Origin: a virus | Taxonomy: Duplodnaviria; Caudoviricetes | IMG/VR virus record: IMGVR_UViG_3300045612_000175 | Coordinates: 1 to 59,545 of that record | DNA length: 59,545 nucleotides | Strand: one strand, 5' to 3' | Shown: piece by piece, positions 1 through 59,545 of the stretch | Layout of the letters: each line of letters opens with the position of its first letter | Numbering within the stretch: position 1 is the stretch's first letter | Notes under the pieces: model-generated | What the model saw: only the letters and a program-made list of their open reading frames with translations | Database searches by the model: none | What the model was told of the DNA's origin: nothing | Program-made: the position numbers and the translations under genes

Positions 1-129
1 CTGGGGGCGGCGGCGGCGGCGGAGCGGGAGGGTTTTTTGATGGCGGGTATGCGTTGCGAGGCGGGGTTACATATACGGTCACGGTTGGTTCCGGGGGGGC
101 GGCCGGAGTCTCGGGTGGGGCAGGCGGAT
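1..129. repeat. Terminal overlap with 59417..59545 (circular/permuted assembly, or collapsed repeat)
   Basis: Positions 4..129 are identical to 59420..59545. Positions 1-2 also match; position 3 is g versus t at 59419. Confidence 0.9.
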
Positions 130-623
130 CGGGGACTGACTCAGCGGTGTTCTCGGGGACGCAAGGATTGCGGATGACCGGCGGGGGTCGAGGCGGCGGG
201 GGGGGCAGTGGCGGCCCACTCGGCGGAGGCTCCGGCGGTGGAGATGATGGTTGGATATTCGGCACAAATACGGGGATCACCTATCAAGGATCAAACGGCG
301 GCACTGGGACGTACGGAGGCGCATCCAACGCAGGTGGCGGTGGAGGCGCTGGTGCCGTCGGTACGGGGTCGGCTGGCGGGGCCGGTTTTGATAGCGCATT
401 AACCGGCACGTATTACGCTGGAGGAGGCGGAGGCGGGAAAAAGGGCACTTCCGACTATACGGCGCCTGGCGGAATCGGCGGTGGTGGAAACGGATATGGA
501 AACGCCGCTGGGCAGGCGGGGACGGCGAATACGGGTGGCGGTGGTGGTGGAGGTTCTGGGCCATCGTCCGGCGGCGCAGGCGGCTCCGGCATTGTGATCA
601 TCGCCATACCGAGGTTTGCCTGA
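1..623 (+). CDS. Glycine-rich tail fibre/receptor-binding protein, C-terminal part (N-terminal part at 59188..59545)
   Basis: GGGGG-rich ORF ending GGSGIVIIAIPRFA, a typical Gly-rich virion protein C-terminus. In frame with the GTG-start ORF at 59188 across the overlap. Confidence 0.75.
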   Translation, partial: GGGGGGGAGGFFDGGYALRGGVTYTVTVGSGGAAGVSGGAGGSGTDSAVFSGTQGLRMTGGGRGGGGGSGGPLGGGSGGGDDGWIFGTNTGITYQGSNGGTGTYGGASNAGGGGGAGAVGTGSAGGAGFDSALTGTYYAGGGGGGKKGTSDYTAPGGIGGGGNGYGNAAGQAGTANTGGGGGGGSGPSSGGAGGSGIVIIAIPRFA

Positions 624-931
624 TGGCCCATTACGCAGAGGTTGACAGCGCGGGCATCGTGCAGCGCGTTCTTGTCGTCTCCAACGATGTGACGCATGCC
701 ACGCCGGACGGCACGGAATCCGAGGCGCTCGGGGCGACGTTTCTTGCCGATTTACTCGGCGGCGAATGGGTACAGACCTCTTACAATGGCAACAAGCGCG
801 TCCGGTACGCGGGGATCGGGTACACGTACGACCGCGAACGCGACGAGTTCGTCCCGCCGGGATGGATACTCGTTGACGGCGTCTGGACGGCGCCGCCCGT
901 GCCTGACGAGCCACCGGGACCGGAGGCGTAA
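623..931 (+). CDS. Small tail-fibre-associated protein
   Basis: AHYAEVD...WVQTSYNGN.R.RYAGIGYTYD...DEF motif, which commonly follows Gly-rich fibre genes in aquatic phages. TGATG coupling. Confidence 0.7.
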   Translation: MAHYAEVDSAGIVQRVLVVSNDVTHATPDGTESEALGATFLADLLGGEWVQTSYNGNKRVRYAGIGYTYDRERDEFVPPGWILVDGVWTAPPVPDEPPGPEA

Positions 932-2332
932 ATGCCTCTTGAACAAGTCAGCAATAGCCTCACCTTCTACGCCTTCTTCACGTATACGAAGCAAGGCGTC
1001 ACTGGGCTGACCGTCACGGCAGACGTGTACAGGAATGGAGTCTCGATCCTTACCGCGCAGGCATGCACGGCGGTGGGTGGGGGCATCTATTCCTATACGC
1101 TGGCGTCTGCGAGCGTGAATGCAGAAGGCGAATACATCTGCCTGTTCAAAACAGCGGGCACGGTCGATCAGCAACACATCCCTGCAATCTGGTGCATTGC
1201 CAAGGCAGGGGTGGAGTACTTGGATGCTCAGGTGACAAGTCGGGCAGCCATTGCCGACTACACGACGGCACGGGCGTCCAAGCTCGACAACCTTGATGCA
1301 GCCGTCACATCGAGGCTGGCTTCCGGCAACGTGACCGTAGGTTCGTATGCTGCTGGGCAAGACCCGGCCACCCTTGTGTGGGCAGCGGGCACACGGACGC
1401 TGACAGCGTTTGGTTTCAGCGTCACGGTCGGCACCAACAACGACAAGACGGGGTATGCACTGGCAGTCACGCCACCGACTGTTGCGAACATCTGGGATGC
1501 AGCCACGAGTGGCCTGACCACGGTGGGGTCGGTGGGCAAGAGGCTCGCCGACTACGTGGATGCTGCGGTATCAAGCAGGCTGGCGACCAGCGGCTATACC
1601 GCGCCGGACAACACAAGCGTTGCCACCATCCTGAGTCGCACGGATGTGGCAACCAGCACCAGAGCCAGTGGGGCGGATTACACGACCGCTCGGGCAGCCA
1701 AGATTGACAACCTTGATGCGACCATCAGTTCGAGGCTTGCGCCTGATGGCATCACGAGTATGCAGGCCGATGTGACGGCAATCAAAACGCCAGTCACCAC
1801 AAATCTTGATGCGACTATTAGCTCAAGGCTTGCACCTGCTGGCATCACCAGCATGCAGGCTGATGTGACGGCAATCAAGACCCCAGTCGTGGCCAACGTC
1901 GATGCAACAATTAGCTCGCGGCTTGCCTCCAGCGCTTATACGCCGACGACTGCCATGAGCGCAGATGTTGCCACGATTTTGAGTCGCACGGATGTGGCAA
2001 CGAGCACGAGGGCTGATGGATCTGCATATACAACTACAAGAGCCGCCAAGCTTGATCGGCTTGATGTGGCGGTCTCAAGCCGTGTCAGTGCGGGCACGGG
2101 AGCCATTGCGTATACCACCACGGTGACTGCACCAAGCACAGGTGCGCCAATTGAAGGTGTTGCCGCGTGGGTCACAAGCGACAGCGCGGGGGCAAACGTC
2201 ATTGCGGGCACGCAATACACCAGCGCAAGTGGGACATGCACGTTTATGCTTGATGCAGGCTCATACTATATGTGGCTGCAAAAGACTGGCTGGAACTTTT
2301 CAAATCCAGTCTCTATTACAGTGAGCACGTAA
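932..2332 (+). CDS. Repetitive virion structural protein (fibre-like)
   Basis: 466 aa with many (N)LDA.(I/V)SSR / DVATSTR repeats and beta-rich termini; lies in the tail module. Confidence 0.6.
   Translation: MPLEQVSNSLTFYAFFTYTKQGVTGLTVTADVYRNGVSILTAQACTAVGGGIYSYTLASASVNAEGEYICLFKTAGTVDQQHIPAIWCIAKAGVEYLDAQVTSRAAIADYTTARASKLDNLDAAVTSRLASGNVTVGSYAAGQDPATLVWAAGTRTLTAFGFSVTVGTNNDKTGYALAVTPPTVANIWDAATSGLTTVGSVGKRLADYVDAAVSSRLATSGYTAPDNTSVATILSRTDVATSTRASGADYTTARAAKIDNLDATISSRLAPDGITSMQADVTAIKTPVTTNLDATISSRLAPAGITSMQADVTAIKTPVVANVDATISSRLASSAYTPTTAMSADVATILSRTDVATSTRADGSAYTTTRAAKLDRLDVAVSSRVSAGTGAIAYTTTVTAPSTGAPIEGVAAWVTSDSAGANVIAGTQYTSASGTCTFMLDAGSYYMWLQKTGWNFSNPVSITVST
1709..1935 (+). repeat. 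93-bp (31-aa) intragenic tandem repeat
   Basis: NLDATISSRLAPDGITSMQADVTAIKTPVTT / NLDATISSRLAPAGITSMQADVTAIKTPVVA / NVDATISSRLA. Confidence 0.85.
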
Positions 2333-3628
2333 ATGCCTACATCTCAAGTGATTGTCCCTTCTCCAGCAGCAAGTAGCAGTGCGGCATCAAATAGCAATGT
2401 AGTGAGCAGAAAAGAGTTGCGTCGCTATATTGCTGGGCCTTGGGGACTTGGTGGCCTTCATAGTGGCATTGCATCAGATGGAACAAATCTGGTGCAGGGA
2501 CTCAAGCAGCTCGTCGATCAGAGTAGCGATGGACTTATAGATACTGCATATGATTCTGATAGATTTGAGCATGGATGGCTCATGAAGCTTAATAGCGATG
2601 GAACATCAGAGTCTCATAGAATTGCTTCTTATAGTCCAAACGATGGAACAATAACCATTGGGCGAGAATTTGTAGCGCAGCCTGTTTCTGGTCAAACAGA
2701 ATATGAAATTCATACACATGGAATGAGTCCGATTGATATCAATGCGGCAATAGACTGGGCGTGCAATACCGCGAGGCTCGGCGCGTGGGTAATGCTTGGC
2801 GGCCTTGTTGCTGACGGAGACATGCAGTACAGCACACTTGAATCATGGACAACTTCTGGTGCGACGGCCCAGAAAGTCGCGCTTGTGGCCGGTGGGCGCG
2901 CACTGAGTGTGGCAGCAAGTTCGGCGAATGGCTATGCTCGGAGCCTGTCTTTTGCAGTGTCGCCGCTCAAGACATATAGGATCTACGCAATTGGCACACC
3001 AAGTACGACAAGTGGTTCGCTGAGCGTTCAGGCATGGAGCGACTCGGGGCAGGTGTCCGTCACATGGTTTGGGGGCAGCACGGGGACGGTCACAGGGCAC
3101 GAAGGATTTTTTGGCGGCTCTTTTCTTGTGCCAGATGGCACGACAGTAATGCATGTGAGGCTCATTGGAAGCGGCACATGGACTGGAGTGGCCGTCTACG
3201 AGAACATGAGCAGGGGTGCGGCGCTCCCAGCATGGTGCATGCCTTATGATCAAGTCATCATTGGAGTTGCATACATTGATGGTGCTGGAGGTCGCGGCAC
3301 AAAGGAGTATCGTGTAATACCGGGGCTTCCTGAGCCAAAGGGTGGCTGGCTAGAATTTGTGCCATCAGACTGGGGTGGCCCAATTGCACTCAATGTTGCT
3401 ATTCCTTTTGCGATTCCTTCTGATGACAATGCTCTCTTCCAAATGAGCGCAAGAGACTATATTGCGACAGGTGCTTTGCGCTTCATCTATACGGGCCTGT
3501 CGCGGCCAAGAACTGTTGATACGAGCCGCTACGAGGCAGGCAGGCTCAAAGTCGAGCGAGAGTGGCAGGCATATCAGCGTGCAAGAAATCCGCTCGCATC
3601 TAAGAGAAATTCTTGGGGCAAGCGCTAG
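2333..3628 (+). CDS. Putative head-tail adaptor protein with inserted carbohydrate-binding-like domain
   Basis: N-terminal SRKELRRYIA helix, INAAIDWA motif, central jelly-roll-like segment; lies just before the nozzle-like gene. Positional inference. Confidence 0.45.
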   Translation: MPTSQVIVPSPAASSSAASNSNVVSRKELRRYIAGPWGLGGLHSGIASDGTNLVQGLKQLVDQSSDGLIDTAYDSDRFEHGWLMKLNSDGTSESHRIASYSPNDGTITIGREFVAQPVSGQTEYEIHTHGMSPIDINAAIDWACNTARLGAWVMLGGLVADGDMQYSTLESWTTSGATAQKVALVAGGRALSVAASSANGYARSLSFAVSPLKTYRIYAIGTPSTTSGSLSVQAWSDSGQVSVTWFGGSTGTVTGHEGFFGGSFLVPDGTTVMHVRLIGSGTWTGVAVYENMSRGAALPAWCMPYDQVIIGVAYIDGAGGRGTKEYRVIPGLPEPKGGWLEFVPSDWGGPIALNVAIPFAIPSDDNALFQMSARDYIATGALRFIYTGLSRPRTVDTSRYEAGRLKVEREWQAYQRARNPLASKRNSWGKR

Positions 3629-5817
3629 TGTCCGGCAAGGTCAGAAACATAGGCACGCTAAGAATTGATGGCGTGTCATATCAGCTCGTTCCAAACGGTG
3701 AAGGCTGGACGTACACGTACACGGGTGTGGCAAGCGTGTCTCAGCAGACATCACCAGAGGAGCAGATTCTGGCGAGTGCACCTCCGGGCTACAAGCGCAC
3801 GGTTGGCTGGCTTGATTGGACAGCGGGCACAGTCGGACCAGACATCTATTCGCCGAACATGAAGTATCTTGCTTCAGGAGAAGGTCCGCAGACCGAGCTT
3901 GCAAGAAAAATTGTAAGGCCCATGCAGAAGAGGCGCATCGAGCTTTCTTCTGCAAAAGGGCGTGTCATAGATTTTTTTGAGTTTGACTTTTATGACGGCA
4001 CCACGGGCCTGTATGTGGTACAGGCAGGAGGCGTGGTAAGGCGCATTACTACAGGCCTCAACGCGGAGGCAGTTGCCGCGCAGAAGACCACAGTCGGCAC
4101 AGGAGGCGGAGACTCAGCGGGCGTCACTCTTACGACAAGGACGCTCACCGAAGCATCACCGCCATGGACATGGTCCATTGGTGGCGGGAACACAAGGACG
4201 GGCGTGCTCTTGGGGGCGAAGGACGCAGCAGTCGTGCGCTGCTACGAGAGTGCATCGACTGCGGGTCTCCTTGTCTGGGAAGAGGACACTGGAGAGGCAT
4301 CCGGTGGGGTGAATCACAACCCTGTAAGGTTCACGCACTGGACCACAGGGGTCTACTCAAACGAGGCCGTAGGCGGCGAGTACTTGTGGGCCAGCACTGC
4401 ACCAAACTTTGTGCCAGATGTGGGTGGGACCGCAACCAAGCAGGCCATCTGGCCGCTTATTCAGGAGCAGGATCCATTCATTTGGGATAACTGGGTTGCA
4501 GAAATATCACCACTGAGCCTAGATCCGGGCCTGCATAGAATTACTGGTATTGCTGCATTGCGCGACATGATTGTGATTACAACAAGTGTAGGCACAGTCT
4601 ATCGAGTAAAGACAGACGCGGCAGGCGGAGTGCCAGCTCCCGTGCTTGATAGGCGTGCGGCCGTGCCTGATCCTGATAATGGACGGACGATGCGCGTGTG
4701 GAATGGGCGGCTCTTTGTGCCTACGCCTCGTGGCCTTTTTATGTACGTGGAGTTTGACGGACAGGTCGGCGGCACCCTTGTGTCAGTGGGACCTGAGTGC
4801 ATCAAGGGCCATAACGGGCCGGTTCGAGGACACTCAGTCATTTATGGTGGCGACCCCGAGTGGCTCTATGCTGCATTCTGGAATGGCACTGACTCATATA
4901 TTTTGAAAGGGCGACTCCCAGAGCAAGGCGAGGAGGCTCCGGGTCGCATGATATGGCACAGCGCCTGTGCATATATTCCAAATGAGAGAGTCACTGCGCT
5001 GCATGTAACAAGTCCAAATGCATCGACAAATCCGATACTGTGCATTGGTACTCAGACGAATCCCACGGGGACTCAGCTTATACCGAGTGTGCATTTTGTC
5101 ACACTGCCAAGACCGGGCAAGACGCTATTGACAGACAACAACTTGCGCTTTGATGTGAGTGGGCTGAGCGCAACATTGCCAGACCATGACTGCATGCTTG
5201 CAAATATCAAGAAGACATTTATGAGAGTATCTGTCACGTCTCATAATGTTAGCGCAATAAATCCAATTGATGTATATGCAAGAATTGATGAGAGCCAATG
5301 GGCAAGAGTTGGAGCAATAAAAGATTCGCCAATTGCAGACCTGTCATTGCCAAGAAATCTTACAGGATATAAGCTTGGACTAAAGCTCGTATTTCTTGGA
5401 AATGACAACACTGTGCCGAGCTTCGTGCAGGCAGTAGGGGTAGATTTTGTGGCACATATGCCAGCATCAAAATTTATTGACTGTGACGTGTTTATAGCTC
5501 AGGGACAGACAGTAGTGACTGGAGCGAACCAGTACTCTGGAATGAGCAGGGTCGCACTGCTAGAAATGCTCAAAGACAGCTCTAGGCTTCTTGCCGTAGT
5601 TGGTCCAGATGGCATTGAAAGGCAAGCACAGTTCGACAAGACTGCGGGCCTCACATGGTCTTGGGTGGATCAAGCCACACCGGACGCACAGTCAGGATTT
5701 CGTGCCAAATTTAGACTCAACATATACGACGACTTTGTATTGCAGCGGGCAGCACTGTATGATACGGATCCTTATACCGAGGGAACATTCGTTTCATACT
5801 ATGACATGACAGGCTAA
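3613..5817 (+). CDS. Putative tail nozzle / tubular protein (P22 gp10 / T7 gp12-like)
   Basis: 734 aa, beta-propeller-like composition, follows the adaptor-like gene. Confidence 0.5.
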   Translation: MGQALVSGKVRNIGTLRIDGVSYQLVPNGEGWTYTYTGVASVSQQTSPEEQILASAPPGYKRTVGWLDWTAGTVGPDIYSPNMKYLASGEGPQTELARKIVRPMQKRRIELSSAKGRVIDFFEFDFYDGTTGLYVVQAGGVVRRITTGLNAEAVAAQKTTVGTGGGDSAGVTLTTRTLTEASPPWTWSIGGGNTRTGVLLGAKDAAVVRCYESASTAGLLVWEEDTGEASGGVNHNPVRFTHWTTGVYSNEAVGGEYLWASTAPNFVPDVGGTATKQAIWPLIQEQDPFIWDNWVAEISPLSLDPGLHRITGIAALRDMIVITTSVGTVYRVKTDAAGGVPAPVLDRRAAVPDPDNGRTMRVWNGRLFVPTPRGLFMYVEFDGQVGGTLVSVGPECIKGHNGPVRGHSVIYGGDPEWLYAAFWNGTDSYILKGRLPEQGEEAPGRMIWHSACAYIPNERVTALHVTSPNASTNPILCIGTQTNPTGTQLIPSVHFVTLPRPGKTLLTDNNLRFDVSGLSATLPDHDCMLANIKKTFMRVSVTSHNVSAINPIDVYARIDESQWARVGAIKDSPIADLSLPRNLTGYKLGLKLVFLGNDNTVPSFVQAVGVDFVAHMPASKFIDCDVFIAQGQTVVTGANQYSGMSRVALLEMLKDSSRLLAVVGPDGIERQAQFDKTAGLTWSWVDQATPDAQSGFRAKFRLNIYDDFVLQRAALYDTDPYTEGTFVSYYDMTG

Positions 5818-5828
5818 AGAGGCACACA

Positions 5829-6551
5829 ATGAGCTTTGACCGAGAGCTGGGGACGACAGTCCGCAAAGAACACATATTGCAAATCGTCAAGGCTTGGGAA
5901 GGCGATGAGAGCTACGGCGTGCCCCTCGCACTGACTGCTGTGAGTTCGAGCACAAGCCCCGCGCTGTCAGTCAGAAATAGATCGGCGAGCGGCGTGGGAC
6001 TGCTTGTAAGAAATAGCAGTGACACTGGTGACTTGCTGCGGGTCACTGACTCGGGAGCCGCGTTCTCTTTTCAGCCGGGGTCCATTAATGGCTCTGGTGT
6101 GGTCACGCCGAGCATCACGCTTGGTGGAGATAGTGACACAGGCTTCTGGCACCCCGGCGGAAATGATAATAACGGCAATATATCAATTGCAAGTCAAGGC
6201 GCGGAGGTCGAGCGCTGGACACCTACTGCACATACAGTGTATTTGCCGACAACAATTGACGACCAGAATGCAAATGCCGATGGGCTTTCAATCAAGCCGG
6301 TCAATGCGGCTGGTGCGTCGCAGGCAGGCCCAAGGCTTGTGCTTCAGGCGACCGCACTGAGCGGAGCCACAGTCAATGCAAGGGACTTTATTTTGCGTGT
6401 GAGCACCACGGCGGCTGATGGCACGGGGAAGCTCGAAGTGCTAACAAGGCTCAACGGCGGAGCAGAGACCGTCGTCATGAGTCTTACGGACAGTGGCACT
6501 CTCAGCGATTCATTCTCGACATCAGTAGGCAAGATGTGGCTTTGCTCTTAA
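5829..6551 (+). CDS. Virion tail protein
   Basis: PSITLGGDSDTGFWHPG motif typical of phage fibres; hydrophobic C-terminal KMWLCS resembles the ends of the 57853 and 58534 products. Confidence 0.55.
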   Translation: MSFDRELGTTVRKEHILQIVKAWEGDESYGVPLALTAVSSSTSPALSVRNRSASGVGLLVRNSSDTGDLLRVTDSGAAFSFQPGSINGSGVVTPSITLGGDSDTGFWHPGGNDNNGNISIASQGAEVERWTPTAHTVYLPTTIDDQNANADGLSIKPVNAAGASQAGPRLVLQATALSGATVNARDFILRVSTTAADGTGKLEVLTRLNGGAETVVMSLTDSGTLSDSFSTSVGKMWLCS

Positions 6552-6579
6552 AATAATAATACTATAGAAAGAAAAAGGC

Positions 6580-6780
6580 GTGGACATTGATTTGCTTCTT
6601 GGAATTGCAAGGGAGTCTCCGGGTGTCATACTTACAGTACTAGCACTATACCTTTTTAAAGTAGTGGTAAACGACATGAAGCATGATGTTGAGAGCATGA
6701 AGCACATGCTCGGGCAAATTCAGTCGTCTCTTGCAAAGATTGCAGATACAATTGAAAGGGCAGAGAAGCGTGGAAATTGA
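6580..6780 (+). CDS. Holin-like membrane protein (1 TM plus coiled coil)
   Basis: PGVILTVLALYLFKVVV hydrophobic stretch directly before the endolysin. Confidence 0.55.
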   Translation: MDIDLLLGIARESPGVILTVLALYLFKVVVNDMKHDVESMKHMLGQIQSSLAKIADTIERAEKRGN

Positions 6781-7501
6781 ACTGAGGTCCACAAAATTTA
6801 AGACATCGACGCCTCATGGAACTATTCGAGAGATCGCGGGTGTTGTGCTGCATCACACAGGCACGACAAGGGCAGTCGAGTGCCGCAGTCAAGGCTCATG
6901 GCATTTCATCGTCGATAGAGATGGGACTGTCTACAATGATGTGGACACGAATGATATTGCTTGGCATACCGCATATACAAATAGATGGAAGCCAAAGTGG
7001 GTTGATGCCAGCGCGCCGTGGTTCACTGGCAGCGCAATCAATGCGTGCAGTATCGGCATTGAAATTGTGAGCCATCCAGACTTGCCAAACTTTAAGGGCT
7101 ATACGAATGCGCAGCTCGCAGCACTTGGCGAGCTATTCAGAAAGCTATGGGTGGATCACGGTGACCTGTGGTACGTAGGCCATGGTCAGGTGCAGCTTGA
7201 TCGGCGCAGGACCGAGCCGGACGACTTCCCATGGGACAGATACTTCCTGTGGGACGACAACAATGGATATAGATACGTTCATGATATTGGGGGCAATGAA
7301 GAAATGACCGACACGCAGCGTGGCATTCTTGCGGCGGCCGAGAGGCAGGGCCTCAAGGAAGAGGCCGACATTGACCAGCTCGTCGGGCGCTACAATCTGC
7401 TGGCTGAGCAGGTCGAGAGCCTAGAGCATTTGCTTGCTGAGGCGCAGGCAGAGCGCGATGCAGCCATTGCGGCCAAGGAGGCGGCAGATGCGCGGGATTG
7501 A
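6770..7501 (+). CDS. Endolysin, N-acetylmuramoyl-L-alanine amidase (Amidase_2)
   Basis: VVLHHT, SWHFIVDRDG, IAWH, SIGIEI, YTNAQL and GHGQV motifs. GTG start at 6770 preferred. Confidence 0.85.
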   Translation: MEIELRSTKFKTSTPHGTIREIAGVVLHHTGTTRAVECRSQGSWHFIVDRDGTVYNDVDTNDIAWHTAYTNRWKPKWVDASAPWFTGSAINACSIGIEIVSHPDLPNFKGYTNAQLAALGELFRKLWVDHGDLWYVGHGQVQLDRRRTEPDDFPWDRYFLWDDNNGYRYVHDIGGNEEMTDTQRGILAAAERQGLKEEADIDQLVGRYNLLAEQVESLEHLLAEAQAERDAAIAAKEAADARD

Positions 7502-7703
7502 CAATGAAGCAGTCATGACGTATGTTGCTGCGACACTTGGTATTATCTCGTGTCTTGCAACAATCTACGGGGCACTTGTCATTGGGGACAATGACTACAG
7601 TGTGGCGCTCATTTCTATGAATGGGGCGACGACTGCGTTTTTTCTGACATTGCATGCGAAGAAGACGCTAGGTGGTCCACCTGATGGACCGGGAGTGGCG
7701 TAA
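7488..7703 (+). CDS. Putative holin (2 TM)
   Basis: Two hydrophobic helices directly after the endolysin. Confidence 0.5.
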   Translation: MRGIDNEAVMTYVAATLGIISCLATIYGALVIGDNDYSVALISMNGATTAFFLTLHAKKTLGGPPDGPGVA

Positions 7704-8265
7704 TGGCTGGTAAGACTGGGACGAGAATGCCGTCGAAGAAGATGGCAGTCGTGGTTGTCATCGGCACCAAGGGGCCGAAGAGCATCGGGCGCAAGCCCAG
7801 TGCGAAGAAGTACTGAGATGGCACCGGAGCATCGTGGCTTCAAGGAAGTGCAGGCAAGCATCGCAAAGAAGGGTGGCTACAGCATGGAGGCGGCAGGAGC
7901 AATTCTTGCCAGCGCCAGTCGCAAGGCTAGCCCTGCTGCGAAGAAGGCAAACCCCCGGCTGAACAAAGTCAAAGGCTAGTAAAGGAATAATACAAGAATG
8001 TATGGGAAGAAGACTGCTCCTCCGAAGAGAATGCCTGCCGGGCATGACGGCAAGACTAAGTGCCATTGCGGAATGAAGAAAGGAAAGTAGTATGGTAGCT
8101 CGTAAGAAGCCGATGATGGAAAAGGAGCCGACCACTCGGGCGGGCATGGCAGCGGACATGAAGAAGGACGCGGCCATGGCAAAGGCAATGGGAAGCAAGA
8201 GCAAGGCCCCGGCCAAGCCTGCTGCCAAGGGTGGTCGCCCTATGCCCCCGTGGCTCGGCAAGTAG
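7703..8265 (+). CDS. Four tandem tiny Lys/Met-rich basic proteins (7703..7816, 7818..7979, 7998..8090, 8092..8265)
   Basis: Translated by hand: MAGKTGTRMPSKK..., MAPEHRGFKEVQASIAKK..., MYGKKTAPPKR..., MVARKKPMMEK...MPPWLGK. Tightly packed and followed by a terminator. Confidence 0.7.
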
Positions 8266-8269
8266 CCAC

Positions 8270-8315
8270 AAAGAGAAATGCCCCCGAGCATCTGAGATGC
8301 CGGGGGCTTTCTTTT
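8270..8315. terminator. Bidirectional intrinsic terminator
   Basis: aagagaaat GCCCCCG-a-GCATC tga GATGC-CGGGGGC tttctttt, between convergent operons. Confidence 0.8.
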
Positions 8316-9036
8316 ACAGGCCGGACTCGATCACGAGCCAGCCGATTGATTTTGGGAAGGCCCGCTTTACGAGACTATGGACTACTCGTGCGTAGTCTCG
8401 GATCTCGTGCTGTGCGTCATCGCTGAGCCTCTGATTCAAGAAGTGGGCGATGGCGTGGAGACTGCCGGTCCAGCGCCATGTAGTGTAGAGCGCATAGGCT
8501 GGCAGGAAGAGTCGAGCCTGCTCAGCACAGATGCCAGCGTCGAGAGCCTCTTCATAGAGGAGTACGCTGCGAACCACGTGGCTCGTGAGCAGGGCCTCTT
8601 GCCTTGCGCTCTCTCGTGTGGGGGCTGGGCCGCCTGAGCCAGCCTTCGACGAGGCAGGAGCGAGCCGCCACTCAAGCGGCACGTAGAATTGCGGAGGCAT
8701 GGTCACGTAGCGCCTTGAGGCCTCGTTGCGCGCGTAGAGGCTGTCGCTGCTGTCTTCCTCGCCCGGCTCACTGTGGGCACTGCCCACGCGATACTTGAAC
8801 CACTGCCTCGCCACCATGAGCGGGGCCTTGATCTCAAAGGTCATTGCCGCATGGCGAAACGGGCTGGTGTGACCATGAAGTGCGAGGTACTTGATGAGCT
8901 TCTCGTCGCCCTCTGAGAACTCGCGGCTCTCCTTCATATAGGAGGCGCGAGCCGCATTGACGACAGAGAGGTCCGTGCCGAGGGTATCGACGTGCCGAAC
9001 GTAGCCATGAGGGGCAATGTGTATTATGGTATCCAT
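8314..9036 (-). CDS. thyX: Flavin-dependent thymidylate synthase
   Basis: VVNAARASY, HTSPFRH, KAPLMVARQWFKYR, NEASRRY, EQARLFLP, AQHEIRDYA. Confidence 0.93.
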   Translation of the reverse strand: MDTIIHIAPHGYVRHVDTLGTDLSVVNAARASYMKESREFSEGDEKLIKYLALHGHTSPFRHAAMTFEIKAPLMVARQWFKYRVGSAHSEPGEEDSSDSLYARNEASRRYVTMPPQFYVPLEWRLAPASSKAGSGGPAPTRESARQEALLTSHVVRSVLLYEEALDAGICAEQARLFLPAYALYTTWRWTGSLHAIAHFLNQRLSDDAQHEIRDYARVVHSLVKRAFPKSIGWLVIESGL

Positions 9037-9042
9037 GGGGCC

Positions 9043-9048
9043 ATTATA
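9043..9048 (-). promoter_or_regulatory. -10 box for leaderless thyX transcript
   Basis: TATAAT exactly 6 nt before the ATG; no SD. Confidence 0.55.
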
Positions 9049-9655
9049 CAGAGAGGGAGTGCCTCATCGCACGCTTGGCCTTCTCTAGCATGCTCTTGAT
9101 GATCTGCCAGTCAAGGCCAAGGTCTTCGGCGATCTCTTGATAGCTGTAGCCATCTGCACGCATGATGAGGACTTGGCGAAGGTCTGGGCTTAATGCAGAA
9201 AGTGCACGTGTCATTTTTTCAGACATCGGCTCGGGGCCATCAATAAGCGTCGCTGGGTCCATGGCAGCGGTCATGCTGCCAGACATAGATGGAATGCCGA
9301 CAGACGACACGTAGTCGTCGATGCTGTCCATATCTTCTGAGAGTGAGCGCTCTTCTAGGCTGTATATTTTTATGTATCTGTTTCTGCGACCTTCATCTCG
9401 AACAAGGTTGCTTGCAATTGTGTAGAGCCATGCATTAAAATAAAAAGTGCCGTCTCTGATTCCGGGCAAGCTAGCAATTGCTCTTGCCATTGTTTGCTGC
9501 ACTATCGCTTCAGTAGCACTTCTGTCTCCGGTAAGCTTGAATACGTGCCTCATAAGGCCGGGCCTGAGGCGCTCGGAAAGGACACCAAACGCAGCCATGT
9601 CTCCAAGGCGTATTCTTTCAAGAAGTGCTTTCGTTTCTTCAGAAGAACTAGTCAT
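9044..9655 (-). CDS. ECF-type RNA polymerase sigma factor
   Basis: GDMAAF, FNAWLYTIASN (region 2); LSPDLRQVLIMRADGYSYQEIAEDLG (region 4 HTH). Confidence 0.9.
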   Translation of the reverse strand: MTSSSEETKALLERIRLGDMAAFGVLSERLRPGLMRHVFKLTGDRSATEAIVQQTMARAIASLPGIRDGTFYFNAWLYTIASNLVRDEGRRNRYIKIYSLEERSLSEDMDSIDDYVSSVGIPSMSGSMTAAMDPATLIDGPEPMSEKMTRALSALSPDLRQVLIMRADGYSYQEIAEDLGLDWQIIKSMLEKAKRAMRHSLSV

Positions 9656-9842
9656 GGATATTAGACCTATTGCTTTGCTGACTTGGCTTTTTCATGTTGG
9701 TGTCTCCGAGGCAGGGATTCAAAAGCTTATTCAGCTTCGTATTCAATATACAAAAACGGACGCACGCTGGGATGGCATGCATCTTGACAACAGGCTCCAG
9801 TTTGCGCGCTGGCTGTATCTGACTGGCAAGATCTCAGGCTGA
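9654..9842 (+). CDS. Small hypothetical protein (RLQFARWLYLTGKI motif)
   Basis: 62 aa. The C-terminal motif resembles small proteins I associate with Chloroflexota (from memory, unverified). Confidence 0.55.
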   Translation: MDIRPIALLTWLFHVGVSEAGIQKLIQLRIQYTKTDARWDGMHLDNRLQFARWLYLTGKISG

Positions 9843-9859
9843 GAGGCTACACTTGGGCC

Positions 9860-12800
9860 ATGAGCAACTTTGTCCACCTTCATACTCACAGCGAGTACAG
9901 CCTTCTCGATGGCCTGAGCAAGCCGCGTGCCATGGCGGAGCGAGCCTCGGCCCTTGGACAAAAGGCCATGGCGATTACCGACCATGGCAACATGCATGGC
10001 GCGATTGTCTTTTACGATGCGTGCCATGCGGCTGGCATCAAGCCAATCATCGGCTGCGAGGTCTACACCGCAGAGGCTGGCGACAAGGATGCGGGCCACC
10101 TCATATTGCTCGCGGCCGACAGCACTGGCTACAGGAACCTGAATCAGATCGTGTCGCAGGCCAGCCTCACGAACTTTTATAGGAAGCCGCGTGTGAGCCG
10201 AGAGATGCTGGCCTCTTGGCGAGAAGGCATCATCGTGCTGAGCGGCTGCCTCAGGGGAGACCTTGCGCAGGCCATTATCAATGGAGGCGACCCCATCGAG
10301 GTGGCTCGGTGGTATCGCGACATTTTTGGCGACAGGTACTACATCGAGGTTCATGACCATGGAATCCCAGCTCAAGCAATAGTAAAGCAGGCCGCTGTCG
10401 AAATTGCAAGGACCGTTCGTTCTAGAATTGTTGTCGCTCAGGATAGTCATTTTGTAATGAAGGGCGACGGGCAGGCGCACGAGATGCTGCTTGCCGTGCA
10501 GACAGGTGGGAGGCTATCTGATCCGGGACGCTTCAAGTTTGAGGGCACAGGCTTTCACATTACCTCAGAGGCGGAGATGCTCGAAACATGGCCTCGCGAG
10601 TGGATTGAGGAAAGCGGCCGGATTGCGGACAGATGTGACCTGAAGCTAGAGCTTGGCAAGCAGGTCTTTCCAAAGACACCGGGCGTAGGCGATGATGAGC
10701 AGGGCACCCTAAGGGGACTTGCATATGCTGGCGCACAGGAGCGCTATGGGAGCCTCGCACACAAGGAGCGCCTAGACTATGAACTGGAAACTATTAGTCG
10801 CAATGGCTTCACTCGTTATTTTCTTATCGTTGCAGACATATGTCGGTACGCCAGAAGTGTCGGGATCAGGAATAGCGCACGTGGATCTGTTGGTGGCAGT
10901 CTTGTTGCTTACTGTCTTGGTATTGTGCCTGTAGATCCAATGAGGTTCGGCCTGTCATTTGAGCGCTTCTTAAACGATGGCAGAAGCCCAGACATTGACC
11001 TCGACTTTGAGGATGCAAGGCGAGGCGAGATCATTCAATATATTGCAGCCACCTATGGGCACGACAAGGTAGCGCAGATTGTCACGTTCTCTGAGATTGG
11101 TGGGCGCACGGCATTGCGCGATGTAGGGCGTGCACTGGGCATCGGCTCCGCTCAGATTGATGTATTGGCCAAGTCTGTGCCACTTGGAAGGCGCATTGAG
11201 GAGGCACTTGAGTCTCCGGCACTCAAGGCAATTGAGGGCAGCGACCTCATGCGCTACGCACGGAGGCTTGAAGGCACGATCAGGCATGCAGGCAAGCACG
11301 CGGCAGGTGTCGTTGTTGCCGACAGACCGCTGGTTGAGCGGGCGACACTGATGCGTGACAGTGCAGGCGTGATGCCGATGGTGGGCATCGACATGGCGAG
11401 TGCCGAGCGTGCTGGCCTTATCAAGTTTGATCTGCTGGGACTTAAGACACTGAGCACAGTGAGCCGTGCAGTGGACCTCATTGAAGAGCGCCACGGGCCT
11501 ATGGAGCCGAGCATTGACAGGATTCCTGAAGATGAGACCCGTGTCTGGGAAATGCTTGGGCGCGGAGACTCAGTGGGTGTGTTCCAAGTAGAAAGTCCCG
11601 GAATGCGGCGCGTCCTCAAAGAGATGAAGCCTGCACGAGTTGAGCACCTGCAAGCAGCGGTTGCGCTCTACCGGCCGGGTCCGATGGATAGCATCAAGCC
11701 ATATTGTGAGCGCAGGCATGGGAGAGAACAGGCCACGTACTTGCATCCTGCTCTTGAGCCAGTATTGAGAGACACATATGGCCTCGTGGTCTATCAAGAG
11801 GCAATCATGCAGATTGCGAATAGAGTTGCTGGAATGACTCCATATGAGAGCGACCAGTTTCTAGGAGCAGTGCGCAAAAAGAATCCAGAGAAGCTACGTA
11901 TCTATGAGCCGAAGTTCAAAGCGGGACTAGAGGCCGCGGGTCTCAGTCGAGAGCAGATCGACAAGCTCTGGGCGGAGATCGTGCCATTTGCGAACTATGG
12001 CTTCAATCAGGCGCATGCTGCCGCCTATGGATGGCTTGCGTATCAGACGGCTTGGCTCAAGGCAGTCTGGCCACAGGAGTATTACACGGCGCTTCTTACT
12101 CAGGACTCAGCGGACCCTGAGCGTATGGCAATCATCTGCCATGATGCGCGGCGGCTCGGAGTGAAGATTCATGGACCAAGCGTCAATGAGAGCCTCGCAG
12201 ACTTTAGCGTTGCAAGTGGTGGCGGCATCCGCTTTGGACTTGCTGCAATTAAATATGTGGGAGTGGCTGCACGAGAGGCAATTGTTGCGGCAAGGGCAGG
12301 CGGGCGGTTCACCAGTGTCGAGGACTTTAGGGGGCGAGTGACAAAGCGGGCGGTCAATAGCCGTGCACTTGAGAGCCTTGCCAAGGCCGGTGCATTTGAT
12401 TGCCTAGGGAACAGGAGGCATGTGCTGGCAGCCCTTGGCATTGAAGCGAAAGATATGATTGCTCGGCTCTCATTAGAAAGGGAGGTCATGGGGCTGGCCG
12501 TGAGTGCCGATCCATTGGCCGCATGGGACTTTGTCGCCTTGGGGCGCGACACGACACTGGCCGAGGTCGGACCATTGCTCGACGAGGAGCTGTCGCCACA
12601 GTGCGTCGTGGCTGGCGAACTAATGGAGCGGCGAGACATCACTACCAAGACCGGGAAGCCGATGGCCATTATGATGCTGCGGGATGAGACGGCGACTGTC
12701 AGGCTCAGCGCATTTAGAGAGGCCATTGGCCGCTCGGGCCATGTACTGGTGCCGGGCAAGATCATCATGGCTCTGGCCACTCCAGATCGCTGGCAGGGCG

Positions 12801-12868
12801 AGGATAGCCTGCTGCTGTCCCAAGCATGGGAGCCAGACGCGGGGCTTGACATGGAGGCTGGATCCTAG
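9860..12868 (+). CDS. dnaE: DNA polymerase III alpha subunit (family C) with intact PHP domain
   Basis: HLHTHSEYSLLDG, AITDHG, GCE, QDSH, RGSVGGSLVAY, PDIDLDF, KFDLLGL, YGFNQAHA, C-terminal OB fold. TACACT lies 6 nt before the ATG (possibly leaderless). Confidence 0.97.
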   Translation: MSNFVHLHTHSEYSLLDGLSKPRAMAERASALGQKAMAITDHGNMHGAIVFYDACHAAGIKPIIGCEVYTAEAGDKDAGHLILLAADSTGYRNLNQIVSQASLTNFYRKPRVSREMLASWREGIIVLSGCLRGDLAQAIINGGDPIEVARWYRDIFGDRYYIEVHDHGIPAQAIVKQAAVEIARTVRSRIVVAQDSHFVMKGDGQAHEMLLAVQTGGRLSDPGRFKFEGTGFHITSEAEMLETWPREWIEESGRIADRCDLKLELGKQVFPKTPGVGDDEQGTLRGLAYAGAQERYGSLAHKERLDYELETISRNGFTRYFLIVADICRYARSVGIRNSARGSVGGSLVAYCLGIVPVDPMRFGLSFERFLNDGRSPDIDLDFEDARRGEIIQYIAATYGHDKVAQIVTFSEIGGRTALRDVGRALGIGSAQIDVLAKSVPLGRRIEEALESPALKAIEGSDLMRYARRLEGTIRHAGKHAAGVVVADRPLVERATLMRDSAGVMPMVGIDMASAERAGLIKFDLLGLKTLSTVSRAVDLIEERHGPMEPSIDRIPEDETRVWEMLGRGDSVGVFQVESPGMRRVLKEMKPARVEHLQAAVALYRPGPMDSIKPYCERRHGREQATYLHPALEPVLRDTYGLVVYQEAIMQIANRVAGMTPYESDQFLGAVRKKNPEKLRIYEPKFKAGLEAAGLSREQIDKLWAEIVPFANYGFNQAHAAAYGWLAYQTAWLKAVWPQEYYTALLTQDSADPERMAIICHDARRLGVKIHGPSVNESLADFSVASGGGIRFGLAAIKYVGVAAREAIVAARAGGRFTSVEDFRGRVTKRAVNSRALESLAKAGAFDCLGNRRHVLAALGIEAKDMIARLSLEREVMGLAVSADPLAAWDFVALGRDTTLAEVGPLLDEELSPQCVVAGELMERRDITTKTGKPMAIMMLRDETATVRLSAFREAIGRSGHVLVPGKIIMALATPDRWQGEDSLLLSQAWEPDAGLDMEAGS

Positions 12869-12874
12869 TATGAT
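12846..12874 (+). promoter_or_regulatory. Sigma70-type promoter
   Basis: TTGACA-17-TATGAT. Confidence 0.8.
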
Positions 12875-12911
12875 CTAGGCTGGCCCACGGGCCAAGAAAG
12901 GAAAGAGACCG

Positions 12912-13358
12912 ATGGCAACAGCCGCAGCGGTCAAGGCACCAGAGAGCAATCCTGAGGAGGGGCTGTTCTTCGCCAAGACCTTCAAGAACCCGAAAGGGGA
13001 GTTCACGCTCGTGCTCGATAACTACGAGCTTCGAGAGCACGTCAAGTACGGCACGAGCATCAGCCTGCGCTTCAAGATCGCCGACGAGGGTGAGTTCGAG
13101 GGGCAGTTCGTGAGCCTCACGATTTGGCCAAGCCCGAAGACGAAGCGGCTTGAGCCTTCGTATGGCGCGAAGCCGAATAACTTTGCTCGCGTGCAGATGG
13201 CGCTCATGGGCCGCAAGCTCAAGGACGGCGAGCCGGTGAACTTCAAGACGCTGCTTGCCTCAGGTGCGAAGATGCGCGCCTTTGTCAAGGAGGACGTGAA
13301 GGAAGACGGCAGCCGCTGGCCGAAGATCGACGTAGAGACCATGGAGCACGTGGCCTAG
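12912..13358 (+). CDS. Putative single-stranded DNA-binding protein
   Basis: OB-fold-like pattern, strongly biased codons, located between polymerase and primase. Confidence 0.5.
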   Translation: MATAAAVKAPESNPEEGLFFAKTFKNPKGEFTLVLDNYELREHVKYGTSISLRFKIADEGEFEGQFVSLTIWPSPKTKRLEPSYGAKPNNFARVQMALMGRKLKDGEPVNFKTLLASGAKMRAFVKEDVKEDGSRWPKIDVETMEHVA

Positions 13359-13427
13359 CACGTTCCTTCTCACATACGGCTACTTCAAAAAGGAGGAAGG
13401 GGTCGCGGGGGCGGCCCCTTACTTATC

Positions 13428-15569
13428 ATGGGTAACTTCTTTGATCGCGCGCTAGAATATGTTGGGCGTGGGTGGTTCGTGTTTCCCGTCTGCTGGCCGA
13501 ATGCAAGTGGCTCATGCGGCTGCGGGCGTGGTCATGAGAAGGGCGGCAAAGCCCCATTGGCCGATGGTGGCTACAAGTCTGCGTCCATGGACCTCGACAG
13601 GCTTGAGGAGTGGGACAGGCGCTGGCCTGATGCGAACATTGGCATTGCTCTTGGTGTAAGCGGCCTGTTCGTCATTGACCTTGATGGAGAGGCTGCGGTT
13701 GCCGAGGGACAGAGCCTTGGTCTTGGTGCCACTGCTTGGACAGTCACCGGCAATGGGCAGCACTGGTACTACTCAAGACCGGTCGGGTGCCAAGTCACAA
13801 GGTCTACAGGTCGTGGCCAGAGTGGCAAGATCGACGTGCTTGCAGACGGCGGACTCATTGTGCCTCCGAGTGCCCATGCTTCAGGCAAGGCCTACCAGTG
13901 GGGTCGCACGCCTGAGGCCTGCATGGGAGACCTGCCTGAGCCACCAGCATGGGCGCTAGAGACCTTGGCCGCACAGGTCAAGGCTCGTGTGCCGGTGGCT
14001 ATTGGTGTGGGAGAAGTGTCTGCCATTGCATTGCCTGAGCCTCCTAGTGGGCTAAGCGAGGCGGCCCTGCGTGTCTGGGAGGGCGAGGGCTACGCCGAAG
14101 ACAGGAGCCGTGCGCTGAGCAGGCTCAGTATGTATCTTGCGAATGCTGGCATGGAGTCGGGTCAGATTGCGGGTGTGCTCAAGGGATGGGATGAGGCCAA
14201 GGGCATCGAGTCTGGGCGTGGTCCTAAGTATGCGGGTCGTGCCGATGGTGACATGCGCTATGGCACGCTTGCGACCTCTGCCAAAGAGAAGGTAAAGGCA
14301 CGTCCACAGGGCGACACAAAGGCCACGATCTATGTGCGCCTGTGTGAGGAGTTTGAGGCGCGCTGGCCGGGGCACATGCTTGTAGATGAAGCATGGTACG
14401 AATACAAAGGCGGCGTATGGGAAGAGATCAAGAAGTACGCGATTGAACTTAAAGTGCAAGAACTCATGGGTGCACAAATGAGGCCCAACGTGGTCTTTGG
14501 TGTGGAGCGCATGCTTCGGGGCAGGCTCAGCAAGCCAGCCGATGTATGGAGCGAGGCACCTGAAGTGATCGTGTGCCAAAACGGTGCGGTCGATGTCGAG
14601 ACGGGCCAGTGCTATGGGCATGATCCGAGCTTTTTGGCAAGGCACAAGACATCGTACTTCTATGATCCAGAGGCGACAGCCCCTGTGTGGGAGGCATTTA
14701 TTGCCGACAGGTTCGCACCTGATGTGGCCATGTGGCTTCAGGAATTTGCGGGGCTGTGCCTCACGAATGACATGAGCCATGAAGTTGCTGTCTGGCTCTA
14801 TAGTCCGCCGGGTGCAGGGAAGTCTACGTTTATCACTGGCATGCAACGGGCGCTGGGGCCTGCAAGGTCGGGTCGGCTCTCATTGGCCGACATGGTTCGG
14901 AATCCGAGGTTTAGCCTTGTGAACATTCCGGGCAAGACACTCCTCGTGGCGGCTGAGCAGCCAAGCACGTGGGTCGATTGCAGCGATGTCATCAATAGCC
15001 TGATCTCTGGCGATACAGTTTCGATTGAGGCCAAGCATCAGAACATCTATGACGCGAGGCCAGTCTGCAAGATTCTCTGGGGCATGAATGAATTGCCGAG
15101 GCTACAGTCTGCGGCAGATGGAATCTTCAGGCGCGTCAAGATCGTAAAGATGGCGGCCATCGAGAAGCTTGATCCACGCATCAAGGACAAGATTGAGTCC
15201 GAAGGCGCAGGCATCTTGCGCTGGGCAATGGAGGGACTGAGGCGGCTCCGGCTCAGTGGCCAAGGCCTAGGGGCGAGAGTGCCTGCATCTATTGATGCGG
15301 CAGGCATGGAGTTCCGGCGCTCCAACGATGTGGTGTCCTCGTTCTTTGATGAGCGGATTGAGCGCGATGGTCAGTTGCGGGTGCAGGCCCAAGAGCTGTA
15401 TGATGCCTACAATGCGTGGTGCCTGCGTAATGGCTACAGGCCAAAGAGTAGAAATACCGTGGGCCAAGAGTGGACACGCATGGGGCTAGAGGCAAAAGTT
15501 TCTGGGGGGCGTACGTATTACATCGGTGCGAAGCTTCGCGACATGGGGCTTCCAAGGGAGGACGAATGA
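13428..15569 (+). CDS. Bifunctional primase-polymerase fused to D5/P4-family SF3 helicase
   Basis: GWFVFP, WPDANIGI, VIDLD, HWYY, VPPSAHASGKAYQW; Walker A PPGAGKST; GMNELP; FRR; C-terminal winged helix LYDAYNAWC. Confidence 0.92.
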   Translation: MGNFFDRALEYVGRGWFVFPVCWPNASGSCGCGRGHEKGGKAPLADGGYKSASMDLDRLEEWDRRWPDANIGIALGVSGLFVIDLDGEAAVAEGQSLGLGATAWTVTGNGQHWYYSRPVGCQVTRSTGRGQSGKIDVLADGGLIVPPSAHASGKAYQWGRTPEACMGDLPEPPAWALETLAAQVKARVPVAIGVGEVSAIALPEPPSGLSEAALRVWEGEGYAEDRSRALSRLSMYLANAGMESGQIAGVLKGWDEAKGIESGRGPKYAGRADGDMRYGTLATSAKEKVKARPQGDTKATIYVRLCEEFEARWPGHMLVDEAWYEYKGGVWEEIKKYAIELKVQELMGAQMRPNVVFGVERMLRGRLSKPADVWSEAPEVIVCQNGAVDVETGQCYGHDPSFLARHKTSYFYDPEATAPVWEAFIADRFAPDVAMWLQEFAGLCLTNDMSHEVAVWLYSPPGAGKSTFITGMQRALGPARSGRLSLADMVRNPRFSLVNIPGKTLLVAAEQPSTWVDCSDVINSLISGDTVSIEAKHQNIYDARPVCKILWGMNELPRLQSAADGIFRRVKIVKMAAIEKLDPRIKDKIESEGAGILRWAMEGLRRLRLSGQGLGARVPASIDAAGMEFRRSNDVVSSFFDERIERDGQLRVQAQELYDAYNAWCLRNGYRPKSRNTVGQEWTRMGLEAKVSGGRTYYIGAKLRDMGLPREDE

Positions 15570-16180
15570 TCCGGGCAATGCTTGTGGGGCGTGCAGGCGT
15601 AGGCAAGGACACGGTTGCTGCGTTCATGAAGAAGCACGCAGGCGAGCCAGTGGCCTTGGCCTCGCTCGCTGAGGGCGTGAAGCTTCAGGTCGCTGCCATG
15701 CTCGACATGGCAATCGACAAGTATGGCGTGCCACGCGCGAAGCTCTGGCAAGGCAGCGATGAGAGTGTGATGCGAAACGCAAATGAGTCGAGGAGTCTGC
15801 TCAGGCCAATATGGCAGTGGTATGGTACGGACTTCGTGCGGAGCGCTGATCCGGGCTTTTGGATCAGGGACTTGCATAAGCGCACTGGCCATGTGCAGAA
15901 CCTCATTGTGACCGATTGCCGCTTCAAGAACGAGGCAGACTATGCGAGGCGCAACGGACTCGTGCTGCTGAGAGTGGCTGGCCCTGATCGGCGCAATACA
16001 CCAGAGGGCGACCCGGTCCTGAGGCACGAGAGCGAGCGGCAAGTAGATGACATTGCTTGCCAGTTCGTGATCGACAACGGGTGCACGCTCACTGAGCTTG
16101 AGGATTACGTGGCGTCGGCGGTGCTGCCGTTTGTGCGGCTGCACTCATTCCATGGAAAGGAAATTGCTGATGGCTTTTGA
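15566..16180 (+). CDS. Deoxynucleoside monophosphate kinase
   Basis: GRAGVGKDT, QWYGTDFVR, VTDCRFKNE, HESE. Confidence 0.88.
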   Translation: MIRAMLVGRAGVGKDTVAAFMKKHAGEPVALASLAEGVKLQVAAMLDMAIDKYGVPRAKLWQGSDESVMRNANESRSLLRPIWQWYGTDFVRSADPGFWIRDLHKRTGHVQNLIVTDCRFKNEADYARRNGLVLLRVAGPDRRNTPEGDPVLRHESERQVDDIACQFVIDNGCTLTELEDYVASAVLPFVRLHSFHGKEIADGF

Positions 16181-18365
16181 TGGTTTGCGCAAGAAGGTGT
16201 TCCTCGACAGGTACGCACTGAGGGCAGAAGACGGCACAGTGGTCGAGGCAACCCCCGAGCACATGTGGAGGCGCGTAGCCCGAGGCGTCGCGCAGGTCGA
16301 GGAGCCGAAGAATCGCGCCCACTGGGAGGATGTTTTCTATGGCGCGCTTGAGGACTTCAAGTTCGTACCGGGAGGACGCATCCTCTCGGGGGCAGGCACC
16401 GGCCATGATGTCACGTACTACAACTGCTTTGTGATCCCGAGTCCTGAGGATAGCCGCGAAGGCATCATCAAGAATCTCGGCATCATGGTGGATCTCATGG
16501 CACGGGGTGGTGGCGTGGGTGTGAACCTTAGTAGCCTCAGGCCTCGTGGCTCATACATCAAGACAGTGAACGGGCGCTCAAGCGGCCCGTGCTCGTGGGC
16601 GGAGCTGTACTCTGTCGCGACAGGCGACGTGATTCAGCAAGGTGGCACGAGGCGCGGTGCGCTCATGCTCATGCTCAATGACGACCACCCAGACATCGAA
16701 GAGTTCATTAGTGTCAAGCGAGACCTCAAGAGACTCAATCACGCGAACCTGAGTGTGTGCGTGTCTGACTCTTTCATGCAGGCAGTCAAGGCTGATGGGC
16801 CTTGGGACCTCAAGTGGGATGGCAAGGTCTTGCGCACAATCAAGGCCGCAGACCTCTGGGCCAAGATCTGTGAGAGCGCATGGGCCTCAGGCGAGCCGGG
16901 CCTTGTCTGGATGGAGCGCTACAACAAGCAGGCCCCGACGTATTACTACGAGAATATCATATGCGTAAATCCTTGTGGGGAGCAGGGGCTTCCTGAGTGG
17001 GGTGTCTGCAACCTTGGGGCACTGAACCTTGCTGCGTTTGTCAATGATGGGGTCTTCGACTTCGTGGGCCTCGGCGATGTCACGCGAAGGGCCGTGCGGT
17101 TCCTCGACAATGTGATTGATAGCACGGGCTATTGGTACGAGGAGAACAGGCAGGCACAGCAGGAGGCCACGAGGCGCATTGGCCTCGGCACGATGGGCCT
17201 TGCTGATGCACTGATTGCCCTCAAGATTCCGTATGGCAGCGATGAGTGTATCGACTTTATTGATCGAGCATATGGAACAATTGCAACGCATGCGTACAGT
17301 GCGAGCGCAGACCTTGCATATGAGCGCGGCTCATTTGGCAAGTATGAGCGTGAGGCGTATGCGCGTGGCTGGTTCATGACCAACGTGCTCGACAGGAGTG
17401 TGCGCGCGAAGATCCATGACCTCGGGATCAGAAACGCCGTGCTTCTGACGCAGGCTCCGACAGGTACCACGAGCCTCCTCGCAGGGGTGTCGTCGGGCAT
17501 TGAGCCGATCTATGACTTTGTGATGAAAAGGACCGACAGGATCGGCACGCACATCATCAAGCATCCTGCGCTTGAGGAGTGGGATGCGCAGGCAGGCGAA
17601 GGCCAAGAGTCACGTGGCATGCCTCCGTGGCTTGTGTCGGCCAATGATCTGGCACCCGAGGATCACGTGCGTGTGCAGGCGGCAATCCAGCGATGGACAG
17701 ACAGCAGTATCTCGAAGACATGCAACGCACCACGCTGGCACACGGTCAAGGACGTAGAGACTCTCTACATGATGGCCTATGATCTTGGGTGCAAGGGGAT
17801 TACGTACTTCCGTGACGGATGTCGTGAGGGTGTACTGAGCCACGTTGAGCCGGAGCCAGTGCCAGTGCCAGTGAAGGCCAAGGTGACGAGGCCTCAGGTT
17901 CTTGGCGGCAACACCGCGCGAGTGACCACGAAGCTTGGCACGATGTTCGGCACCATCGCAACATTGGATGATGGCTCGCCCTACGAGATGTTCTTGAATC
18001 TCGGGCGCTCAGGCTCTGAGACTTCCACATTCATGGAGGCACTTGGGCGGCTTGTGAGTCTTGTCTTGCAGGTCGATGAGCAAGGCCCTGAGGCGAGGTT
18101 GCGTGAAGTGCGGAACCAGCTCAGGGGGATTGGTGGCGTGCAGACAGGCGCATATGGGCTGAAGATTCGCTCAGTGCCTGATGCAGTGGCCGAGGTCATC
18201 GACCTGATTCAAGGCTGGGGAGTCGAGGCAGACGTGTTCATGCCTGAGCTTGCGGGGCCAAGGTCGAAGGTGGCCGCAGACCTGTGCCCTGAGTGTGGCT
18301 CGGCAAGCCTCATTAAGGAAGAGGGCTGCTCAAAGTGCTATAGTTGCGGCTACAGCGCTTGCTAG
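16170..18365 (+). CDS. nrdJ: Class II (adenosylcobalamin) ribonucleotide reductase with C-terminal TSCPD/Zn-ribbon
   Basis: PGGRIL, YNCFV, NPCGEQ, CNLG, APTGT, DSSISKT, KGITYFRDG, SVPD, CPECG...CYSCGYSAC. No beta subunit in the window. Confidence 0.93.
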   Translation: MAFDGLRKKVFLDRYALRAEDGTVVEATPEHMWRRVARGVAQVEEPKNRAHWEDVFYGALEDFKFVPGGRILSGAGTGHDVTYYNCFVIPSPEDSREGIIKNLGIMVDLMARGGGVGVNLSSLRPRGSYIKTVNGRSSGPCSWAELYSVATGDVIQQGGTRRGALMLMLNDDHPDIEEFISVKRDLKRLNHANLSVCVSDSFMQAVKADGPWDLKWDGKVLRTIKAADLWAKICESAWASGEPGLVWMERYNKQAPTYYYENIICVNPCGEQGLPEWGVCNLGALNLAAFVNDGVFDFVGLGDVTRRAVRFLDNVIDSTGYWYEENRQAQQEATRRIGLGTMGLADALIALKIPYGSDECIDFIDRAYGTIATHAYSASADLAYERGSFGKYEREAYARGWFMTNVLDRSVRAKIHDLGIRNAVLLTQAPTGTTSLLAGVSSGIEPIYDFVMKRTDRIGTHIIKHPALEEWDAQAGEGQESRGMPPWLVSANDLAPEDHVRVQAAIQRWTDSSISKTCNAPRWHTVKDVETLYMMAYDLGCKGITYFRDGCREGVLSHVEPEPVPVPVKAKVTRPQVLGGNTARVTTKLGTMFGTIATLDDGSPYEMFLNLGRSGSETSTFMEALGRLVSLVLQVDEQGPEARLREVRNQLRGIGGVQTGAYGLKIRSVPDAVAEVIDLIQGWGVEADVFMPELAGPRSKVAADLCPECGSASLIKEEGCSKCYSCGYSAC

Positions 18366-18372
18366 GGAACTC

Positions 18373-18401
18373 GCGGGGGGCTTCGGCCTCCCGCTCTTTT
18401 T
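18373..18401 (+). terminator. Intrinsic terminator
   Basis: GCGGGGGGC-TTCG-GCCTCCCGC-tcttttt. Confidence 0.8.
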
Positions 18402-18413
18402 GGGAGGCATCTT

Positions 18414-18830
18414 ATGGCTAGGCCGCAAAGCTGTCCGGGCGGGCAGCATCAAATCACTTGGTTCACGCCGAGCCTTGGCATGTGCACGGGGCATCCGTGT
18501 GTATGGCGCTACGACGAGGGGCGCGAAGGCTGGGGGAACCTCAAGGGAGACTGGGGGGCGACGGCCGTCGAACTTGGCAAGGCGTTGCATCTCTTAATGA
18601 ATGAGCCGAAGCCTGTGGAGGCCGCCCCATTGCCACGGCCTTCATTGCCAATGCCTGATCCAGACAGTGGGCGAGAGCTGCTTGTGCAATGGCGTGCGAG
18701 CATGAAAGTCAGTCAAAGGCAGGCCAGCGTCTTGCTCAAGATAAGTCGTAGCTTCATCGCAGACATTGAGTGTGGTCGCAAAAAGCTTTCACCAAAGCTC
18801 TGGGAAAAAATTAGTAATGCCACACCTTAG
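18414..18830 (+). CDS. XRE-family HTH protein
   Basis: C-terminal SQRQASVLLKISRSFIADIECG. Confidence 0.7.
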   Translation: MARPQSCPGGQHQITWFTPSLGMCTGHPCVWRYDEGREGWGNLKGDWGATAVELGKALHLLMNEPKPVEAAPLPRPSLPMPDPDSGRELLVQWRASMKVSQRQASVLLKISRSFIADIECGRKKLSPKLWEKISNATP

Positions 18831-19665
18831 TTTCAGCCAGCTCACCACACTCTGGGGTTGCCCGGAGAAGCACAGGCGCACGTATGTGCTTGGGGAGCGC
18901 GAGGCACCAAGCCCCGCAATCATCATGGGACAGGCCGCGCACTCAGGCATTGAAGGCGCACTGAGGGCAAGCCAAGGACGCATGCCATTTGGCAAGGCAG
19001 GCGTAGTGGCAGAGGTCGAGAGACGCTGGCATGAACTTGCCAAGGGCGTGGTCGATTGGAGCGACGGGCCAAAGAAGCTTGAGCCAGAGACGGGGCTGGC
19101 CTATGCCAAGGCCATGGCGCAGGCACTCTATGAGCATGCAGTCCCTGAGGTGAGGCGCGGCTCTACGCACTGTGAGTGGCGCTTTGATGAGGACATTGCT
19201 GGAGAGCCGGGCTGGACATTTACTGGGTCGATTGACCACATGCGAACGGTGTCGAAGCAGATCATCATTGATGACTGGAAGACAACAAGCAGCCGCTGGA
19301 GCCAAAGCCGAGCAGACGCCAGCCTCCAAGTCGATGCCTACTACTGGGCGGTGAGGCGTGCTTTTGGCAAATTGCCGTCCAAGTTTGTGTTTCATGTGGT
19401 GACTAGGCCGAAGCTCGTCAAGGGGCCGAGCGGCACGTTTGAGCTTGGTGAGTGCTCATATGATTCGTATGAGACAAGCCGAGAGCCGGGGGCAATTGAC
19501 CTGTTTGAGAAGCGCATAGGCCTAGGCGTGCAGTACATCAAGCGCATGCATGACGCAGAGGCCATGTCTGATCCGAGGACCGACTGGGAGTATCACAAGT
19601 ACTGCTCGTTTAAGAAGCATTGCACGCCGTGGGAGCTTGGCACGCTTGGGAACGTCATACTCTAA
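18817..19665 (+). CDS. PD-(D/E)XK exonuclease (RecB/Cas4-like)
   Basis: LSFSQL...CP, GQAAH, GSIDH, DDWKT, QVDAY, CSFKKHC. Confidence 0.85.
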   Translation: MPHLSFSQLTTLWGCPEKHRRTYVLGEREAPSPAIIMGQAAHSGIEGALRASQGRMPFGKAGVVAEVERRWHELAKGVVDWSDGPKKLEPETGLAYAKAMAQALYEHAVPEVRRGSTHCEWRFDEDIAGEPGWTFTGSIDHMRTVSKQIIIDDWKTTSSRWSQSRADASLQVDAYYWAVRRAFGKLPSKFVFHVVTRPKLVKGPSGTFELGECSYDSYETSREPGAIDLFEKRIGLGVQYIKRMHDAEAMSDPRTDWEYHKYCSFKKHCTPWELGTLGNVIL

Positions 19666-20120
19666 TGCGCACGGCAAGGACTGGACCTGCGGATGACCTA
19701 GCAGACGGAATTGTCTACAGGTCCACGTGGGAAAGGAACATTGCTCGGTACTTGCGCTACATGGGTATTGAAGCCAAGTATGAGCCGAAGCGCTTCTATT
19801 TTCCGGGAAAGGCATGGAGCGAAAGCTACTTGCCTGACTGGCGGCTTATGATTGAGCCGCCACCGGGTTTCAGTGAAGTCTACATAGAACTCAAAGGGTG
19901 GCTCGACAAGAAGAGCATCAGGCGCTTGAAAAACATGCGGGCATACTATGGGAAGCGAGGCATCTTGTGTATACTTATTGATGAAGACTCTTATGCGAGG
20001 ATAGAAAATGACTATGCAGAGCGGATCAATGGCTGGGAGGGAAGCTCCATACGAAGGCAGCGGACTTCAGTCGAACAACTCGGCGAAGGCCCCGTTTCAA
20101 GTGAGGGCGAGGCTCAATGA
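19665..20120 (+). CDS. PD-(D/E)XK endonuclease (T7 endo I-like, possible resolvase)
   Basis: YRSTWE, YEPKRF, YLPDW, YIELKGW. Confidence 0.8.
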   Translation: MRTARTGPADDLADGIVYRSTWERNIARYLRYMGIEAKYEPKRFYFPGKAWSESYLPDWRLMIEPPPGFSEVYIELKGWLDKKSIRRLKNMRAYYGKRGILCILIDEDSYARIENDYAERINGWEGSSIRRQRTSVEQLGEGPVSSEGEAQ

Positions 20121-20634
20121 GGTCGATGCCCTAAGAGAGCGAGCAAAGGGCAAGAGCTACGAAAAGGTTGGCGAAGCACTGGGGCTAAGCAAAAATGGCG
20201 CGAGGAAAGCAATCTTACGTGGGCTGGAGATCCTCAAGACTGAGCGCGAGGACATTGTTGTCGAGTATGCAGGCGTACAGCTTGAGCGCATGAGGCTTGC
20301 ACTTGAGGCAATCATGCCGCGCGTGGAGGCAGGTGACCTCGACGCAATTGAGACCATGCTCAAGATAGAGACTCGGACTGCGAGGCTCTTGGCTCTTGAT
20401 GCACCGGCCAAGTACCCCGAGGATGCAGACGGAAGGCCGATCTTGCCGGGGGTCACAGTGAATATCGCACAGAGTCTCGACGGCCTAAGCGAGGCACAGC
20501 TTGAGGCACTAAGGCTTATTGGTGTTGGCGGAAGTGTAATTGAGCATGAAGGGTCTTACAGCAGCGCAGATTCGGGAAGAGGCGGAGAAGGCATTGGCAC
20601 GGAAGAATCTCCTGCACTTTACGACAAGGACTAA
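20008..20634 (+). CDS. Putative terminase small subunit (HTH)
   Basis: GKSYEKVGEALG HTH and GDLDAI...RLLALDAP, directly upstream of TerL. Exact start uncertain. Confidence 0.65.
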   Translation: MTMQSGSMAGREAPYEGSGLQSNNSAKAPFQVRARLNEVDALRERAKGKSYEKVGEALGLSKNGARKAILRGLEILKTEREDIVVEYAGVQLERMRLALEAIMPRVEAGDLDAIETMLKIETRTARLLALDAPAKYPEDADGRPILPGVTVNIAQSLDGLSEAQLEALRLIGVGGSVIEHEGSYSSADSGRGGEGIGTEESPALYDKD

Positions 20635-21394
20635 GCCCGGCTACCAAGTAGGACGCATCCACTGGCTCATTGCACAGACACTGATGCTGGTGGAGGCCGG
20701 TGTGCTGGACCGTGTGGCAATTCAGATGCCACCACGGCATGGCAAAAGCGAGCTGGCCTCAGTGCGGTTTCCTGCTTGGTATTTGGGTCGGCACCCTGAT
20801 AAGCAGTTCGTTGCGGCGAGCCATACACAGGACCTTGCCGATGAGTTCTCGGGGAAAGCAAGAGATGTCGTCAAGAATGAAAGGTGGCCGTTTCAAAGTG
20901 TGAGGCTCGCCGGGAATGCGTGGGCAGTTCGGAGATGGAAAGTCGAGACTAGGCAGCAGCATCGGTGGGCTGACCTTGGTGGTGTGTATGTTCCTGTTGG
21001 CGTTGGTGGTGGCCTCACTGGCAAGGGTGCTGACATACTAAGTATCGACGACCCGGTCAAGGACTGGGTGCAGGCCGACAGCGAACTCATTCGCGAGAGC
21101 CACTGGTACTGGTATCAGTCTGTTGCAAGCACGCGGCTCATGCCGGGGGCGGCTTGCATCATGACACTTACACGGTGGCACCAAGATGACATTCTTGGGC
21201 GTGCACTCAAGGTTGCGTCTGAAATTGCAAATGCGGATCAGTGGTTTGAGATCAAGATGCCAGCCCTTAGTGAAACAAATTTTGTTCATGCAGATATAAA
21301 CGTGCCAGACAAGTTAGCAAATGAAGCAGGAATTGATGCAGGCCTTAAGGAGCCTGAGGTACTATTCAAGAAGCTATGGAGCCTATGCAAATGA
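20546..21394 (+). CDS. Terminase large subunit, ATPase half
   Basis: Walker A MPPRHGKS, Walker B SIDDPVKD, coupling motif TRWH. Confidence 0.9.
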   Translation: MKGLTAAQIREEAEKALARKNLLHFTTRTKPGYQVGRIHWLIAQTLMLVEAGVLDRVAIQMPPRHGKSELASVRFPAWYLGRHPDKQFVAASHTQDLADEFSGKARDVVKNERWPFQSVRLAGNAWAVRRWKVETRQQHRWADLGGVYVPVGVGGGLTGKGADILSIDDPVKDWVQADSELIRESHWYWYQSVASTRLMPGAACIMTLTRWHQDDILGRALKVASEIANADQWFEIKMPALSETNFVHADINVPDKLANEAGIDAGLKEPEVLFKKLWSLCK

Positions 21395-22212
21395 AGCTGT
21401 CAGTGGTGCTGCACGACAAGGGGCCTGCACTTGATCCGGTGAGATGGCCAGAAGAAGATATGGAGAGGCGCAAGGCCTCTAGCGTGGGGCGAGTGTGGCG
21501 CAGCCTTTATCAGCAGGATCCTACTGACATTGATGGCAACCTGTTCAAGGAAGTCTGGTGGCAAATCTATGAGACGCTGCCGAGCTTCGTGCGGGTGTGC
21601 CTTTATGTTGACAGTGCATACAAGGCTGGAGTGAGCAGCGACTATAGCGTGGGCGCACTATGGGGCAAGTGCTACAATGGCAATGCGTGGCTCATTGATG
21701 TGAGGCGCGCGAGGCTTGAGTTTCCTGAGCTGGTCGAGTTTGTCATCAGCATGCGAGAAAAGCATATGAAATATAAGCCACCAGTAATTGTTGAGGACAG
21801 GTCATCGGGTCAGGCCCTCGTGCCGATCTTGAGGAAGCGCGGGGTACTTGCCATGCCGTGGAAGCACAACATCAAGGGCCTTAGGTCAAGCGCATCGAAG
21901 ATTGCACGGATGGAGGCGATCACCCCGCTTGTGGAGGCCGGGCGTGCATGGATTCCGGCGCGAGCACCATGGCGAGACGACTGGCTGGCGGAGCATCGGG
22001 CCGTGCCGACCGGGGCGCATGACGACATGGTCGATACGACCGTCATGGCCCTCGATCACTTGCTCGGCACTGTGGCCCTTGAGGCCGGGCCGAGCCTCCC
22101 ATTTCGCGACAAAGATGTGCCTGTGCTTGCCCCTATGGCCGCCGTCAAGAGGAGGCGCGACAGCGAAGAGGACGAGGAGCTAGAACGATGGCGGCAGGCT
22201 GGGCTGCTCTAG
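21385..22212 (+). CDS. Terminase large subunit, RNase H-like nuclease half
   Basis: LYQQDP, VDSAYK..SDYS, VEDRSSG, SKIAR, HDDMVDT. Candidate starts at 21376, 21385 and 21391; the last overlaps the upstream stop as ATGA. Confidence 0.9.
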   Translation: MQMKLSVVLHDKGPALDPVRWPEEDMERRKASSVGRVWRSLYQQDPTDIDGNLFKEVWWQIYETLPSFVRVCLYVDSAYKAGVSSDYSVGALWGKCYNGNAWLIDVRRARLEFPELVEFVISMREKHMKYKPPVIVEDRSSGQALVPILRKRGVLAMPWKHNIKGLRSSASKIARMEAITPLVEAGRAWIPARAPWRDDWLAEHRAVPTGAHDDMVDTTVMALDHLLGTVALEAGPSLPFRDKDVPVLAPMAAVKRRRDSEEDEELERWRQAGLL

Positions 22213-22773
22213 TGGCAGTGGGCCGGGGCCTTGTGGTGCTAGGGCTTGAGGCTCTAGTGACGGCAATGGCACTGGGCCTTGTGGTATGGGCGCTTGTGGC
22301 ATGGGGGCTTCTGGCATGGCTGGTATGGGAGGCATGGGAGGTTGCTCTGGCGCTGGCAAGCTAGGCAGGGGCGGGAGTGGCTCGCTCAGGAATGAGGCCG
22401 GGGATGCAAGGCTCGTGGCTGGCGGCATGAGGTCCTTCTTGAGCTTGATGGACTCGCGAGTGAGCTTCACGAGTTCGCCGACACTCAGGCCAGCGAGGAT
22501 GGCTTGGATCTCGCTGTCATTGGGCTTGTCGTAGCGGGTGAGCTTCTCAATGGTCTCGGCCTTTGTTGCGCGGGTGGCCCCAGCGGGCGGCCCTACGGCT
22601 GCGGTGACCACGCCTTTGTTGGCCACCATGAGGCTACTCAAGTCTGTTTTTAGCGCGTCGAGTTCCCCGGCGATTCCGAGCAATTTGCTCTTGCGCCCCA
22701 CTTTGTCCATGATGCTCTGGTAAATCATTGTCTTGTCCTTGTTCTTTGATGTATGCCAATGCCGTGCTTCCAC
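22180..22773 (-). CDS. Hypothetical protein with Pro-rich C-terminus
   Basis: ORF at the end of the reverse portal operon; start uncertain. Confidence 0.5.
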   Translation of the reverse strand: MEARHWHTSKNKDKTMIYQSIMDKVGRKSKLLGIAGELDALKTDLSSLMVANKGVVTAAVGPPAGATRATKAETIEKLTRYDKPNDSEIQAILAGLSVGELVKLTRESIKLKKDLMPPATSLASPASFLSEPLPPLPSLPAPEQPPMPPIPAMPEAPMPQAPIPQGPVPLPSLEPQALAPQGPGPLPLEQPSLPPSF

Positions 22774-23131
22774 TAAGGAGCGCTGCGGTAAACGGGCCGT
22801 TGCGCCGCAGTGTGTCGAGGAGTGTACTTGAGAGCTGAAGGATCACTTCGTCTTCAGTAGGCTCGGAGCCTAGCCTGAGGCCGCCGATTGCGTCGTAGGC
22901 CGCGTGCCATGCCTCATGCCAGAGTGTGGCGCGCATGTGGTCTTCGGACTGCTCGGGATTGATGACCACATGGCCACCGATGCAGTCGGTCAGCCCCGCC
23001 ACGACAAGGCCTTGTGCAGGGGCGTCTGGATCGGAGCTGATCTTTTCCTTGAGCATGATGTCGCTGCATGAGACTCGCCATGTGATGGGGCCGCAGTCAA
23101 AGGCAAGCACGTCAGATACTTTCATTGTCAT
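22634..23131 (-). CDS. HEXXH metallopeptidase-like phage protein
   Basis: TLWHEAWHA followed by an EDEV segment. Confidence 0.6.
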   Translation of the reverse strand: MTMKVSDVLAFDCGPITWRVSCSDIMLKEKISSDPDAPAQGLVVAGLTDCIGGHVVINPEQSEDHMRATLWHEAWHAAYDAIGGLRLGSEPTEDEVILQLSSTLLDTLRRNGPFTAALLSGSTALAYIKEQGQDNDLPEHHGQSGAQEQIARNRRGTRRAKNRLE

Positions 23132-23135
23132 AGTA

Positions 23136-23531
23136 TTAGAGGGCCTTTATGGTGATGGGGTCTGCAAAAGCAGGCTCAAGGGCATCGGGGTTCACGAGCA
23201 AGTCAAGGTCGATGCCTTCAGCGGCTGCGAGCCTGTGGAGCCTACTTTGTGCTGGTGTGGGGGCGGGAGGCGGAGGCGGGGGCGGGGGCGTGTATGGCTC
23301 ATGCGGTGCGAAGACGGGCTTGAGGGCTTCATCGACGACCGCGATATTTTTGAAGCCATAGACATGTGCGAGGGCTTCGAGCCTGTCGGCCACCGCGCAT
23401 GCACGCTCTAGGCTCAGGCCCGGCTGTCCAAGTGTGGGGCATGTGTCGGGTCCTTCGGGCGAGGCAAACGAGACACGCCATAGGGCACGCTTGGCACGGG
23501 CCTCAAGCGCACTAAGAGTCTTCAGGTCCAT
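23136..23531 (-). CDS. Hypothetical protein
   Basis: Packed between neighbouring genes; poly-Pro linker. Confidence 0.55.
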   Translation of the reverse strand: MDLKTLSALEARAKRALWRVSFASPEGPDTCPTLGQPGLSLERACAVADRLEALAHVYGFKNIAVVDEALKPVFAPHEPYTPPPPPPPPAPTPAQSRLHRLAAAEGIDLDLLVNPDALEPAFADPITIKAL

Positions 23532-23536
23532 AGGCT

Positions 23537-25699
23537 CTAGAGGCCTCCGAGCGTGGGGGCGACAGGTTGCCCCGAGCGCTGAGCACTAGAGGCCATATTC
23601 AGGCCACCAAATGGGGAGGTCTGCGGCGTGGGGCCACCGAGCGCTTGGCCGAGGGCCTGCTGGCCGCCGGGGCCTCCGCCCATGGTTGTGCCAAGGCCGG
23701 GGGCTGGCGTGCCGGGTGGCGCGATGGCCTGCATGAGGCTAGCCATCCCCGGTGCGCCGCCGGGAATGCCACCTTCGCTTGGTGGGATCACGGCGCCGGG
23801 CTGGCCGGGAATGAGGCCACGGGCCGCGAGTTCTTGCTGCAAGGCGGCTGGAGCGAGCGCAAGGTCTGCGGGACTAAGGCTCGTGAGGCCCTTGGCTGCT
23901 TCGACATCTGCGCGCTTCATCGTAAGCTCGGCGTCTTGAATGGCCTGTGCCGTGAGCCACTGCTGGATGTCAGGGCTGTTGAGGAACCGCTGGAGGAGTG
24001 CGGCGCGCCGATGGCGCTCAGGGTTCTCAAGGCCGAGCCAGCGACTGAGGATCCAGTCCTTGTCGATGTCGAGCCAGCCATTGGTGGTGGCCTGTGCGAG
24101 CTGGATGCCTATTTGGGCGGAGGCAGCATCGGCACTGTCGAGCTTCGGTGCGAGCTTCACGCGCACTCGGGCAGTGTGTGCCTGCGCGGGCGTGAGGCTA
24201 ATCCAGCCACCGACCGCAGTGATCGTGCCACTGTCGCTCATCTCGTCGATGGCTCTGTACACGTAGACGGGCCTGTCGATGTATTCGACAATGCCGTGTG
24301 TGGCCTTGAGCACGTTCTCAATTGATCTGTTTTTGCGATTTACGAAGTTGCTGAGCTTCCGCTGGGCGGTCTGGATGAGTGTCACGAGCTGGAAGCCGCT
24401 GTTTGTTGCCGAGCCTGCCCATGCGGCTGGGTCGATTGTGTCGCGGCTCACGTACCTTGTGAGCAAGTCATGGAACTCAAGTCCAGCCCTGTATGCATTG
24501 AGGTCCGGCTGCACGAACGCGAGCCTTTCGCCGGGGGCAAGGCTGATGACACGGCCCGGCTCCCAGTCGATCTCGCGTGGCGTCATGGTGTCGGGGTCTA
24601 CGCCGCCGGGCAATTGGCCTGCTGGACCCCACTCGTGCATGAGTACGAGCTGGCCGCGGCCGTAGCGCCGAATGGCAGTGGCAGCTTGGCTAATGGCCTC
24701 GTCGATTTGCCGCAAGATCACGAGGCTATTGTCGAAGAGGCCTGCGTACTTGTGGATGAGTGCGGGGTCACTGCCCGTGTCGCCGACGACGACCTCAAAG
24801 GGATTGCGGCCTGCTCCGTGCTCAAACGTGTCGAGGATTTCTACATCGCCGGGTTCGATCTGGATTACAGAGACGGGCAGGCTGCTCTGGCTGTCTGGGG
24901 CGCTGATCGCGATGTTTCTAGAGAGTGCATATGTGAGGTAGCGCCGATTGCCGAATGTCATGAAGAGCACGAGTGGGTCGTCACTCGGGCTGTCGGCGAG
25001 GCTCTTCGCATAGTCGCGTGCTGCCTTTGATGAGGGATACGCAGCGGCTACTTCAGAGATTGGCCTGTGGTACCAGTACACGACATTGGGGTGGCCGTAG
25101 AGCCTCGTCCATTCGTCGTCGTCGAACATGGTCTGAGGCGCGGGGCAATGCATCCTTAGGATCGGATTTGGTGCACCACGTGCCCATGAGTCCACTCGCT
25201 TGAGGTATGCACTGTCGGCCTCTTTGGGGTCTTGCTCTGGGAAGTCGCGCCAGTATTGCCGCGCCCAGACTACATAAGAGACGCCGCGGCCATAGGCAAT
25301 GGCGTCGCCATCGACGAGGGCCTGCAAGTCATTGCCACCTGAGTCTTGATACCACGCGGCATCCCATTCTTCGACAGCAGAGGCATCGCGCTGCTTTGTC
25401 GGGCCGAGGCCATCGGGCAGGCACTCGAAGCGGGGACTCTCGCCGCTGATGATGCCGACGTATTCGCGCAGCAGTGTCTTGGCAAGGCCCGTGCGGACGA
25501 TCTCGTGGTTAAGGCTGGCTTCTTCGCCGTTGGGGCCGACAGGATCAATCGCGTTCTCTTGATAGATCACGTCGCGGACTGCGACATCGAGGTCACGCCT
25601 CTCGCGCCATCTGTGCCACTGCGCACGAAACCACGAGCTGATCCATTCGGGTGTGGGCTTGGTTGTGCCCGGCAAGACAAATTTGCGCTGTGTACTCAT
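23537..25699 (-). CDS. Portal protein (podovirus-type)
   Basis: Portal-like pattern (DAIAYGRGV, LRQIDEAIS, WEPGRVISL, SGFQL) with a Pro/Gly-rich tail. ATG at 25699 has an SD (GAGAGG) and is preferred over 25966. Confidence 0.7.
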   Translation of the reverse strand: MSTQRKFVLPGTTKPTPEWISSWFRAQWHRWRERRDLDVAVRDVIYQENAIDPVGPNGEEASLNHEIVRTGLAKTLLREYVGIISGESPRFECLPDGLGPTKQRDASAVEEWDAAWYQDSGGNDLQALVDGDAIAYGRGVSYVVWARQYWRDFPEQDPKEADSAYLKRVDSWARGAPNPILRMHCPAPQTMFDDDEWTRLYGHPNVVYWYHRPISEVAAAYPSSKAARDYAKSLADSPSDDPLVLFMTFGNRRYLTYALSRNIAISAPDSQSSLPVSVIQIEPGDVEILDTFEHGAGRNPFEVVVGDTGSDPALIHKYAGLFDNSLVILRQIDEAISQAATAIRRYGRGQLVLMHEWGPAGQLPGGVDPDTMTPREIDWEPGRVISLAPGERLAFVQPDLNAYRAGLEFHDLLTRYVSRDTIDPAAWAGSATNSGFQLVTLIQTAQRKLSNFVNRKNRSIENVLKATHGIVEYIDRPVYVYRAIDEMSDSGTITAVGGWISLTPAQAHTARVRVKLAPKLDSADAASAQIGIQLAQATTNGWLDIDKDWILSRWLGLENPERHRRAALLQRFLNSPDIQQWLTAQAIQDAELTMKRADVEAAKGLTSLSPADLALAPAALQQELAARGLIPGQPGAVIPPSEGGIPGGAPGMASLMQAIAPPGTPAPGLGTTMGGGPGGQQALGQALGGPTPQTSPFGGLNMASSAQRSGQPVAPTLGGL

Positions 25700-26084
25700 T
25701 TTGATCGTGGGCCTCTCTTTTATGAAACGCGGGGACCATTTTTGGCGGCACACCACCCTTTTTAGAAAAGGCATGGGGCTTGGTACGGAATTGTAATGCT
25801 CAGTTTTAGGATTTTGCTGCGATTTTTTGTGGGTGAGTAGGGGGGATTTTGTACACGTGCACATCTTCAAAAGGTGTCCTAGCGAGCAGCCAGATTTGAA
25901 AATGTGCATATGCGCATAGTGGCATGGGGGCCGGTCGGCAGGGTAGTCTGGCCGCCGTGAGACCAAACCCTACCAGATCACTGTGGCGGGGTCTGGCCGC
26001 TTGCCAGATAGTTTCGGCGTCGCCCCGATCTCGACAGACGGGGCGACCCGCAGTGACGTACTGCGGCACACTGGAGCACGGCCA

Positions 26085-26600
26085 ATGGCACGTGTAAGCA
26101 CGGCGGATCTGGCGGCCCGGATCGACAACCTCGCAGCGGCCGTGACCGCGCAAGGTGAGACACTCGCGAGGATCGCCGACAATGGGGAGCGCCTCCTACA
26201 GGCGCTGGAGCGCATGGCAACACCCACGGTCGCACGGGTGATCGAGGGCAAGGTTTCCGTGGCGGCTCAGATCGGCAGGGCACAGGCTAAGGCGCTCCCG
26301 CGCAGGGTCGAGGGCACGATGACCCCGGTGGTCAATCTGGCCATCGGTGACCGGGTCAGGTTTAGCGCGGTCACTCGCACGACCGCAAGCGCGAAGATCA
26401 TGTCCGTGGACGGCGACAAGCGCAAGGACACGGGCGCGGTCGAACCCATCGGGTCTGGCAATCTGGCCAGCATCGAGGGCGTGGTCCGGGGCATCGCGGG
26501 TAAGGTGTGTGTGACGGTCGAGGTCGCACACGGCGCGGGCAAGGTTCTCCAGATCTGGGTCCGCAAGGATCAGGAGATCGAGCGCATCGCGACCGCGTAA
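26085..26600 (+). CDS. First early-region hypothetical protein
   Basis: GGAG SD, ATG at 26085, preceded by two strong hairpins (26019-26066). Confidence 0.7.
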   Translation: MARVSTADLAARIDNLAAAVTAQGETLARIADNGERLLQALERMATPTVARVIEGKVSVAAQIGRAQAKALPRRVEGTMTPVVNLAIGDRVRFSAVTRTTASAKIMSVDGDKRKDTGAVEPIGSGNLASIEGVVRGIAGKVCVTVEVAHGAGKVLQIWVRKDQEIERIATA

Positions 26601-26659
26601 CACACAAGGGCGGGCACGCAAGTGTCCGCCCAACACTCTTGCACACAGGGAGCATGAGC

Positions 26660-28554
26660 ATGAGCATCGCAGTCACTCTCCAAACCGTTCCGTTCGACGC
26701 GGTCACGCTCGACCGCACGTTCGAGGACTTGACCAAGCGCGAACAGCGCCTCACGAAGTTGATCGACGATACCGAGGCGGCCTTGTCAGTGGCGAACGCG
26801 GAGGACTGGTTCAAGGCGAGTGTCAACAAGTTGGTGCAGCGCACGATGCACCAGAAGTTGCAGAACCTGCGCGCCAAGAGGTCCGACATTCGGACGCAGC
26901 GCGCCACCGTCAAGAATGTGCTTGACGCGGTGGTTGAGGCACACATCGAAGCCGAGGTCGTGCTCACGAAGGAGGGCAAAGCATAGCACGGAGCACACAA
27001 GGGCACGGCACGGGGCAGGCCGCACACTGCCCCACACACCCACACGGAGGAACGGCAATGGACATCGTCGGATACGGCCCCATGTTCAGGGACCAAGAGG
27101 ACTTCGCGGCGGACGCTGAGTGGCGGAAGTGGGTCGAAAGCCCCCAAGGGCGCGAGGCATTGAAGACCCAGCGCGAAGAGGCACAGGCAGAGCACGAGGC
27201 CAAGATGGCTTCGTGTGCATCATACCGCTTGATGCAAGCCGAGATCGAGGCGGCACTGTCCGCCTCTGCGCCCGGCGAGTACGTCCTCGCTTCAGAGTGG
27301 CGACCGAACCGTTTCCGTTAGGCACCCATGCGGTTGGCAGATCCGCATGTAAAACTGCCACACACAAGGAGGCACAGGCATGAACGCTATTCTCGCGCAG
27401 TATCGCGGCGATGTGATCTTCACGTCGCCTGAAACGGCCGGTGCTCTGGGCCGGACGTTCGCCGGGGCGGACGTCGTGCTCGGTCCCGAAGGCACGGTGA
27501 CGCAAGTCATCGTGCACAACCGCTTGGATGGGGTGCGCATCAAGCGCGCCATCTTGCGGCGACTGCGGGGACAGTTCGTAGCGGTCTCAGAGCGCCAAAG
27601 CCGCGCACTCTAGGCACCCATGCGGTTGGCAGATCCGCATGTAAAACTGCCACACACAAGGAGGACTTCACGTGCGTATCACTGTGGCAGATAGCGGGGC
27701 GGCCTACAAGGCCGTCTGCATGATGCACGAAAGTGCACGACGGTCGTTCGATGTGGTCCTGATCCATGCGGGCGACGCACGAGCCGACGTGCTCGTGCAT
27801 GGTCCCGAGATCGGGGCCGCACTTGCGGCGGTTCGAGTACTCCGTGCGCTCTTCAAGCGCTGCGGTGTGAAGAACACCGTGGCAATCGAACTCTAGGCGA
27901 CCGCGGTTGGCAGATCCGCGTATGTAAAACTGCCACACACAGGAGGAACGAGCCATGTCCGCGATCCCGATGCCCACGATGGTGTACGTGCCGCAGGAGA
28001 TGACGCACGAGAGCGTCAAGGACTTGAGGCTGATGCTTCGGCATCAAGATGTTCGTATCGTGCGCTCGAACGATAGCAGCATTCGCATCGAGGGTGATGC
28101 GCTGCGTGCTCCGCGTGTGCAGGCAGCGCTCGGCACGCGATGGTATAGCCGCAACATGATTGACGGCGCTACGCAGTACAACATCTGGCAGCGCGGGCAA
28201 GCGCTCAAGGATGCCCTTGATGCGAGGGCAAGGCGCGAGGGGGCCGGTCGGCTCTGGGGCGATGAGACACCCGAAGAGATGCGCCTTGATGAGGCCATGG
28301 GCGGAAGGCACTTCGCGTGGCAGCCCAATGTGCTGGGGCGGATCGACGCCATCGCCACCACGTGCCCGATGTGCTTTGCGAGGACCACTTATGGCAGTGC
28401 ATGCAAAGTCCATGCGCACGAAGTGTACCGCGAAAGGTTGCGCGAACAGATCCGCGAGGCAGAAGCGGAGGCACTGGACCTTGAGAGGCGGGCGGTCCGT
28501 GCGAGGGCATGGCTCGACAGGCTGCGCGAAGAACTGGAGGCTGCCAGTGCCTAA
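26660..28554 (+). CDS. Five small early genes (26660..26986, 27058..27321, 27380..27613, 27672..27896, 27955..28554), each preceded by a pseudoknot-SD element
   Basis: Each has a strong SD (GGGAG/GGAGG) and fills the space between the intergenic elements. Confidence 0.75.
27319..27372 (+). repeat. 54-bp intergenic direct repeat, copy 1 (identical copy 27611..27664, variant 27894..27946)
   Basis: taggcacccatgcggttggcagatccgcatgtaaaactgccacacacaaggagg. Confidence 0.95.
27327..27360 (+). ncRNA. Predicted H-type pseudoknot cis-element
   Basis: S1 CAUGCGG/CCGCAUG and S2 UGGCAG/CUGCCA, with compensatory changes in the copies at 27006 and 27902. Confidence 0.7.
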
Positions 28555-28591
28555 GCGTGCACCGAGTGGTCGCACAGAAGGGCCGCATACG

Positions 28592-31500
28592 ATGACGTAC
28601 ATGATCTATGTGCCACGCAAGTGGCGCATAGTTCTTGATGCGTGGCGCGAGGCCATTGCGCGCAGTGATCCACACATGCGGATCTACATAGGTGCCACGC
28701 TCAAGGAGGACGTTGGCTATGTAGGCATTACATGTGTGGACGACGCCGTCGCGGAGGCATTGACCGCGTCGCTCTGCCGTGCGTTTGAGGCACGCATGAA
28801 GGGCACAACATGGATTGCGCTCGACAGACCATAAGGAGGCACAGGATGGCAGACACATGGCGCATTCTGCTCTCGGGCATCAAGTTCGACATGGACACTG
28901 CGGCCGATCCCGACATGCTTGAGGAGGCATACGTGCTAGGGCTTCCCAAGTGGGCAGTCATTGAGCCTCAAGACGTGAAGCACTTGGGCGCGCAGTTTGC
29001 GGATGCGATTGACGCGGCAGACGATGGCTGGCTCGTGACGGAGAGCCTCGCGTTCGTCACAGAGACCTATGGGTTCTGCATTCTTGACGCAACCATCGTG
29101 CTGGAAATCTCGCGCGAAGGTAAGACAATCGACGTTGTGGCATTGGCACAAGGAGGCAGGGCATGAGTGACTACATGTGGAGGCGCAAGTTCGTGCTTGC
29201 GGGGCGTGCGCTTGGTCTCATCATGCGAGAGTGCACGGGAGATCCGTACTCGCATGTCAAGAACATTGTCAACAGGTTCACGGATGCGCTAGCCGATGAG
29301 CGGCCGAGTGGCATTCGGCACTTCGACAGCATCTATGTGCAGTATGCGTCACCTTATGACAGTGGCTTCATGCCACGCGAGAAGGTAAACATTGGCCTCG
29401 CGCTCAACATGAACGCATCGTACTCAGTCATGCAGGGACGCTTGCCACAGCACCCTGCGATTGTCACGCATCAAGACTTGCTTGAGGATAGCCACTATGC
29501 GAAGTGGCTTGTCTACAAGATGCGCGGGCAAGACTTCTTCGACGTGCGAGAGTGGCACGTCGATCTGTGCCTTGAGGAGCCAGACGAAGATGTGATACAC
29601 AAGTGGCGGCTCGCGGAGGACAAGGCCATTGCATATGCAGTGGCTCAATCGGAACAGACCGCACTGTCGGTGGGAGAATAGAGCGCATGTACACATACAG
29701 CAACCTCGAGTACGTCGTAGAGATCCAGATGACGGATCGCACGCGGGGACAAGAGCATGTCCTCGACGACATTCGCGGGGCCGCCATAAGCGGTCGGCTC
29801 AGCCAGTACCTGCGCCCAGTTCCAAGCAGCATCTGGCTGCCGCAGTACAACCTCATGCGTCCGAGGTACTACGACGACGCACTTGAGGCATGGAAGGCCG
29901 ACGCATGGGGCGGCATGGCCATTGATCCAGCACACGACACGAGCATCGAGATCGACAAGGACGACATGGTTACGCTGCGTCTGCACCTCACGCAGACCGC
30001 ATGCGTCAAAGCGCCGAAGGGACTGATGCGCGACATTGCGCAGGCTGGCTGGCGCGTGCGGACCGTCGTGCACTGCCATGGCACGCCCATGGTGGAGCAT
30101 TGGGACTGCTTCCTTACGGCGGGGGCAAGCCTCGGTGACTTGCGAAGCGCCGCCACTCTGAAGCGAGGACGCGCATGGGCGCGTGAGGCTGATGGCTTCA
30201 TGCGCGGGATGGATTCTGTGTCCAAGAGCAGCCACTCGTGGCGGGGCATCGTGTGCCTTGGCGAGTGCGAGAGCGGGTTGTACTTCTCAGGCGACATGCG
30301 TAAGGAGGTGCACGCGTGAACATAAAGCGTTGGAGGCGCTACATGAAGGGTCTGCGGCACGCACGGGGGCTTGATGCCGAGGCGACTGGAAAGGAGGCAG
30401 TCGTGTACGTCTGGAACCCGGAGGTAATCCGGGGCATCCTTGACGTGCGGCTAGATAGCGCGCGTGTCGAAAGCGCAGACATTGTGGAACTCTACCACAC
30501 GCTCGTGCCACTGGTGCAGAGAGAACTTCAATATGCGCGCATGCGTATTGACGAAGTTGTGCTCAGCACTTTGCATGAGTACTGCGAGAAGTACAAGGAG
30601 GCCAATGATGCGTGACTTGTTTGATGTGACCATTCCGGGTGTACCAGAAGGCTGGTACGAGACGCTTATGTGCGACATCCAATGGGATATCACTGCGCCC
30701 ATAAGCGTGTACGATGCCAACTATCAGCCAAGGAACACGGTAAAACCGGAGATAAAGTACTACAGCCTCACGCCTAAGGACTGGCGCGAAGTGAAGAGGC
30801 TGCCCCGTGCGCTATACGTGAGGTATCCGCTCGACAAGGGGATCACGCCTGACTACATGACCCGTGTGGTTGAGGACCACTACGGGTGGTACATCTCTGG
30901 GGCAACGTGGGCGTCCGCGATGCGAGAGACATGGAACGTGGCCGCAAGGGACGCGGATGCCCATGGCGTGAAGACTGCGTGGATACGAAAGGGGGTGCTG
31001 GTATGGCGCTAAGTGTGGAGATCTATCCTCGCATAAGCGGGGAGCGGTGCGAGGAGAATGTGGGTGGTTGCCGCATCGTGGCGGTCTGCACACAAGATCC
31101 AGAGCACTGGTGGGACTACGAGACCGTCACATGGCGGATCACCAAGCACAATGGGAGGAAAGTGGCCACGGTTGGCCACTTGGAGTGCACGCATGGCAAG
31201 ACCACGGTGAGCGTGTCGCAAGTTCGTCCCACGTGGGATGACCTCACGTGGTTCGAGAGCGATGGGGTCTCGCCCACCACGTGCGAGGAGGCGTGCGAGG
31301 TGGAGCCAGATGGCTCATGTGAGCACGGCCACCGTGCATGGACGTGGCTCGCAGTTGGCTTTGCCTAGTGACCATATGCACAGTCACTAGTGTGTGTACG
31401 CATGGCGCATGGGAGGACACAAGAGCATGGCACTGAGCATCTTCGCGCGGGTCGGGCGGGCAATCAAGCGTGGGCTTGGGCTGCACATGATCGACGCGCA

Positions 31501-31897
31501 AGGTGTGGTCACCTTGCAGGAACTGCACAAGGTGATCGACGAGATCAAGGCACTCAAGTACGAGGTGCAGGTCCTCGGTGACGACGCGCGCATGGGGCGC
31601 ATTCATGCTGCCGAGCATCAGGATAACCTGTTCAACCAAGTGAATAATGCGTACGCCTCGATCCTCGACCTTCAGGTGCAGATTTCCGACATCAAGTACA
31701 AGATCGGTGAAGTTGTCGATACTAGGACGCAAGTCTACAAGGTGGAAGACAGCATCAGCACTGTCATATTCGTGCTCGAAGAACTCAAGTCAGACATCGC
31801 AGGCGTGCGCGATGTGGTAGACGGGCTTGAGACTGACCCTGTTGGGAAGGTGGCGGAGGCTCTGGCCGAGGCCGCACGTAACTTGGAGGTGCGATAA
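28592..31897 (+). CDS. Run of early hypothetical genes (28592..28834, 28846..29166, 29163..29681, 29687..30319, 30316..30615, 30605..31012, 31003..31368, 31427..31897)
   Basis: Co-oriented, SD-preceded, often with overlapping start/stop codons. No family recognised; the last is coiled-coil. Confidence 0.65.
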
Positions 31898-31898
31898 C

Positions 31899-32495
31899 AT
31901 GGGCGGCATTCGTGGCGACGAGACGCTTGATCCGAGCCTCATGTACGTGGCGCATGGGAAGGCCGTGCCCACGTATGGGGCACTGCTTGAGTTGGCCCAT
32001 AAGTGTGGCCTCACTGGCATCAAGACCATGCTCGTGCAGGCACCGGGACCGACAAACGGCGGTCTCGCAATCGTGCACGCGACTGCCGTGTTTGTGGTGG
32101 ACGGTACGTTCGCTGACTACACGGGTCTCGGCGATGCAAGCGTCGCAAACGTGGGCCGCGGGGTTGCCCCGCATATCGTGCGCGTGGCTGAGACTCGTGC
32201 AAAGGCGCGGGCGTTGCGCGACGCATTGTGCATTACAGACGCCGCCCTTGAAGAGATGGGCGGGGCCGATCTTGTGGGCGATGACAAGCACATGGTGATT
32301 GAGGATATTCCAAGTGCACCTAGCGCCGTGGCATTCGCACCCAGTGCCAGCGAAGCGCGGCCAGCAAGCGACAAGCAAGTCGCGTACTTGAGTACACTGG
32401 CGGCTCGTGCGAAGACAAGCCTTGATGCACTGGGATTCGATGGCACAAGCACGAGTGCAAGCGCACTGATTGAGCGCCTGAAGGGAGGAAAGTAA
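31899..32495 (+). CDS. Putative Rad52/Sak-like ssDNA annealing protein
   Basis: LLELAH, AIVHATA, GLGDAS, PHIVRVAETRAKARALRDA, and a C-terminal PASDKQVAYL motif. Confidence 0.55.
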   Translation: MGGIRGDETLDPSLMYVAHGKAVPTYGALLELAHKCGLTGIKTMLVQAPGPTNGGLAIVHATAVFVVDGTFADYTGLGDASVANVGRGVAPHIVRVAETRAKARALRDALCITDAALEEMGGADLVGDDKHMVIEDIPSAPSAVAFAPSASEARPASDKQVAYLSTLAARAKTSLDALGFDGTSTSASALIERLKGGK

Positions 32496-32496
32496 G

Positions 32497-32742
32497 GTGA
32501 CGTATGAAGAGGCACGGGCGGCGGTCCTTGCAGAGGCACGCGAGGCACTCAAGGCACGGATCGACATAGCACGGAGCCGGTCCCAAGAGGCTCGGGCCAT
32601 GAGTCGTGCGACCATGGGTCTCGATGGGGCGGAGAGTGCACGCGAAGTGGACACGGTGGTTCGTGGCCACACACGGGTGTTGCCGGGCTTGCAAGAGGCA
32701 CTGGGTGTGCTGGCACTCTTGGCAGAGAATGGAGGCAAGTAA
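32497..32742 (+). CDS. Hypothetical protein
   Basis: Packed ORF. Confidence 0.55.
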   Translation: MTYEEARAAVLAEAREALKARIDIARSRSQEARAMSRATMGLDGAESAREVDTVVRGHTRVLPGLQEALGVLALLAENGGK

Positions 32743-33723
32743 GTGGCAAAGCGCAAGTATTCGTACTTGCAGTGGCACGCGACGGGTGGCTACCCTGTCG
32801 TGCCGGGCACAAGCCATGGGCTATTGACTCGCACAAGCAAGATGCCATCGAGATCATGGGGCATACCCGCACTAGGGAGCCTCGTGACTGGGAGCGATGG
32901 CGGCAGGCTCGCGGTGCGGACATGCTCTGGTGCTGTGCTCAGGCACAAGAGTCTGAATGTGGCCGACAGAGGGTTCGTGGCCGAGGACATTGATCCGAAG
33001 CGCTTCGTGTGTAGTGTGTGCTATCCGAGGGCCAAGACGAGCCACTACAGATACGCACCGGCCAAGGCATGCCACAAGGCGCGGCTTGAGTGGACCCTGC
33101 GATGCCTTGAGAATGAGCATAGCAAAGACTACTGGGTGGCATATGTGGCAGAAGCCATGCGCTGGTCTGCCAATGAGCGTGGCACTGGTCTCGTGCGCGT
33201 ACACGACCAAGGCGACTTCTTCAGTGCGGCCTACGCATGGGCGTGGGTCGCTGTCGCCGAGACCGTGCTCTTGCATGAGCCAGACGTGCGGCTCTGGTTC
33301 AGCACGAGGAGCCACTACAGGCGCGGAGACATGAGCGAGCACGAGGCACGCGAATATGAGGGCACCATGGAAGCCATGCGTGCACTCGATGGGCTGCCCA
33401 ATGCTGTGGTGCGGCCGAGCGCACTCGTGACTGTGTACGGTGACGAGGAGGCCTTGTATGAAGGGCTGCACTTGCCGCCGGAGGTGCCGGGCCTGAGCGC
33501 AGGCACGATGGTGCTCATTGATGGGGTGCCTGTGCCAGATGGCGTGCACTTGTGTCCGAGCCATGAGCAGAACAGCAAGTGCTTCGGCGCAAGTGTTGGC
33601 GGCGTGGACTGCGACACGTGCTGGAAAGGGCATGTGCCCGTCGCATACAAGGGGACCGGCGACATCAGGCGGGAAAAGCCACTCACGAAGGAGGTACATG
33701 ATGAGGCACTGGTCGGGGTATAA
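32743..33723 (+). CDS. GP88-like (radical-SAM-related) protein
   Basis: SKMPSRSWGIPA, C...CSVCY, VRVHDQGDF, WFSTR, CP...C...CDTCW. Confidence 0.7.
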   Translation: MAKRKYSYLQWHATGGYPVVPGTSHGLLTRTSKMPSRSWGIPALGSLVTGSDGGRLAVRTCSGAVLRHKSLNVADRGFVAEDIDPKRFVCSVCYPRAKTSHYRYAPAKACHKARLEWTLRCLENEHSKDYWVAYVAEAMRWSANERGTGLVRVHDQGDFFSAAYAWAWVAVAETVLLHEPDVRLWFSTRSHYRRGDMSEHEAREYEGTMEAMRALDGLPNAVVRPSALVTVYGDEEALYEGLHLPPEVPGLSAGTMVLIDGVPVPDGVHLCPSHEQNSKCFGASVGGVDCDTCWKGHVPVAYKGTGDIRREKPLTKEVHDEALVGV

Positions 33724-34126
33724 GAACTGGCAGACCCACGCCATCATGACATGGGACATCATCGGACAAGATCTGGCCACGCTCAATGCCATCGAGGACA
33801 CTGTGCACAATGCGCTCATGCGTGGGCCTGATGACTCGATGGCTGACAGGTACCTTACGCACAGTGAATGGCTCTTGCAGGAGGTGGGGCGCATCATCAA
33901 GGAGGCCCTTGAGGACGATGCCATGCTCGGTGTCTTCTCGCACGCACGTGTCTCAGACGATGCGCGCTGGGTCGAGGACATGTGGCGTGGCACGTTTGAT
34001 GACGTGGCATGGACAGAGATCGCCATTGCGAGCATAAAGGGGTCCGAGACGTGGGCTAATGCAAGCGAGGCATGGCAGGAGGAGATTGATCGTAGGTACA
34101 AGATTGAGCATGGGCGCGGGGCTTGA
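33698..34126 (+). CDS. Hypothetical protein
   Basis: AGGAGG SD; GYKNWQT...VAWTEIA pattern seen in phage early proteins. Confidence 0.6.
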   Translation: MMRHWSGYKNWQTHAIMTWDIIGQDLATLNAIEDTVHNALMRGPDDSMADRYLTHSEWLLQEVGRIIKEALEDDAMLGVFSHARVSDDARWVEDMWRGTFDDVAWTEIAIASIKGSETWANASEAWQEEIDRRYKIEHGRGA

Positions 34127-34152
34127 CATCCGTGGCATGAGATTGCTAGCAT
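34123..34152 (+). promoter_or_regulatory. Sigma70-type promoter with extended -10
   Basis: TTGACA-18-TAGCAT, preceded by TGc. Confidence 0.7.
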
Positions 34153-34173
34153 CACGACAGAAAGGGGCGCACT

Positions 34174-34371
34174 ATGTCTACAAAGCGCAGCGCATGGAGC
34201 AACACGAACAGCGAGTTCCTTACCGTGCCTCAAGTGGGGCGGCTTCTCGGCATCCCGTATAACACGGTGCTCAAGATGGTCAAGACGGGCGTGATCCCCG
34301 GCGCGTTTCGCATCGGGCGACGCACCCTCTACAAGCGGGCCTCAGTCGAGGCATGGCGCACGAGTGCCTAA
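34174..34371 (+). CDS. Excisionase-like HTH_17 DNA-binding protein
   Basis: FLTVPQVGRLLGI...GVIPGAFRIGRR...VEAW. Confidence 0.8.
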   Translation: MSTKRSAWSNTNSEFLTVPQVGRLLGIPYNTVLKMVKTGVIPGAFRIGRRTLYKRASVEAWRTSA

Positions 34372-34486
34372 GGCACGGGCGCGCACACTCGGCATCCACT
34401 GGCCGTCCCAGCAATGGGGCGGCCTTGCTGTTTCTGGCACACAGGCCATAAGGCATAAGGCACACAGGCACAAGGAGACACAAGCT

Positions 34487-36637
34487 ATGGGCGCTCGTGA
34501 ATGGACTGCGGAAGAGACCCTTGAGCTGGCGCTGCTCTTGCATAGTGGCCTCAGGCACCTTGCCTCTTATGACGAGGACAGGGCACGCAAAGAGAATGAG
34601 GTCGGCTTCAATGCACGCGACACGGAGTTTGGCCATAGGCTTGCGGGATCTGATCCGCATGGCTGGTCCCCGAAGATGATCGAGATCGCATTCAAGATGG
34701 CCCGCACGTATAGCCGCACTCAGTTGCGTGGCCTCGGCATCGACTGGTCTCGGCCGTATGTTGCGACAGAAGCGGCAACCGACGCATGGCGCAAGGGATC
34801 GAGGCCTGCCATCGCGCGAGTCGTCCTTGGCAAGAATAGCCGGGGCGAGGAGGGCATGGTCTTTGAGTTCACATATAGTGCGGCCCATGTGGCGAGCCTC
34901 AAGGCTGCTCGCGCATGGTTCATGCCGGAGAGGACAAGCCGCGGGGCTGGCGCATTGTCCGCATGGTGGGCGGCCTTCGACAATGTGGCCGCACAAGAGC
35001 TTGCCCAGTCTGAGGGCTGGGACATGAGCGACGGCATCATGCTCAAGATTGCAGGTGCTGTCTCCAAGGCACTTGGGCTACCGAGAGTGCGAGGGCCGCA
35101 GGCACCAGATGCACTTGACTTCACGGGGCTTGAGTCCCTTAGGCCCTTTCAAGTGGAGGGTGCGACGTGGCTTGTGCGCCAAGGCCGTGCAATCCTAGGC
35201 GATGACATGGGCACGGGCAAGACACTTCAAGTGCTCGCTGCCACACAGGCTGCGGGCGCATGGCCATTGCTCGTGATCTGCCCCGCTGTCGTGAAGCTGA
35301 ACTGGGCGAAGGAAGTCTTCAAGTGGCTGCCGGGCAGGAGTGTGAGCGTACTGGGTGTGAAGCGCGCGAGTTGCGTGCTCGATGGTGAGGCACGGTCCAT
35401 TGAGTGCGGGAACATGGATGCCGATGTTGTGGTCGTGAACTACGACATCGTGGGCAAGTACCGCGAGGCCCTCGGCGCCAAGGCATGGGGTGCAGTGGTC
35501 TGCGACGAGAGCCATTACCTCAAGACGCACAATGCGTTGCGTACCAAGCATGTGACGTGGCTCATGACGGGCTACGACAAGGACTTGAAGCGGCGCACGA
35601 AAGATGCCGTGCCATATCGGTGGCTCTTGAGTGGCACGCCCATGCTCAATCGGCCGATTGAGCTTGTGAGCCAGCTCACGATTATCGACAGGCTACAGGA
35701 ACTCGGTGGCTTCAAGAACTTTGTGGCTACGTATTGCGACGCAAAGCACAACGGCTTCGCATGGGACTACAGTGGCGCAAAGAATATGGCGGGCCTCGGC
35801 GTGGCCATGAAGCGCATCATGCTCAGGCGCACGAAGGCCGAGGTCCTGCCGGAGTTGCCACCGAAGAGCCGCGAGTACTTGAGTGTGGGCCTCGCGAATG
35901 AGGCCGAGTACCGGCGCGCAGAAGGGGCCGTCGCCAAGTGGATCGGCGAGTGCCACGCGAAGGATGCCGAGTTCATGGAGGGCCTCTACGCACAGGCCGC
36001 AGAGGCAGGTCTCGAAGGCGAAGGCTACGAGGCATTTATGGCAAAGGCCATCGAGGCACGCGAGAGATCCGCGACGAAGCGTGCCGAGAGGGCCGAGGCT
36101 CTCGTGCGATTCACCGCACTCAAGAGGCTGGCCGCAAAGGGCAAGTTGCCCGCAGTCATTGAGTGGGTGCAGGACTGGCTTGACTCAAACGAGGGGCGCA
36201 AGCTCGTGATCTTTGGCCACCATGTCGAGACCGTGCGGGAACTTGCGGTCGCATTCGGGAGCCGCGCCATCGAGGGGAGCACGAGCGCACAGGACAGGCA
36301 GGCCTATGTCGATGAGTTCCAGACGGACCCGAGTGTGCGCGTGATCGTCGCCAACATTCAGGCGGGTGGCGTGGGCATCACACTGACTGCGGCATCTGAC
36401 GTGCTGTTTGTCGAGCAGCATTGGAATCCCGGCACGCACGATCAGGCGGAGGATCGCGTGAACAGGCTGGGTCAGAGCCGTGCATGTGTGGCATACTACA
36501 TGATTGCAGAGGGGACCATTGATGAAGAGATCGCAAGCATGATCGAAGGCAAGCGAGCGATTGTCGCAGAAGGCACAGGCGACGAGGGCGCATTGAAGAC
36601 ACTCGGCACATGGCTGAGTGCGCGAGGAGGCAAGTGA
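34487..36637 (+). CDS. SNF2-family (HARP/SMARCAL1-like) helicase
   Basis: DDMGTGKT, DESH, LSGTPMLNRP, RRTK, GVGITLTAAS, QAEDRVNRLGQ. Confidence 0.92.
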   Translation: MGAREWTAEETLELALLLHSGLRHLASYDEDRARKENEVGFNARDTEFGHRLAGSDPHGWSPKMIEIAFKMARTYSRTQLRGLGIDWSRPYVATEAATDAWRKGSRPAIARVVLGKNSRGEEGMVFEFTYSAAHVASLKAARAWFMPERTSRGAGALSAWWAAFDNVAAQELAQSEGWDMSDGIMLKIAGAVSKALGLPRVRGPQAPDALDFTGLESLRPFQVEGATWLVRQGRAILGDDMGTGKTLQVLAATQAAGAWPLLVICPAVVKLNWAKEVFKWLPGRSVSVLGVKRASCVLDGEARSIECGNMDADVVVVNYDIVGKYREALGAKAWGAVVCDESHYLKTHNALRTKHVTWLMTGYDKDLKRRTKDAVPYRWLLSGTPMLNRPIELVSQLTIIDRLQELGGFKNFVATYCDAKHNGFAWDYSGAKNMAGLGVAMKRIMLRRTKAEVLPELPPKSREYLSVGLANEAEYRRAEGAVAKWIGECHAKDAEFMEGLYAQAAEAGLEGEGYEAFMAKAIEARERSATKRAERAEALVRFTALKRLAAKGKLPAVIEWVQDWLDSNEGRKLVIFGHHVETVRELAVAFGSRAIEGSTSAQDRQAYVDEFQTDPSVRVIVANIQAGGVGITLTAASDVLFVEQHWNPGTHDQAEDRVNRLGQSRACVAYYMIAEGTIDEEIASMIEGKRAIVAEGTGDEGALKTLGTWLSARGGK

Positions 36638-37973
36638 TGAGCATGCTCGGTGCGATGGTCGTGGCTGGTGGCATTGGCGTGGCCATTGGCGCGGGCCTTA
36701 TGGCCTTTGCGATCTGGCAGTGGCGTGACTACGAGGCACTTAGAGTGCGCATGCTCAAGCGGCTTGAGGGGCCGCGAGAGCCAGTGCCTGTGAGGTACGG
36801 CCCGTTTGTGAGTGGGCGTGCGGGAACCTTTGGCGTAGGCAAGGGCGGCTATGAGGCGCGACGAAAGGGAGTGTAGCCATGGCTTCTATGGACAGGGACT
36901 ACGATGCGCGCGTGCAGTACGGTGGCGACAAGGCTCTCGAAGAGGCACACGCAAGCGGCATGGCCCACGCACTGGGGATCGCACGCGAGGTATGGCAGGC
37001 CCTCATTGTGAAGCAGGGCTGGCAGGAGGAGCGCAATGTAGAGGCCTCTAGGCAGACCGCACAGCGAGCACGTGGCGCATGGAGTGTGGTGGTTGCAATC
37101 GAGGCGGCGATGGCCGTGGGAGACTGGGAATGATTGTGCACGAGGAATCGGCATACGAGGCGCGATGCAAGGCCTTTGGCATCGAGCCACTGCTTGAGGT
37201 GTCGTGCCCGTTTGACAAGGAGCTTGAGCCTTGGGTCGCAGGCAAGTACGGCGAGGCCATGTACGCAGCCGTGGTGCTCGGCGACCATTGGGTTGCATGG
37301 GAATGTGCAATGGAACTCGGCATTGGTCTGGCGTGGCATCTTACGAGCCAGTGGAATGAGCACGTGCACTGTGAGGCATGCCATAGGGTGGCCGAAGAGT
37401 TGCGTGAGATTGAGGAGGCACGGCTTTGAAGATCGCACTGATGGCGGACATCATTGATCGCGAGACTCTGCACGAGGTGCTGGCCGACTGGGAGGGTCGG
37501 CTGGCAGACGGGGCCGCAGAGACGGCGACAGAGGCAGTGGCACTCTTGAGGAGGCTCTTGACTACAGAGTGTGAGCGAGAGTACGAGCGTGAGCGTGAGG
37601 CCTATCGCGAGGCCTACGAAGAGGCCTATGCAACATGGGAGGACTAGCAATGGGACGGACGCTGGCTGAGTTCGAGGCGGAGGATCTCTTGCGTGAGCTG
37701 CACATGAGGGGGTACTTTGCGCTTGTGTCGTGGAGCAGCGACGAGCTTATCGACGAGATCGAGCTTCAGGCCTACAATCAAGGTCTCGTGAGCCATGACG
37801 ATGAGGCACTGGAGGCACGTGCTCAGGCGCACTTCTCACCATCCATGAAGCACAGGCTTGAGTCGTCGATGGTGGAAGCGGCATACGAGCTTTTGCGCGA
37901 CGCCGCCGAGTCGATTGTGGATGACTTGCGCGAGGAAGGAATCTTGGGGACGCAGGAGGCCCCATGCCAATGA
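36637..37973 (+). CDS. Five small hypothetical genes (36637..36876 membrane, 36879..37133, 37130..37429, 37426..37647, 37650..37973)
   Basis: Translationally coupled run of ORFs. Confidence 0.6.
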
Positions 37974-38476
37974 ATATATTCGTGCTCGACACAGATCCGA
38001 GGCGGGCCGCCGAGTATCATGCCGACAAGCATGTGGTCAAGATGGCTGTCGAATACAGCCAGATCATGAGCACGGTTGCGAGGCACGCAGGTGCAAGCGA
38101 GCCATGGGTGGCCGAGATGTACAGGCCCACACATGAGAAGCACCCGTGCGTGGGCTGGGCTGCCCATGCCAAGAACTTCGAGTGGCTCATGGATCTGGCA
38201 CACTGGACAGGAAAGGAGTACACACACAGATACGGCAAGATACACAAGTCAAGCGGCCTTGTCCCCATGTTTAGGGACTGGTATGCGTGTGAAGGCAAGA
38301 GCCTCATGCTCAAGGGGCGGACGCCATGGGTGCAGGCCATGCCAGATGAGTACAAAGGGCCGGATGCTGTGCGCGCATACAGGACGTACTACACACATGG
38401 CAAGGAAGGCATAGTCGCGTGGGCTAAGGCAAGGCCCACGCCATGGTGGTATACGAAAGGGGGTGGCCATGGCTGA
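37970..38476 (+). CDS. Pyrimidine-dimer DNA glycosylase / endonuclease V-like protein
   Basis: MNIFVLD...DKHVVKM..EY.Q, YRPTHEKHPC, EYTHRYGKIHKS, QAMPDEYK. Confidence 0.8.
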   Translation: MNIFVLDTDPRRAAEYHADKHVVKMAVEYSQIMSTVARHAGASEPWVAEMYRPTHEKHPCVGWAAHAKNFEWLMDLAHWTGKEYTHRYGKIHKSSGLVPMFRDWYACEGKSLMLKGRTPWVQAMPDEYKGPDAVRAYRTYYTHGKEGIVAWAKARPTPWWYTKGGGHG

Positions 38477-38696
38477 CAAGAGGCTCATCGAAGTGATCGC
38501 GGCCAAGCTCAAGGACCAAGAGGAGTTGCTTACTGAGCGGTTCTACATCGTGGGCGAGGGCAATGGGGCCGAGATCGAGGCGGCACTCAAGGCCGAGATC
38601 AAGCGTGAGACTGGACGCGAGGCCACGCACGTGGCATGGAGTCCTGTACGGCGAGTGACTGAAGAGGAGGCACGGCGCTATGATGCTGGCAGATGA
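38469..38696 (+). CDS. Hypothetical protein
   Basis: Packed ORF. Confidence 0.55.
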   Translation: MADKRLIEVIAAKLKDQEELLTERFYIVGEGNGAEIEAALKAEIKRETGREATHVAWSPVRRVTEEEARRYDAGR

Positions 38697-39180
38697 GGCG
38701 ATCAGGTCCGCGTGGAAGGCAGGGCGACTGAAGATCGAGCCATGGGATGAGGCATGCTTGCAGCCAGCATCGTATGAGCTGAGGCTCGCTGGGAGCCTTG
38801 TGTACTGGGATGAGGCAGGGGCGAGCCGCGTCACGAACTTTGAGAACTACACACTCTTGCCGGGACGCTTCGTGCTGACAAGTACGACCGCACGCATTGG
38901 GCTGCCATATGACGTGGCCGCACGGGTCGAAGGCAAGAGTAGCCTCGGCAGGCAGGGCCTCTTGATCCATGCCACGGCAGGCTGGATTGACCCCGGCTTC
39001 GAGGGCGAGATCACCCTTGAGTTCAAGCACCTAGGCAATGAGCCGATTGGCCTGAAGGCAGGCATGCGTGTGGCCCAGCTCTGTTTCTTTCAGACGACAG
39101 GGTCGGCACGGCCGTATGGCCATGAGGCACTGGGCAGTAAGTATCAAGGGCAGGTCGGGCCGACAAAGGCTCGGGGCTAG
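38680..39180 (+). CDS. dcd: dCTP deaminase
   Basis: LQPASYELRL, EGKSSLGRQGL.IH.TAGWIDPGFEGEITLE, KYQGQ. Confidence 0.92.
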   Translation: MMLADEAIRSAWKAGRLKIEPWDEACLQPASYELRLAGSLVYWDEAGASRVTNFENYTLLPGRFVLTSTTARIGLPYDVAARVEGKSSLGRQGLLIHATAGWIDPGFEGEITLEFKHLGNEPIGLKAGMRVAQLCFFQTTGSARPYGHEALGSKYQGQVGPTKARG

Positions 39181-39200
39181 GCGCATGTGCATGGGGGCCA

Positions 39201-39275
39201 TGGAGCCGAGAGTGGGAGTCGAACCCACGACTGGCGGTTTACAGGACCGCTGCTCTGCCACTGAGCTATCTCGGC
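39201..39275 (-). tRNA. tRNA-Thr(UGU), CCA encoded, C33
   Basis: Acceptor GCCGAGA/TCTCGGC; anticodon arm GCGGT-CCTGTAA-ACCGC; T loop TTCGACT. Confidence 0.88.
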
Positions 39276-39276
39276 G

Positions 39277-39348
39277 TGGCCCCCGTGGGACTCGAACCCA
39301 CAGCCCAAGGATTAAAAGTCCCTTGCTCTACCGTTGAGCTAGGGGGCC
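39277..39348 (-). tRNA. tRNA-Lys(UUU), no encoded CCA
   Basis: GGCCCCC/GGGGGCC; AGGGA-CTTTTAA-TCCTT. TGgTATCCT extended -10 lies 8 nt upstream. Confidence 0.92.
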
Positions 39349-39364
39349 GCATGAGGAGGATACC

Positions 39365-39931
39365 ATGGCATACTCGGGTGATGACGTGACCAAGCCAAGC
39401 TGGCATGCGAGTGTGCGGGTCGGTGGCTTCGACGACGAGTGGCTGAAGTGGGAGGGCGTGGATCGCGCACACATCTTGCACGAGATCGTGAACATCAACG
39501 ATGCGCCCTATGAGGTGCCAGTCGTAGACAAGAACTACGTGAATTGGTGGCCAAAGGGCTGGAGGCTGGGGCTTGTACGGCCCTCGTACTTGTGGACGCT
39601 CATTGCCATGAACGCACACAAGGGGCTGACTGTCAGGGCCGTTGATGATGACCTGACTGTCGTCACGAGGGCGACTGATCCGCTCCTTGTGTGGGATGCA
39701 GTGGCGTCATTTGCGGCGACTGTTGATGAGACCCTTGTGATCTACAGCAAGGGGCCTAAGCCCGTGAAAATCAGGCTCACCCCTGATCGCGATGTCATGG
39801 CCACGTGCTACGAGCTAGATTCCGTGACTGGTGCAGATGGCGACCCGCTCGATGGCGATGGCGAATGGCCCGAGGGGGTGGAGTGCGCGAAGCTCGCATG
39901 GGACTTGGCGTGGAAGAGGCGTGAGCTATGA
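39365..39931 (+). CDS. Hypothetical protein between the tRNA pairs
   Basis: GAGGAGG SD, 188 aa. Confidence 0.65.
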   Translation: MAYSGDDVTKPSWHASVRVGGFDDEWLKWEGVDRAHILHEIVNINDAPYEVPVVDKNYVNWWPKGWRLGLVRPSYLWTLIAMNAHKGLTVRAVDDDLTVVTRATDPLLVWDAVASFAATVDETLVIYSKGPKPVKIRLTPDRDVMATCYELDSVTGADGDPLDGDGEWPEGVECAKLAWDLAWKRREL

Positions 39932-39966
39932 GGACATAAGTCCGTAAGGACGTGAGGCGGCGCGCG

Positions 39967-40042
39967 TGGTGCCTCGGGCGCGGGTCGAACGCGCGACCGT
40001 CCGCTTAGAAGGCGGATGCTCTGTCCACTGAGCTACCGAGAC
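39967..40042 (-). tRNA. tRNA-Arg(UCU)
   Basis: GTCTCGG/CCGAGGC-ACCA; TCCGC-CTTCTAA-GCGGA. Confidence 0.92.
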
Positions 40043-40049
40043 GCGCCCA

Positions 40050-40125
40050 TGGTAGGCCCGGCGGGAATTGAACCCGCGGCCACTGACTTATAAGGTCAGT
40101 GCTCTCACCACTGAGCTACGGGCCG
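40050..40125 (-). tRNA. tRNA-Ile(UAU), C1.U72 mismatch
   Basis: CGGCCCG/CGGGCCT-ACCA; CTGAC-CTTATAA-GTCAG. Confidence 0.9.
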
Positions 40126-40150
40126 CCACCCTAGGCAAGGAGAAGCATAC

Positions 40151-40567
40151 ATGATCGCGATGACGATTGGCCTGCGCGTGTTCATGGTCGTGCGGGCATT
40201 CGGGCCGGGCCACTATGAGCTGAGCATGGCGACAATGGCAGCATTGGTGGCCGACATCAGTCCGAAGCTGGCGGCCGAGGAGGTTGACCCCGTCGAGATT
40301 CTTGAGGCACTCGCATGGCTCGACAGTACTGATGAGGCCATGGCCAAGGAGACTGGGTCGGCACGGACGTTTGTGTTTCTCAGCATGAAGCAGATCGGTG
40401 ATGGCACCTCTGTTTCTTGGCATGAAGCAGATCGCAAGTGGCATGGGTCTGACTACTCTAGGGTCGTGGCAGTCTTCGAGCGAGAGAACCCAAGCCTAGG
40501 AAGCCGCTTCATGGCGGATCTCTTTGGGTCTGAGTACCCTACAGTCGTTGGCGAGACGGTGTTGTAG
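40151..40567 (+). CDS. Hypothetical protein
   Basis: AAGGAG SD. Confidence 0.6.
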   Translation: MIAMTIGLRVFMVVRAFGPGHYELSMATMAALVADISPKLAAEEVDPVEILEALAWLDSTDEAMAKETGSARTFVFLSMKQIGDGTSVSWHEADRKWHGSDYSRVVAVFERENPSLGSRFMADLFGSEYPTVVGETVL

Positions 40568-40797
40568 GCTACTCGGCCCAGATTGTAGGCTACTTGGAGG
40601 CTACTTCTGCATGAATTGCATGGCACATAGAAGCAAGCCTGATCTGGAACTGTAGGGTAGTAGCCTACTTTTAGAAGTGCTGGTATATTCGTGTGGGTGA
40701 AAAGAGTTTGACCCCCGTATATAGTACGGGGGGCGAAGAGGATTGGGCCTCGTGCAATGGGTCGCCTAAAATAGGAAAGTTGCCGAGTAGCCTACAA
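40562..40797. repeat. Iteron-like direct and inverted repeats; candidate replication origin
   Basis: Perfect 16-bp inverted repeat TTGTAGGCTACTCGGC (40562..40577 / 40782..40797), more AGGCTACT copies at 40583, 40598 and 40659 (inverted), and a hairpin near 40712-40733. Confidence 0.6.
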
Positions 40798-40813
40798 GCC
40801 AAGGAGAACTGCA

Positions 40814-41134
40814 TTGAACCGTACCGACATGCTTGACAAGGACAGCGAGGCAGGGGAGCACCTGCTTGAGACTCTTGCTCGGATCGAGGCGGGGCTACTT
40901 GAAAGTAACCGTGTGTACACCAAGCTCCTGTCGCGAGTGGCAGTCATCAAGGTGACAGTCGATGACATTGAGGCGAAAGTCAAGAAGCACGACGCCGAGC
41001 TTGTAGAGACAGGCAAGCTGTGCGACGAGCTGATCGGCGGCCTGCGCGATGTCATGGAGGCGACCCTCAACATGCAGGGCAAGAGTCTCAGTGACGCCGA
41101 GGGACTTGCGCCCGACGAAGAAGGCATGCTATAG
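40814..41134 (+). CDS. Coiled-coil hypothetical protein
   Basis: AAGGAG SD, TTG start. Confidence 0.55.
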   Translation: MNRTDMLDKDSEAGEHLLETLARIEAGLLESNRVYTKLLSRVAVIKVTVDDIEAKVKKHDAELVETGKLCDELIGGLRDVMEATLNMQGKSLSDAEGLAPDEEGML

Positions 41135-41135
41135 T
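41106..41135 (+). promoter_or_regulatory. Sigma70-type promoter with extended -10
   Basis: TTGCGC-18-TATAGT, preceded by TGc. Confidence 0.55.
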
Positions 41136-41219
41136 CTGCTGTCGCGGACTGGCGATGGTGTCACCAGCCTGTTGCTGGTGGGATCGGCAAAGACCCAACA
41201 ATTGAATAGCGCGCTCTTG

Positions 41220-41255
41220 GGCCAGCCATTTCCCCCGATGGCTGGTCTTTTTTTT
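41220..41255 (+). terminator. Intrinsic terminator upstream of the giant gene
   Basis: GGCCAGCCAT-loop-ATGGCTGGTC-T8. Confidence 0.85.
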
Positions 41256-41299
41256 ATGTCCTCCGTTTCTACAAGTAAGGCTTATTGCGGAGGACACCA

Positions 41300-44200
41300 A
41301 TGACGTTTACATCACGAGGCTTCGGTATCAGAACCAATGCTGACGCACAGAAGGCGCGGCTTGATGAGCTTGCAAGGAGAGTAAACCTAGGGAAGCCTGA
41401 AGAGCAGGCCCCTACTGGCCCCACGGCCGCGGACTACAATGCAGTCGCAGGCCTTGTGCCTGAGGCATTCCCTGCTGGCTTCGAGCCACTGCCCGAGCGT
41501 CCAGTCGATCCAGAGCAGGCAGCCATTGATGCCGCAAGAGCCAGAGCATCGGCGTACCTGAGCGCGCCAGACAACGCTGCGATGCAGACCACAGACATTG
41601 GTGGCACGCAAGTCAGGTCATTGAGGCCGGGCATGACATGGAACTTCACGCCCGAAGAGGCAGCCTCGCGTATCGACACGTTCGAGTCCGCAATCAATGC
41701 AGGCGTGAACCTCACACCTGCCGAGCGCGAGGAGTACATGGCGGCACAGGCCACCCCCGGCGTGAACATTCGCAAGGGTGGCTGGGACACGGCAGGCAGG
41801 AACCTCTTTGTCGGCGCAACGGGAGGCGTGGCTGCCCCCATTGGCGGTGCCATGCGCTTCATTGGCGAGAATGCTGGCGTGCCGGGCATGGCAGAGAGCG
41901 GGGCAGCCATCGAGGAAAGCGCGGCTGGGCAACAGGCCCGCTTCAATCCGCCGACAAAGGAGCAGCTCGACAAGGCGACGGGCGTGCCTGAGCCGAAGCC
42001 AGAGTGGGGGGCGAACAGCCTGTTCCAAGTCAACACATGGACGGACGGGCGCATGCTTGACCCGAAGTGGTGGGAGGCCCTCGGCGCACAGAACTGGGTC
42101 AAGACGACAGGCATGCAGGGGCTTGGCTCATTTGCTGGAACTGCGCTTGTTACCGCGCCCCTTTCCATGGGGGCGAGCGCACTGCTTGAAGCGCCCATGC
42201 TTGTCGTTGGTGCGCGCTTTGGACTGAAGCCCGGTGTCATTCGAGGCAGCCTTGAGATTGCCGACAGGCTTGGCCTTGGTGGGGGCGATGTCGTTGACGC
42301 ACTCACAGAAGCAGCAACTGCATATTCAGATGCAAGACGTGAAGGCAAGTCTATAGACGAAGCAAACAGAATTGCCGGTCAAGTCAGTGCCATGAATGTG
42401 GCGACGAATGTTGCGCTTGGCTCTGCCGGTGAAGTTGCAGCCAAGCTCAAGGGTGCAGGCATGGCGGCACGGAAGCTCAACAATTTGCTGAGACGTAGCC
42501 CCGTGCCTGTTGAGACGCAGCTCGCGACCGCAGAAAGAATGGCATCAGAAGGACTCATTCAAAAAGTCATCCTTGATAAGGTCAAGTCTGCAATTATTGC
42601 AGGTGCAAGAGAGGGACTTCAAGAGGCGCAGCAAGGCAACATTCAGGACACGGCAAAGGACGACACGCCATGGGATGTCATGCGTGCGTACACGAGCGGC
42701 AAGTACACGGACGACATGCTCGCTGGCGCATTGCTTGGTGGGGGCAGCCGCTTTGTCGGATCAATGCGGACGATGGCAAGGCCAAGCGGTGCGCTCGGCA
42801 TCATGTCGCAGCCACAGAAGGCACAGATTGAATCTGTGATTGGCGACAATCCTGTATTCAAAAACCTCCCTGAAGAAAGCGCATCAAGACTTGAGGATCT
42901 GAAGAGTCGAGTATCTTCAGGACAAGTGTCTTTTGATGATGGAGTACGAGAGTTAGTTGACATTGCATTTGAATTGCCATCTGAACATTTTGATGCAATC
43001 AGACCAAAACTTGACATGCTTGAGGAGAGCGCTGCCGAAAGTGCGACTCAAGAAACAGGAGGTGGTGGGGGCGCACCTCCGACACCGCCACCTACAAAGA
43101 CGGGCGGAACACCAGTAGATCCAGAAGAGGAGCGCATCAGAAGGCTCATGGATCTAGATGATCCACTCAGGCCGGGGTCAAAACTTATAGATAGATATAG
43201 AAGTCTTGCAAGTCAGGCTCGTCAAGGTGTGCTTACAGCAGATCAACTAAGAAATGATTTGTTTGATCGTATTCAAGATGATAGCAATCTTGATGATGAA
43301 GGAGTTAGCGCTCTTACAGATGCATTGCAAAGTCTTGATATATCTGCTCCACAAAGTGAAGCAGTAGCAAATGCAGAAAGAATGTACGCTGCAAGAGATA
43401 GGGAAACAGAGGAAGTAATCACACCGGAACCTCCAACAAAAAGCTCGTCAAGCATAGCACCTAGTGCAGCTCAAACACCTAGTACTGCTAGGTTTACGAA
43501 GCCAGAACAGACTATTCCTACAGAGCAAGCGGATGCAGAAGTTCGCAAGGCAGTAGACGAATTCCTTGCACAGAATCCTGACATTAAAATATCTAGAGAT
43601 ATTATATACGATCAAAAGTATAAAGATTTTGTGCAAGAATTAACTAATAAATATAATTATACAAGTATATATGCACCTCCTGAGTATAATGAGTTTGCTC
43701 CATGGAAAGTTCCACAAGACTCTGCACGTATGGCTATATATAGTCAGCTAATTCAAGGAAGGCGCGCACAGCAAGCAGGATCACAGCAAGCGGCTACACG
43801 TATTATAACTACTCCGCAAGCTAGACAGAGGCTTGCAAATCTCGGAATGACAAATGAACAACTTGTACGCTATGTTCCTACTCCAAGCGGAAATAATGGA
43901 TCATATACTCTAGCCGACGTAACAAAAGCAGAGAGTCTAATGAATGCGGAGGGTTCCGTCGCGGGAGAGCCTGTTGCCGAACAGCCTGTTGCCAAGCCAC
44001 CGGCCGCCGAGCAGCTCGTCACCGAGCCACCGGCCGCCGAGCCACCGGCCGCCGAGCAGCCCGTCACCGAGCAGCCCGTCGCCGAGCGACCAGCCGCCCA
44101 ACGAGTCGTTAGGTTTGAAAATCCTTTTATTCAGAAAGCTTTTGAAGCTGCAAAAGAAAATGGACTTGTATCTGATGAAGATATCCTTGCGCTTTCTCCA

Positions 44201-47200
44201 ACAGGACAAGGAGGAGCTTATAAGGCGGCAGAACTAGACGCAGCTCTGAAGAAAAATGGACAGGCAGTAAAGAGTGGAAGATTATATTATGGAGATCCAG
44301 ATGCTATAGTAAAGCTTAAGGCTATTGCAAAGCCAGCCGCTGTTGCTGAGGCTCCTGCGACCGCCGCCGAGGAAGTCAAACCGCCAGCCGAACAGTCGCC
44401 TGCTGCCGAGCCTCCTGCGCCTCCTGCTGCCGAGCCTCCTGCGCCTCCTGCTCCTACCGTGCCTGCCGAAGATGGTCGTAGAAGAACACCAAGTGGAAGA
44501 ATCATAAGACCAGAAGCAGAAACATATGCTCGCACAGAGGGAGTGTCACTTCTTGAACTTGATCCATTTATTATCGGAACTGGAAGAAATGGAATTATAA
44601 GAAGAAGAGATGTTGTAGATGCTATTGAAGCTTATAAGACTGACAGACAAACAAGAGCCGCGAATCAAGAAAAGTTAAGCAAAATTCCGGGCATAGCAGA
44701 CGAAGAACTAGAAACATCGGGACAGACATTGGATTCGCCGGGAATAAGACAGGCAGTATTAAGTTCAATCTTAGAAAAGATAGCTAAGAATGATCCAAAT
44801 GATCCACCATATCAAGTTGCATTTTATAAAGGTCAAACAAGAAATAGAAATGGGATTGGTCTTGGCCCTAAATATGTTCCAGTTTTCATCGCAAAAGTTA
44901 GTAATACAAGTGTGGAAATAATAGAAATTCGCGCAGGTGCAAATCCAAAACAAACAATAACTCTTCCAAAAACATTTTTTAAAGACATATTTGTACCTAC
45001 AAATGAGCAACTACAAAGAATTCGTGCTGAAAATAAGATTAGAGCGAATAAAGGTCAAGTTTTATCTGACGAAAAAATAAATAATATAGAAAAACTTTTA
45101 AATGAGTTGAAAGAAAATTCTCTTTTATATAGTGATGACAATCAGATGATGGCAAGGTTTACAGAAGCAGAGCCATCAAACCCACAGCCAAGACCCGGAA
45201 AAGAAAATGTAGACGAAACTAAACAAGAAGTTGACTCTTCTGGAAAAGAAATTGGCTTTGGTCGATTTACATATGAAGATGAAAGTGGAAATATAACAAC
45301 ATCTAGATACTCAACAATAGATCAAGATTCTTGGAAGATAGTGGATGAGCTTGCAAGATGGTACGCTGCACGAGAGGCAGGAAGGCCTGAGCTTGCAATC
45401 GCATATGCAAAAACTATCCTTGGTCCAAGAGGAGAACTTGCAAGATACGTCGGGCAGCTCATTAGAATGTCAGATGTTATAGAAAAAATAAATCCAAAAT
45501 TTACTGCTTTCAGACCAGATTTTATACACTTTCGATTTAATGGTCAGCTAATACGCAACGCTTTGGCAATGAACATCGCAGACGTAAAAGGAATGATAGA
45601 AGATCTGGGATTAGATTCAGAAAAAAAGCAAGAAGTTCTTAAGCAATTTGAATTAGGATTTAGAGCAGCATCAAAAGAAGACAGTGAAGGTAAGCCTGAG
45701 CGTGTAAATCCAGAAGGAATAAGATCTAGGTATTGGACGACACAACTACAGTCTTTGTATAACAATGGAGTGGCGTGGTCAAGAACAGAATTTGGACCTA
45801 ACTCAAAATATGAAGTGCCTGAACTAATAGGAAGAAAGACAAGCGAAGGCACCGAAGGCACCGCCGAAACAAAATCATATGCTTCTGGTGGACTTACTTT
45901 TGCCGCAGAAGGAGGAAAAGACTACTGGGACAGAGAAGTAAGCAAGCACATAGATGAGGCAAGATTTAAGGAACTTGCTGGTGAACCTGCTGCAAAAAAT
46001 GGATATAAGTTTAACCAGATTCAAGATGTAGTCAAAAAGATTCAAGCAGAAGGCACTACTGTAAGACCATACGGTGACATACAAAAAGAAATAGCTGCCG
46101 AAAAGAAACCAGCCGCAGGTACTGAGACAGGCGCTCAGCCTACAGAGACGACAGGCGGGCCTCAGAGCGAACAGCCACCTGCTCGTCGTGCGCAAGTGCG
46201 TGCATCAAATGCACATCCAAAAAGAGAGATCCCAGATTCCGCGCGACAGACAAAGCAGCTCACAAAGCCAAAGAGCGGAAACGATATTGCTCCTATTGGC
46301 ATAATCAAGGGAGTGAATTCCATACTCAATGCAGGAGACATTGAGGGCGCAATGGTATACATGAGACTATTGTTTGGATCACTTTCAAACTTAAAATATC
46401 CTGATATTAAAGTTGATGGAAAGCCAGTCACATCTGCTGGATCGGTGTCAGATACTGACGTGGGAATAGGAAGTAATATGGCTCTTGCTCTTTGGGCAAA
46501 CATGACAGGAACTGGAGCAGAAGCAAACAAAACATTAATTAATAATTTCTTAGAAAGAATAAAGAAAGAATCTACAGGCGTTCCCGAGTACGCACGCATA
46601 AATAAAATTATTAATCAGACGATTAGTAGCCTGAGGGCGCTTACGTCTGGAAGTCTTTCAAGTCAGGATATTGCTAACGAGGTAATGCAAAAACAATATG
46701 GAGTAAATCCAGACAATCTTGCAACTCAAGAAAGCGCAAAAGCATTTGCAATAGCAAGAGTGAAAAAGGCTATTGCCGAACAACTGAATCATGCATTGCG
46801 TGCATCACTCACAGATAGACTCTTTGGTTCTAAGAAGGCTCAATCAGACAACTTGTGGAATGCAAGGCATAGATCGCAGGCAGCAGCCGTGGATCAAGCA
46901 GTGCAGGAGACAGTCGAAGCACCAGCCTCGGCAACCACTGAGGCAGGCGGAGCTGCGCCTACAGAAGCCAAAGCACCAGCGTCAGCAGCTCCGAGCGGCC
47001 AGACTACAGATGTGGCCCCGAGTGTTTCAGGCGGGGTTACTTTTGCTGCACCGGGAACCCAAGCGTACTGGGACAGAGAGGTAAGCAAGCACATAGATGA
47101 GGCAAGATTTAAGGAACTTGCTGGTGAGCCTGCTTACAAAAATGGATATACTTTCACTCAGCTTAAAGATGTAGTTGAAAAAATTAGATCGGAAGGCAAG

Positions 47201-50200
47201 GTAGTAAGAGAATCATCAGAAGTACAAAAAGAAATAGCTGCTGAAAAAAGAGCAGCAAAAGCAGCGGGAGCCACTGCAACAGGCAGCGCTGCACCAGCAG
47301 AAACACCAGCCACTGCACCAGCCACTGCACCAGCCGAAGCACCAGCCGAAGCACCAGCCGAAGCACCAGCCGAAGCACCAAAAGAACTTGATGCAAGTGG
47401 CATACAAAATATACCAGATGAAGTTCAAAGAAATATAAATGTTTATAATGGATTGTTAAAATTATTAACAGATAATAATCCTTTAATTGTATCAGCAGCA
47501 AAACAAGGAATGAACGACGCTCTTATAGCTATAAATTCAGGTGGATATACTGTTGATTTTGCTACAGGGAAAATTATAGAATCTGCCTCAAGCTTGGGAG
47601 CTATGAGAGATGTATTAAATACTATTACTGGTACTGGTACTGGTACTGGTACTGGTACTGGTACTGGTACTGGTACTGGTACTGGTACTGGTACTGGTAC
47701 TGGTACTGGTACTGGTACTGGTACTGGTACTGGTACTGGTACTGGTACTGGTACTCAAGCACAAGCGCCAGTAATTAATAAATCTAATCTAATGTCATCA
47801 GTAAGAAATCTTGTAACTACAGGCCAATCAAATGATATTATAAATCACTTGGGTGGAATGAATCTGATTGATGCTGGAAGAACTATTAAAGCAGCACTTT
47901 CACGCACCTCTAAAAAATCACCAGAAGGAGTGCGTGACAGACAATTTATTATTGATAACATAGATAAAATTTTTACTGATCCAGCAAAGGCTCAAGTTGT
48001 TAGAAATATGGTGGAGGGCAAAACAACTACAGTTACTTTACCTACCACATCAGTCAATCCACCAGCACCACCAGTCAATCCACCAGCACCACCAGTCAAT
48101 CCTCCCGCACCACCAGTCAATCCTCCCGCACCTCCAGTCAATCCTCCCGCACCACCAGTCAATCCTCCCGCACCACCAGTCAATCCTCCCGCACCACCCG
48201 CACCACCCGCACCTCCAGTCAATCCACCCGCACCTCAGCCTGTTCCTCCGACGCCACCACCAGCAGGTCCCACTCAAACTTGGTGGGAAACACTAGAGGC
48301 ATGGCGCTATGCAAACGCATTGTCAAATGTTTTCCAGCTTGCTACAGAAGGGCTAAATGCAACAGTACGAGTAGCTGAGCTTTTCACACTTAATCCAATA
48401 GAAGGCGCGGTTCAAGGCGTGTTCAAGAAATTTGGAGCACAGGGTGAGCAGACCGCATCAGTAGGCGCATCGCTTGCTGGCGCCACAGGAATACTAGATG
48501 GAATTGCCAACGGCGCAGTAAATGGATTCAAAGCATTTACTGATCCAAGCGCAGTACTTCGTGGTCCAAATACAGACATCAAGCTTCTCACTCAAAGCGA
48601 GATTGCAAAAAATAATAGGCTGGCAAAATATGGACTTACTGGCCTAGAATTAATTGGCACAAGACCAAGACTTGCACTCGACATGCTTGCTCAAGGTATT
48701 GCAAGAAGCGTTGCGCTATCAACAAGAGCAGCGCTTGATGCACAGAATTCAGTGGGAGACATTTCATCTCAGGCTGGACAAGCCAAGATGAAGGAGTCGA
48801 AGTTTATTCTTGGGCAGGCGATGGCATGGCCATCTGTCATGAAAGACAGTGAACAGATCATGTCAGAAGCTGAGTATATTAAGATGCTCGGCAATGTTTC
48901 AAGCCAGCCAAATCTTTTGAATGATATTCGCGCAGCACAATACAATGGATCTCAGGCCTTTGCTTCAGATGCTGACATATACAATGCAGCAAAGAAGGCA
49001 TACGAAATTGAAGACGAGGCAAGAGGAATATCAAACCAAGGAACAAGGCAGCCGAGACTCTTTGGAAGGCTGTTCGCCGGAAATCCTGTGGCAAAAAATC
49101 TTGTGCTGTTCACGAATTGGCTTGCACGAGAATCATACCGAGGCCTGTCATACACTCCGGGCGTTGGCGCTGGCCTCATGTTGTATGATGTACAAACAGG
49201 CAAATACAAAGACATTGAAGGTGGAGCAAGCAAATGGATTGGAACACCTACTGACCCAAGGACCGAGAGGCTGTCGAAGCGTGTAGCCATGCAGATCATG
49301 GGGAGCATGGTTCTTGCAGGAGGCTTTGCGCTCAGAGCAATGGGCCGTATGAATGGCGATGGCCCGGAGGAGCCAGAAGAAAGAAGTGCGTGGCTTGCTG
49401 AAGGCAACATTCCATATGCACTTACTTGGGACAATCCAGACGGCACCAAGGCACAGTTCAAGCCGTCCGGTGTGCTTGGCGCGCTCATGTATCCGCTTGT
49501 TGCAGGAGCCATCGTTCACGACACCATCATGGGGTCAGAGTATCAAAGCCCATCAAAGGTGCGAGACGTACTTGACAAAGTTAGAAGACTATCTGTTCAG
49601 TACGCAGAGTGGATGTATGATAATAGCACTCTAAGAAACTATAATGAAATCATGAATGCGCTCCAAGCTAATAACTATGGAGAGCTAATGAACAGAATCA
49701 TTGCGAATCAAGTTCTCTCGTATGTACCAGCGTCTGGCCTGATGCGAGGAATCAATGCAGTGTCAGACAAGTACATGAGAAATCCAGACGATGTTCTCGA
49801 TTATATTTCAAACTCGCTGCCGACTGACAAGGATGCAATTGAGAAGAACCAGCAAGGAGGAAGACCGCAACTAAACATGGCAGTCAGGCCAAAGCGAGAT
49901 GAGTTTGGAAGGCCAGTACAAAATCAGTACTACGCAGAGGACACTGCGGGCAAAGTGGCAGGCCTGTTTAGGAGACAGTTCGTTTCCACTACAAGAGAGG
50001 GAAGTCAGAAAGACCAGCTCGGAAGGCCGACGTACCAATACGCTGGAGCAAAGACGAAGGCAGAATCTGTACGCATCGGAGGAGCAGTCAACGCTGTGGA
50101 GAAATATCTTAGGAATCCTCAGCTTGAGCGAGAACCTACCGCAGAGGAATATAGAATCGCAGCCAGATATTACGGCGGCAAAAATGTCCTCTGGCAGGAT

Positions 50201-50260
50201 GCACGGCAGCGTGGTGTCGAGCAAGAAAAGCTTGATCGAAAGATGTATGAGAGGAAATAA
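41300..50260 (+). CDS. Giant internal virion / DNA-ejection protein (~2986 aa)
   Basis: EGLQEAQQ...GALLGG membrane-associated motif; C-terminal [20 protein letters not shown] motif like T7-type internal virion protein D homologues; low-complexity linkers. GGAGG SD before ATG 41300. Confidence 0.7.
45884..46110 (+). repeat. Internal domain duplication (second copy ~47025..47250)
   Basis: [27 protein letters not shown] occurs twice, with a near-identical nucleotide core. Confidence 0.9.
47627..47755 (+). repeat. Perfect (ACTGGT) x21.5 microsatellite encoding a (Thr-Gly)n tract
   Basis: Read directly from the sequence. Confidence 0.95.
48052..48235 (+). repeat. 21-bp repeat encoding (VNPPAPP)n
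   Basis: Read directly from the sequence. Confidence 0.9.
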
Positions 50261-50262
50261 AA

Positions 50263-52710
50263 ATGGCATCAGGAATTAACACAGTACAGCTAGATAGATC
50301 AGTTGTTCAGAATGCCGCTGAAATTCTCTCATTGCTTTCTGGTAAAAACACGATATATCCATCGAGGATTATTACTGAGTCAAATACTGTACCGCCCGGT
50401 GGATCTAGAGTTGATTACTTTTCGTCTAAGTATTTTACAGACAATCCAGAAAATAATGCAAAAATTAATAATGAAAGAAATATGCTGTTCATTCCAGCAT
50501 GGAAAACAATAGTTGGAATATACGAATCAGAAATTGCAAGAGAGAGCACAAGCTGGTATTCTTCTCAAGAGAATAAAGACAAAGAAAGGGCGCAAAGCCT
50601 GCAAAGAATAAATAATCAACTTATATACATACGCAATAATATAATGCAAAATAATGAATATGAACGAAGAGAAAGTTCTGATTCATCAACTCCTCTTTAC
50701 ACAATTAAAGATATTGATTCAAAAACAGATATGGAAAAATTTACCATATTTAACAATGGTGTAAAGCAGTTTTCAGCAGAAAATCCAGAGATGATGCCGG
50801 GATACAAGGCGTCTCCAACAGCACAGCCAAGTCCGACAGGGGTGGTAAGTCCAGCAGCGACGCCCGTGCCTCCACCTCTTGAGCCTTCTATTAATGCCGC
50901 GCCCGGATCAGCAACGGTGGCACCAGCCACATCAGTCGCTGCTGGCGGGACACCTGCTGGATTTTCAAAGGGGGCCAGCGCCACTACAGAGTCAAACGAT
51001 GATGAAAAATATATAGATAGTTTGGTATCTTCTTATAATAATAAGATGCCTGATTTGAAAAAAATAAATCCAGTTACTGCTGAAGACATTTCTAATGAAG
51101 TTAGTCAACTCAGAATTCCTTATAATTCAGCAAAAATAAAATTTGATAACGCATCAAAATCAGTAGCTAAATATGAAGCGGCACCCGGTGGAGCTGTAGG
51201 GGACAACTATGAAGCGGCAGTAAAAATTCAAGATGCTGCTCGCGAAAAGCTTGCTGAGTCAGGTCAAAAATATGCCGCGGCTCTTGTCAAAATAGACACA
51301 GCACTTAGAAATAATGGAATCGTACCATCATATGATAAAGTAACTGTTGATGGAACATTTTTTACTGTAACGAAAAATGCATATACTGGAAAAGCAATTT
51401 CCATGTCTCCAGTAAATGTTGCTCTAACTCCAGATCAGGCTCAGGCAGCAAAAGACACGGCAGTAAGGCAAGGAATTGTAAGTGAAGATACGGCTGTAAA
51501 TACAGCGCCTGCACCTGAGGCATCGAGCGTGTCGGTGCCACCTGCCGTAGCAAGAGTAGGCTCGGCACCAGCACCTGCATCAGCACCTGCACCTTATACT
51601 CCATCCCCGACAGGCATGGTCATGCCAGCTCCTGCAATGGCTGGGGCACCGAGTGTGCCAGCCCCAGTCACGAGTGCGACTGGCGGGGTATCAGGTGTCG
51701 TTGGCCTTCGAGGCACGATGACACAATCAGGTGGGTCGCCGGGCAAGCCGAACATGGTGTGGGACGGGACATGGGGGCCGGGCGGCGTAAAGAACATGGT
51801 GCAGCAAGGCACGACAGGCGGGTCAGCCGGAAGCGTGCAGATGCATCCGCTTAAGAGCCAATACGATCCAAAGACAGGAAATCTCTTTGTCATGAATGAA
51901 ATGACAGGAGAGTTCAATGTAATGAACACTGGATTAGGGAATGTATCTGCTGAAATTAAAGATGTTCATTACTATCCAGATGGATCTGTTTCTGCTGTAT
52001 ATACAGATGGATCAATGAAGGAACTAAAGACCGCAGATCCAAGTGTGCTGGCAAGACAGGCCGCAAAGGATGAGGCCGCACAGCAAAACGATCTTATGCA
52101 GGCGGAGGTCTACGCACAAAATGCAAGGAAGTCGCGATTCGAGAATGCAGTGAAAGACCTCGTCGCAAGTGGCAAGTACACTCCAGAGCAAGGGGCAATC
52201 TTGCTCGGAGACTTCAGTGCATATTTTAACTATCAACAAAATGCAAGAAAAGCCTACGAGGATGCAAGGGCCACGCGCATTGCAGAAAAAGAACGTGCAG
52301 TAGCGCAGGCACAGAAATTGCAGGGTGGCTATAACCTGAGCCGCATGCTCTTTGGTGGGAATAATCCACAGAATATGGCGGCAATCAATCAAATGGTGGA
52401 GGCGCTACCCGGAGACAAGAGCGAGTCTGTGGGGGCAAGACAATTTAGAAGCATGTGGGGAACACAAGATGGTGTTGCTAATCCACTAGACTACAAGGAT
52501 CCGGGAGCATGGACGCAGCCTGAATATACTCCTCCAGACAAGTCAATCATTGAAGAATGGATGAAACAAAATCCAAGCATATTCGACAAACTTGGAAGCA
52601 CTAATGCTGCGCAGCCGCAGCCAGTCGCGCCTCAGCCTGTGCCTGCTGTAATCACAAGGCCAGAGGGGTTCGGTCTGTACCCAGAAGCACTCGGACGTTT
52701 CGGTCAGTAG
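50263..52710 (+). CDS. Putative internal virion / ejection protein (815 aa)
   Basis: Helical and low-complexity, AT-rich 5' half, coupled to the giant gene. Confidence 0.55.
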   Translation: MASGINTVQLDRSVVQNAAEILSLLSGKNTIYPSRIITESNTVPPGGSRVDYFSSKYFTDNPENNAKINNERNMLFIPAWKTIVGIYESEIARESTSWYSSQENKDKERAQSLQRINNQLIYIRNNIMQNNEYERRESSDSSTPLYTIKDIDSKTDMEKFTIFNNGVKQFSAENPEMMPGYKASPTAQPSPTGVVSPAATPVPPPLEPSINAAPGSATVAPATSVAAGGTPAGFSKGASATTESNDDEKYIDSLVSSYNNKMPDLKKINPVTAEDISNEVSQLRIPYNSAKIKFDNASKSVAKYEAAPGGAVGDNYEAAVKIQDAAREKLAESGQKYAAALVKIDTALRNNGIVPSYDKVTVDGTFFTVTKNAYTGKAISMSPVNVALTPDQAQAAKDTAVRQGIVSEDTAVNTAPAPEASSVSVPPAVARVGSAPAPASAPAPYTPSPTGMVMPAPAMAGAPSVPAPVTSATGGVSGVVGLRGTMTQSGGSPGKPNMVWDGTWGPGGVKNMVQQGTTGGSAGSVQMHPLKSQYDPKTGNLFVMNEMTGEFNVMNTGLGNVSAEIKDVHYYPDGSVSAVYTDGSMKELKTADPSVLARQAAKDEAAQQNDLMQAEVYAQNARKSRFENAVKDLVASGKYTPEQGAILLGDFSAYFNYQQNARKAYEDARATRIAEKERAVAQAQKLQGGYNLSRMLFGGNNPQNMAAINQMVEALPGDKSESVGARQFRSMWGTQDGVANPLDYKDPGAWTQPEYTPPDKSIIEEWMKQNPSIFDKLGSTNAAQPQPVAPQPVPAVITRPEGFGLYPEALGRFGQ

Positions 52711-52746
52711 AAATATATTTTAGAAAATAATTTAGGGAGCAATTCA

Positions 52747-54441
52747 ATGCCTCAGGATAAATCAAACAAGGACGACGCAGTAGCAATATCTCCATACAGG
52801 CAATACAGTGACGGTTCTGCAAAAACAGTAACTGTCCCAGCAGGAGACCAGAAGACTGGAACTGTTACTTACACTACAGGAGGCACAAAGAAAGAAGCCG
52901 AAAAGTCAGGAGGCCAAGGCGGCACAGCAGACTCGCCCAATACCGCAGCGAATACAGCCGCGAGAAACGCAGCTCTAGGGAATCCGCCATCCGGTGGCGG
53001 TGATAAAGCAACTTCCGCTGCTGCTGCCCCCGCTGCTGCTGCTGCCCCATCACACATCATGCAACTTAGCGGCTTGGCATACTTGAGTAGCCCAGAAGAA
53101 TTTAATGCATATGCAAATACACTTGATTCATGGAGCAGATATCTCAGTATTGTAAACAGTCAGAGCCAATATGTCATGACTGTAGACAAGATCGGCCCAG
53201 ATGGAATACCTACATTCAAGCAGATGCTTGGTCCAGACAATAAGCCAATTCCTCAGAGCCAGTACGCACTCAATAAGCAGCAAATTGATAGACTAAAAAA
53301 TCAAGACATAATTGATATGGCGAATACAAGTGGTAAAATTAAAGATCCAGAGACTGGCAAATGGATTCAGACTCCAGACGCAATTGTAAAAATAGCACAA
53401 AGCGATCAATACAAGCAACAGGCAGAACTTACAAAGCAGGAGGCTCTTAAGACTATTGCTGAGACCGCATATATTTCTGGAGCACAGACTGATCTGACAA
53501 GAAATCAATCAAATCTTGTTACTGCACAGACAACATACACAAATGAGCAGCAAAAGGAGCTTGCACGACGCTACGAACTCGACAGGCAAAACGCACTGGC
53601 ACAGGCAGTGGCCGACCCAAGGCGCAGTGTCGAGGCTGCCATGATGATGCAGCTCTACGGAGCCAATCAAGGCGGCATGCCAGTCGGCACAAGCGGCTAC
53701 TCGGCGCAAGGCATGGCACAGCAGGCCCCTCAGTACACGCAGCAGCCTCCTCAATACATGCCAGCGCAGGGGTTTGCTGGCGGCACACAGGCTCAAGTCG
53801 CGCAGCCAGTCAATAGCGGGCCGCCTGCACAGGCACCGGCATGGGCGTGGGCTGGCGGTCAAAATCAGGGCGAAATGGTTCGCGCTGCTGTCATGCCTGA
53901 AGGCCAAGACGGCATGTATCGTGCTGCTGTACTTCCAGACAACTATTACTCGATGCGGGAACAATTATCTAGACAAGAGGACCTCGTTCGACAAAATGAA
54001 GCCAATCAAATGCGTGGTGCTGTGCCTGAAGGCATGCAAGCTCCAAGCGCATGGCCATCGCCAACAGGACAGGTCTCAAGTACTGATGCCGCAAATGGAG
54101 TCGGCGGCTATAGTGCGGGGCAGCTCGCGCAGAATAGGCAAAACACCGCATATGTTGTAAATCCAAATTTGGCTGCGGCTTTGCAGGGCCAGTATGTGCC
54201 GGGTGCAGGCAACAAGAGTGGCAGCTACGGTCAAGTCACAACCATTGCGGGTGCTGCACCACGAGGAGGCAACTACGGCAAGATCAACCCAGTCTCGTAC
54301 AGAAACATGGACGAGGACACTCGCGCAAGATATGGCAGCCTAGCTCTGGCCAATCAAGGCATGAGCGAGCAGGATCTTGCAAAGAGGCAGCGAGTTGCAT
54401 TGCCGGGCGCAAGTGCAAGTGGTGGTGGCACGAGGCTCTAG
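52747..54441 (+). CDS. Putative internal virion / ejection (pilot-like) protein (564 aa)
   Basis: Gln/Ala/Gly-rich with coiled-coil QQAELTKQEALKTIAET. Confidence 0.55.
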   Translation: MPQDKSNKDDAVAISPYRQYSDGSAKTVTVPAGDQKTGTVTYTTGGTKKEAEKSGGQGGTADSPNTAANTAARNAALGNPPSGGGDKATSAAAAPAAAAAPSHIMQLSGLAYLSSPEEFNAYANTLDSWSRYLSIVNSQSQYVMTVDKIGPDGIPTFKQMLGPDNKPIPQSQYALNKQQIDRLKNQDIIDMANTSGKIKDPETGKWIQTPDAIVKIAQSDQYKQQAELTKQEALKTIAETAYISGAQTDLTRNQSNLVTAQTTYTNEQQKELARRYELDRQNALAQAVADPRRSVEAAMMMQLYGANQGGMPVGTSGYSAQGMAQQAPQYTQQPPQYMPAQGFAGGTQAQVAQPVNSGPPAQAPAWAWAGGQNQGEMVRAAVMPEGQDGMYRAAVLPDNYYSMREQLSRQEDLVRQNEANQMRGAVPEGMQAPSAWPSPTGQVSSTDAANGVGGYSAGQLAQNRQNTAYVVNPNLAAALQGQYVPGAGNKSGSYGQVTTIAGAAPRGGNYGKINPVSYRNMDEDTRARYGSLALANQGMSEQDLAKRQRVALPGASASGGGTRL

Positions 54442-54477
54442 CGTTTCTACATCTGAATCACTCATAAGAGGAGAGAC

Positions 54478-55311
54478 ATGAACGACGAAATTGCGGCCCC
54501 AGAAATTAGCACCGACGATCTTCCGATTGCAGCCTATGCATCGGAGGGGCTTGAAGACTCCCGCGTCTGGTCTCCAGACGACGAGGCCATAGAGCTTGTC
54601 GATGCACCTGCACGCGAAGAACCAAAGATTGACGCCGACACAATCAGGGCGCAGGCCATTGAAGAATATAAGGCGGGGCAGCAGCTTGAGATTGAGAGGC
54701 TGCGTGCGGAAGCACAGTTGAGACTTCAGCAGGAAGCACTTGCCGCAGAAGAAGAAGAAGAGTTTGATCTTATTGAGCGTGCAGATTCTGGAGACTTGGA
54801 GGCGCAAGAGGCATTCTATCTCAAGAATTTTGAACGTGCAAAAGAGAGGCTCACGCAAAAGAAGACGCAGGCCGCACTTGAGCCTGAGCGCGCCGCAGCT
54901 CGCAACGAAATCAGGCGACAGCTTTGGGAAGAATACTCCAAGTCATTTGGTGTTGAGCCAGACGACAAGGATGTTCTTAGCATCCCCGCAGATCAAGGGA
55001 TGCGTGGCATCAACGCTGCACTCATTATGCGTACACAAGATGACGCAATTCTTGATGCAGCCAGAAAGAATCCTGCAATGCAGAAGTGGATTAAGGAGGA
55101 AGTAGCAAAAGCAACACAGGCCGCTGGAGCAAGAGCAATGGCAAGAGCACTTGGAGCAGAGGAAGCACCAAGAGCAGACGCAGCAGCTCAGACGGGTGGC
55201 AGAACAATTACAAGCGATGAGCTTGATAGGGCACTCATGCAGAATCCAGATGATAGCGAACTCTATAAGCTTTGGGTAAAGCGAGAGAGAGCGGCTGGTA
55301 GATACTGGTAA
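54478..55311 (+). CDS. Capsid scaffolding protein
   Basis: Acidic helical protein directly upstream of the capsid gene. Confidence 0.65.
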   Translation: MNDEIAAPEISTDDLPIAAYASEGLEDSRVWSPDDEAIELVDAPAREEPKIDADTIRAQAIEEYKAGQQLEIERLRAEAQLRLQQEALAAEEEEEFDLIERADSGDLEAQEAFYLKNFERAKERLTQKKTQAALEPERAAARNEIRRQLWEEYSKSFGVEPDDKDVLSIPADQGMRGINAALIMRTQDDAILDAARKNPAMQKWIKEEVAKATQAAGARAMARALGAEEAPRADAAAQTGGRTITSDELDRALMQNPDDSELYKLWVKRERAAGRYW

Positions 55312-55338
55312 TCGTTACAGTTTTTAAGGAGAGATACC

Positions 55339-56283
55339 ATGGTTGCACCGATTTCCGCAGCCGAGCTGGTGCAGATGGAGCCGAAACTCATCTTGCCCGC
55401 TCGCTTTACGCTGCAAGCTAAGACTCTGGCGACTCAGCTCTTTCACAAGGAGAGCTTGCCTGACAAGAAGGGTCGAGTCCTGAATCAGCCGAAGTATGGC
55501 GAGTTTGAGGCCTTTGACGCGACGGAAGGCATTGAGGTCGATAACCCGCAGAAGCTCAGCACCTCGAACTGGGTGGTTGAGCCGACTGAGATTGTGGCGC
55601 AGTTCTTGCTTACCGACGTGGCTGCCCGTGTCGGCGGCGAGAATCACCTTGCGAATGCGGGCCGTATCCTTGGGGATGCGATGGCCAAGAAGGTGGACAA
55701 GAAGGGCCTTTCGATTTTCAAGGATGGCGACAGCAAGGGGAACCTCTTTGGTGTCACGCACAGCCTCGGTACCGTGGGTGGCACGGGTAGCCCGACGACG
55801 ACCATCACCGTGCCGCATGTGAATGCTGCGGTGGCGCGACTCGAAGGCAATGCCGAGCCGACGCCCAAGCCGATCCGCATGATCTTGCGTGCCGAGCAGA
55901 TGCGCAAGCTCCTGAATGCTGTTGCGCCTGTGTCTGGCACGAACGCCATCTACGGTGGCATCAGCGAAGAGGTCTTGAAGCAGTACTTGAAGCACGACTT
56001 TAGGCTCTTCGGCCTTGAGGGTGGCTTCATCACTCCGAACCTTGATCGCTTCAGCACGACAAGCACGCCGGTCATTGGCGATGCGAACACCTATGCGGTC
56101 GGGGCAGTATTCAGCCCTGAGAGCATCTGGTATGTTCCGGTTGATGCCATGACGGTCGAGAAGGAGCGGCGCATGAAGGCTCGCTCGTGGCTCTATCAGG
56201 CGAGCCATACCTTTGGCTTTGGCGTCTATCAGGAGAAGTGGGGCGTCAAGATGTCGTTTGAGGCCGCAGATCCGACCTCGTAA
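55339..56283 (+). CDS. Major capsid protein (HK97-fold, 314 aa)
   Basis: QPKYG...ATEG E-loop, LTD.A, GRILGDAMAKKVD spine helix, VEKER...FGFGVYQEKWGV; strong SD and biased codons. Confidence 0.82.
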   Translation: MVAPISAAELVQMEPKLILPARFTLQAKTLATQLFHKESLPDKKGRVLNQPKYGEFEAFDATEGIEVDNPQKLSTSNWVVEPTEIVAQFLLTDVAARVGGENHLANAGRILGDAMAKKVDKKGLSIFKDGDSKGNLFGVTHSLGTVGGTGSPTTTITVPHVNAAVARLEGNAEPTPKPIRMILRAEQMRKLLNAVAPVSGTNAIYGGISEEVLKQYLKHDFRLFGLEGGFITPNLDRFSTTSTPVIGDANTYAVGAVFSPESIWYVPVDAMTVEKERRMKARSWLYQASHTFGFGVYQEKWGVKMSFEAADPTS

Positions 56284-56318
56284 TTGAGAAGATTGAGCTA
56301 TAAGCAAGGAGCAAGGCT

Positions 56319-56960
56319 ATGGGTATTCTTGATGGCGCACGGGAATTTAACAGTGCGCGAATTGGTACGCTCGCTGGTGGTGCCACAGCGAAGGCGTACT
56401 TCTACATTGCGGACGACACGGTCCTGACTGACATCGGGTTCGTGGATTCCGTGGCGGTGACTGCGAATGGCACGAACTACCTTACTGTGGCTGCGTACGT
56501 AGGTGCGACGAAGCTTGTCGAGATCAACACGAACACCGGGGCTTCGGCCTCTGGACTTGCGACGAACTCGACGCATGTGATCGCGGGCCTGACTGTGCCG
56601 CTTGGCCAGACAGTGACCGTGAATGGCACGGCGTACACGTACTTTGACGGCAAGGCCACGGCGGCTGCGACGGCCACTCAGGCTGACAAGGCTCTGGTGC
56701 TGAACCTTGGGAGCCGCTTCAATGTGTCCGATGGCATCACGACTGGGGCTGCTCAGTCCGGTGTCATTAGCACGGTGAAGTCTGAGTACGGGAACCTTGT
56801 CACGTCGGGCTATGGTGCGACGGGCTTTGGCTACACGCAGCTCAGTGGCATTCGGCTTCCTGCTGGGTCCACGCTTGAGTTGCGCGCGGTCAATACTGCG
56901 ACAAGTCCTGCCACGTTTGCGAACCTGACGCTCTTGGCTAACACGAGAGCTGGTCGCTAG
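56319..56960 (+). CDS. Putative capsid decoration / minor head protein
   Basis: Thr/Ala/Gly-rich beta protein after the MCP with similarly biased codons. Confidence 0.55.
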   Translation: MGILDGAREFNSARIGTLAGGATAKAYFYIADDTVLTDIGFVDSVAVTANGTNYLTVAAYVGATKLVEINTNTGASASGLATNSTHVIAGLTVPLGQTVTVNGTAYTYFDGKATAAATATQADKALVLNLGSRFNVSDGITTGAAQSGVISTVKSEYGNLVTSGYGATGFGYTQLSGIRLPAGSTLELRAVNTATSPATFANLTLLANTRAGR

Positions 56961-56997
56961 TCCCAAGTCTCAGGACGGAGTCCCGCGCCTCCCGTCT

Positions 56998-57045
56998 GGG
57001 GCCGGTGCCTGCTCAGCAATGAGCGTGGCCCGGCCCCATTCGTTA
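56998..57045 (+). terminator. Long GCAA-capped hairpin after the capsid genes (terminator or 3' stabiliser)
   Basis: GGGCCGG..GCTCA-GCAA-TGAGC..CCGGCCC; weak U tract. Confidence 0.5.
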
Positions 57046-57566
57046 CTTCTCATGATGAGAACTACAACGACGCAGGTGCGAGTGCCTCAGGCAAGTGACT
57101 TTGTTGCAATCCCAAAAGAACTCTGGGAAATTATGAAGACATGGCCTGATGCGCTGAATAGATGTAAGACTGCTTCTGCTGGGATGCTCTTCACGCTAAA
57201 AGAGATGGAAGACATCCTTAAGGCCGAAGAGCTTATGAGGCAAGTCAAAGAGAGTTAACAATGGGTGGCAGCTTTTACATTGTAGAGACCGATCCGCTTG
57301 AGGAAGCGCGGCCTGAATTTTACGAAGCCGACAATGAAGGCTCGCCACTTATTATTGTCAATGCAAATGATCCAAGATGGCGCATGCCTCTGTGTGAGCT
57401 TAGGGATATGGCAAAAGAGATTGAGGCAGAAAACAGAAACAATCCGAAGTTTCAGTCTCAGGCCGACAGAATGCGCGTCATGCAGGATCGTATTCTCGAT
57501 CACTTTGAGCAGATGGGGCTGATCGCAAGGGGCGCGACAGTCAACAGGCCATTGAGAGGGCGCTAA
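57019..57566 (+). CDS. Two small hypothetical genes (57019..57258, start uncertain; 57261..57566)
   Basis: Packed ORFs. Confidence 0.5.
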
Positions 57567-57567
57567 G

Positions 57568-57849
57568 ATGGGCAACGTCACGAAGGCAGGCCAGAACCCA
57601 AATGGGGGCCTCAACGCTCTGGGGCGCAGGCAAGCAGGCGGCAATCTCAAACCGCCGGTCAAGTCTGGCGACAACCCCCGGCGGGCTTCCTTCCTTGCCC
57701 GCATGGGCAATATGCCGGGGCCGGAGCGCAAGCCGAATGGTGAGCCGACGAGGCTGCTGCTGAGCCTGCAAGCATGGGGAGCCTCCAGTAAGGAGGATGC
57801 CCGGGCTAAGGCTAAGGCTATCAGCAACCGGAACAAGGCGGGAGGGTAA
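57568..57849 (+). CDS. Small basic phage protein (NP.GGLN...RRASFLARM; DUF6321-like)
   Basis: Recognisable conserved motif of aquatic phage virion modules. Confidence 0.65.
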   Translation: MGNVTKAGQNPNGGLNALGRRQAGGNLKPPVKSGDNPRRASFLARMGNMPGPERKPNGEPTRLLLSLQAWGASSKEDARAKAKAISNRNKAGG

Positions 57850-57852
57850 GCG

Positions 57853-58182
57853 ATGCCGGGGCCATTGGGTATTGGAGCCTCCGGCGCTGGTGGCGTCAGC
57901 GCCGTCACTGCCACTGCGCCGGTCACAAGTACTGGTGGTAGCACGCCAGTGATTGCTGTCACCACTGCAACGGCAGGGGCATCGGCGGTCGGCGACACCG
58001 CATCTGCCGGTGTGGCGGCAAGCCTTGCACTCAGCGACCACCGCCACAGTCGCGAGGCATTTGGGTCTGTCAGCAGTGCGGTCAGTGTGACGGCATTGGC
58101 CGATGGGACCGCCACCACCGTTGCGCGCTCTGATCATGCGCATGGGGAGCCGAGCTGGCGACGATCTTGGTTGATGGTTTAA
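57853..58182 (+). CDS. Tail fibre anchor-like protein 1
   Basis: VTATAPVTSTGGSTPVI, SDHRH/SDHAH motifs, C-terminal RRSWLMV. Confidence 0.6.
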   Translation: MPGPLGIGASGAGGVSAVTATAPVTSTGGSTPVIAVTTATAGASAVGDTASAGVAASLALSDHRHSREAFGSVSSAVSVTALADGTATTVARSDHAHGEPSWRRSWLMV

Positions 58183-58194
58183 GGAGCAATAAAA

Positions 58195-58530
58195 ATGGCC
58201 GAAATTCCAAAGCGGCTGGGGGCCAATAGTGCATTGACCGCCAATACCGCCACAAACCTTGTGGACAACGGTGCCACTGCAAATACGTACACCATCTTCT
58301 CCAGCATTGTGGGATGCAATACGGATGGCACGAACACGTACACCATTGACTTGAGTGTCAGTGCGACCAGCGCAACACACGGTGCCTACATTGCCAAGGG
58401 CGTGAGCATCAGGCCCAACGATGCGATTAGTTACGACAAAGTTGTGCTTGACCCGACTAATCGGTATTTGGTGGTGAGTGTCTCGAACGCTGCGGTGCAT
58501 GTGTCGGCGTTTGGCGTGCAGGGACCGTAA
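58195..58530 (+). CDS. Tail fibre adapter protein, paralogue A
   Basis: KRLG...SSIVGCN...SAFG pattern; paralogous to 58865..59191. Confidence 0.65.
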   Translation: MAEIPKRLGANSALTANTATNLVDNGATANTYTIFSSIVGCNTDGTNTYTIDLSVSATSATHGAYIAKGVSIRPNDAISYDKVVLDPTNRYLVVSVSNAAVHVSAFGVQGP

Positions 58531-58533
58531 GCG

Positions 58534-58860
58534 ATGGCCATCAAAGTTACTCGACAGGATGAGCATGCAGACGGCAAGTTGCCAATCAGCGCAGGAAGCA
58601 ACATTACGCTGACCGACACTGGCAGCACGCTGGTGATTGCTGCCACGACTGGGGCTGGGGGCGTGGCGTCAATCACGGCATCCACGGGCATCAGCACTTC
58701 CGCCAGCACTGGCGCGGTGACACTGACAAATACCGGGGTGACGAGCATTGTCGCTGGGACTGGCATCAGTATTTCCGGCGCAACGGGTGCAGTAACCGTC
58801 ACATCGACTGCAAGCGGAAGCGGTGGCTATACCAAGACGTTTATGTTGATGGGAGCGTAA
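58534..58860 (+). CDS. Tail fibre anchor-like protein 2
   Basis: GVTSIVAGTGISISGATGAVTV repeats, C-terminal FMLMGA. Confidence 0.65.
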   Translation: MAIKVTRQDEHADGKLPISAGSNITLTDTGSTLVIAATTGAGGVASITASTGISTSASTGAVTLTNTGVTSIVAGTGISISGATGAVTVTSTASGSGGYTKTFMLMGA

Positions 58861-58864
58861 TTAC

Positions 58865-59191
58865 ATGGCGGAAGTTATCAAACGATTGGGCACGACGACC
58901 GCCACCGCGGCGGCCAACGTGTTCGATAACGGTTCCACGGCGAGCACGTACACCGTCGTCTCGTCCATCGTGATCTGCAACACGAGCGCGACGGCGTACA
59001 CATACAACGTGTCCACGTCGGCGACCAGCGCGACGCACGGGGCGTACATCGCGTCCGGCGCGACCGTCGCGGGCAACGATACGGTCATCCTCGTGGCGGG
59101 TGTGTGCCTCGATCCGACGGCGCGGTACCTCGTGGCGCATGCGTCCAACGCCGCGGTCCACATTACGGCGTACGGGGTGACTGGGCCGTGA
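58865..59191 (+). CDS. Tail fibre adapter protein, paralogue B
   Basis: Shares MAE..KRLG, DNG.TA.TYT, SATSATHGAYIA, LDPT.RYLV and SNAAVH with paralogue A. Confidence 0.65.
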   Translation: MAEVIKRLGTTTATAAANVFDNGSTASTYTVVSSIVICNTSATAYTYNVSTSATSATHGAYIASGATVAGNDTVILVAGVCLDPTARYLVAHASNAAVHITAYGVTGP

Positions 59192-59545
59192 GTGTGACGA
59201 CGGCGAGCGTCTCGAATATCGGCGGCGTGAAGGCGCGAACGTTGCGCTGTGCCACGTTTACCACCACGGGCAGCCCGACGGTATCGGTTGCCGCGTACGG
59301 CAAGGTGACGTACGACGTGTACACGTACACGGGCAGCGGAACGCTTGTCGCGGGCAGCGCTAATCGCATGATTCGGGCGCATATCACCGTTGCAGCCGGT
59401 GGGGGCGGCGGGGGGTCTTGGGGCGGCGGCGGCGGCGGAGCGGGAGGGTTTTTTGATGGCGGGTATGCGTTGCGAGGCGGGGTTACATATACGGTCACGG
59501 TTGGTTCCGGGGGGGCGGCCGGAGTCTCGGGTGGGGCAGGCGGAT
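59188..59545 (+). CDS. Glycine-rich fibre/RBP, N-terminal part (continues at the window start)
   Basis: GTG at 59188 overlaps the upstream TGA; VYTYTGSGTL...AAGGGGGG; open to the end of the window. Confidence 0.75.
   Translation, partial: MSVTTASVSNIGGVKARTLRCATFTTTGSPTVSVAAYGKVTYDVYTYTGSGTLVAGSANRMIRAHITVAAGGGGGGSWGGGGGGAGGFFDGGYALRGGVTYTVTVGSGGAAGVSGGAGG

Follow-up and report, generated by a model that had tools for sequence, protein, structure and literature searches.

Phage genomes are rich in small genes of unknown function, and the signals that direct the expression and exchange of such genes are poorly known outside T4 and T7. Among the closest known systems is the PeSL cassette of T4-type phages, a composite element that extends from the stop codon of the upstream gene to the Shine-Dalgarno (SD) sequence and start codon of the downstream gene. 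It combines a σ70 promoter with a plain stem-loop terminator, is repeated in plastic genome regions in front of ORFans and mediates modular shuffling (PMC2839356). In the translational operator of T4 gene 32, an H-type pseudoknot of about 28 nt at the 5′ end is followed by a single-stranded, repeat-rich leader that contains the ribosome-binding site (RBS) (PMC535899). The +42 mRNA of tisB, a chromosomal toxin gene of Escherichia coli, carries a 5′-proximal pseudoknot and a single strand that together form an S1/30S standby site and are needed for S1/30S binding, about 100 nt away from a sequestered RBS (PMC7708055). Finally, a set of 8,495 “DNAVirus_X” candidate structured RNAs from IMG/VR shares data source and type of object with the present work and includes motifs directly upstream of phage genes (PMC10690425). 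The passages of that paper that were compared describe no motif of the kind reported here, and its candidate list could hold it.

A Repeated Element in an Array of Small Genes

The complete stretch of DNA that we analyzed, referred to as the window, is a 59.5-kb phage from lake water, described below as the 59-kb DnaE-type phage. Gene calls and family searches delimit six consecutive small genes on its + strand (26085..28554), which form cassettes set off by the elements described here: 26085-26600, 26654-26986, 27058-27321, 27380-27613, 27672-27896, and 27955-28554. None of the six matched a PHROG family, and the sole Pfam row was below threshold. The rightward operon starts with a structured 5′ leader containing three hairpins (25980..26084, + strand; MFE –54.5 kcal/mol, z = –3.13). 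A blastn search of the region against GenBank phages gave zero matches, and no close relatives of two cassette proteins were found in the viral contigs searched for them.

All five gaps between these genes show the same layout of stop codon, structure, CA-rich run, SD, and start codon. The first-pass annotation had interpreted the five structures as an array of covarying pseudoknots, with a weaker sixth one at 25986. The stems it listed are indeed all present, but only those at 27327, 27619, and 27902 belong to one pseudoknot family. The elements at 27006, 26608, and 25986 are not members of this family, and none of them was matched by our covariance model R1 with filters off at E ≤ 10.

The three copies of the repeat are located at 27319..27372, 27611..27664, and 27894..27947, all on the + strand. 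Copy 1 begins with the stop codon TAG (27319-27321), followed by the pseudoknot (27327-27360), a CA-rich leader, the SD (27367-27373), and the start codon ATG at 27380. Helix S1 pairs 27327-27333 with 27343-27349, helix S2 pairs 27335-27340 with 27355-27360, and the third loop, L3, is A-rich. Copy 2 is identical to copy 1 over 54 nt, with its pseudoknot at 27619-27652 and a GTG start codon at 27672. Copy 3, a gapped variant of the 54-nt repeat with a longer L3, has its pseudoknot at 27902-27935 and an ATG at 27955; its S1 is CGCGG/CCGCG, just as annotated. In each copy, an H-type pseudoknot of ∼34 nt begins 5 nt past the stop codon and is followed by the CA-rich leader, SD, and start codon, and the 54-nt repeat runs unbroken into the SD. 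The distance from the end of the motif to the start codon is 17-20 nt in the window and in the related phage contig L009, and in both the SD lies outside the fold and is unpaired, in agreement with the original description.

Applied to the whole window with filters off, R1 found only these three copies (27324-27370, 27616-27662, and 27896-27945). Since the three window copies are among the 50 sequences from which R1 was built, the bit scores of the family model (34.8 each for copies 1 and 2 and 21.3 for copy 3) are not independent. The arms TGGCAG...CTGCCA occur six times in the window versus 0.24 times expected, and three of these six are the copies. A stand-alone 54-nt contig in run X12 matches the repeat of copy 2. 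No RNA run was found to contain the region. In nested folding, copies 1-3 performed no better than shuffled sequences (z = –0.71, –0.28, and +0.60), as expected for a pseudoknot. The individual helices are stable, with –6.5 to –10.2 kcal/mol for S1 and –6.8 to –6.9 kcal/mol for S2. Because two of the copies are identical, the window alone provides almost no covariation, namely one compensatory pair.

Comparative Evidence for the Fold

Proof of the fold is derived from the sequences of other phages and not from the window itself. A degenerate pattern without forced complementarity matched three times in L009 and in seven AT-rich contigs, and these matches contain three different S2 sequences, all of them perfectly complementary. 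When 50 distinct sequences were aligned with MAFFT, 86.9% of the cells pair versus 71.5 ± 1.0 after shuffling (0 of 500 shuffles reach the observed value), and 97 double-sided changes were counted versus 29.7 ± 6.6, with slid controls giving at most 21. Among 83 matches of a sequence-only model, 96.0% pair versus 77.8 ± 1.0 in shuffles, with 120 double-sided changes versus 32.6 ± 8.0; here, compensatory changes are found at 8 of 10 pairs (three of four in S1, five of six in S2). Across both alignments, whose rows are related phages (41 protein-sampled rows of A2 had passed a filter for pairing potential), double-sided changes are seen in 8 of the 10 or 11 pairs, no score from 500 shuffles equals the observed one, and the slid controls lie far below it. 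S2 also includes G-U pairs, for example in copy b of L009.

Judged by this comparison, the element is a conserved, covarying H-type pseudoknot that leaves the SD free. The covariation originally assigned to the array is thus real, but it is contributed by other phages and, within the window, amounts to the single pair mentioned above. S1 comprises 4-7 bp and is followed by a loop of one base (U), S2 consists of 6 bp (UGNNNG/CNNNCA), and there are 1-2 junction bases. The A-rich third loop is placed such that it would lie in the minor groove of S1.

These data bear on the possibility that the repeat is solely a DNA-level element, that is, a recombination site, promoter, or protein operator without any role as RNA. 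The position of two overlapping inverted repeats at the borders of cassettes, the deletion joint within the repeat, and the different cassettes of relatives (see below) would all fit. We nevertheless consider it very unlikely: the pairing is kept by compensatory changes in both arms with G-U tolerated on the sense strand only, the sequence-model matches in the window and L009 are all on the coding strand, and a scan of 25400-29000 for σ70-like promoters gave no sites.

No Rfam family matches the motif. At the gathering thresholds of Rfam 15, only four tRNAs were detected in the whole window; the only tRNAs are located at 39201-40125, and a search of the array for a T-loop motif found none. At E ≤ 10, nothing was found on the elements in the region 25900-28000, xrRNA included, and the same was true at E ≤ 1 for the elements in L009, L022, L024, L025, L027, and L119. 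The assertion that the RNA is not preQ1, SAM-II, guanidine-III, or pistol is in accordance with these searches, which matched neither these nor other families. Literature searches did not reveal a prior description among the papers listed, and the pseudoknot RNA is apparently unnamed.

In size and topology, the motif is similar to preQ1-I riboswitches, in which the hairpin loop takes part in a second helix, next to a short P1 and an A-rich tail. The resemblance to this class lies in the small H-type fold, the A-rich L3, and the junction bases, which are invariant. A small-molecule riboswitch of the preQ1-I architectural type is still highly improbable, given that no Rfam riboswitch was matched in the window region (E ≤ 10) or the searched loci (E ≤ 1). 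Moreover, with a stable 6-bp S2, longer than that of preQ1-I, and an SD that takes no part in the fold, an expression platform is not visible. The downstream genes have no pathway in common.

The Remaining Elements of the Array

The element after the first gene (26608..26631, + strand) is a plain 10-bp hairpin with a GNRA (GCAA) loop. The region has z = –4.69, a CA-rich leader and an SD come next, and the pseudoknot proposed at this position was abandoned. Folded on its own, the corresponding L009 sequence yields a hairpin of 10 bp closed by a GAGA loop, and inspection by eye revealed no complement for the claimed S2 in it. At the equivalent position, L020, which is more distantly related, contains a canonical terminator. 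The second gap contains a degenerate relative of the repeat (26987..27057, + strand), which retains the CA leader and SD and lacks the A-rich loop. It forms a 7-bp S2-like hairpin (27012-27018 with 27027-27033, z = –2.45), and the alignment of 27006-27033 to copy 1 beats 497 of 500 shuffles. The presumed sixth pseudoknot at 25986 is modeled as a plain hairpin within the strongly structured 5′ leader.

Occurrence in Other Phages

Family members are present in L009, with three copies, and in T4-like lake phages. The latter were assigned by a Gp23 match. In T4-like contigs sampled by protein, the motif precedes a conserved 90-aa gene at 57 of 80 loci according to the sequence model and at 58 of 80 according to a structure scan; in 17 of the 80 loci this site is occupied, as judged by eye, by a 5′ hairpin whose loop is CA-rich. 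In the T4-like phages, motif and downstream 90-aa gene stay together behind a promoter-like box, and the sequence on the upstream side varies. The box reads CTAAATA or ATAAATA and is present at 74 of 80 loci. CTAAATA is the proposed late promoter of Aeh1, with the C at –12 (PMC1524935), and by this precedent the fold would therefore be located at the extreme 5′ end of the transcript. Behind many T4-like copies lies a stretch of 4-8 U residues that resembles a terminator. Five large T4-like genomes contain one copy each, an arrangement that would equally fit a gene-specific operator.

The 90-aa gene family comprises at least 571 loci. A homologue of this family was not found in the window, L009, L019, or L020, and tblastn against GenBank phages returned one weak match (33% identity). 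The model of the protein consists of two helices (pLDDT 85.8) and has no match in the PDB at E ≤ 0.001. The genes downstream of the motif belong to no Pfam or PHROG family.

Other contigs show a different surrounding. Five copies in L119 extend right up to the first base of a tRNA-like element of ∼62 nt, which is called a tRNA by neither ARAGORN nor Rfam, and in L067, L068, and L082 the copy sits between the stop codon and a TTGACT-17-TATAAT site. Some copies in these four contigs are not followed by an SD. Overall, motif and start codon are separated by 17 to about 40 nt. S2 varies freely among other carriers but is the same in the window, L024/L027, and L119. Loop bases are conserved across unrelated phages, the junction bases are invariant, and the 3′ end of the motif is CA, often CCA. 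A genome scan gave two matches, both without S2 complementarity and hence attributed to chance. Of ten loci from a metagenome scan, six are real (four of them duplicating viral contigs) and four are chance matches lacking complementarity; additional high-GC relatives were not among them.

Stimulation of stop-codon readthrough or frameshifting was also considered, since a stop codon precedes each high-GC copy by 5-11 nt and all six are TAG. This idea was rejected: among 37 genes of a crude set, TAG is anyway the commonest stop codon (16), the frame entered by reading through the stop codon closes out of phase with the following gene, and T4-like copies do not have this arrangement.

Recombination at the Cassette Boundaries

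The flanks of the array in L009 are 73-83% identical to the window, and between them only the repeats match. Of the six proteins encoded by the window cassettes, one has a homologue in the equivalent parts of L009, L019, and L020. In population contigs, we identified a deletion joint (27025->27354) within a shared 6-nt ACTGCC inside the motif; its left end falls in the degenerate relative (26987..27057). As far as such comparisons can tell, the motif marks the joints of small-gene swapping, which bears out the earlier suggestion that the repeats are recombination joints of swappable cassettes. Like PeSL, the repeats are found at the borders of variable ORFans, with recombination between copies. 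In contrast to PeSL, the window motif is a covarying pseudoknot without σ70-like promoter or U tract. Since the cassette is repeated and conserved and the intervening genes are not, it also doubles as a joint where small genes are gained, lost, and exchanged.

Possible Functions of the Pseudoknot

One explanation places the function of the motif in the upstream unit, as a 3′-end structure or processing signal that ends the preceding RNA. It might stop 3′-exonucleases, act in attenuation or termination, or be cut by tRNA-processing enzymes as a tRNA-like substrate. A cut at the start of the tRNA-like element of L119 would leave the pseudoknot as the 3′ end of five copies, and its terminal CA or CCA, the position between stop codon and promoter-like site in L067, L068, and L082, the U runs of T4-like copies, the canonical intrinsic terminators in equivalent gaps of L020, and the start of the window copies so close to the stop codon all point in the same direction. 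Taken together, we regard these variants as possible but doubtful. A scan of the array for terminator-like sites, with a GC-rich hairpin and a U tract directly behind it, gave none; S2 is followed by CACACA, and the window copies lack a U tract. The continuity of the 54-nt repeat with the SD, the association of the T4-like motif with the downstream gene, and the failure of ARAGORN and Rfam to call the L119 element a tRNA also argue against it.

Alternatively, the pseudoknot could nucleate a trans-acting protein that spreads over leader and RBS. The layout is that of the T4 gene 32 operator (PMC535899), and the conserved loop bases and the single copy before one conserved gene in each of five large T4-like phages are consistent with this idea. 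Yet we see no sequence relation to the T4 element, and the T4 leader carries UUAAA/UAAA repeats, whereas the leader here is CA/ACA-rich and lacks UUAAA repeats. The downstream genes are not gene 32/SSB genes and are mutually unrelated, the window motif preceding three different genes. The 90-aa family is without homologues in the window, L009, L019, and L020, and its protein model shows two helices and lacks a fold match. The window phage and the T4-like phage G001 have only four proteins in common (RNR, ThyX, a Pyr_excise-like protein, and DUF6321), none of which is an evident RNA binder. An operator of this type is thus unlikely, and a host factor or a self-contained role is favored.

Fold, by covariation, as well as spread, position, and cassette behavior can be read from the sequences compared; from these we infer molecular function and partner. 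Our best reading, held with moderate confidence, is a portable 5′-UTR or intercistronic RNA module that is also a cassette boundary. The pseudoknot belongs to a family that occurs in unrelated lake-water phages, and it is one component of a portable cassette composed of stop codon, pseudoknot, CA/ACA-rich single strand, SD, and start codon. It most probably works in cis, on the RNA of the gene behind it, and may provide the cistron with a folded, nuclease-resistant 5′ end, a 30S standby site via protein S1, or both. The first-pass annotation had offered three candidate functions: an exonuclease block, an S1-binding enhancer, and a protein operator. A block of the xrRNA type would be a ring-like fold on which a 5′–3′ exonuclease stalls, and the version directed against RNase J would require a host with this enzyme. 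T4-like carriers encode a β-proteobacterial-type tmRNA. Hosts with this tmRNA type use RNase E and are not known to have RNase J.

With respect to the standby site, tisB is similar in layout, the only feature compared, but differs from the motif, whose RBS is open and 6-40 nt away (PMC7708055). The ACA-rich leader of the module may in addition boost initiation, as ACA motifs upstream of the SD raise translation (PMC3879156). Copies without SD, the U runs of T4-like copies, the terminators of L020, and the variable distance to the start codon count against the module.

More tentatively, the motif could represent a horizontally mobile class of phage “RNA punctuation,” in which a pseudoknot of ∼30 nt is read by a conserved host machine and delimits, protects, and boosts individual expression units. 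The machine might be 30S/S1 or, under the same tentative reading, the apparatus for tRNA processing and RNA decay. Its users would perhaps include the 59-kb DnaE-type phage, T4-like myoviruses, and the L119 phage, in which it is fused to tRNA-like units, with copies passing between these lineages.

Implications for Phage Biology

The motif is a short structured RNA with strong comparative backing that is easy to test. It is found in unrelated phages from the same habitat and coincides precisely with the edges of swappable cassettes. Should it turn out to be a self-contained stabilizer or a module for ribosome landing, the immediate expression of newly acquired genes would be explained, and engineers would gain an insulator part that is ready to use. 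If it is instead a processing signal tied to tRNA-like units, phages would make use of a “tRNA punctuation” logic like that of mitochondria.

Three pseudoknots in the window

The first-pass annotation had proposed five pseudoknots and a weaker sixth between 25985 and 27955 of the window. Every stem it listed is present in the sequence, and the family covariance model described below, run on the whole window without filters, found only three copies: 27327-27360, 27619-27652 and 27902-27935 (copies 1, 2 and 3). The 54 nt of 27319-27372 and of 27611-27664 are identical; 27894-27947 carries a variant with gaps. The arms of the second helix, S2, occur at an 8-25-nt gap six times in the window versus 0.24 expected, three of the six being the copies themselves. 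Nested folding, which cannot represent crossing helices, chose the first helix, S1, for one copy and S2 for the other two, with energies no better than those of shuffles. Calculated separately (S1, –6.5 to –10.2 kcal/mol; S2, –6.8 to –6.9 kcal/mol), the two modeled helices are compatible rather than competing. Judged by general pseudoknot geometry, the 5-nt third loop of copies 1 and 2 is probably too short to span a 7-bp S1, so that the working S1 is likely the inner 5 bp, in agreement with the rest of the family. The window alone contains one compensatory pair.

At 27006, 26608 and 25986, the family model gave no match at E ≤ 10 in the same search. The element proposed at 26608 folds as a plain 10-bp hairpin with a GCAA loop (26608-26631; region z = –4.69). 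At the same place, the hairpin of the syntenic contig L009 is again 10 bp long, with GAGA as its loop; its upper stem is changed with pairing kept, and inspection by eye revealed no partner for the proposed second stem. Folding likewise turned the 25986 element into a plain hairpin within a strongly structured leader. The 27006 element retains a 7-bp S2-like hairpin, its alignment to copy 1 beats 497 of 500 shuffles, and its A-rich loop is lost; we therefore regard it as a decayed relative.

Genomic setting of the array

The window spans an entire IMG/VR virus record (59,545 bases). A direct repeat of 129 bases at its ends (1-129 and 59417-59545, 99% identical) suggests a complete genome, circularly assembled or terminally redundant, although the record is listed as linear with 77% completeness. 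The phage encodes a DnaE-type polymerase, a PrimPol-D5 primase, a ribonucleotide reductase, an SNF2 helicase, a PD-(D/E)XK nuclease and four tRNAs, and all 24 runs listed with the region bear lake-water or freshwater metagenome labels. A low-GC island (41285-55311; 0.38-0.50 versus about 0.58-0.64 elsewhere) includes an ORF of 2,991 amino acids with several in-frame tandem repeats (43953-44102, 47289-47384, 47596-47781 and 48009-48279), followed by large ORFs without Pfam or PHROG matches.

Based on AT skew, the genes at about 22.2-25.9 kb lie on the minus strand, so the array opens a rightward operon beside a divergent control region. In this control region, a motif consisting of a G run, ATTTTG and an ACA..GTG palindrome-like stretch is conserved in the window (25800-25880), L009 (4440-4500, minus strand) and the more distant relative L020 (7800-7860, minus strand), and is likely a promoter or operator. 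The six small array genes have no PHROG match, and their sole Pfam row is sub-threshold. The cassette proteins behind copies 1 and 2 (27380-27613 and 27672-27896) are weakly alike (blastp E about 0.05), the former also resembles an L009 cassette protein (E 2e-6), and the array may be a diversifying paralogue family.

Distribution of the motif

A first pattern scan of viral contigs returned 14 loci with one true relative, L009, which carries three copies; one has GUGG/CCAC instead of GCGG/CCGC in S1, in another, S2 contains a G-U pair. The next pattern was degenerate, permitting S2 transitions without forcing complementarity; it matched seven AT-rich contigs and yielded three new S2 sequences, all perfectly complementary. 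In each of the seven, the motif is followed by a CA-rich leader, a Shine-Dalgarno (SD) site and the start of a conserved gene for a 90-amino-acid protein. The motif occurs once in each of five large genomes, and a T4-type Gp23 capsid protein is present in two of the large AT-rich genomes. Motif-carrying T4-like lake phages also have a tmRNA of beta-proteobacterial or permuted type near the 90-aa gene (L022 1376-1764; L024 2049-2422; L027 4858-5243; L063 457-846).

For pattern-free sampling, loci were collected via the 90-aa protein and the best 80 of at least 571 relatives were analyzed. A structure scan flagged 61 of these 80, reduced to 58 after L091, L100 and L104 were reclassified by eye; a sequence-only model located the motif ahead of the 90-aa gene in 57. 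On visual inspection, 17 loci of this set (L035-L037, L047, L074, L077, L079, L086, L088, L090, L091, L093, L098, L100, L104, L105 and L108) carry a 6-8-bp hairpin with a CA-rich loop instead of the pseudoknot, and the remaining five have something else. An xTAAATA box lies upstream in 74 of these best 80 loci, as CTAAATA in 62, and the conserved bases ending the 5′ arm of S1 are mostly 13-20 nt downstream of its first base. The CA-loop hairpin, an interchangeable 5′ element, sits at the same distance downstream of the box. For the T4-like phage Aeh1, CTAAATA starting at –12 has been put forward as the late promoter (PMC1524935), and in G001, a T4-like genome carrying the motif, CTAAATA occurs 38 times on the gene strand versus three times on the other. 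Should the box act as a late promoter, the pseudoknot would begin within a few bases of the transcript 5′ end.

No Rfam 15 family matches the element at gathering thresholds in the window, at E ≤ 10 in 25900-28000 or at E ≤ 1 in the loci of six relatives, in line with the novelty claimed initially. Our literature search found no description of the motif; it may be among the 8,495 candidate RNAs catalogued from IMG/VR in 2023 (PMC10690425). Neither Rfam 15 nor the literature searched thus provided a name for the pseudoknot.

Covariation of both helices

The family alignment A2 (MAFFT) comprises 50 distinct sequences from related phages: two from the window, three from L009, four found by pattern and 41 from the 58 loci, these 41 having passed a pairing filter; duplicates and one locus running off its end were left out. 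In A2, 86.9% of cells pair, compared with 71.5 ± 1.0 in shuffles, and 97 double-sided changes compare with 29.7 ± 6.6 in shuffles and at most 21 in slid controls; none of 500 shuffles reached either observed value. A sequence-only model, trained on A2 including its pairing-filtered rows, selected 83 matches (62 distinct), of which 96.0% of cells pair (77.8 ± 1.0 in shuffles) with 120 double-sided changes (32.6 ± 8.0), compensatory in three of four S1 pairs and five of six S2 pairs. All six chance matches of later pattern scans (two in genomes, four in metagenomes) lack S2 complementarity, which all real matches have, providing an internal control. We conclude that the pseudoknot is real and widespread; the array in the window has fewer members than had been claimed.

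Repeats as likely recombination joints

Both flanks of the array are 73-83% identical in nucleotide sequence between L009 and the window; between the flanks, the repeats (85-91% identical) are the only matching sequence. Of the six cassette proteins in the window, only one has a homologue in the matching regions of L009, L019 and L020, an L009 ORF with 38% identity across 60 residues. Population contigs from four lake runs contain three joints. One joins 27025 to 27354 within ACTGCC, 6 nt common to the decayed element and copy 1, and deletes the intervening gene (depth 108.5 in lake run X10), a second (27894 to 28486) is at a 5-nt match, and in the third the end of the first gene is replaced, stopping exactly at its stop codon, 26601. 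These joints, the differing cassette genes and the kept repeats support the earlier suggestion of recombination joints, for which the PeSL cassettes of T4-type phages offer a parallel (PMC2839356). S2 and the junction are identical in the window, L024/L027 and L119, a further viral contig, although S2 otherwise varies freely in the family, from which we infer exchange of the element between phage lineages.

Possible function

In our favoured interpretation, the pseudoknot would most likely be an RNA module acting in cis on the downstream cistron. It is favoured because the repeat runs unbroken into leader and SD, because T4-like phages keep the motif together with the downstream gene, after a promoter-like box, and can have a simple 5′ hairpin in its place, because the leader abounds in ACA, a motif known to enhance translation (PMC3879156), and because the 5′ pseudoknot and single strand of tisB are a proven S1/30S standby site (PMC7708055). 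Two L009 copies (3296-3365 and 2612-2685, minus strand) have bases right after the upstream stop that are complementary to the SD region past the pseudoknot; this closing helix of the minimum free energy fold, not evident in the window copies, could couple translation of adjacent cistrons.

The main rival, a 3′-end or processing role, is not exclusive of the cis-acting one and draws on contexts without an SD, on U runs after copies and on L020, where canonical intrinsic terminators occupy the equivalent gaps (4600-8100, minus strand); two of these terminators, 761 nt apart, form a 61-nt repeat. The same L020 region also has a U-less 10-bp hairpin ahead of a CA-rich leader. Seven loci have a second motif copy before another gene, and in three a copy is preceded by a stop codon and followed by a TTGACT-17-TATAAT site. 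L119 has five copies, each adjoining a ~62-nt tRNA-like element with an acceptor-like stem and a T-arm with GGTTCGAGTCC, called by neither ARAGORN nor Rfam, followed by a short hairpin, SD and start. The composite unit occupies nearly every intergenic gap of L119 4300-9500 (minus strand), with the pseudoknot in five, and the arrangement resembles tRNA-style punctuation of a phage operon.

As to a partner for the cis-acting module, the window phage and G001 have only four proteins in common, including a DUF6321 protein (57556-57846; 44% identity across 78 residues), with no evident RNA binder among them, which suggests that the module works with a host partner or on its own rather than through a phage repressor.

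Follow-up and report, generated by a model that had tools for sequence, protein, structure and literature searches.

Four tRNA genes antisense to their neighbours beside an AT-rich late gene block in a GC-rich phage genome

The classic codon-compensating phage tRNAs are those of the T4 tRNA cluster and of the cyanophages of GC-rich Synechococcus, where tRNAs are provided for A-ending codons used above a GC-richer background, most strongly in late structural genes. The concept is restated in PMC10264068 and PMC13015707, the former also describing nuclease-evading phage tRNAs with anticodon-loop changes and the latter summarising a hypothesis of late supply after shut-off. In the context of defence, the T5 versions of tRNA-Lys and tRNA-Thr, when co-expressed, rescue T7, the site of the PARIS nuclease AriB being U36-AAUC/A41 while the resistant T5 tRNA-Lys reads U36-AAACC-41, according to PMC12409363. 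In the same line, LshCas13a is reported to prefer Lys-UUU, Glu-UUC, Gln-UUG and Thr-UGU in PMC11042736.

The window, that is the whole stretch of DNA analysed, is the entire 59,545-bp genome of a GC-rich phage, which comes from lake water. It resembles the classic sets in its tRNAs for A-ending codons and in the prominence of these codons in late genes, whereas it differs from them in that the skew lies within one genome, between a GC-rich phage and its one AT-rich late block, and in that only four tRNAs are present, on the strand opposite to all neighbours. Codon skew was measured against the GC-rich genes of the phage itself, taken as a proxy for host usage. The features discussed below are collected in Table 1.

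Table 1. Features of the tRNA cassette and its surroundings (gene calls are our own; G003 is the syntenic relative described in the text).
Feature	Position	Strand	Basis or remark
Phage RNA polymerase sigma factor	9044..9655	-	phrog_1740 2.3e-20; conserved in G002 and G003
dCTP deaminase-like gene, flanking the cassette on the left	38680..39180	+	Pfam DCD 3e-34; G003 homologue, 51% identity
tRNA-Thr(UGU)	39201-39275	-	ARAGORN; Rfam 67.4 bits; cloverleaf fold
tRNA-Lys(UUU)	39276-39348	-	ARAGORN, Rfam, fold
ORF188, ORFan separating both tRNA pairs	39365..39931	+	Strong RBS; coding-like GC frame pattern
tRNA-Arg(UCU)	39967-40042	-	ARAGORN, Rfam, fold
tRNA-Ile(UAU)	40050-40125	-	ARAGORN, Rfam, fold
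ORF138, ORFan	40151..40567	+	Internal 33-nt repeat; no G003 homologue
Repeat cluster GTAGGCTACT, both orientations	40533..40796	.	Candidate regulatory region, early/late boundary
ORF106, function unassigned	40814..41134	+	Gene call
Intrinsic-terminator-like hairpin directly before giant ORF	41219..41248	+	12 pairs, loop TCCCCC, T8
Giant ORF, 2991 aa	41285..50260	+	ANA codons 100 per 1000
ORF815	50263..52710	+	AT-rich, GC3 0.36; ANA 96 per 1000
ORF564	52747..54441	+	GC3 0.45
ORF277, directly upstream of capsid gene	54478..55311	+	GC3 0.46; 40-56% identical in relatives
Major capsid protein (MCP)	55339..56283	+	GC3 0.74; 2 ANA codons only; phrog_267 5e-5; PF25209 listed for homologues

Genome-wide searches with ARAGORN and with Rfam, at gathering as well as permissive thresholds, returned four tRNAs with the anticodons UGU, UUU, UCU and UAU and no further one, in agreement with the first-pass annotation. 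Their Rfam RF00005 scores (63.2-72.3 bits, the gathering threshold being 29 bits) mark all four as canonical tRNAs, and the minimum-free-energy fold is a cloverleaf for tRNA-Thr and tRNA-Arg and a near-cloverleaf for tRNA-Lys and tRNA-Ile. CCA is encoded in tRNA-Thr, tRNA-Arg and tRNA-Ile, tRNA-Lys being devoid of it, and tRNA-Ile carries a C1.U72 mismatch that is flagged as non-canonical in the Rfam alignment. The tRNA-Lys and tRNA-Thr genes abut, with one nucleotide step between them. U33 is near-universal in tRNAs and is found, within a seven-base anticodon loop starting with C-U, in tRNA-Ile, tRNA-Arg and tRNA-Lys, whereas the loop of tRNA-Thr reads CCUGUAA and thereby has C33; this is a deviation in one gene out of four and no ground to doubt its tRNA identity. 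Positions 36-41 read UAAACC in tRNA-Thr and UAAUCC in tRNA-Lys. All four tRNAs read U36-A37-A38, and 36-UAA-38 is presented as the strict t6A determinant of the anticodon loop in PMC13276492, so that their earlier assignment to the ANN-reading t6A37 class appears sound at the level of sequence.

All four tRNAs lie antisense to the + strand gene block and to every neighbouring gene, which bears out the antisense orientation first described. Each pair is head-to-head with a + strand ORF, as had been proposed, the tRNA 5' ends lying 16 or 25 nt from the ATGs at 39365 and 40151, and the distance to the late block, first put at about 1 kb, was measured at about 1.2 kb. The first of these ORFs, ORF188, gave no match in Pfam, PHROG, PADLOC or Atlas, no homologue in G003 and no IMG/VR relative by protein scan, and the second, ORF138, no usable match in Atlas, Pfam, PHROG or PADLOC. 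At the DNA level, ORF138 holds an imperfect copy of about 45 nt of the 3' end of the deaminase gene; comparison of the two proteins revealed no similarity, the DNA duplicate being short. Family searches with ORF106 gave no match. Further downstream, all seven matches to GTAGGCTACT in the window at no more than one mismatch fall within the repeat cluster, and the motif is also clustered at the equivalent position in G003. The expression of the tRNAs is presumed, since they are antisense to all neighbours and a search for sigma-70-like promoters on the - strand between 38400 and 41400 found none. Nevertheless, this result does not show that promoters are lacking, a sigma factor being encoded by the phage itself, which may be the reason why sigma-70-like ones are missing at the tRNAs.

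The late block (41285-55311; 4643 codons) was compared with the other genes (12647 codons). Its GC3 is 0.36-0.46, and that of the giant ORF goes from 0.47-0.76 in the first ~500 aa to 0.11-0.43 between aa ~500 and 2500 and 0.45-0.49 at the C-terminus. The giant ORF has weak homology in relatives (25-30%) and returned no family match in Pfam, PHROG or PDB sequences, only low-complexity matches, which leaves the initial 'ejection gene' label without support there. A portal assignment considered for ORF564 was dropped, its single-sequence AlphaFold model (pLDDT 43) being too poor for a structure search. The ATA-AGA-AGA-AGA run noticed at 44597-44608 is present as ATAAGAAGAAGA, in frame in the giant ORF. 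As for the claimed enrichment of ANA codons in the AT-rich segments, their frequency is indeed higher in the late block (92.4 per 1000) than in the other genes (32.5 per 1000); however, other NNA codons rise too (247.5 versus 114.7 per 1000), and once the overall A3 bias is allowed for, ANA codons are in modest excess (pooled odds ratio 1.32, Fisher p=5e-4; per-family Mann-Whitney p=0.09). Three A-ending codons of split codon boxes, AGA, AAA and AUA, increase 3.9-, 4.2- and 4.0-fold, respectively, and ACA 1.6-fold. Ranked by synonymous log-odds shift among 14 NNA codons, AGA, AAA and ATA come 2, 3 and 4 while ACA comes 11, so that the proposed match between the ANA series and the AT-rich segments holds for three of the four codons and not for ACA, although no other ANA codon is as frequent in the genome (328 codons). 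In addition, 59-61% of the genome's AGA, AAA and AUA copies sit in the late block, which comprises 27% of all codons. The cognate codons are thus more used there than in the reference, as expected for codon compensation, weakly so for ACA. The sole NNA codon with a larger late-block shift, UUA, is nearly unused (31 codons genome-wide).

A survey of 50 of the 80 DnaE-matched IMG/VR loci (a separate scan covered five of the 80, one of them shared with the survey) provided base rates for these anticodons. tRNAs are carried by 21 of the 50 loci, and among these 21 records Arg-UCU occurs in 15, Leu-UAA in 13, Ile-UAU in 8, Lys-UUU in 6 and Thr-UGU in 3, counts that are not independent since the records are AT-rich environmental phages that may be mutually related. 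Under these base rates the ANA four-set has P ~0.012 and ranks 16 of 495 four-sets; with Leu-UAA excluded, P is ~0.05 and the set is tied for top. These numbers lend no support to a special minimal module made of exactly the ANA series: the anticodons are the commonest phage tRNAs of the background sample and UUA is barely used, so that the set is about the one expected for four tRNAs. In the same line, the set {Arg-UCU, Ile-UAU, Lys-UUU, Leu-UAA} recurs in three environmental DnaE-type phages (G011, G018, G019), which share with the window the set size and three of four anticodons but have Leu-UAA in place of Thr-UGU and are AT-rich throughout (loci GC 0.32-0.40). No usable table of phage anticodon base rates was found in the literature, the supplementary files of PMC10264068 and PMC13015707 lying outside the search. 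The GC content of the window tRNAs (0.61-0.67) exceeds that of all 54 distinct background tRNAs (maximum 0.60, mean 0.48), which come from AT-rich phages, and the two groups are identical at 50-60 of 73-79 positions at most; given this high GC, the cassette tRNAs came in separately from the AT-rich block.

The syntenic relative G003, the IMG/VR record behind locus L010, has a DnaE 60% identical to that of the window and was compared over 46.5 kb. Its giant ORF is also AT-rich (GC3 0.38), AAA and AGA being its two most shifted NNA codons and the AAA enrichment being equal or stronger (39.2 versus 9.3 per 1000). The segment 39181-40567, with the two tRNA pairs and the two ORFans, is missing from G003, and tRNA-Lys, tRNA-Ile and tRNA-Thr are absent from the 46.5 kb. 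A tRNA-Arg(UCU) is nevertheless present 43 nt upstream of the giant ORF, after a terminator-like hairpin that is a look-alike of the window hairpin with the same loop. It has the same anticodon and the same neighbourhood as in the window, with the deaminase gene on one side and the AT-rich giant ORF on the other, whereas it is a single tRNA, lies on the gene strand and is not orthologous: the two tRNA-Arg agree at 54 of 77 aligned positions, a level also reached by tRNAs that differ in specificity (46-60 of 75-81), so that it was acquired independently. With regard to relatives that might have the AT-rich segment without the tRNAs, G003 therefore speaks both ways, lacking three of them and having its own tRNA-Arg.

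Single-protein scans of IMG/VR with the N-terminus of the giant ORF, the MCP and ORF188 gave no relative. With an MCP profile, a single distant locus was obtained from IMG/VR and none from the GTDB genomes, and a JGI metagenome scan returned six MCP relatives whose examined stretches end short of the tRNA locus. ENA and Logan contain further MCP relatives, with identities of 67-90%. One locus, L005, lies on a 57.9-kb metagenome contig collinear with the window. A pattern search of IMG/VR for tRNA-Lys directly followed by a C33 tRNA-Thr gave a single match without a tRNA, which was discarded as chance. Concerning persistence, an independent lake-water run of 2018 also has the cassette intact, a contig of that run (X17) spanning 39047-40110 with two differences and no gaps, and the cassette is unchanged in the 2018 run and in 2025 runs. 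In runs X16 and X17, the contigs at phage depth agree with C33 being retained at 39244, and no contig in the runs examined joins across the cassette so as to show a tRNA-less variant. The two RNA-type runs (X18, X19) contain short low-depth contigs from parts of the phage, the tRNA positions being covered by tRNA fragments of foreign origin, and are uninformative on tRNA transcription.

Taken together, these data make ordinary codon supplementation, by which the cassette tops up the host supply for AGA, AAA, AUA and ACA, the probable explanation. The four tRNAs would function as elongator tRNAs for codons that are heavily used in the giant ORF, ORF815, ORF564 and ORF277 and sparingly elsewhere. 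The host would be GC-rich and poor in these tRNAs, and the cassette tRNAs would be expressed, their supply limiting late translation. The 'ANA series' would be a by-product of the general order of tRNA uptake by phages (Arg-UCU, then Leu-UAA, Ile-UAU, Lys-UUU and Thr-UGU) and of the near-absence of UUA, which leaves Leu-UAA unneeded. The original proposal of codon supply to AT-rich genes in a GC-rich setting is supported by the AGA, AAA and AUA skew and by the tRNA-Arg of G003, whereas it is not for ACA, which is not specially enriched. Also counting against it are the C33 of tRNA-Thr, the three tRNAs absent from G003, and GAA, CAA, CCA, GGA and TCA, whose use in the late block is equal or higher and which have no phage tRNA.

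A genuine rival, though unlikely as a whole, is that the tRNAs, above all the Lys-UUU/Thr-UGU pair, replace nuclease-cut host tRNAs while being poor substrates themselves. The abutting pair corresponds to the prime targets of both AriB and LshCas13a, and, their anticodons being U-N-U, the ANA decoders are the most uridine-rich targets. The ACA enrichment is too weak for codon demand alone to explain Thr-UGU, and tRNA-Thr has the hexamer of the resistant T5 tRNA-Lys, while tRNA-Lys, which keeps U39, has C41 instead of the A41 of E. coli (UAAUCA); stem positions 39-41 vary widely among tRNAs in any case. Moreover, C33 contrasts with the U33 of three out of three background Thr-UGU genes and recurs in dense GTDB tRNA arrays (in 59 Thr-UGU genes and, at the same loci, in 32 of the 314 tRNAs of other kinds), these loci having no protein in common with the phage and hence giving no host clue. 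Nevertheless, Asn-GUU, the third AriB target, is absent from the genome, G003 carries Arg-UCU only, no tRNA repair or known anti-defence gene was found among the scanned ORFs (a subset of all ORFs), and the late-block skew of AGA, AAA and AUA is not predicted by evasion of nucleases. C33 and the bases at 39-41 are putative changes relative to the host tRNAs. The replacement of tRNAs cut by anticodon nucleases, as first suggested, is plausible for Lys-UUU and Thr-UGU in view of PMC12409363 and PMC11042736, whereas no nuclease specific for Arg-UCU or Ile-UAU was met in the literature covered.

Three further readings are each given little credence. The tRNAs could sustain late translation whatever the codon bias, once host DNA is degraded or tRNA turns over; the cassette does sit where early and late genes meet, next to a repeat cluster that G003 shares, and the tRNA-Arg of G003, placed on the same strand between hairpin and giant ORF, may be co-transcribed with the latter. 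Such a role is very doubtful, since general translation cannot be kept up by four tRNAs, their anticodons track the codon skew and no host-DNA nuclease was identified among the scanned ORFs. It is equally doubtful that the tRNAs are neutral passengers, inserted by recombination and persisting without benefit, as the absence of the segment from G003, the odd antisense orientation and the deaminase 3'-end copy inside ORF138, which may be an insertion scar, would allow; against this, all four tRNAs are intact and high-scoring, the cassette is stable between the 2018 and 2025 runs, the anticodons match the most skewed codons and tRNA-Arg(UCU) was gained independently in G003. Finally, and quite speculatively, the GTAGGCTACT cluster could act as a control region in both directions under the phage sigma factor, with rightward activity driving the late genes and a leftward transcript, antisense through ORF138 and ORF188 towards the deaminase gene, yielding the four tRNAs late and contributing to the shut-off of early genes. 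The tRNAs of this module would be nuclease-hardened members of the U-N-U anticodon class, the one most exposed to uridine-directed nucleases such as PARIS AriB and Cas13a, the hardened forms being tRNA-Thr with C33 and A39/C41 and tRNA-Lys with C41.

The neat pattern of the set, with A as first and third base of each codon, calls for caution and should not be taken as design, the anticodons being the phages' commonest ones. Once the host is found, the antisense tRNAs, the C33 tRNA-Thr and the abutting Lys/Thr pair, which corresponds to what two unrelated defence nucleases attack, would offer a compact system for setting codon supply against nuclease evasion. With codon supplementation as the preferred reading, the locus provides a clean within-genome case of codon supply: the phage is GC-rich except for one late block that is AT-rich and evolves fast, and next to this block a tRNA-Arg(UCU) has been placed independently in two related lineages.

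ARAGORN detected exactly four tRNA genes in the window, which is the entire assembly, a single virus record of 59,545 bp (56% GC), and the same four were recovered with Rfam at the gathering threshold and at E values up to 1, the remaining sub-threshold matches falling on the opposite strand of the tRNAs or on a (TG)n repeat. The first-pass annotation, which had described only four tRNAs, all with anticodons reading ANA codons, is therefore borne out on this point. In self-trained gene calls, every ORF called between 25,983 and 59,191 lies on the plus strand, so that each tRNA runs antisense to every gene around it. As had also been described, they form two pairs near plus-strand ORF starts, the ATG of ORF188 lying 16 nt from the 5' end of tRNA-Lys and that of ORF138 25 nt from the 5' end of tRNA-Ile. 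From left to right, the locus contains the dCTP deaminase gene (Pfam DCD, 3e-34), the Thr and Lys tRNAs, ORF188, the Arg and Ile tRNAs and ORF138, followed by a repeat cluster, ORF106, a terminator-like hairpin and a giant ORF of 2,991 aa.

Features of the window, with the tool or family behind each assignment
Feature	Position	Strand	Source
ORF with glycine-rich domain, start of probable tail module	54-623		PF21722, 1e-9
Thymidylate synthase gene	8314-9036	minus	
Sigma factor gene	9044-9655	minus	phrog_1740, 2e-20
Large terminase, two overlapping ORFs in different frames	20540-21394, 21376-22212		Terminase_6N, Terminase_6C
Deaminase gene 3' end and its copy in ORF138	39076-39118, 40351-40418		
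tRNA Thr-UGU	39201-39275	minus	ARAGORN, Rfam
tRNA Lys-UUU	39276-39348	minus	ARAGORN, Rfam
tRNA Arg-UCU	39967-40042	minus	ARAGORN, Rfam
tRNA Ile-UAU	40050-40125	minus	ARAGORN, Rfam
33-nt tandem-like repeat of ORF138	40374-40406, 40411-40443		
GTAGGCTACT cluster	40533-40796	both	
Terminator-like hairpin	41219-41248		
Giant ORF	41285-50260	plus	
ATAAGAAGAAGA	44597-44608		
(Thr-Gly)n dipeptide run	~47585-47760		
Capsid gene	55339-56283	plus	phrog_267

While U33 is almost universal in tRNAs, the anticodon loop of tRNA-Thr is CCUGUAA, with C at position 33; those of the Ile, Arg and Lys tRNAs read C-U-NNN-A-A. At position 39244, the depth figures of phage-depth contigs (~7x) from two sequencing runs, X16 and X17, fit retention of C33, U33 being found in foreign tRNA contigs of high depth. 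A single contig from the 2018 lake-water run X17 covers 39047-40110 with two differences and no gaps, and the cassette is thus stable in lake-water populations. CCA is encoded by the Thr, Arg and Ile tRNAs and not by tRNA-Lys, whose discriminator base is separated from G1 of tRNA-Thr by one nucleotide, and tRNA-Ile has a C1.U72 mismatch. All four tRNAs carry U36-A37-A38, given as the t6A determinant in PMC13276492, according to which U33 in bacteria is irrelevant to t6A, yet enforces the U-turn.

The late block (ORFs at 41285, 50263, 52747 and 54478; 4,643 codons, GC3 0.36-0.46) was compared with the 54 other called ORFs (12,647 codons). Per 1000 codons, it contains 26.3 AAA versus 6.2, 24.1 AGA versus 6.2, 15.5 ATA versus 3.9 and 26.5 ACA versus 16.2, amounting to a 2.84-fold rise for the pooled ANA codons versus 2.16-fold for the remaining NNA codons. 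The proposed ANA enrichment beyond a general preference for A at the third position is modest, with a pooled odds ratio of 1.32 (Fisher p=5e-4) and p=0.09 in the rank test across the 14 NNA codons. In terms of synonymous log-odds, TTA (2.38) precedes AGA (2.11), AAA (1.66), ATA (1.61) and GAA (1.45), and ACA comes only 11th of 14 (0.72). TTA has only 31 uses genome-wide. With 27% of all codons, the late block accounts for 59-61% of the AAA, AGA and ATA in the genome, and for 38% of the ACA. By these ranks, the abundant codons with the strongest skew are those read by the Arg, Lys and Ile tRNAs, Thr-UGU being unremarkable; the earlier reading of the tRNAs as a codon supply is therefore right in kind for those three.

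The giant ORF is itself a compositional mosaic, with a GC3 of 0.47-0.76 up to aa ~500, 0.11-0.43 between there and aa ~2500, and 0.45-0.49 at the C-terminal end. Linkers of two kinds, proline/alanine-rich and (Thr-Gly)n, occur in its middle part, and ATAAGAAGAAGA, cited previously as an example of its codon usage, is indeed in frame. PAAEPPA and PPAPP linkers lie close to the long (Thr-Gly)n run, which produces spurious sub-threshold miRNA matches in Rfam, and a motif is duplicated internally (aa ~1535-1560 and ~1915-1945).

A scan of IMG/VR with DnaE yielded a relative, G003 (46.5 kb, ~10-13 kb of late genes being absent), whose DnaE is 60% identical to that of the window and which is syntenic with it over the region bounded by the tail genes and the giant ORF. 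Its locus comprises the deaminase gene, the GTAGGCTACT cluster, two small ORFs, the hairpin and a single tRNA-Arg(UCU) located on the gene strand, 43 nt ahead of the giant ORF; homologues of ORF188 and ORF138 were not found in this record. Since the two tRNA-Arg share 54 of 77 positions, a level also found when tRNAs of unlike specificity are compared (46-60 of 75-81), they are not orthologues, and AGA decoding has thus been gained twice next to the giant ORF. The G003 giant ORF fragment (2,548 codons, GC3 0.38) has AAA (39.2 vs 9.3 per 1000) and AGA (22.4 vs 9.3) as its two most shifted NNA codons, ATA and ACA ranking 7th and 12th of 14. The anticipated co-occurrence of tRNAs and AT-rich genes consequently holds for Arg-UCU but not for the complete set, which does not go hand in hand with the AT-rich ORF, as no tRNA for Lys, Ile or Thr was found in the 46.5 kb of G003, from which those late genes are missing.

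Base rates were obtained from 54 distinct DnaE loci scanned out of 80 (5 + 50, one common to both), the other 26 being mostly short contigs. tRNAs occur in 21 of the 50 surveyed records (69 Rfam matches, 61 typed by ARAGORN), with Arg-UCU in 15 records, Leu-UAA in 13, Ile-UAU in eight, Lys-UUU in six, Thr-UGU and Ala-UGC in three each, and every other anticodon in one or two. The exact set Arg, Ile, Lys and Leu-UAA is found in three of them (G011, G018, G019). Weighted by these frequencies, which come from AT-rich and possibly interrelated records (loci GC 0.32-0.40), a probability of P=0.012 is obtained for the ANA set, which ranks 16th of 495 four-sets, the commonest reaching 0.079; with Leu-UAA left out, it is joint first (P=0.051). 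As the window tRNAs are richer in GC (0.61-0.67) than any of the 54 distinct background tRNAs, which reach 0.60 at most, and share at most 50-60 of 73-79 positions with those of the same anticodon, they were not brought in together with AT-rich DNA.

Alternatively, the tRNAs, above all Lys-UUU and Thr-UGU, could replace host tRNAs cut by anticodon nucleases, which we regard as improbable. According to PMC12409363, T7 is rescued when the T5 tRNAs for Lys and Thr are supplied jointly, and according to PMC11042736, the preferred targets of LshCas13a are Lys-UUU, Glu-UUC, Gln-UUG and Thr-UGU; Lys-UUU and Thr-UGU, which are also prime targets of PARIS AriB, are exactly the abutting pair of the window. 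Besides, the window tRNA-Thr combines C33 with UAAACC, the hexamer of the resistant T5 tRNA-Lys (U36-AAACC-41; PMC12409363), and the window tRNA-Lys has UAAUCC. However, this hypothesis explains neither why AGA, AAA and AUA are skewed towards the late block nor the presence of tRNA-Arg alone in G003. When GTDB genomes were scanned for a CCUGUAA loop preceded by a tRNA D-arm, 70 loci were returned (L143-L212). Genuine Thr-UGU genes bearing C33 are present in 59 of these; 17 are dense arrays with at least eight tRNAs, and DPANN archaea account for many others. C33 also occurs in 32 of the 314 other tRNAs of these loci, far exceeding the expectation for chromosomal tRNAs. C33 is thus a non-canonical trait that recurs in such arrays rather than a peculiarity of this phage.

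With respect to expression, the strand of the tRNAs yielded no sigma-70-like promoter. In the RNA-type runs, phage contigs were short, low in depth and confined to parts of the genome, and the tRNA positions were covered by foreign tRNA fragments. The sigma factor gene, conserved in G003 and in G002, another relative, adjoins the thymidylate synthase gene within a short island of minus-strand genes. Allowing up to one mismatch, GTAGGCTACT has seven matches in the window, all confined to 40533-40795 at the early/late boundary, and the cluster is kept at the equivalent place in G003 (stretch L090, 8332-8502); it may be an operator, promoter or origin, and a leftward promoter inside it would give one transcript carrying all four tRNAs. 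The hairpin, a strong one, has the same TCCCCC loop ahead of both giant ORFs (L090 7806-7779 in G003), suggesting read-through or antitermination control of the late genes. Segment 39181-40567 is absent from G003, and ORF138, which also has a 33-nt tandem-like repeat, contains a ~45-nt imperfect copy of the deaminase gene 3' end (core 20/23 identical), suggestive, though not proof, of an insertion scar.

The late-block ORFs lie directly upstream of the GC-rich capsid gene. Since neither Pfam nor PHROG gave a family for the giant ORF, ORF815, ORF564 or ORF277, PDB sequences gave only low-complexity matches to the giant ORF, and the single-sequence fold of ORF564 was unusable, the label of ejection genes is a guess. 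The closest cultured phages are remote (DnaE ~37%, major capsid protein (MCP) 26%), and a large protein collection provided 19 MCP relatives at 25-90% identity, the window's own protein excluded. In six JGI metagenome contigs, whose stretches cover the MCP surroundings and end short of the tRNA position, the giant ORF is 25-27% and ORF815 27-31% identical, versus 67-89% for the MCP. GC varies by lineage, from 0.59-0.65 throughout L004 to 0.44-0.53 upstream of the MCP in L003, 0.49-0.60 in L005, which belongs to a collinear contig of 57.9 kb, and 0.43-0.56 in L007, so that low GC in the late block is a lineage-specific, mosaic trait. Compared with these four contigs, window region 41285-54441 contains hypervariable genes at 25-31% identity; such hypervariability and lineage-dependent GC upstream of the capsid gene are typical of host-interaction modules swapped between phages. 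Elsewhere in the window, the large terminase is split between an N-terminal ATPase and a C-terminal nuclease; the same split with a similar overlap in G002 and G003, at 62-76% identity, indicates that this is not a sequencing error, and the enzyme may either be truly bipartite or arise by a programmed frameshift.

Taken together, the observation in the first-pass annotation is real, but the base rates do not make the ANA set a special module: it is ordinary for a phage with these codon needs. What remains notable is the tRNA-Arg gained twice, the antisense layout and the C33 tRNA-Thr, along with the Lys/Thr pair matching two defence nucleases.

Follow-up and report, generated by a model that had tools for sequence, protein, structure and literature searches.

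In the 2-oxoacid dehydrogenase complexes, the peripheral-subunit-binding domain (PSBD) serves a single known purpose, docking. A fold of about 35-45 residues with two helices around a structured loop, it contacts acidic patches of E3 or E1 through the basic surface formed by helix 1 and the loop. To our knowledge, E1/E3 binding is the only established function of this domain, and a full-text search of the literature revealed no paper linking it to phage virion proteins. Among very large phage proteins, a comparable system is the ejection cassette of coliphage N4, formed by gp50, gp51 and gp52, in which gp50, the giant virion RNA polymerase, is described as a loosely folded, beads-on-a-string protein within the capsid, its N-terminal domain acting with a membrane complex and its C-terminal domain being regulatory (PMC13434306). 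Phage T7 gp16 is described as passing partially unfolded through the narrow portal channel and then refolding (PMC8954989). The phage 'polyvalent proteins' (Iyer, Burroughs, Anand, de Souza and Aravind, 2017) are also very large and multidomain, are encoded beside virion genes and have been proposed to be co-injected with the DNA; in the text of that source, E3-binding and dehydrogenase domains have 0 occurrences (PMC5512222).

Here we analyzed a 59.5-kb contig from an uncultured, high-GC phage (the window), in which all the features described below, except the tRNA genes, are localized on the plus strand. Its giant ORF (41300..50260) encodes 2,986 aa counted from the ATG at 41300. The frame is open from a TTG at 41285 (41285-50260, 2,991 aa), from which residues are numbered here; the ATG corresponds to aa 6 and is the aligned start of the orthologue P0055 (MTFTS...). 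A sequence-only reading had proposed that this region encodes a giant virion protein with several PSBD-like domains, and the peptides that it quoted are all in frame within this single ORF. No sequence similar to the giant ORF was found in the phage record collection.

Both ends of the giant protein are conserved. The N-terminal domain (41300..43054; aa 6-590) is identical to P0055 at 564/585 residues, and its hydropathy profile reveals moderately hydrophobic stretches at aa 174-193 and 279-314. The basic C-terminal domain (48257..50257; aa 2325-2991; pI 9.1) is identical at 643/667 residues and carries hydrophobic stretches, again by hydropathy, at aa 2667-2687 and 2725-2751. The ends are thus 96% identical in a comparison that comprises two distinct sequence variants, with the indels localized in the linkers of the centre. 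The ESM Atlas clusters closest to the N-terminal domain are viral, and those closest to the C-terminal domain are viral hypothetical proteins; as leads only, LPD22 is annotated on 12% of the members of one N-terminal cluster and LPD38 on 74% of members on the C-terminal side. In this respect, and as a very large protein encoded beside virion genes, the giant protein may resemble the polyvalent proteins; no LPD or enzymatic Pfam domain was found in it, even at E<=10.

The genetic context suggests a similarity to N4 gp50. The giant ORF is directly upstream of two low-complexity ORFs (50263..54441; 815 and 564 aa; GC3 0.36 and 0.45), a scaffold-like ORF and a major capsid gene resembling N4 gp56 (55339..56283; TIGR04387, N4-gp56 family; phrog_267). 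The capsid protein scores 27.8 bits against TIGR04387 (E 1.5e-6), under the cut-off of 60, matches phrog_267 with an E of 5.2e-5 and shares 26% identity (E 4e-8) with the annotated capsid protein of phage DSL-LC06. As with gp50, a single chain of ~3,000-3,500 residues is encoded upstream of structural ORFs and a gp56-like capsid gene. On gene context alone, the product of the giant ORF is probably a virion or injected protein; profile searches of the giant ORF and its neighbors returned no match to an ejection-role family. The two low-complexity ORFs, which showed no family match and no detectable hydrophobic helices, are by position possible companions in an ejection cassette. Their counterparts in N4 have 644 and 150 aa, and no similarity to them was detected. 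Unlike N4 gp50, the giant protein has no detected RNA polymerase or other enzymatic domain; no RNA polymerase family was found with Pfam, PHROGs or NCBIfam, profiles that very diverged polymerases can evade.

Between the conserved ends, GC3 and the comparison with P0055 delimit a compositionally foreign central block (42905..48304; aa ~541-2340). Its GC3 is mostly 0.07-0.35 (overall 0.26), versus 0.55-0.75 upstream, to ~aa 540. The block consists of small helical domains on low-complexity linkers and evolves faster than either end, its identity to P0055 dropping to 28-58% in places and its linkers carrying indels. The codons favored in the block are those read by four tRNA genes of the phage (39201..40125, minus strand; Thr-TGT, Lys-TTT, Arg-TCT and Ile-TAT). 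The giant ORF is a clean case of compositional mosaicism inside one gene, with the phage itself supplying the tRNAs that serve it.

Several types of linker join the domains of this block. Linker 1 (43940..44110; aa 886-942) consists of AEQPV/AEPPA repeats, with its Ala/Pro/Glu stretch at aa 893-934, and has 20 gapped positions relative to P0055; linker 2 (44318..44494; aa 1012-1070) is Ala/Pro/Glu-rich, and P0055 has 17 residues inserted in it; linker 3 (47252..47416; aa 1990-2044) is made of AEAP repeats. They are followed by a perfect (Thr-Gly) x21 repeat (47626..47755; period 6, 21.7 copies, 100% matches) and by a PVNPPAP repeat linker (48051..48234), whose length differs among relatives. 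The proteins of two relatives also differ in length (3,171 aa in P0055 versus 3,205 aa in P0062). The sequence-only reading had likened the linkers to those of E2. The Ala/Pro/Glu linkers are real, but their resemblance to E2 is one of composition only and is generic: all 53 matches of a representative database search of this region (53/53) fell on linker 1, and among the 20 of these 53 that were scanned, none (0/20) carried E2 domains, while 18/20 carried extensin-type low complexity. Such low-complexity matches have Ig, SH3, dockerin or collagen domains alongside. Proline-rich linkers are also typical of surface proteins.

The clearest domain in the central block lies immediately after linker 2. 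This segment, copy 3 (44498..44644; aa 1072-1120), matches the PSBD family PF02817 (E3_binding) at nt 44510-44614. Relative to the gathering cut-off of 23.7 bits, the score depended on context. Cut out as a 57-aa piece, copy 3 scored 25.0 bits (E 2.2e-5), and within a 303-aa piece 30.0 bits. A six-frame scan of the window gave 23.2 bits, or 24.9 (E 6.4e-6) when its neighbors were included; a 200-aa slice gave 21.9 bits and the whole protein 15.2 bits (E 0.025). In the six-frame scan it was the sole PF02817 match, and across 29 overlapping 200-aa slices PF02817 was the only Pfam signal in the giant protein that was not of low complexity. A phmmer search of copy 3 against the PDB returned six matches, all of them (6/6) E2 PSBD chains (E 0.05-0.6), and when copy 3 was aligned with a solved PSBD, we counted 17 identical residues among about 40 aligned pairs. 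Copy 3 retains the signature YAR...GV...GTGRNG.I...DV, and its pLDDT is 80-89. At the same spot of P0055, PF02817 is again the top family (14.4 bits, E 0.045). Conservation within copy 3 is selective: 8/10 residues of helix 1 and 12/17 of the TGRNG...RDV part are identical to P0055, versus 5/13 of the inserted loop, and 226/405 are identical in the region that follows. Its sequence thus supports copy 3 as a genuine, though very diverged, PSBD, as had been proposed.

Like the PSBD of E2 and E3BP, then, copy 3 shares the signature and can attain the Pfam cut-off if the domain is scored by itself, and Ala/Pro-rich linkers of E2-like composition flank both it and the upstream copy 1, which shares the predicted fold. 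In contrast to E2, where the PSBD lies between the lipoyl domain(s) and the acyltransferase core, the domain sits in a gene of the phage structural module and has no lipoyl or acyltransferase neighbors: neither Biotin_lipoyl nor 2-oxoacid_dh was found in the whole giant protein at E<=10 or in the 29 slices, while the control, E. coli AceF, showed all three E2 domains. Copy 3 also differs from the canonical PSBDs of the pyruvate, 2-oxoglutarate and branched-chain complexes in that the basic face is lost, a 4-5 residue insertion separates helix 1 from the GTG loop, and the PF02817 score is 15-30 bits, versus 60.4 for AceF.

Three further segments had been pointed out along with copy 3. Neither of the two lying upstream, at ~43800 and ~44105, matched PF02817 at E<=10, so that the profile search recovered copy 3 alone. 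Copy 1 (43799..43939; aa 839-885) is assigned the PSBD fold by prediction only: PSBD chains fit its predicted model at an rmsd of 1.3-1.4 Å, versus 3.8-7.0 Å for PDCD5/dsDNA_bind-type chains. In an hhalign comparison, copies 1 and 3 aligned in register over 38 columns with a probability of 6.6%; no significant sequence similarity was found between the copies. Helix 1 of copy 1 resembles the ILTPEAR.RL.N. motif of the PDCD5, MTH1615 and SSO0352 proteins (PF01984, dsDNA_bind). We rejected membership in that family, as the scores are under the cut-offs (13 bits, E 0.12, versus 26 for PF01984; 15.5 versus 98 bits for NF003268) and PSBD chains fit better; unlike in PDCD5, the match spans only 22-24 residues (E 0.014-0.4), and the rest of the longer helical bundle is missing. 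Copy 2 (44120..44269; aa 946-995) is a small helical segment with a pLDDT of 46-63, no Pfam match and no PSBD among its PDB sequence matches, and its designation as a PSBD is not supported. The third is a duplicated 78-aa module (45860..46093, aa 1526-1603, and 47003..47236, aa 1907-1984). The duplication is real, with 65% identity over 78 aa (E 2.6e-32) and a nearly identical DNA core; its YWDREVSKH motif lies at 45923 and at 47066, in each case ~35 nt away from the position first given. Sequence and fold searches revealed no PSBD evidence for this module, and its membership in the family is not supported.

What these minidomains bind is a question on which their charge bears directly. Where a solved PSBD has R, K and K in helix 1, copy 3 has E, T and E at the aligned positions. 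The net charge of copy 3 is about 0 (K+R 8, D+E 9); that of copy 1 is +2 (K+R 5, D+E 3), and that of the E. coli AceF PSBD core is +6 (K+R 9, D+E 3). Judged by their residues, neither copy 3 nor copy 1 presents the basic surface that faces E3/E1, and the difference between copy 3 and AceF argues against canonical docking. We therefore consider it unlikely that the copies still bind host dihydrolipoamide dehydrogenase (E3) or E1, with the injected protein tethering or sequestering 2-oxoacid dehydrogenase subunits, even though this is the sole role established for the domain, copy 3 keeps the signature and a helix 1 conserved among relatives, and copy 1 keeps, at the fourth position after Pro, the Arg aligning with that of AceF; the low PF02817 scores of copy 3 relative to AceF also count against it. 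The other possibility raised originally, that the fold has been reused for another partner with the helix-1 Arg only partly kept, fits better. A chance resemblance, in which short helix-loop-helix segments of a very long, low-complexity protein would look like a PSBD without being related to it by descent, is very unlikely: the match is the only one in six frames of 59.5 kb, the orthologue yields the same top family even though it differs at 18/49 positions, the PDB matches all fall on one domain, and a small PSBD profile detected copy 3 only, with none of the block-shuffled giant proteins (0/200) reaching 6 bits.

Two other readings concern the role of the minidomains and of the protein as a whole. 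The minidomains might be nucleic-acid binders of the PDCD5/dsDNA_bind or helix-extended-helix type, which during entry would hold either host DNA or the end of the phage genome that goes in first. We regard this idea as improbable, given that the matches to such families are all below significance and limited to the first helix (24 residues), that copy 2 (pI 4.7) and copy 3 (pI 5.3) are acidic, and that PSBD chains fit copy 1 more closely. Alternatively, the giant protein might be an external or tail structure, such as a head fiber, decoration, adhesin or tape-measure-like ruler, whose domains and linkers are mere spacers without a specific partner. Its linkers are indeed of a kind common to many cell-surface proteins, as the extensin-type matches illustrate, and their lengths differ between relatives. 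Against this, it is the ends and not the centre that are conserved, unlike in receptor-binding tips; proline-rich linkers would be ill-suited to a helical tape measure; no tail tube, sheath or fiber family was found near the giant ORF; and copy 3 shows selective conservation of its helix 1. We give this alternative only a small chance.

Instead, we tentatively favor, at somewhat less than an even chance, a giant beads-on-a-string ejected protein with repurposed PSBD minidomains, whose partner is probably other than E3/E1. In our model, the protein most likely travels inside the capsid and, like N4 gp50, enters the host by ejection at infection. Its conserved ends, with their hydrophobic stretches, would enclose a rapidly evolving central string that was taken up from a low-GC source and in which flexible Pro/Ala/Glu, Thr-Gly and PVNPPAP linkers join the small helical domains. 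Copy 3 would be a descendant of the PSBD found in the E2 chain of a 2-oxoacid dehydrogenase, with the same fold predicted for copy 1. In both, the strong positive charge of the face that canonical PSBDs turn toward E3/E1 is gone, and it is for this loss that we read them as repurposed. The advantage of such minidomains would be that, as tiny autonomous folders, they can thread a narrow tail channel and then refold; the matched PSBD entries carry PDB titles that speak of ultrafast folding. Through helix 1, which is conserved but now acidic, copy 3 would probably dock onto something other than E3/E1.

A bolder hypothesis, which we hold to be decidedly unlikely, is that the giant ejected proteins of unrelated phage lineages have repeatedly captured the PSBD. 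They would hook onto the megadalton 2-oxoacid dehydrogenase complexes of the host or free E3 at entry, anchoring the ejectosome and the genome or throttling central carbon metabolism, through a remodeled, charge-inverted interface evolving in step with the host enzyme. A PSBD descendant in a probable injected protein would represent either a new route by which the phage reaches the central metabolism of its host just as infection begins, or the reuse of one of the smallest and fastest-folding domains as a building block for proteins that thread the tail.

The giant protein is encoded at 41285-50260 on the plus strand (2,991 codons), with an ATG at 41300 that agrees with the start of its orthologue, P0055. 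Every peptide quoted in the sequence-only reading lies in frame in this ORF, at most about 35 nt from where it had been placed. That reading proposed several segments resembling the peripheral-subunit-binding domain (PSBD; PF02817, E3_binding), and a search against PF02817 bore this out for the third of them, copy 3 (aa 1072-1120; nt 44498-44644, plus strand). Measured against the family cut-off of 23.7 bits, copy 3 scored 25.0 bits (E 2.2e-5) as a 57-aa piece, 30.0 bits (E 5.9e-7) in a 303-aa piece, 23.2 bits (24.9 with neighbours; E 6.4e-6) in the six-frame scan of the window, 21.9 bits (E 2.1e-4) in a 200-aa slice and 15.2 bits (E 0.025) in the whole giant protein. The score falls on both sides of the cut-off because the amount of low-complexity context scored varies. 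No other PF02817 match was found in the six frames of the window, and in 29 overlapping slices of the giant protein this was the sole Pfam signal outside low complexity.

At the same position in P0055, PF02817 was again the top family (14.4 bits, E 0.045). The PDB sequence matches of copy 3 were all E2 PSBD chains (six of six, E 0.05-0.6), and a hand count on the printed alignment gave 17 identities over about 40 pairs aligned with a solved PSBD. Unlike E2 PSBDs, copy 3 carries 4-5 inserted residues after helix 1 and ahead of the GTG loop. Judged from its sequence, we regard copy 3 as a real but strongly diverged PSBD, since the PF02817 signal is specific and yet the yardstick, the PSBD of the E. 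coli E2 chain AceF, reaches 60.4 bits.

The two segments that had been read as diverged copies, copies 1 and 2, did not match PF02817 at E<=10. Predicted structure was examined in an AlphaFold2 model of aa 836-1152 built from a two-row alignment (window and orthologue). In this model the pLDDT was 81-94 in copy 1 and 80-89 in copy 3, which share the same helix order, 46-63 in copy 2 and below 50 in the linkers. Foldseek of the model against the PDB returned no match reaching E<=0.001; PSBD structures took the first five ranks and 12 of the 20 top rows (E 0.2-2.9), and their chains fall on model residues 1-60, that is, on copy 1 (VIA-align, each chain at its best place only). Against viral predicted structures, Foldseek gave only alignments with an rmsd above 5 Å, mostly 12-45 Å. 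The first helix of copy 1 also drew weak PDCD5-like 'DNA-binding' matches (1eij_A, E 0.2; PF01984, E 0.12; NF003268, E 0.014).

MAFFT aligned each of the three copies in register with the AceF PSBD, and hhalign set copy 1 in register with copy 3. No significant similarity between copies was detected by hhalign, which gave probabilities of at most 6.6% among the copies and the duplicated module, and a profile made from AceF and the two copy 3 variants recovered copy 3 alone. A histone tail matched by the three-copy region among PDB profiles was discarded as driven by linker composition. Thus, the proposal of several PSBDs is partly confirmed: the giant protein has one sequence-supported PSBD, one predicted by fold only (copy 1) and one copy, copy 2, without support.

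The 78-aa module is a real duplication, as had been proposed. Its copies at aa 1526-1603 and 1907-1984 share 65% identity (E 2.6e-32), and the core is almost identical in DNA. A fold could not be assigned to it: the AlphaFold2 model had a mean pLDDT of 56, Foldseek found no match in the PDB, the profile search of the PDB reached no better than E 0.45, and PDB and Pfam gave nothing below E 0.08.

The Ala/Pro/Glu-rich linkers, likened earlier to those of E2, are present at aa 893-934, 1012-1070 and 1990-2044. We searched aa 837-1989 against 1.84 billion representatives (E<=0.001) and obtained 53 matches, all 53 with their best stretch on linker 1. Because the query's own cluster was missing from the matches, near kin seem to have been left out of this library. 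Among the 20 linker-1 matches scanned, 18 carried extensin-type low complexity and none any E2 domain, so the likeness to E2 linkers (AceF's were compared) is compositional. The linkers are real but generic. The giant ORF also contains a perfect (Thr-Gly) x21 run with a TACTGG unit (window 47626-47755) and roughly nine copies of a PVNPPAP repeat (window 48051-48234). Relatives have a mixed Ser/Thr/Asp stretch in place of the Thr-Gly run.

One JGI metagenome protein cluster, P0055 (3,171 aa, nine members), is homologous over the whole length of the giant protein; lengths vary among relatives, with P0062 at 3,205 aa. Identity to P0055 was 564/585 in the N-terminal domain and 643/667 in the C-terminal domain, 41/47 in copy 1, 47/58 in copy 2, 31/49 in copy 3 and 226/405 in the region after copy 3, and indels occur in the linkers. 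Within copy 3, helix 1 (8/10 identical) and the TGRNG...RDV part (12/17) can be set beside the inserted loop (5/13). With only two sequence variants to compare, this is the pattern expected if helix 1 and the loop formed a functional surface. The giant ORF had no megablast or tblastn match in 50,697 phage records, and tblastn with copy 3 likewise found none. A search of viral contigs found no relatives, two metagenome scans (queries P0001 and P0055) yielded no confirmed locus, and word-based searches were empty both for the C-terminal domain alone and for copy 3 among longer proteins. The C-terminal region compared with giant-length proteins yielded a single cluster, P0055.

The sequence-only reading had suggested that the protein might tether host PDH/ODH subunits. 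Canonical PSBDs grip E3 and E1, their docking partners, through a basic face. The AceF PSBD core has nine K+R and three D+E, whereas copy 3 has eight K+R and nine D+E (pI 5.3) and, in helix 1, places E, T and E opposite the R, K and K of the solved PSBD. Copy 2 has five K+R and seven D+E (pI 4.7), and copy 1 five K+R and three D+E (pI 9.7). The charge and the helix-1 changes of copy 3 argue against docking in the canonical mode while leaving docking in general untouched, and tethering of host PDH/ODH in its canonical form is disfavoured on these residues. A complex prediction of copy 3 (53 aa, two-row alignment) with two E3 chains (Swiss-Prot DLDH1_GEOSE) scored 0.00 against a mark of 0.32, a no-answer outcome in which the controls had not been folded; DLDH1_GEOSE was a stand-in for the host's E3, and the outcome speaks neither for nor against binding.

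The gene context may hint at the role of the whole protein. The window spans an entire IMG/VR virus record, which is linear, 59,545 bases long and 77% complete by the CheckV estimate. It encodes a DnaE-like Pol III alpha, the replicative polymerase, at 9860-12868 (phrog_405, E 1.6e-286), whose best phage-record matches, about 36-38% identical, are human-gut 'Bacteriophage sp.' contigs and Streptomyces phages. Further genes encode a primase, ribonucleotide reductase, exonuclease, helicase, dCTP deaminase and amidase-type endolysin. The large terminase occupies two overlapping ORFs (20540-21394 and 21376-22212; phrog_38, E 3.8e-52 and 7.8e-49) that match the N-terminal and the C-terminal half of that family, respectively; a frameshift, an error in sequencing or a truly split gene might explain the arrangement.

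Downstream of the giant ORF come two low-complexity ORFs, a scaffold-like ORF rich in Glu and Ala, and the capsid gene. The capsid gene (55339-56283) matches the N4-gp56 capsid family (27.8 bits, E 1.5e-6, under the cut-off of 60), phrog_267 (E 5.2e-5) and the annotated capsid protein of phage DSL-LC06 (26% identity, E 4e-8). The two low-complexity ORFs (50263-54441; 815 and 564 aa) are rich in Ala/Pro/Gly/Gln, have low GC3 as in the giant ORF, and found no match in Pfam, PHROGs, NCBIfam or phage records. No similarity was found between the 564-aa and 277-aa ORFs and the portal and scaffold proteins of phage DSL-LC06. Neither the giant protein nor any of the three ORFs that follow it (815, 564 and 277 aa; window 41285-55311) contains cysteine, and histidine makes up only 0.3% of the giant protein.

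From this gene context, and by analogy with phages N4 and T7, we infer that the giant ORF may encode a giant ejection protein. Pfam, PHROGs and NCBIfam profiles detected no enzymatic, polymerase or LPD domain in it. Stretches of moderate hydrophobicity occur at both ends, and the C-terminal domain is basic. In the ESM Atlas, both ends have viral clusters as neighbours; some of these carry LPD22 (12% of members) or LPD38 (74%), domains tied to polyvalent proteins, which we treat as leads only. PMC13434306 describes the N4 ejection cassette as gp50:gp51:gp52 and likens gp50 to beads on a string, loosely folded and refolding inside the cell, and PMC8954989 has T7 gp16 pass the narrow portal channel and then refold. 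PSBD-type minidomains would be plausible building blocks for a protein threading a tail channel, since the matched PSBD entries name ultrafast folding in their PDB titles.

The PSBDs sit in a region of distinct composition. GC3 along the giant ORF is 0.55-0.75 at aa 1-540, mostly 0.07-0.35 in the central block (aa ~541-2340; window 42905-48304) and 0.4-0.55 at the end. Codon choice in the central block leans to AGA (55/94 Arg), ATA (49/102 Ile), AAA (64/103 Lys) and ACA (57/131 Thr), whereas in the replication genes AGA, ATA and AAA account for 0-16% of the corresponding codons and ACA for 26-39%, a smaller gap; these four are almost absent from the capsid gene (GC3 0.74). Just upstream of the giant ORF, on the minus strand at 39201-40125, the phage encodes four tRNAs (Arg-TCT, Ile-TAT, Lys-TTT and Thr-TGT) that read exactly these codons. 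Given the GC3 drop, the codon preference and the matching tRNAs, the PSBD-bearing block probably came from a low-GC source, with the phage providing the tRNAs to match.

Finally, we looked for PSBDs elsewhere in phages. With the AceF PSBD as query, tblastn matched 31 phage records, and among the 30 matches listed seven were annotated E2 genes (aceF, sucB, pdhC or acetyltransferase). Three matched ORFs scanned with Pfam comprised a Klebsiella phage exoribonuclease and two complete E2 genes with lipoyl, PSBD and catalytic domains, at 7656-8768 of OQ572413.1 (UNVERIFIED Pseudomonas phage Y12) and 7240-9939 of MT835496.1 (UNVERIFIED Bacteriophage sp.); these may reflect bacterial sequence in the two records or genuine auxiliary genes. 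The matches examined were thus whole E2 genes or spurious, with no giant virion protein among them. Full-text literature searches returned nothing relevant linking the peripheral subunit-binding domain, PF02817 or the E3-binding domain to phage virions, and neither 'E3-binding' nor 'dehydrogenase' occurs in the main text of Iyer 2017 on polyvalent proteins (PMC5512222). The PSBD is a known domain, found here in a new setting, a giant phage protein.
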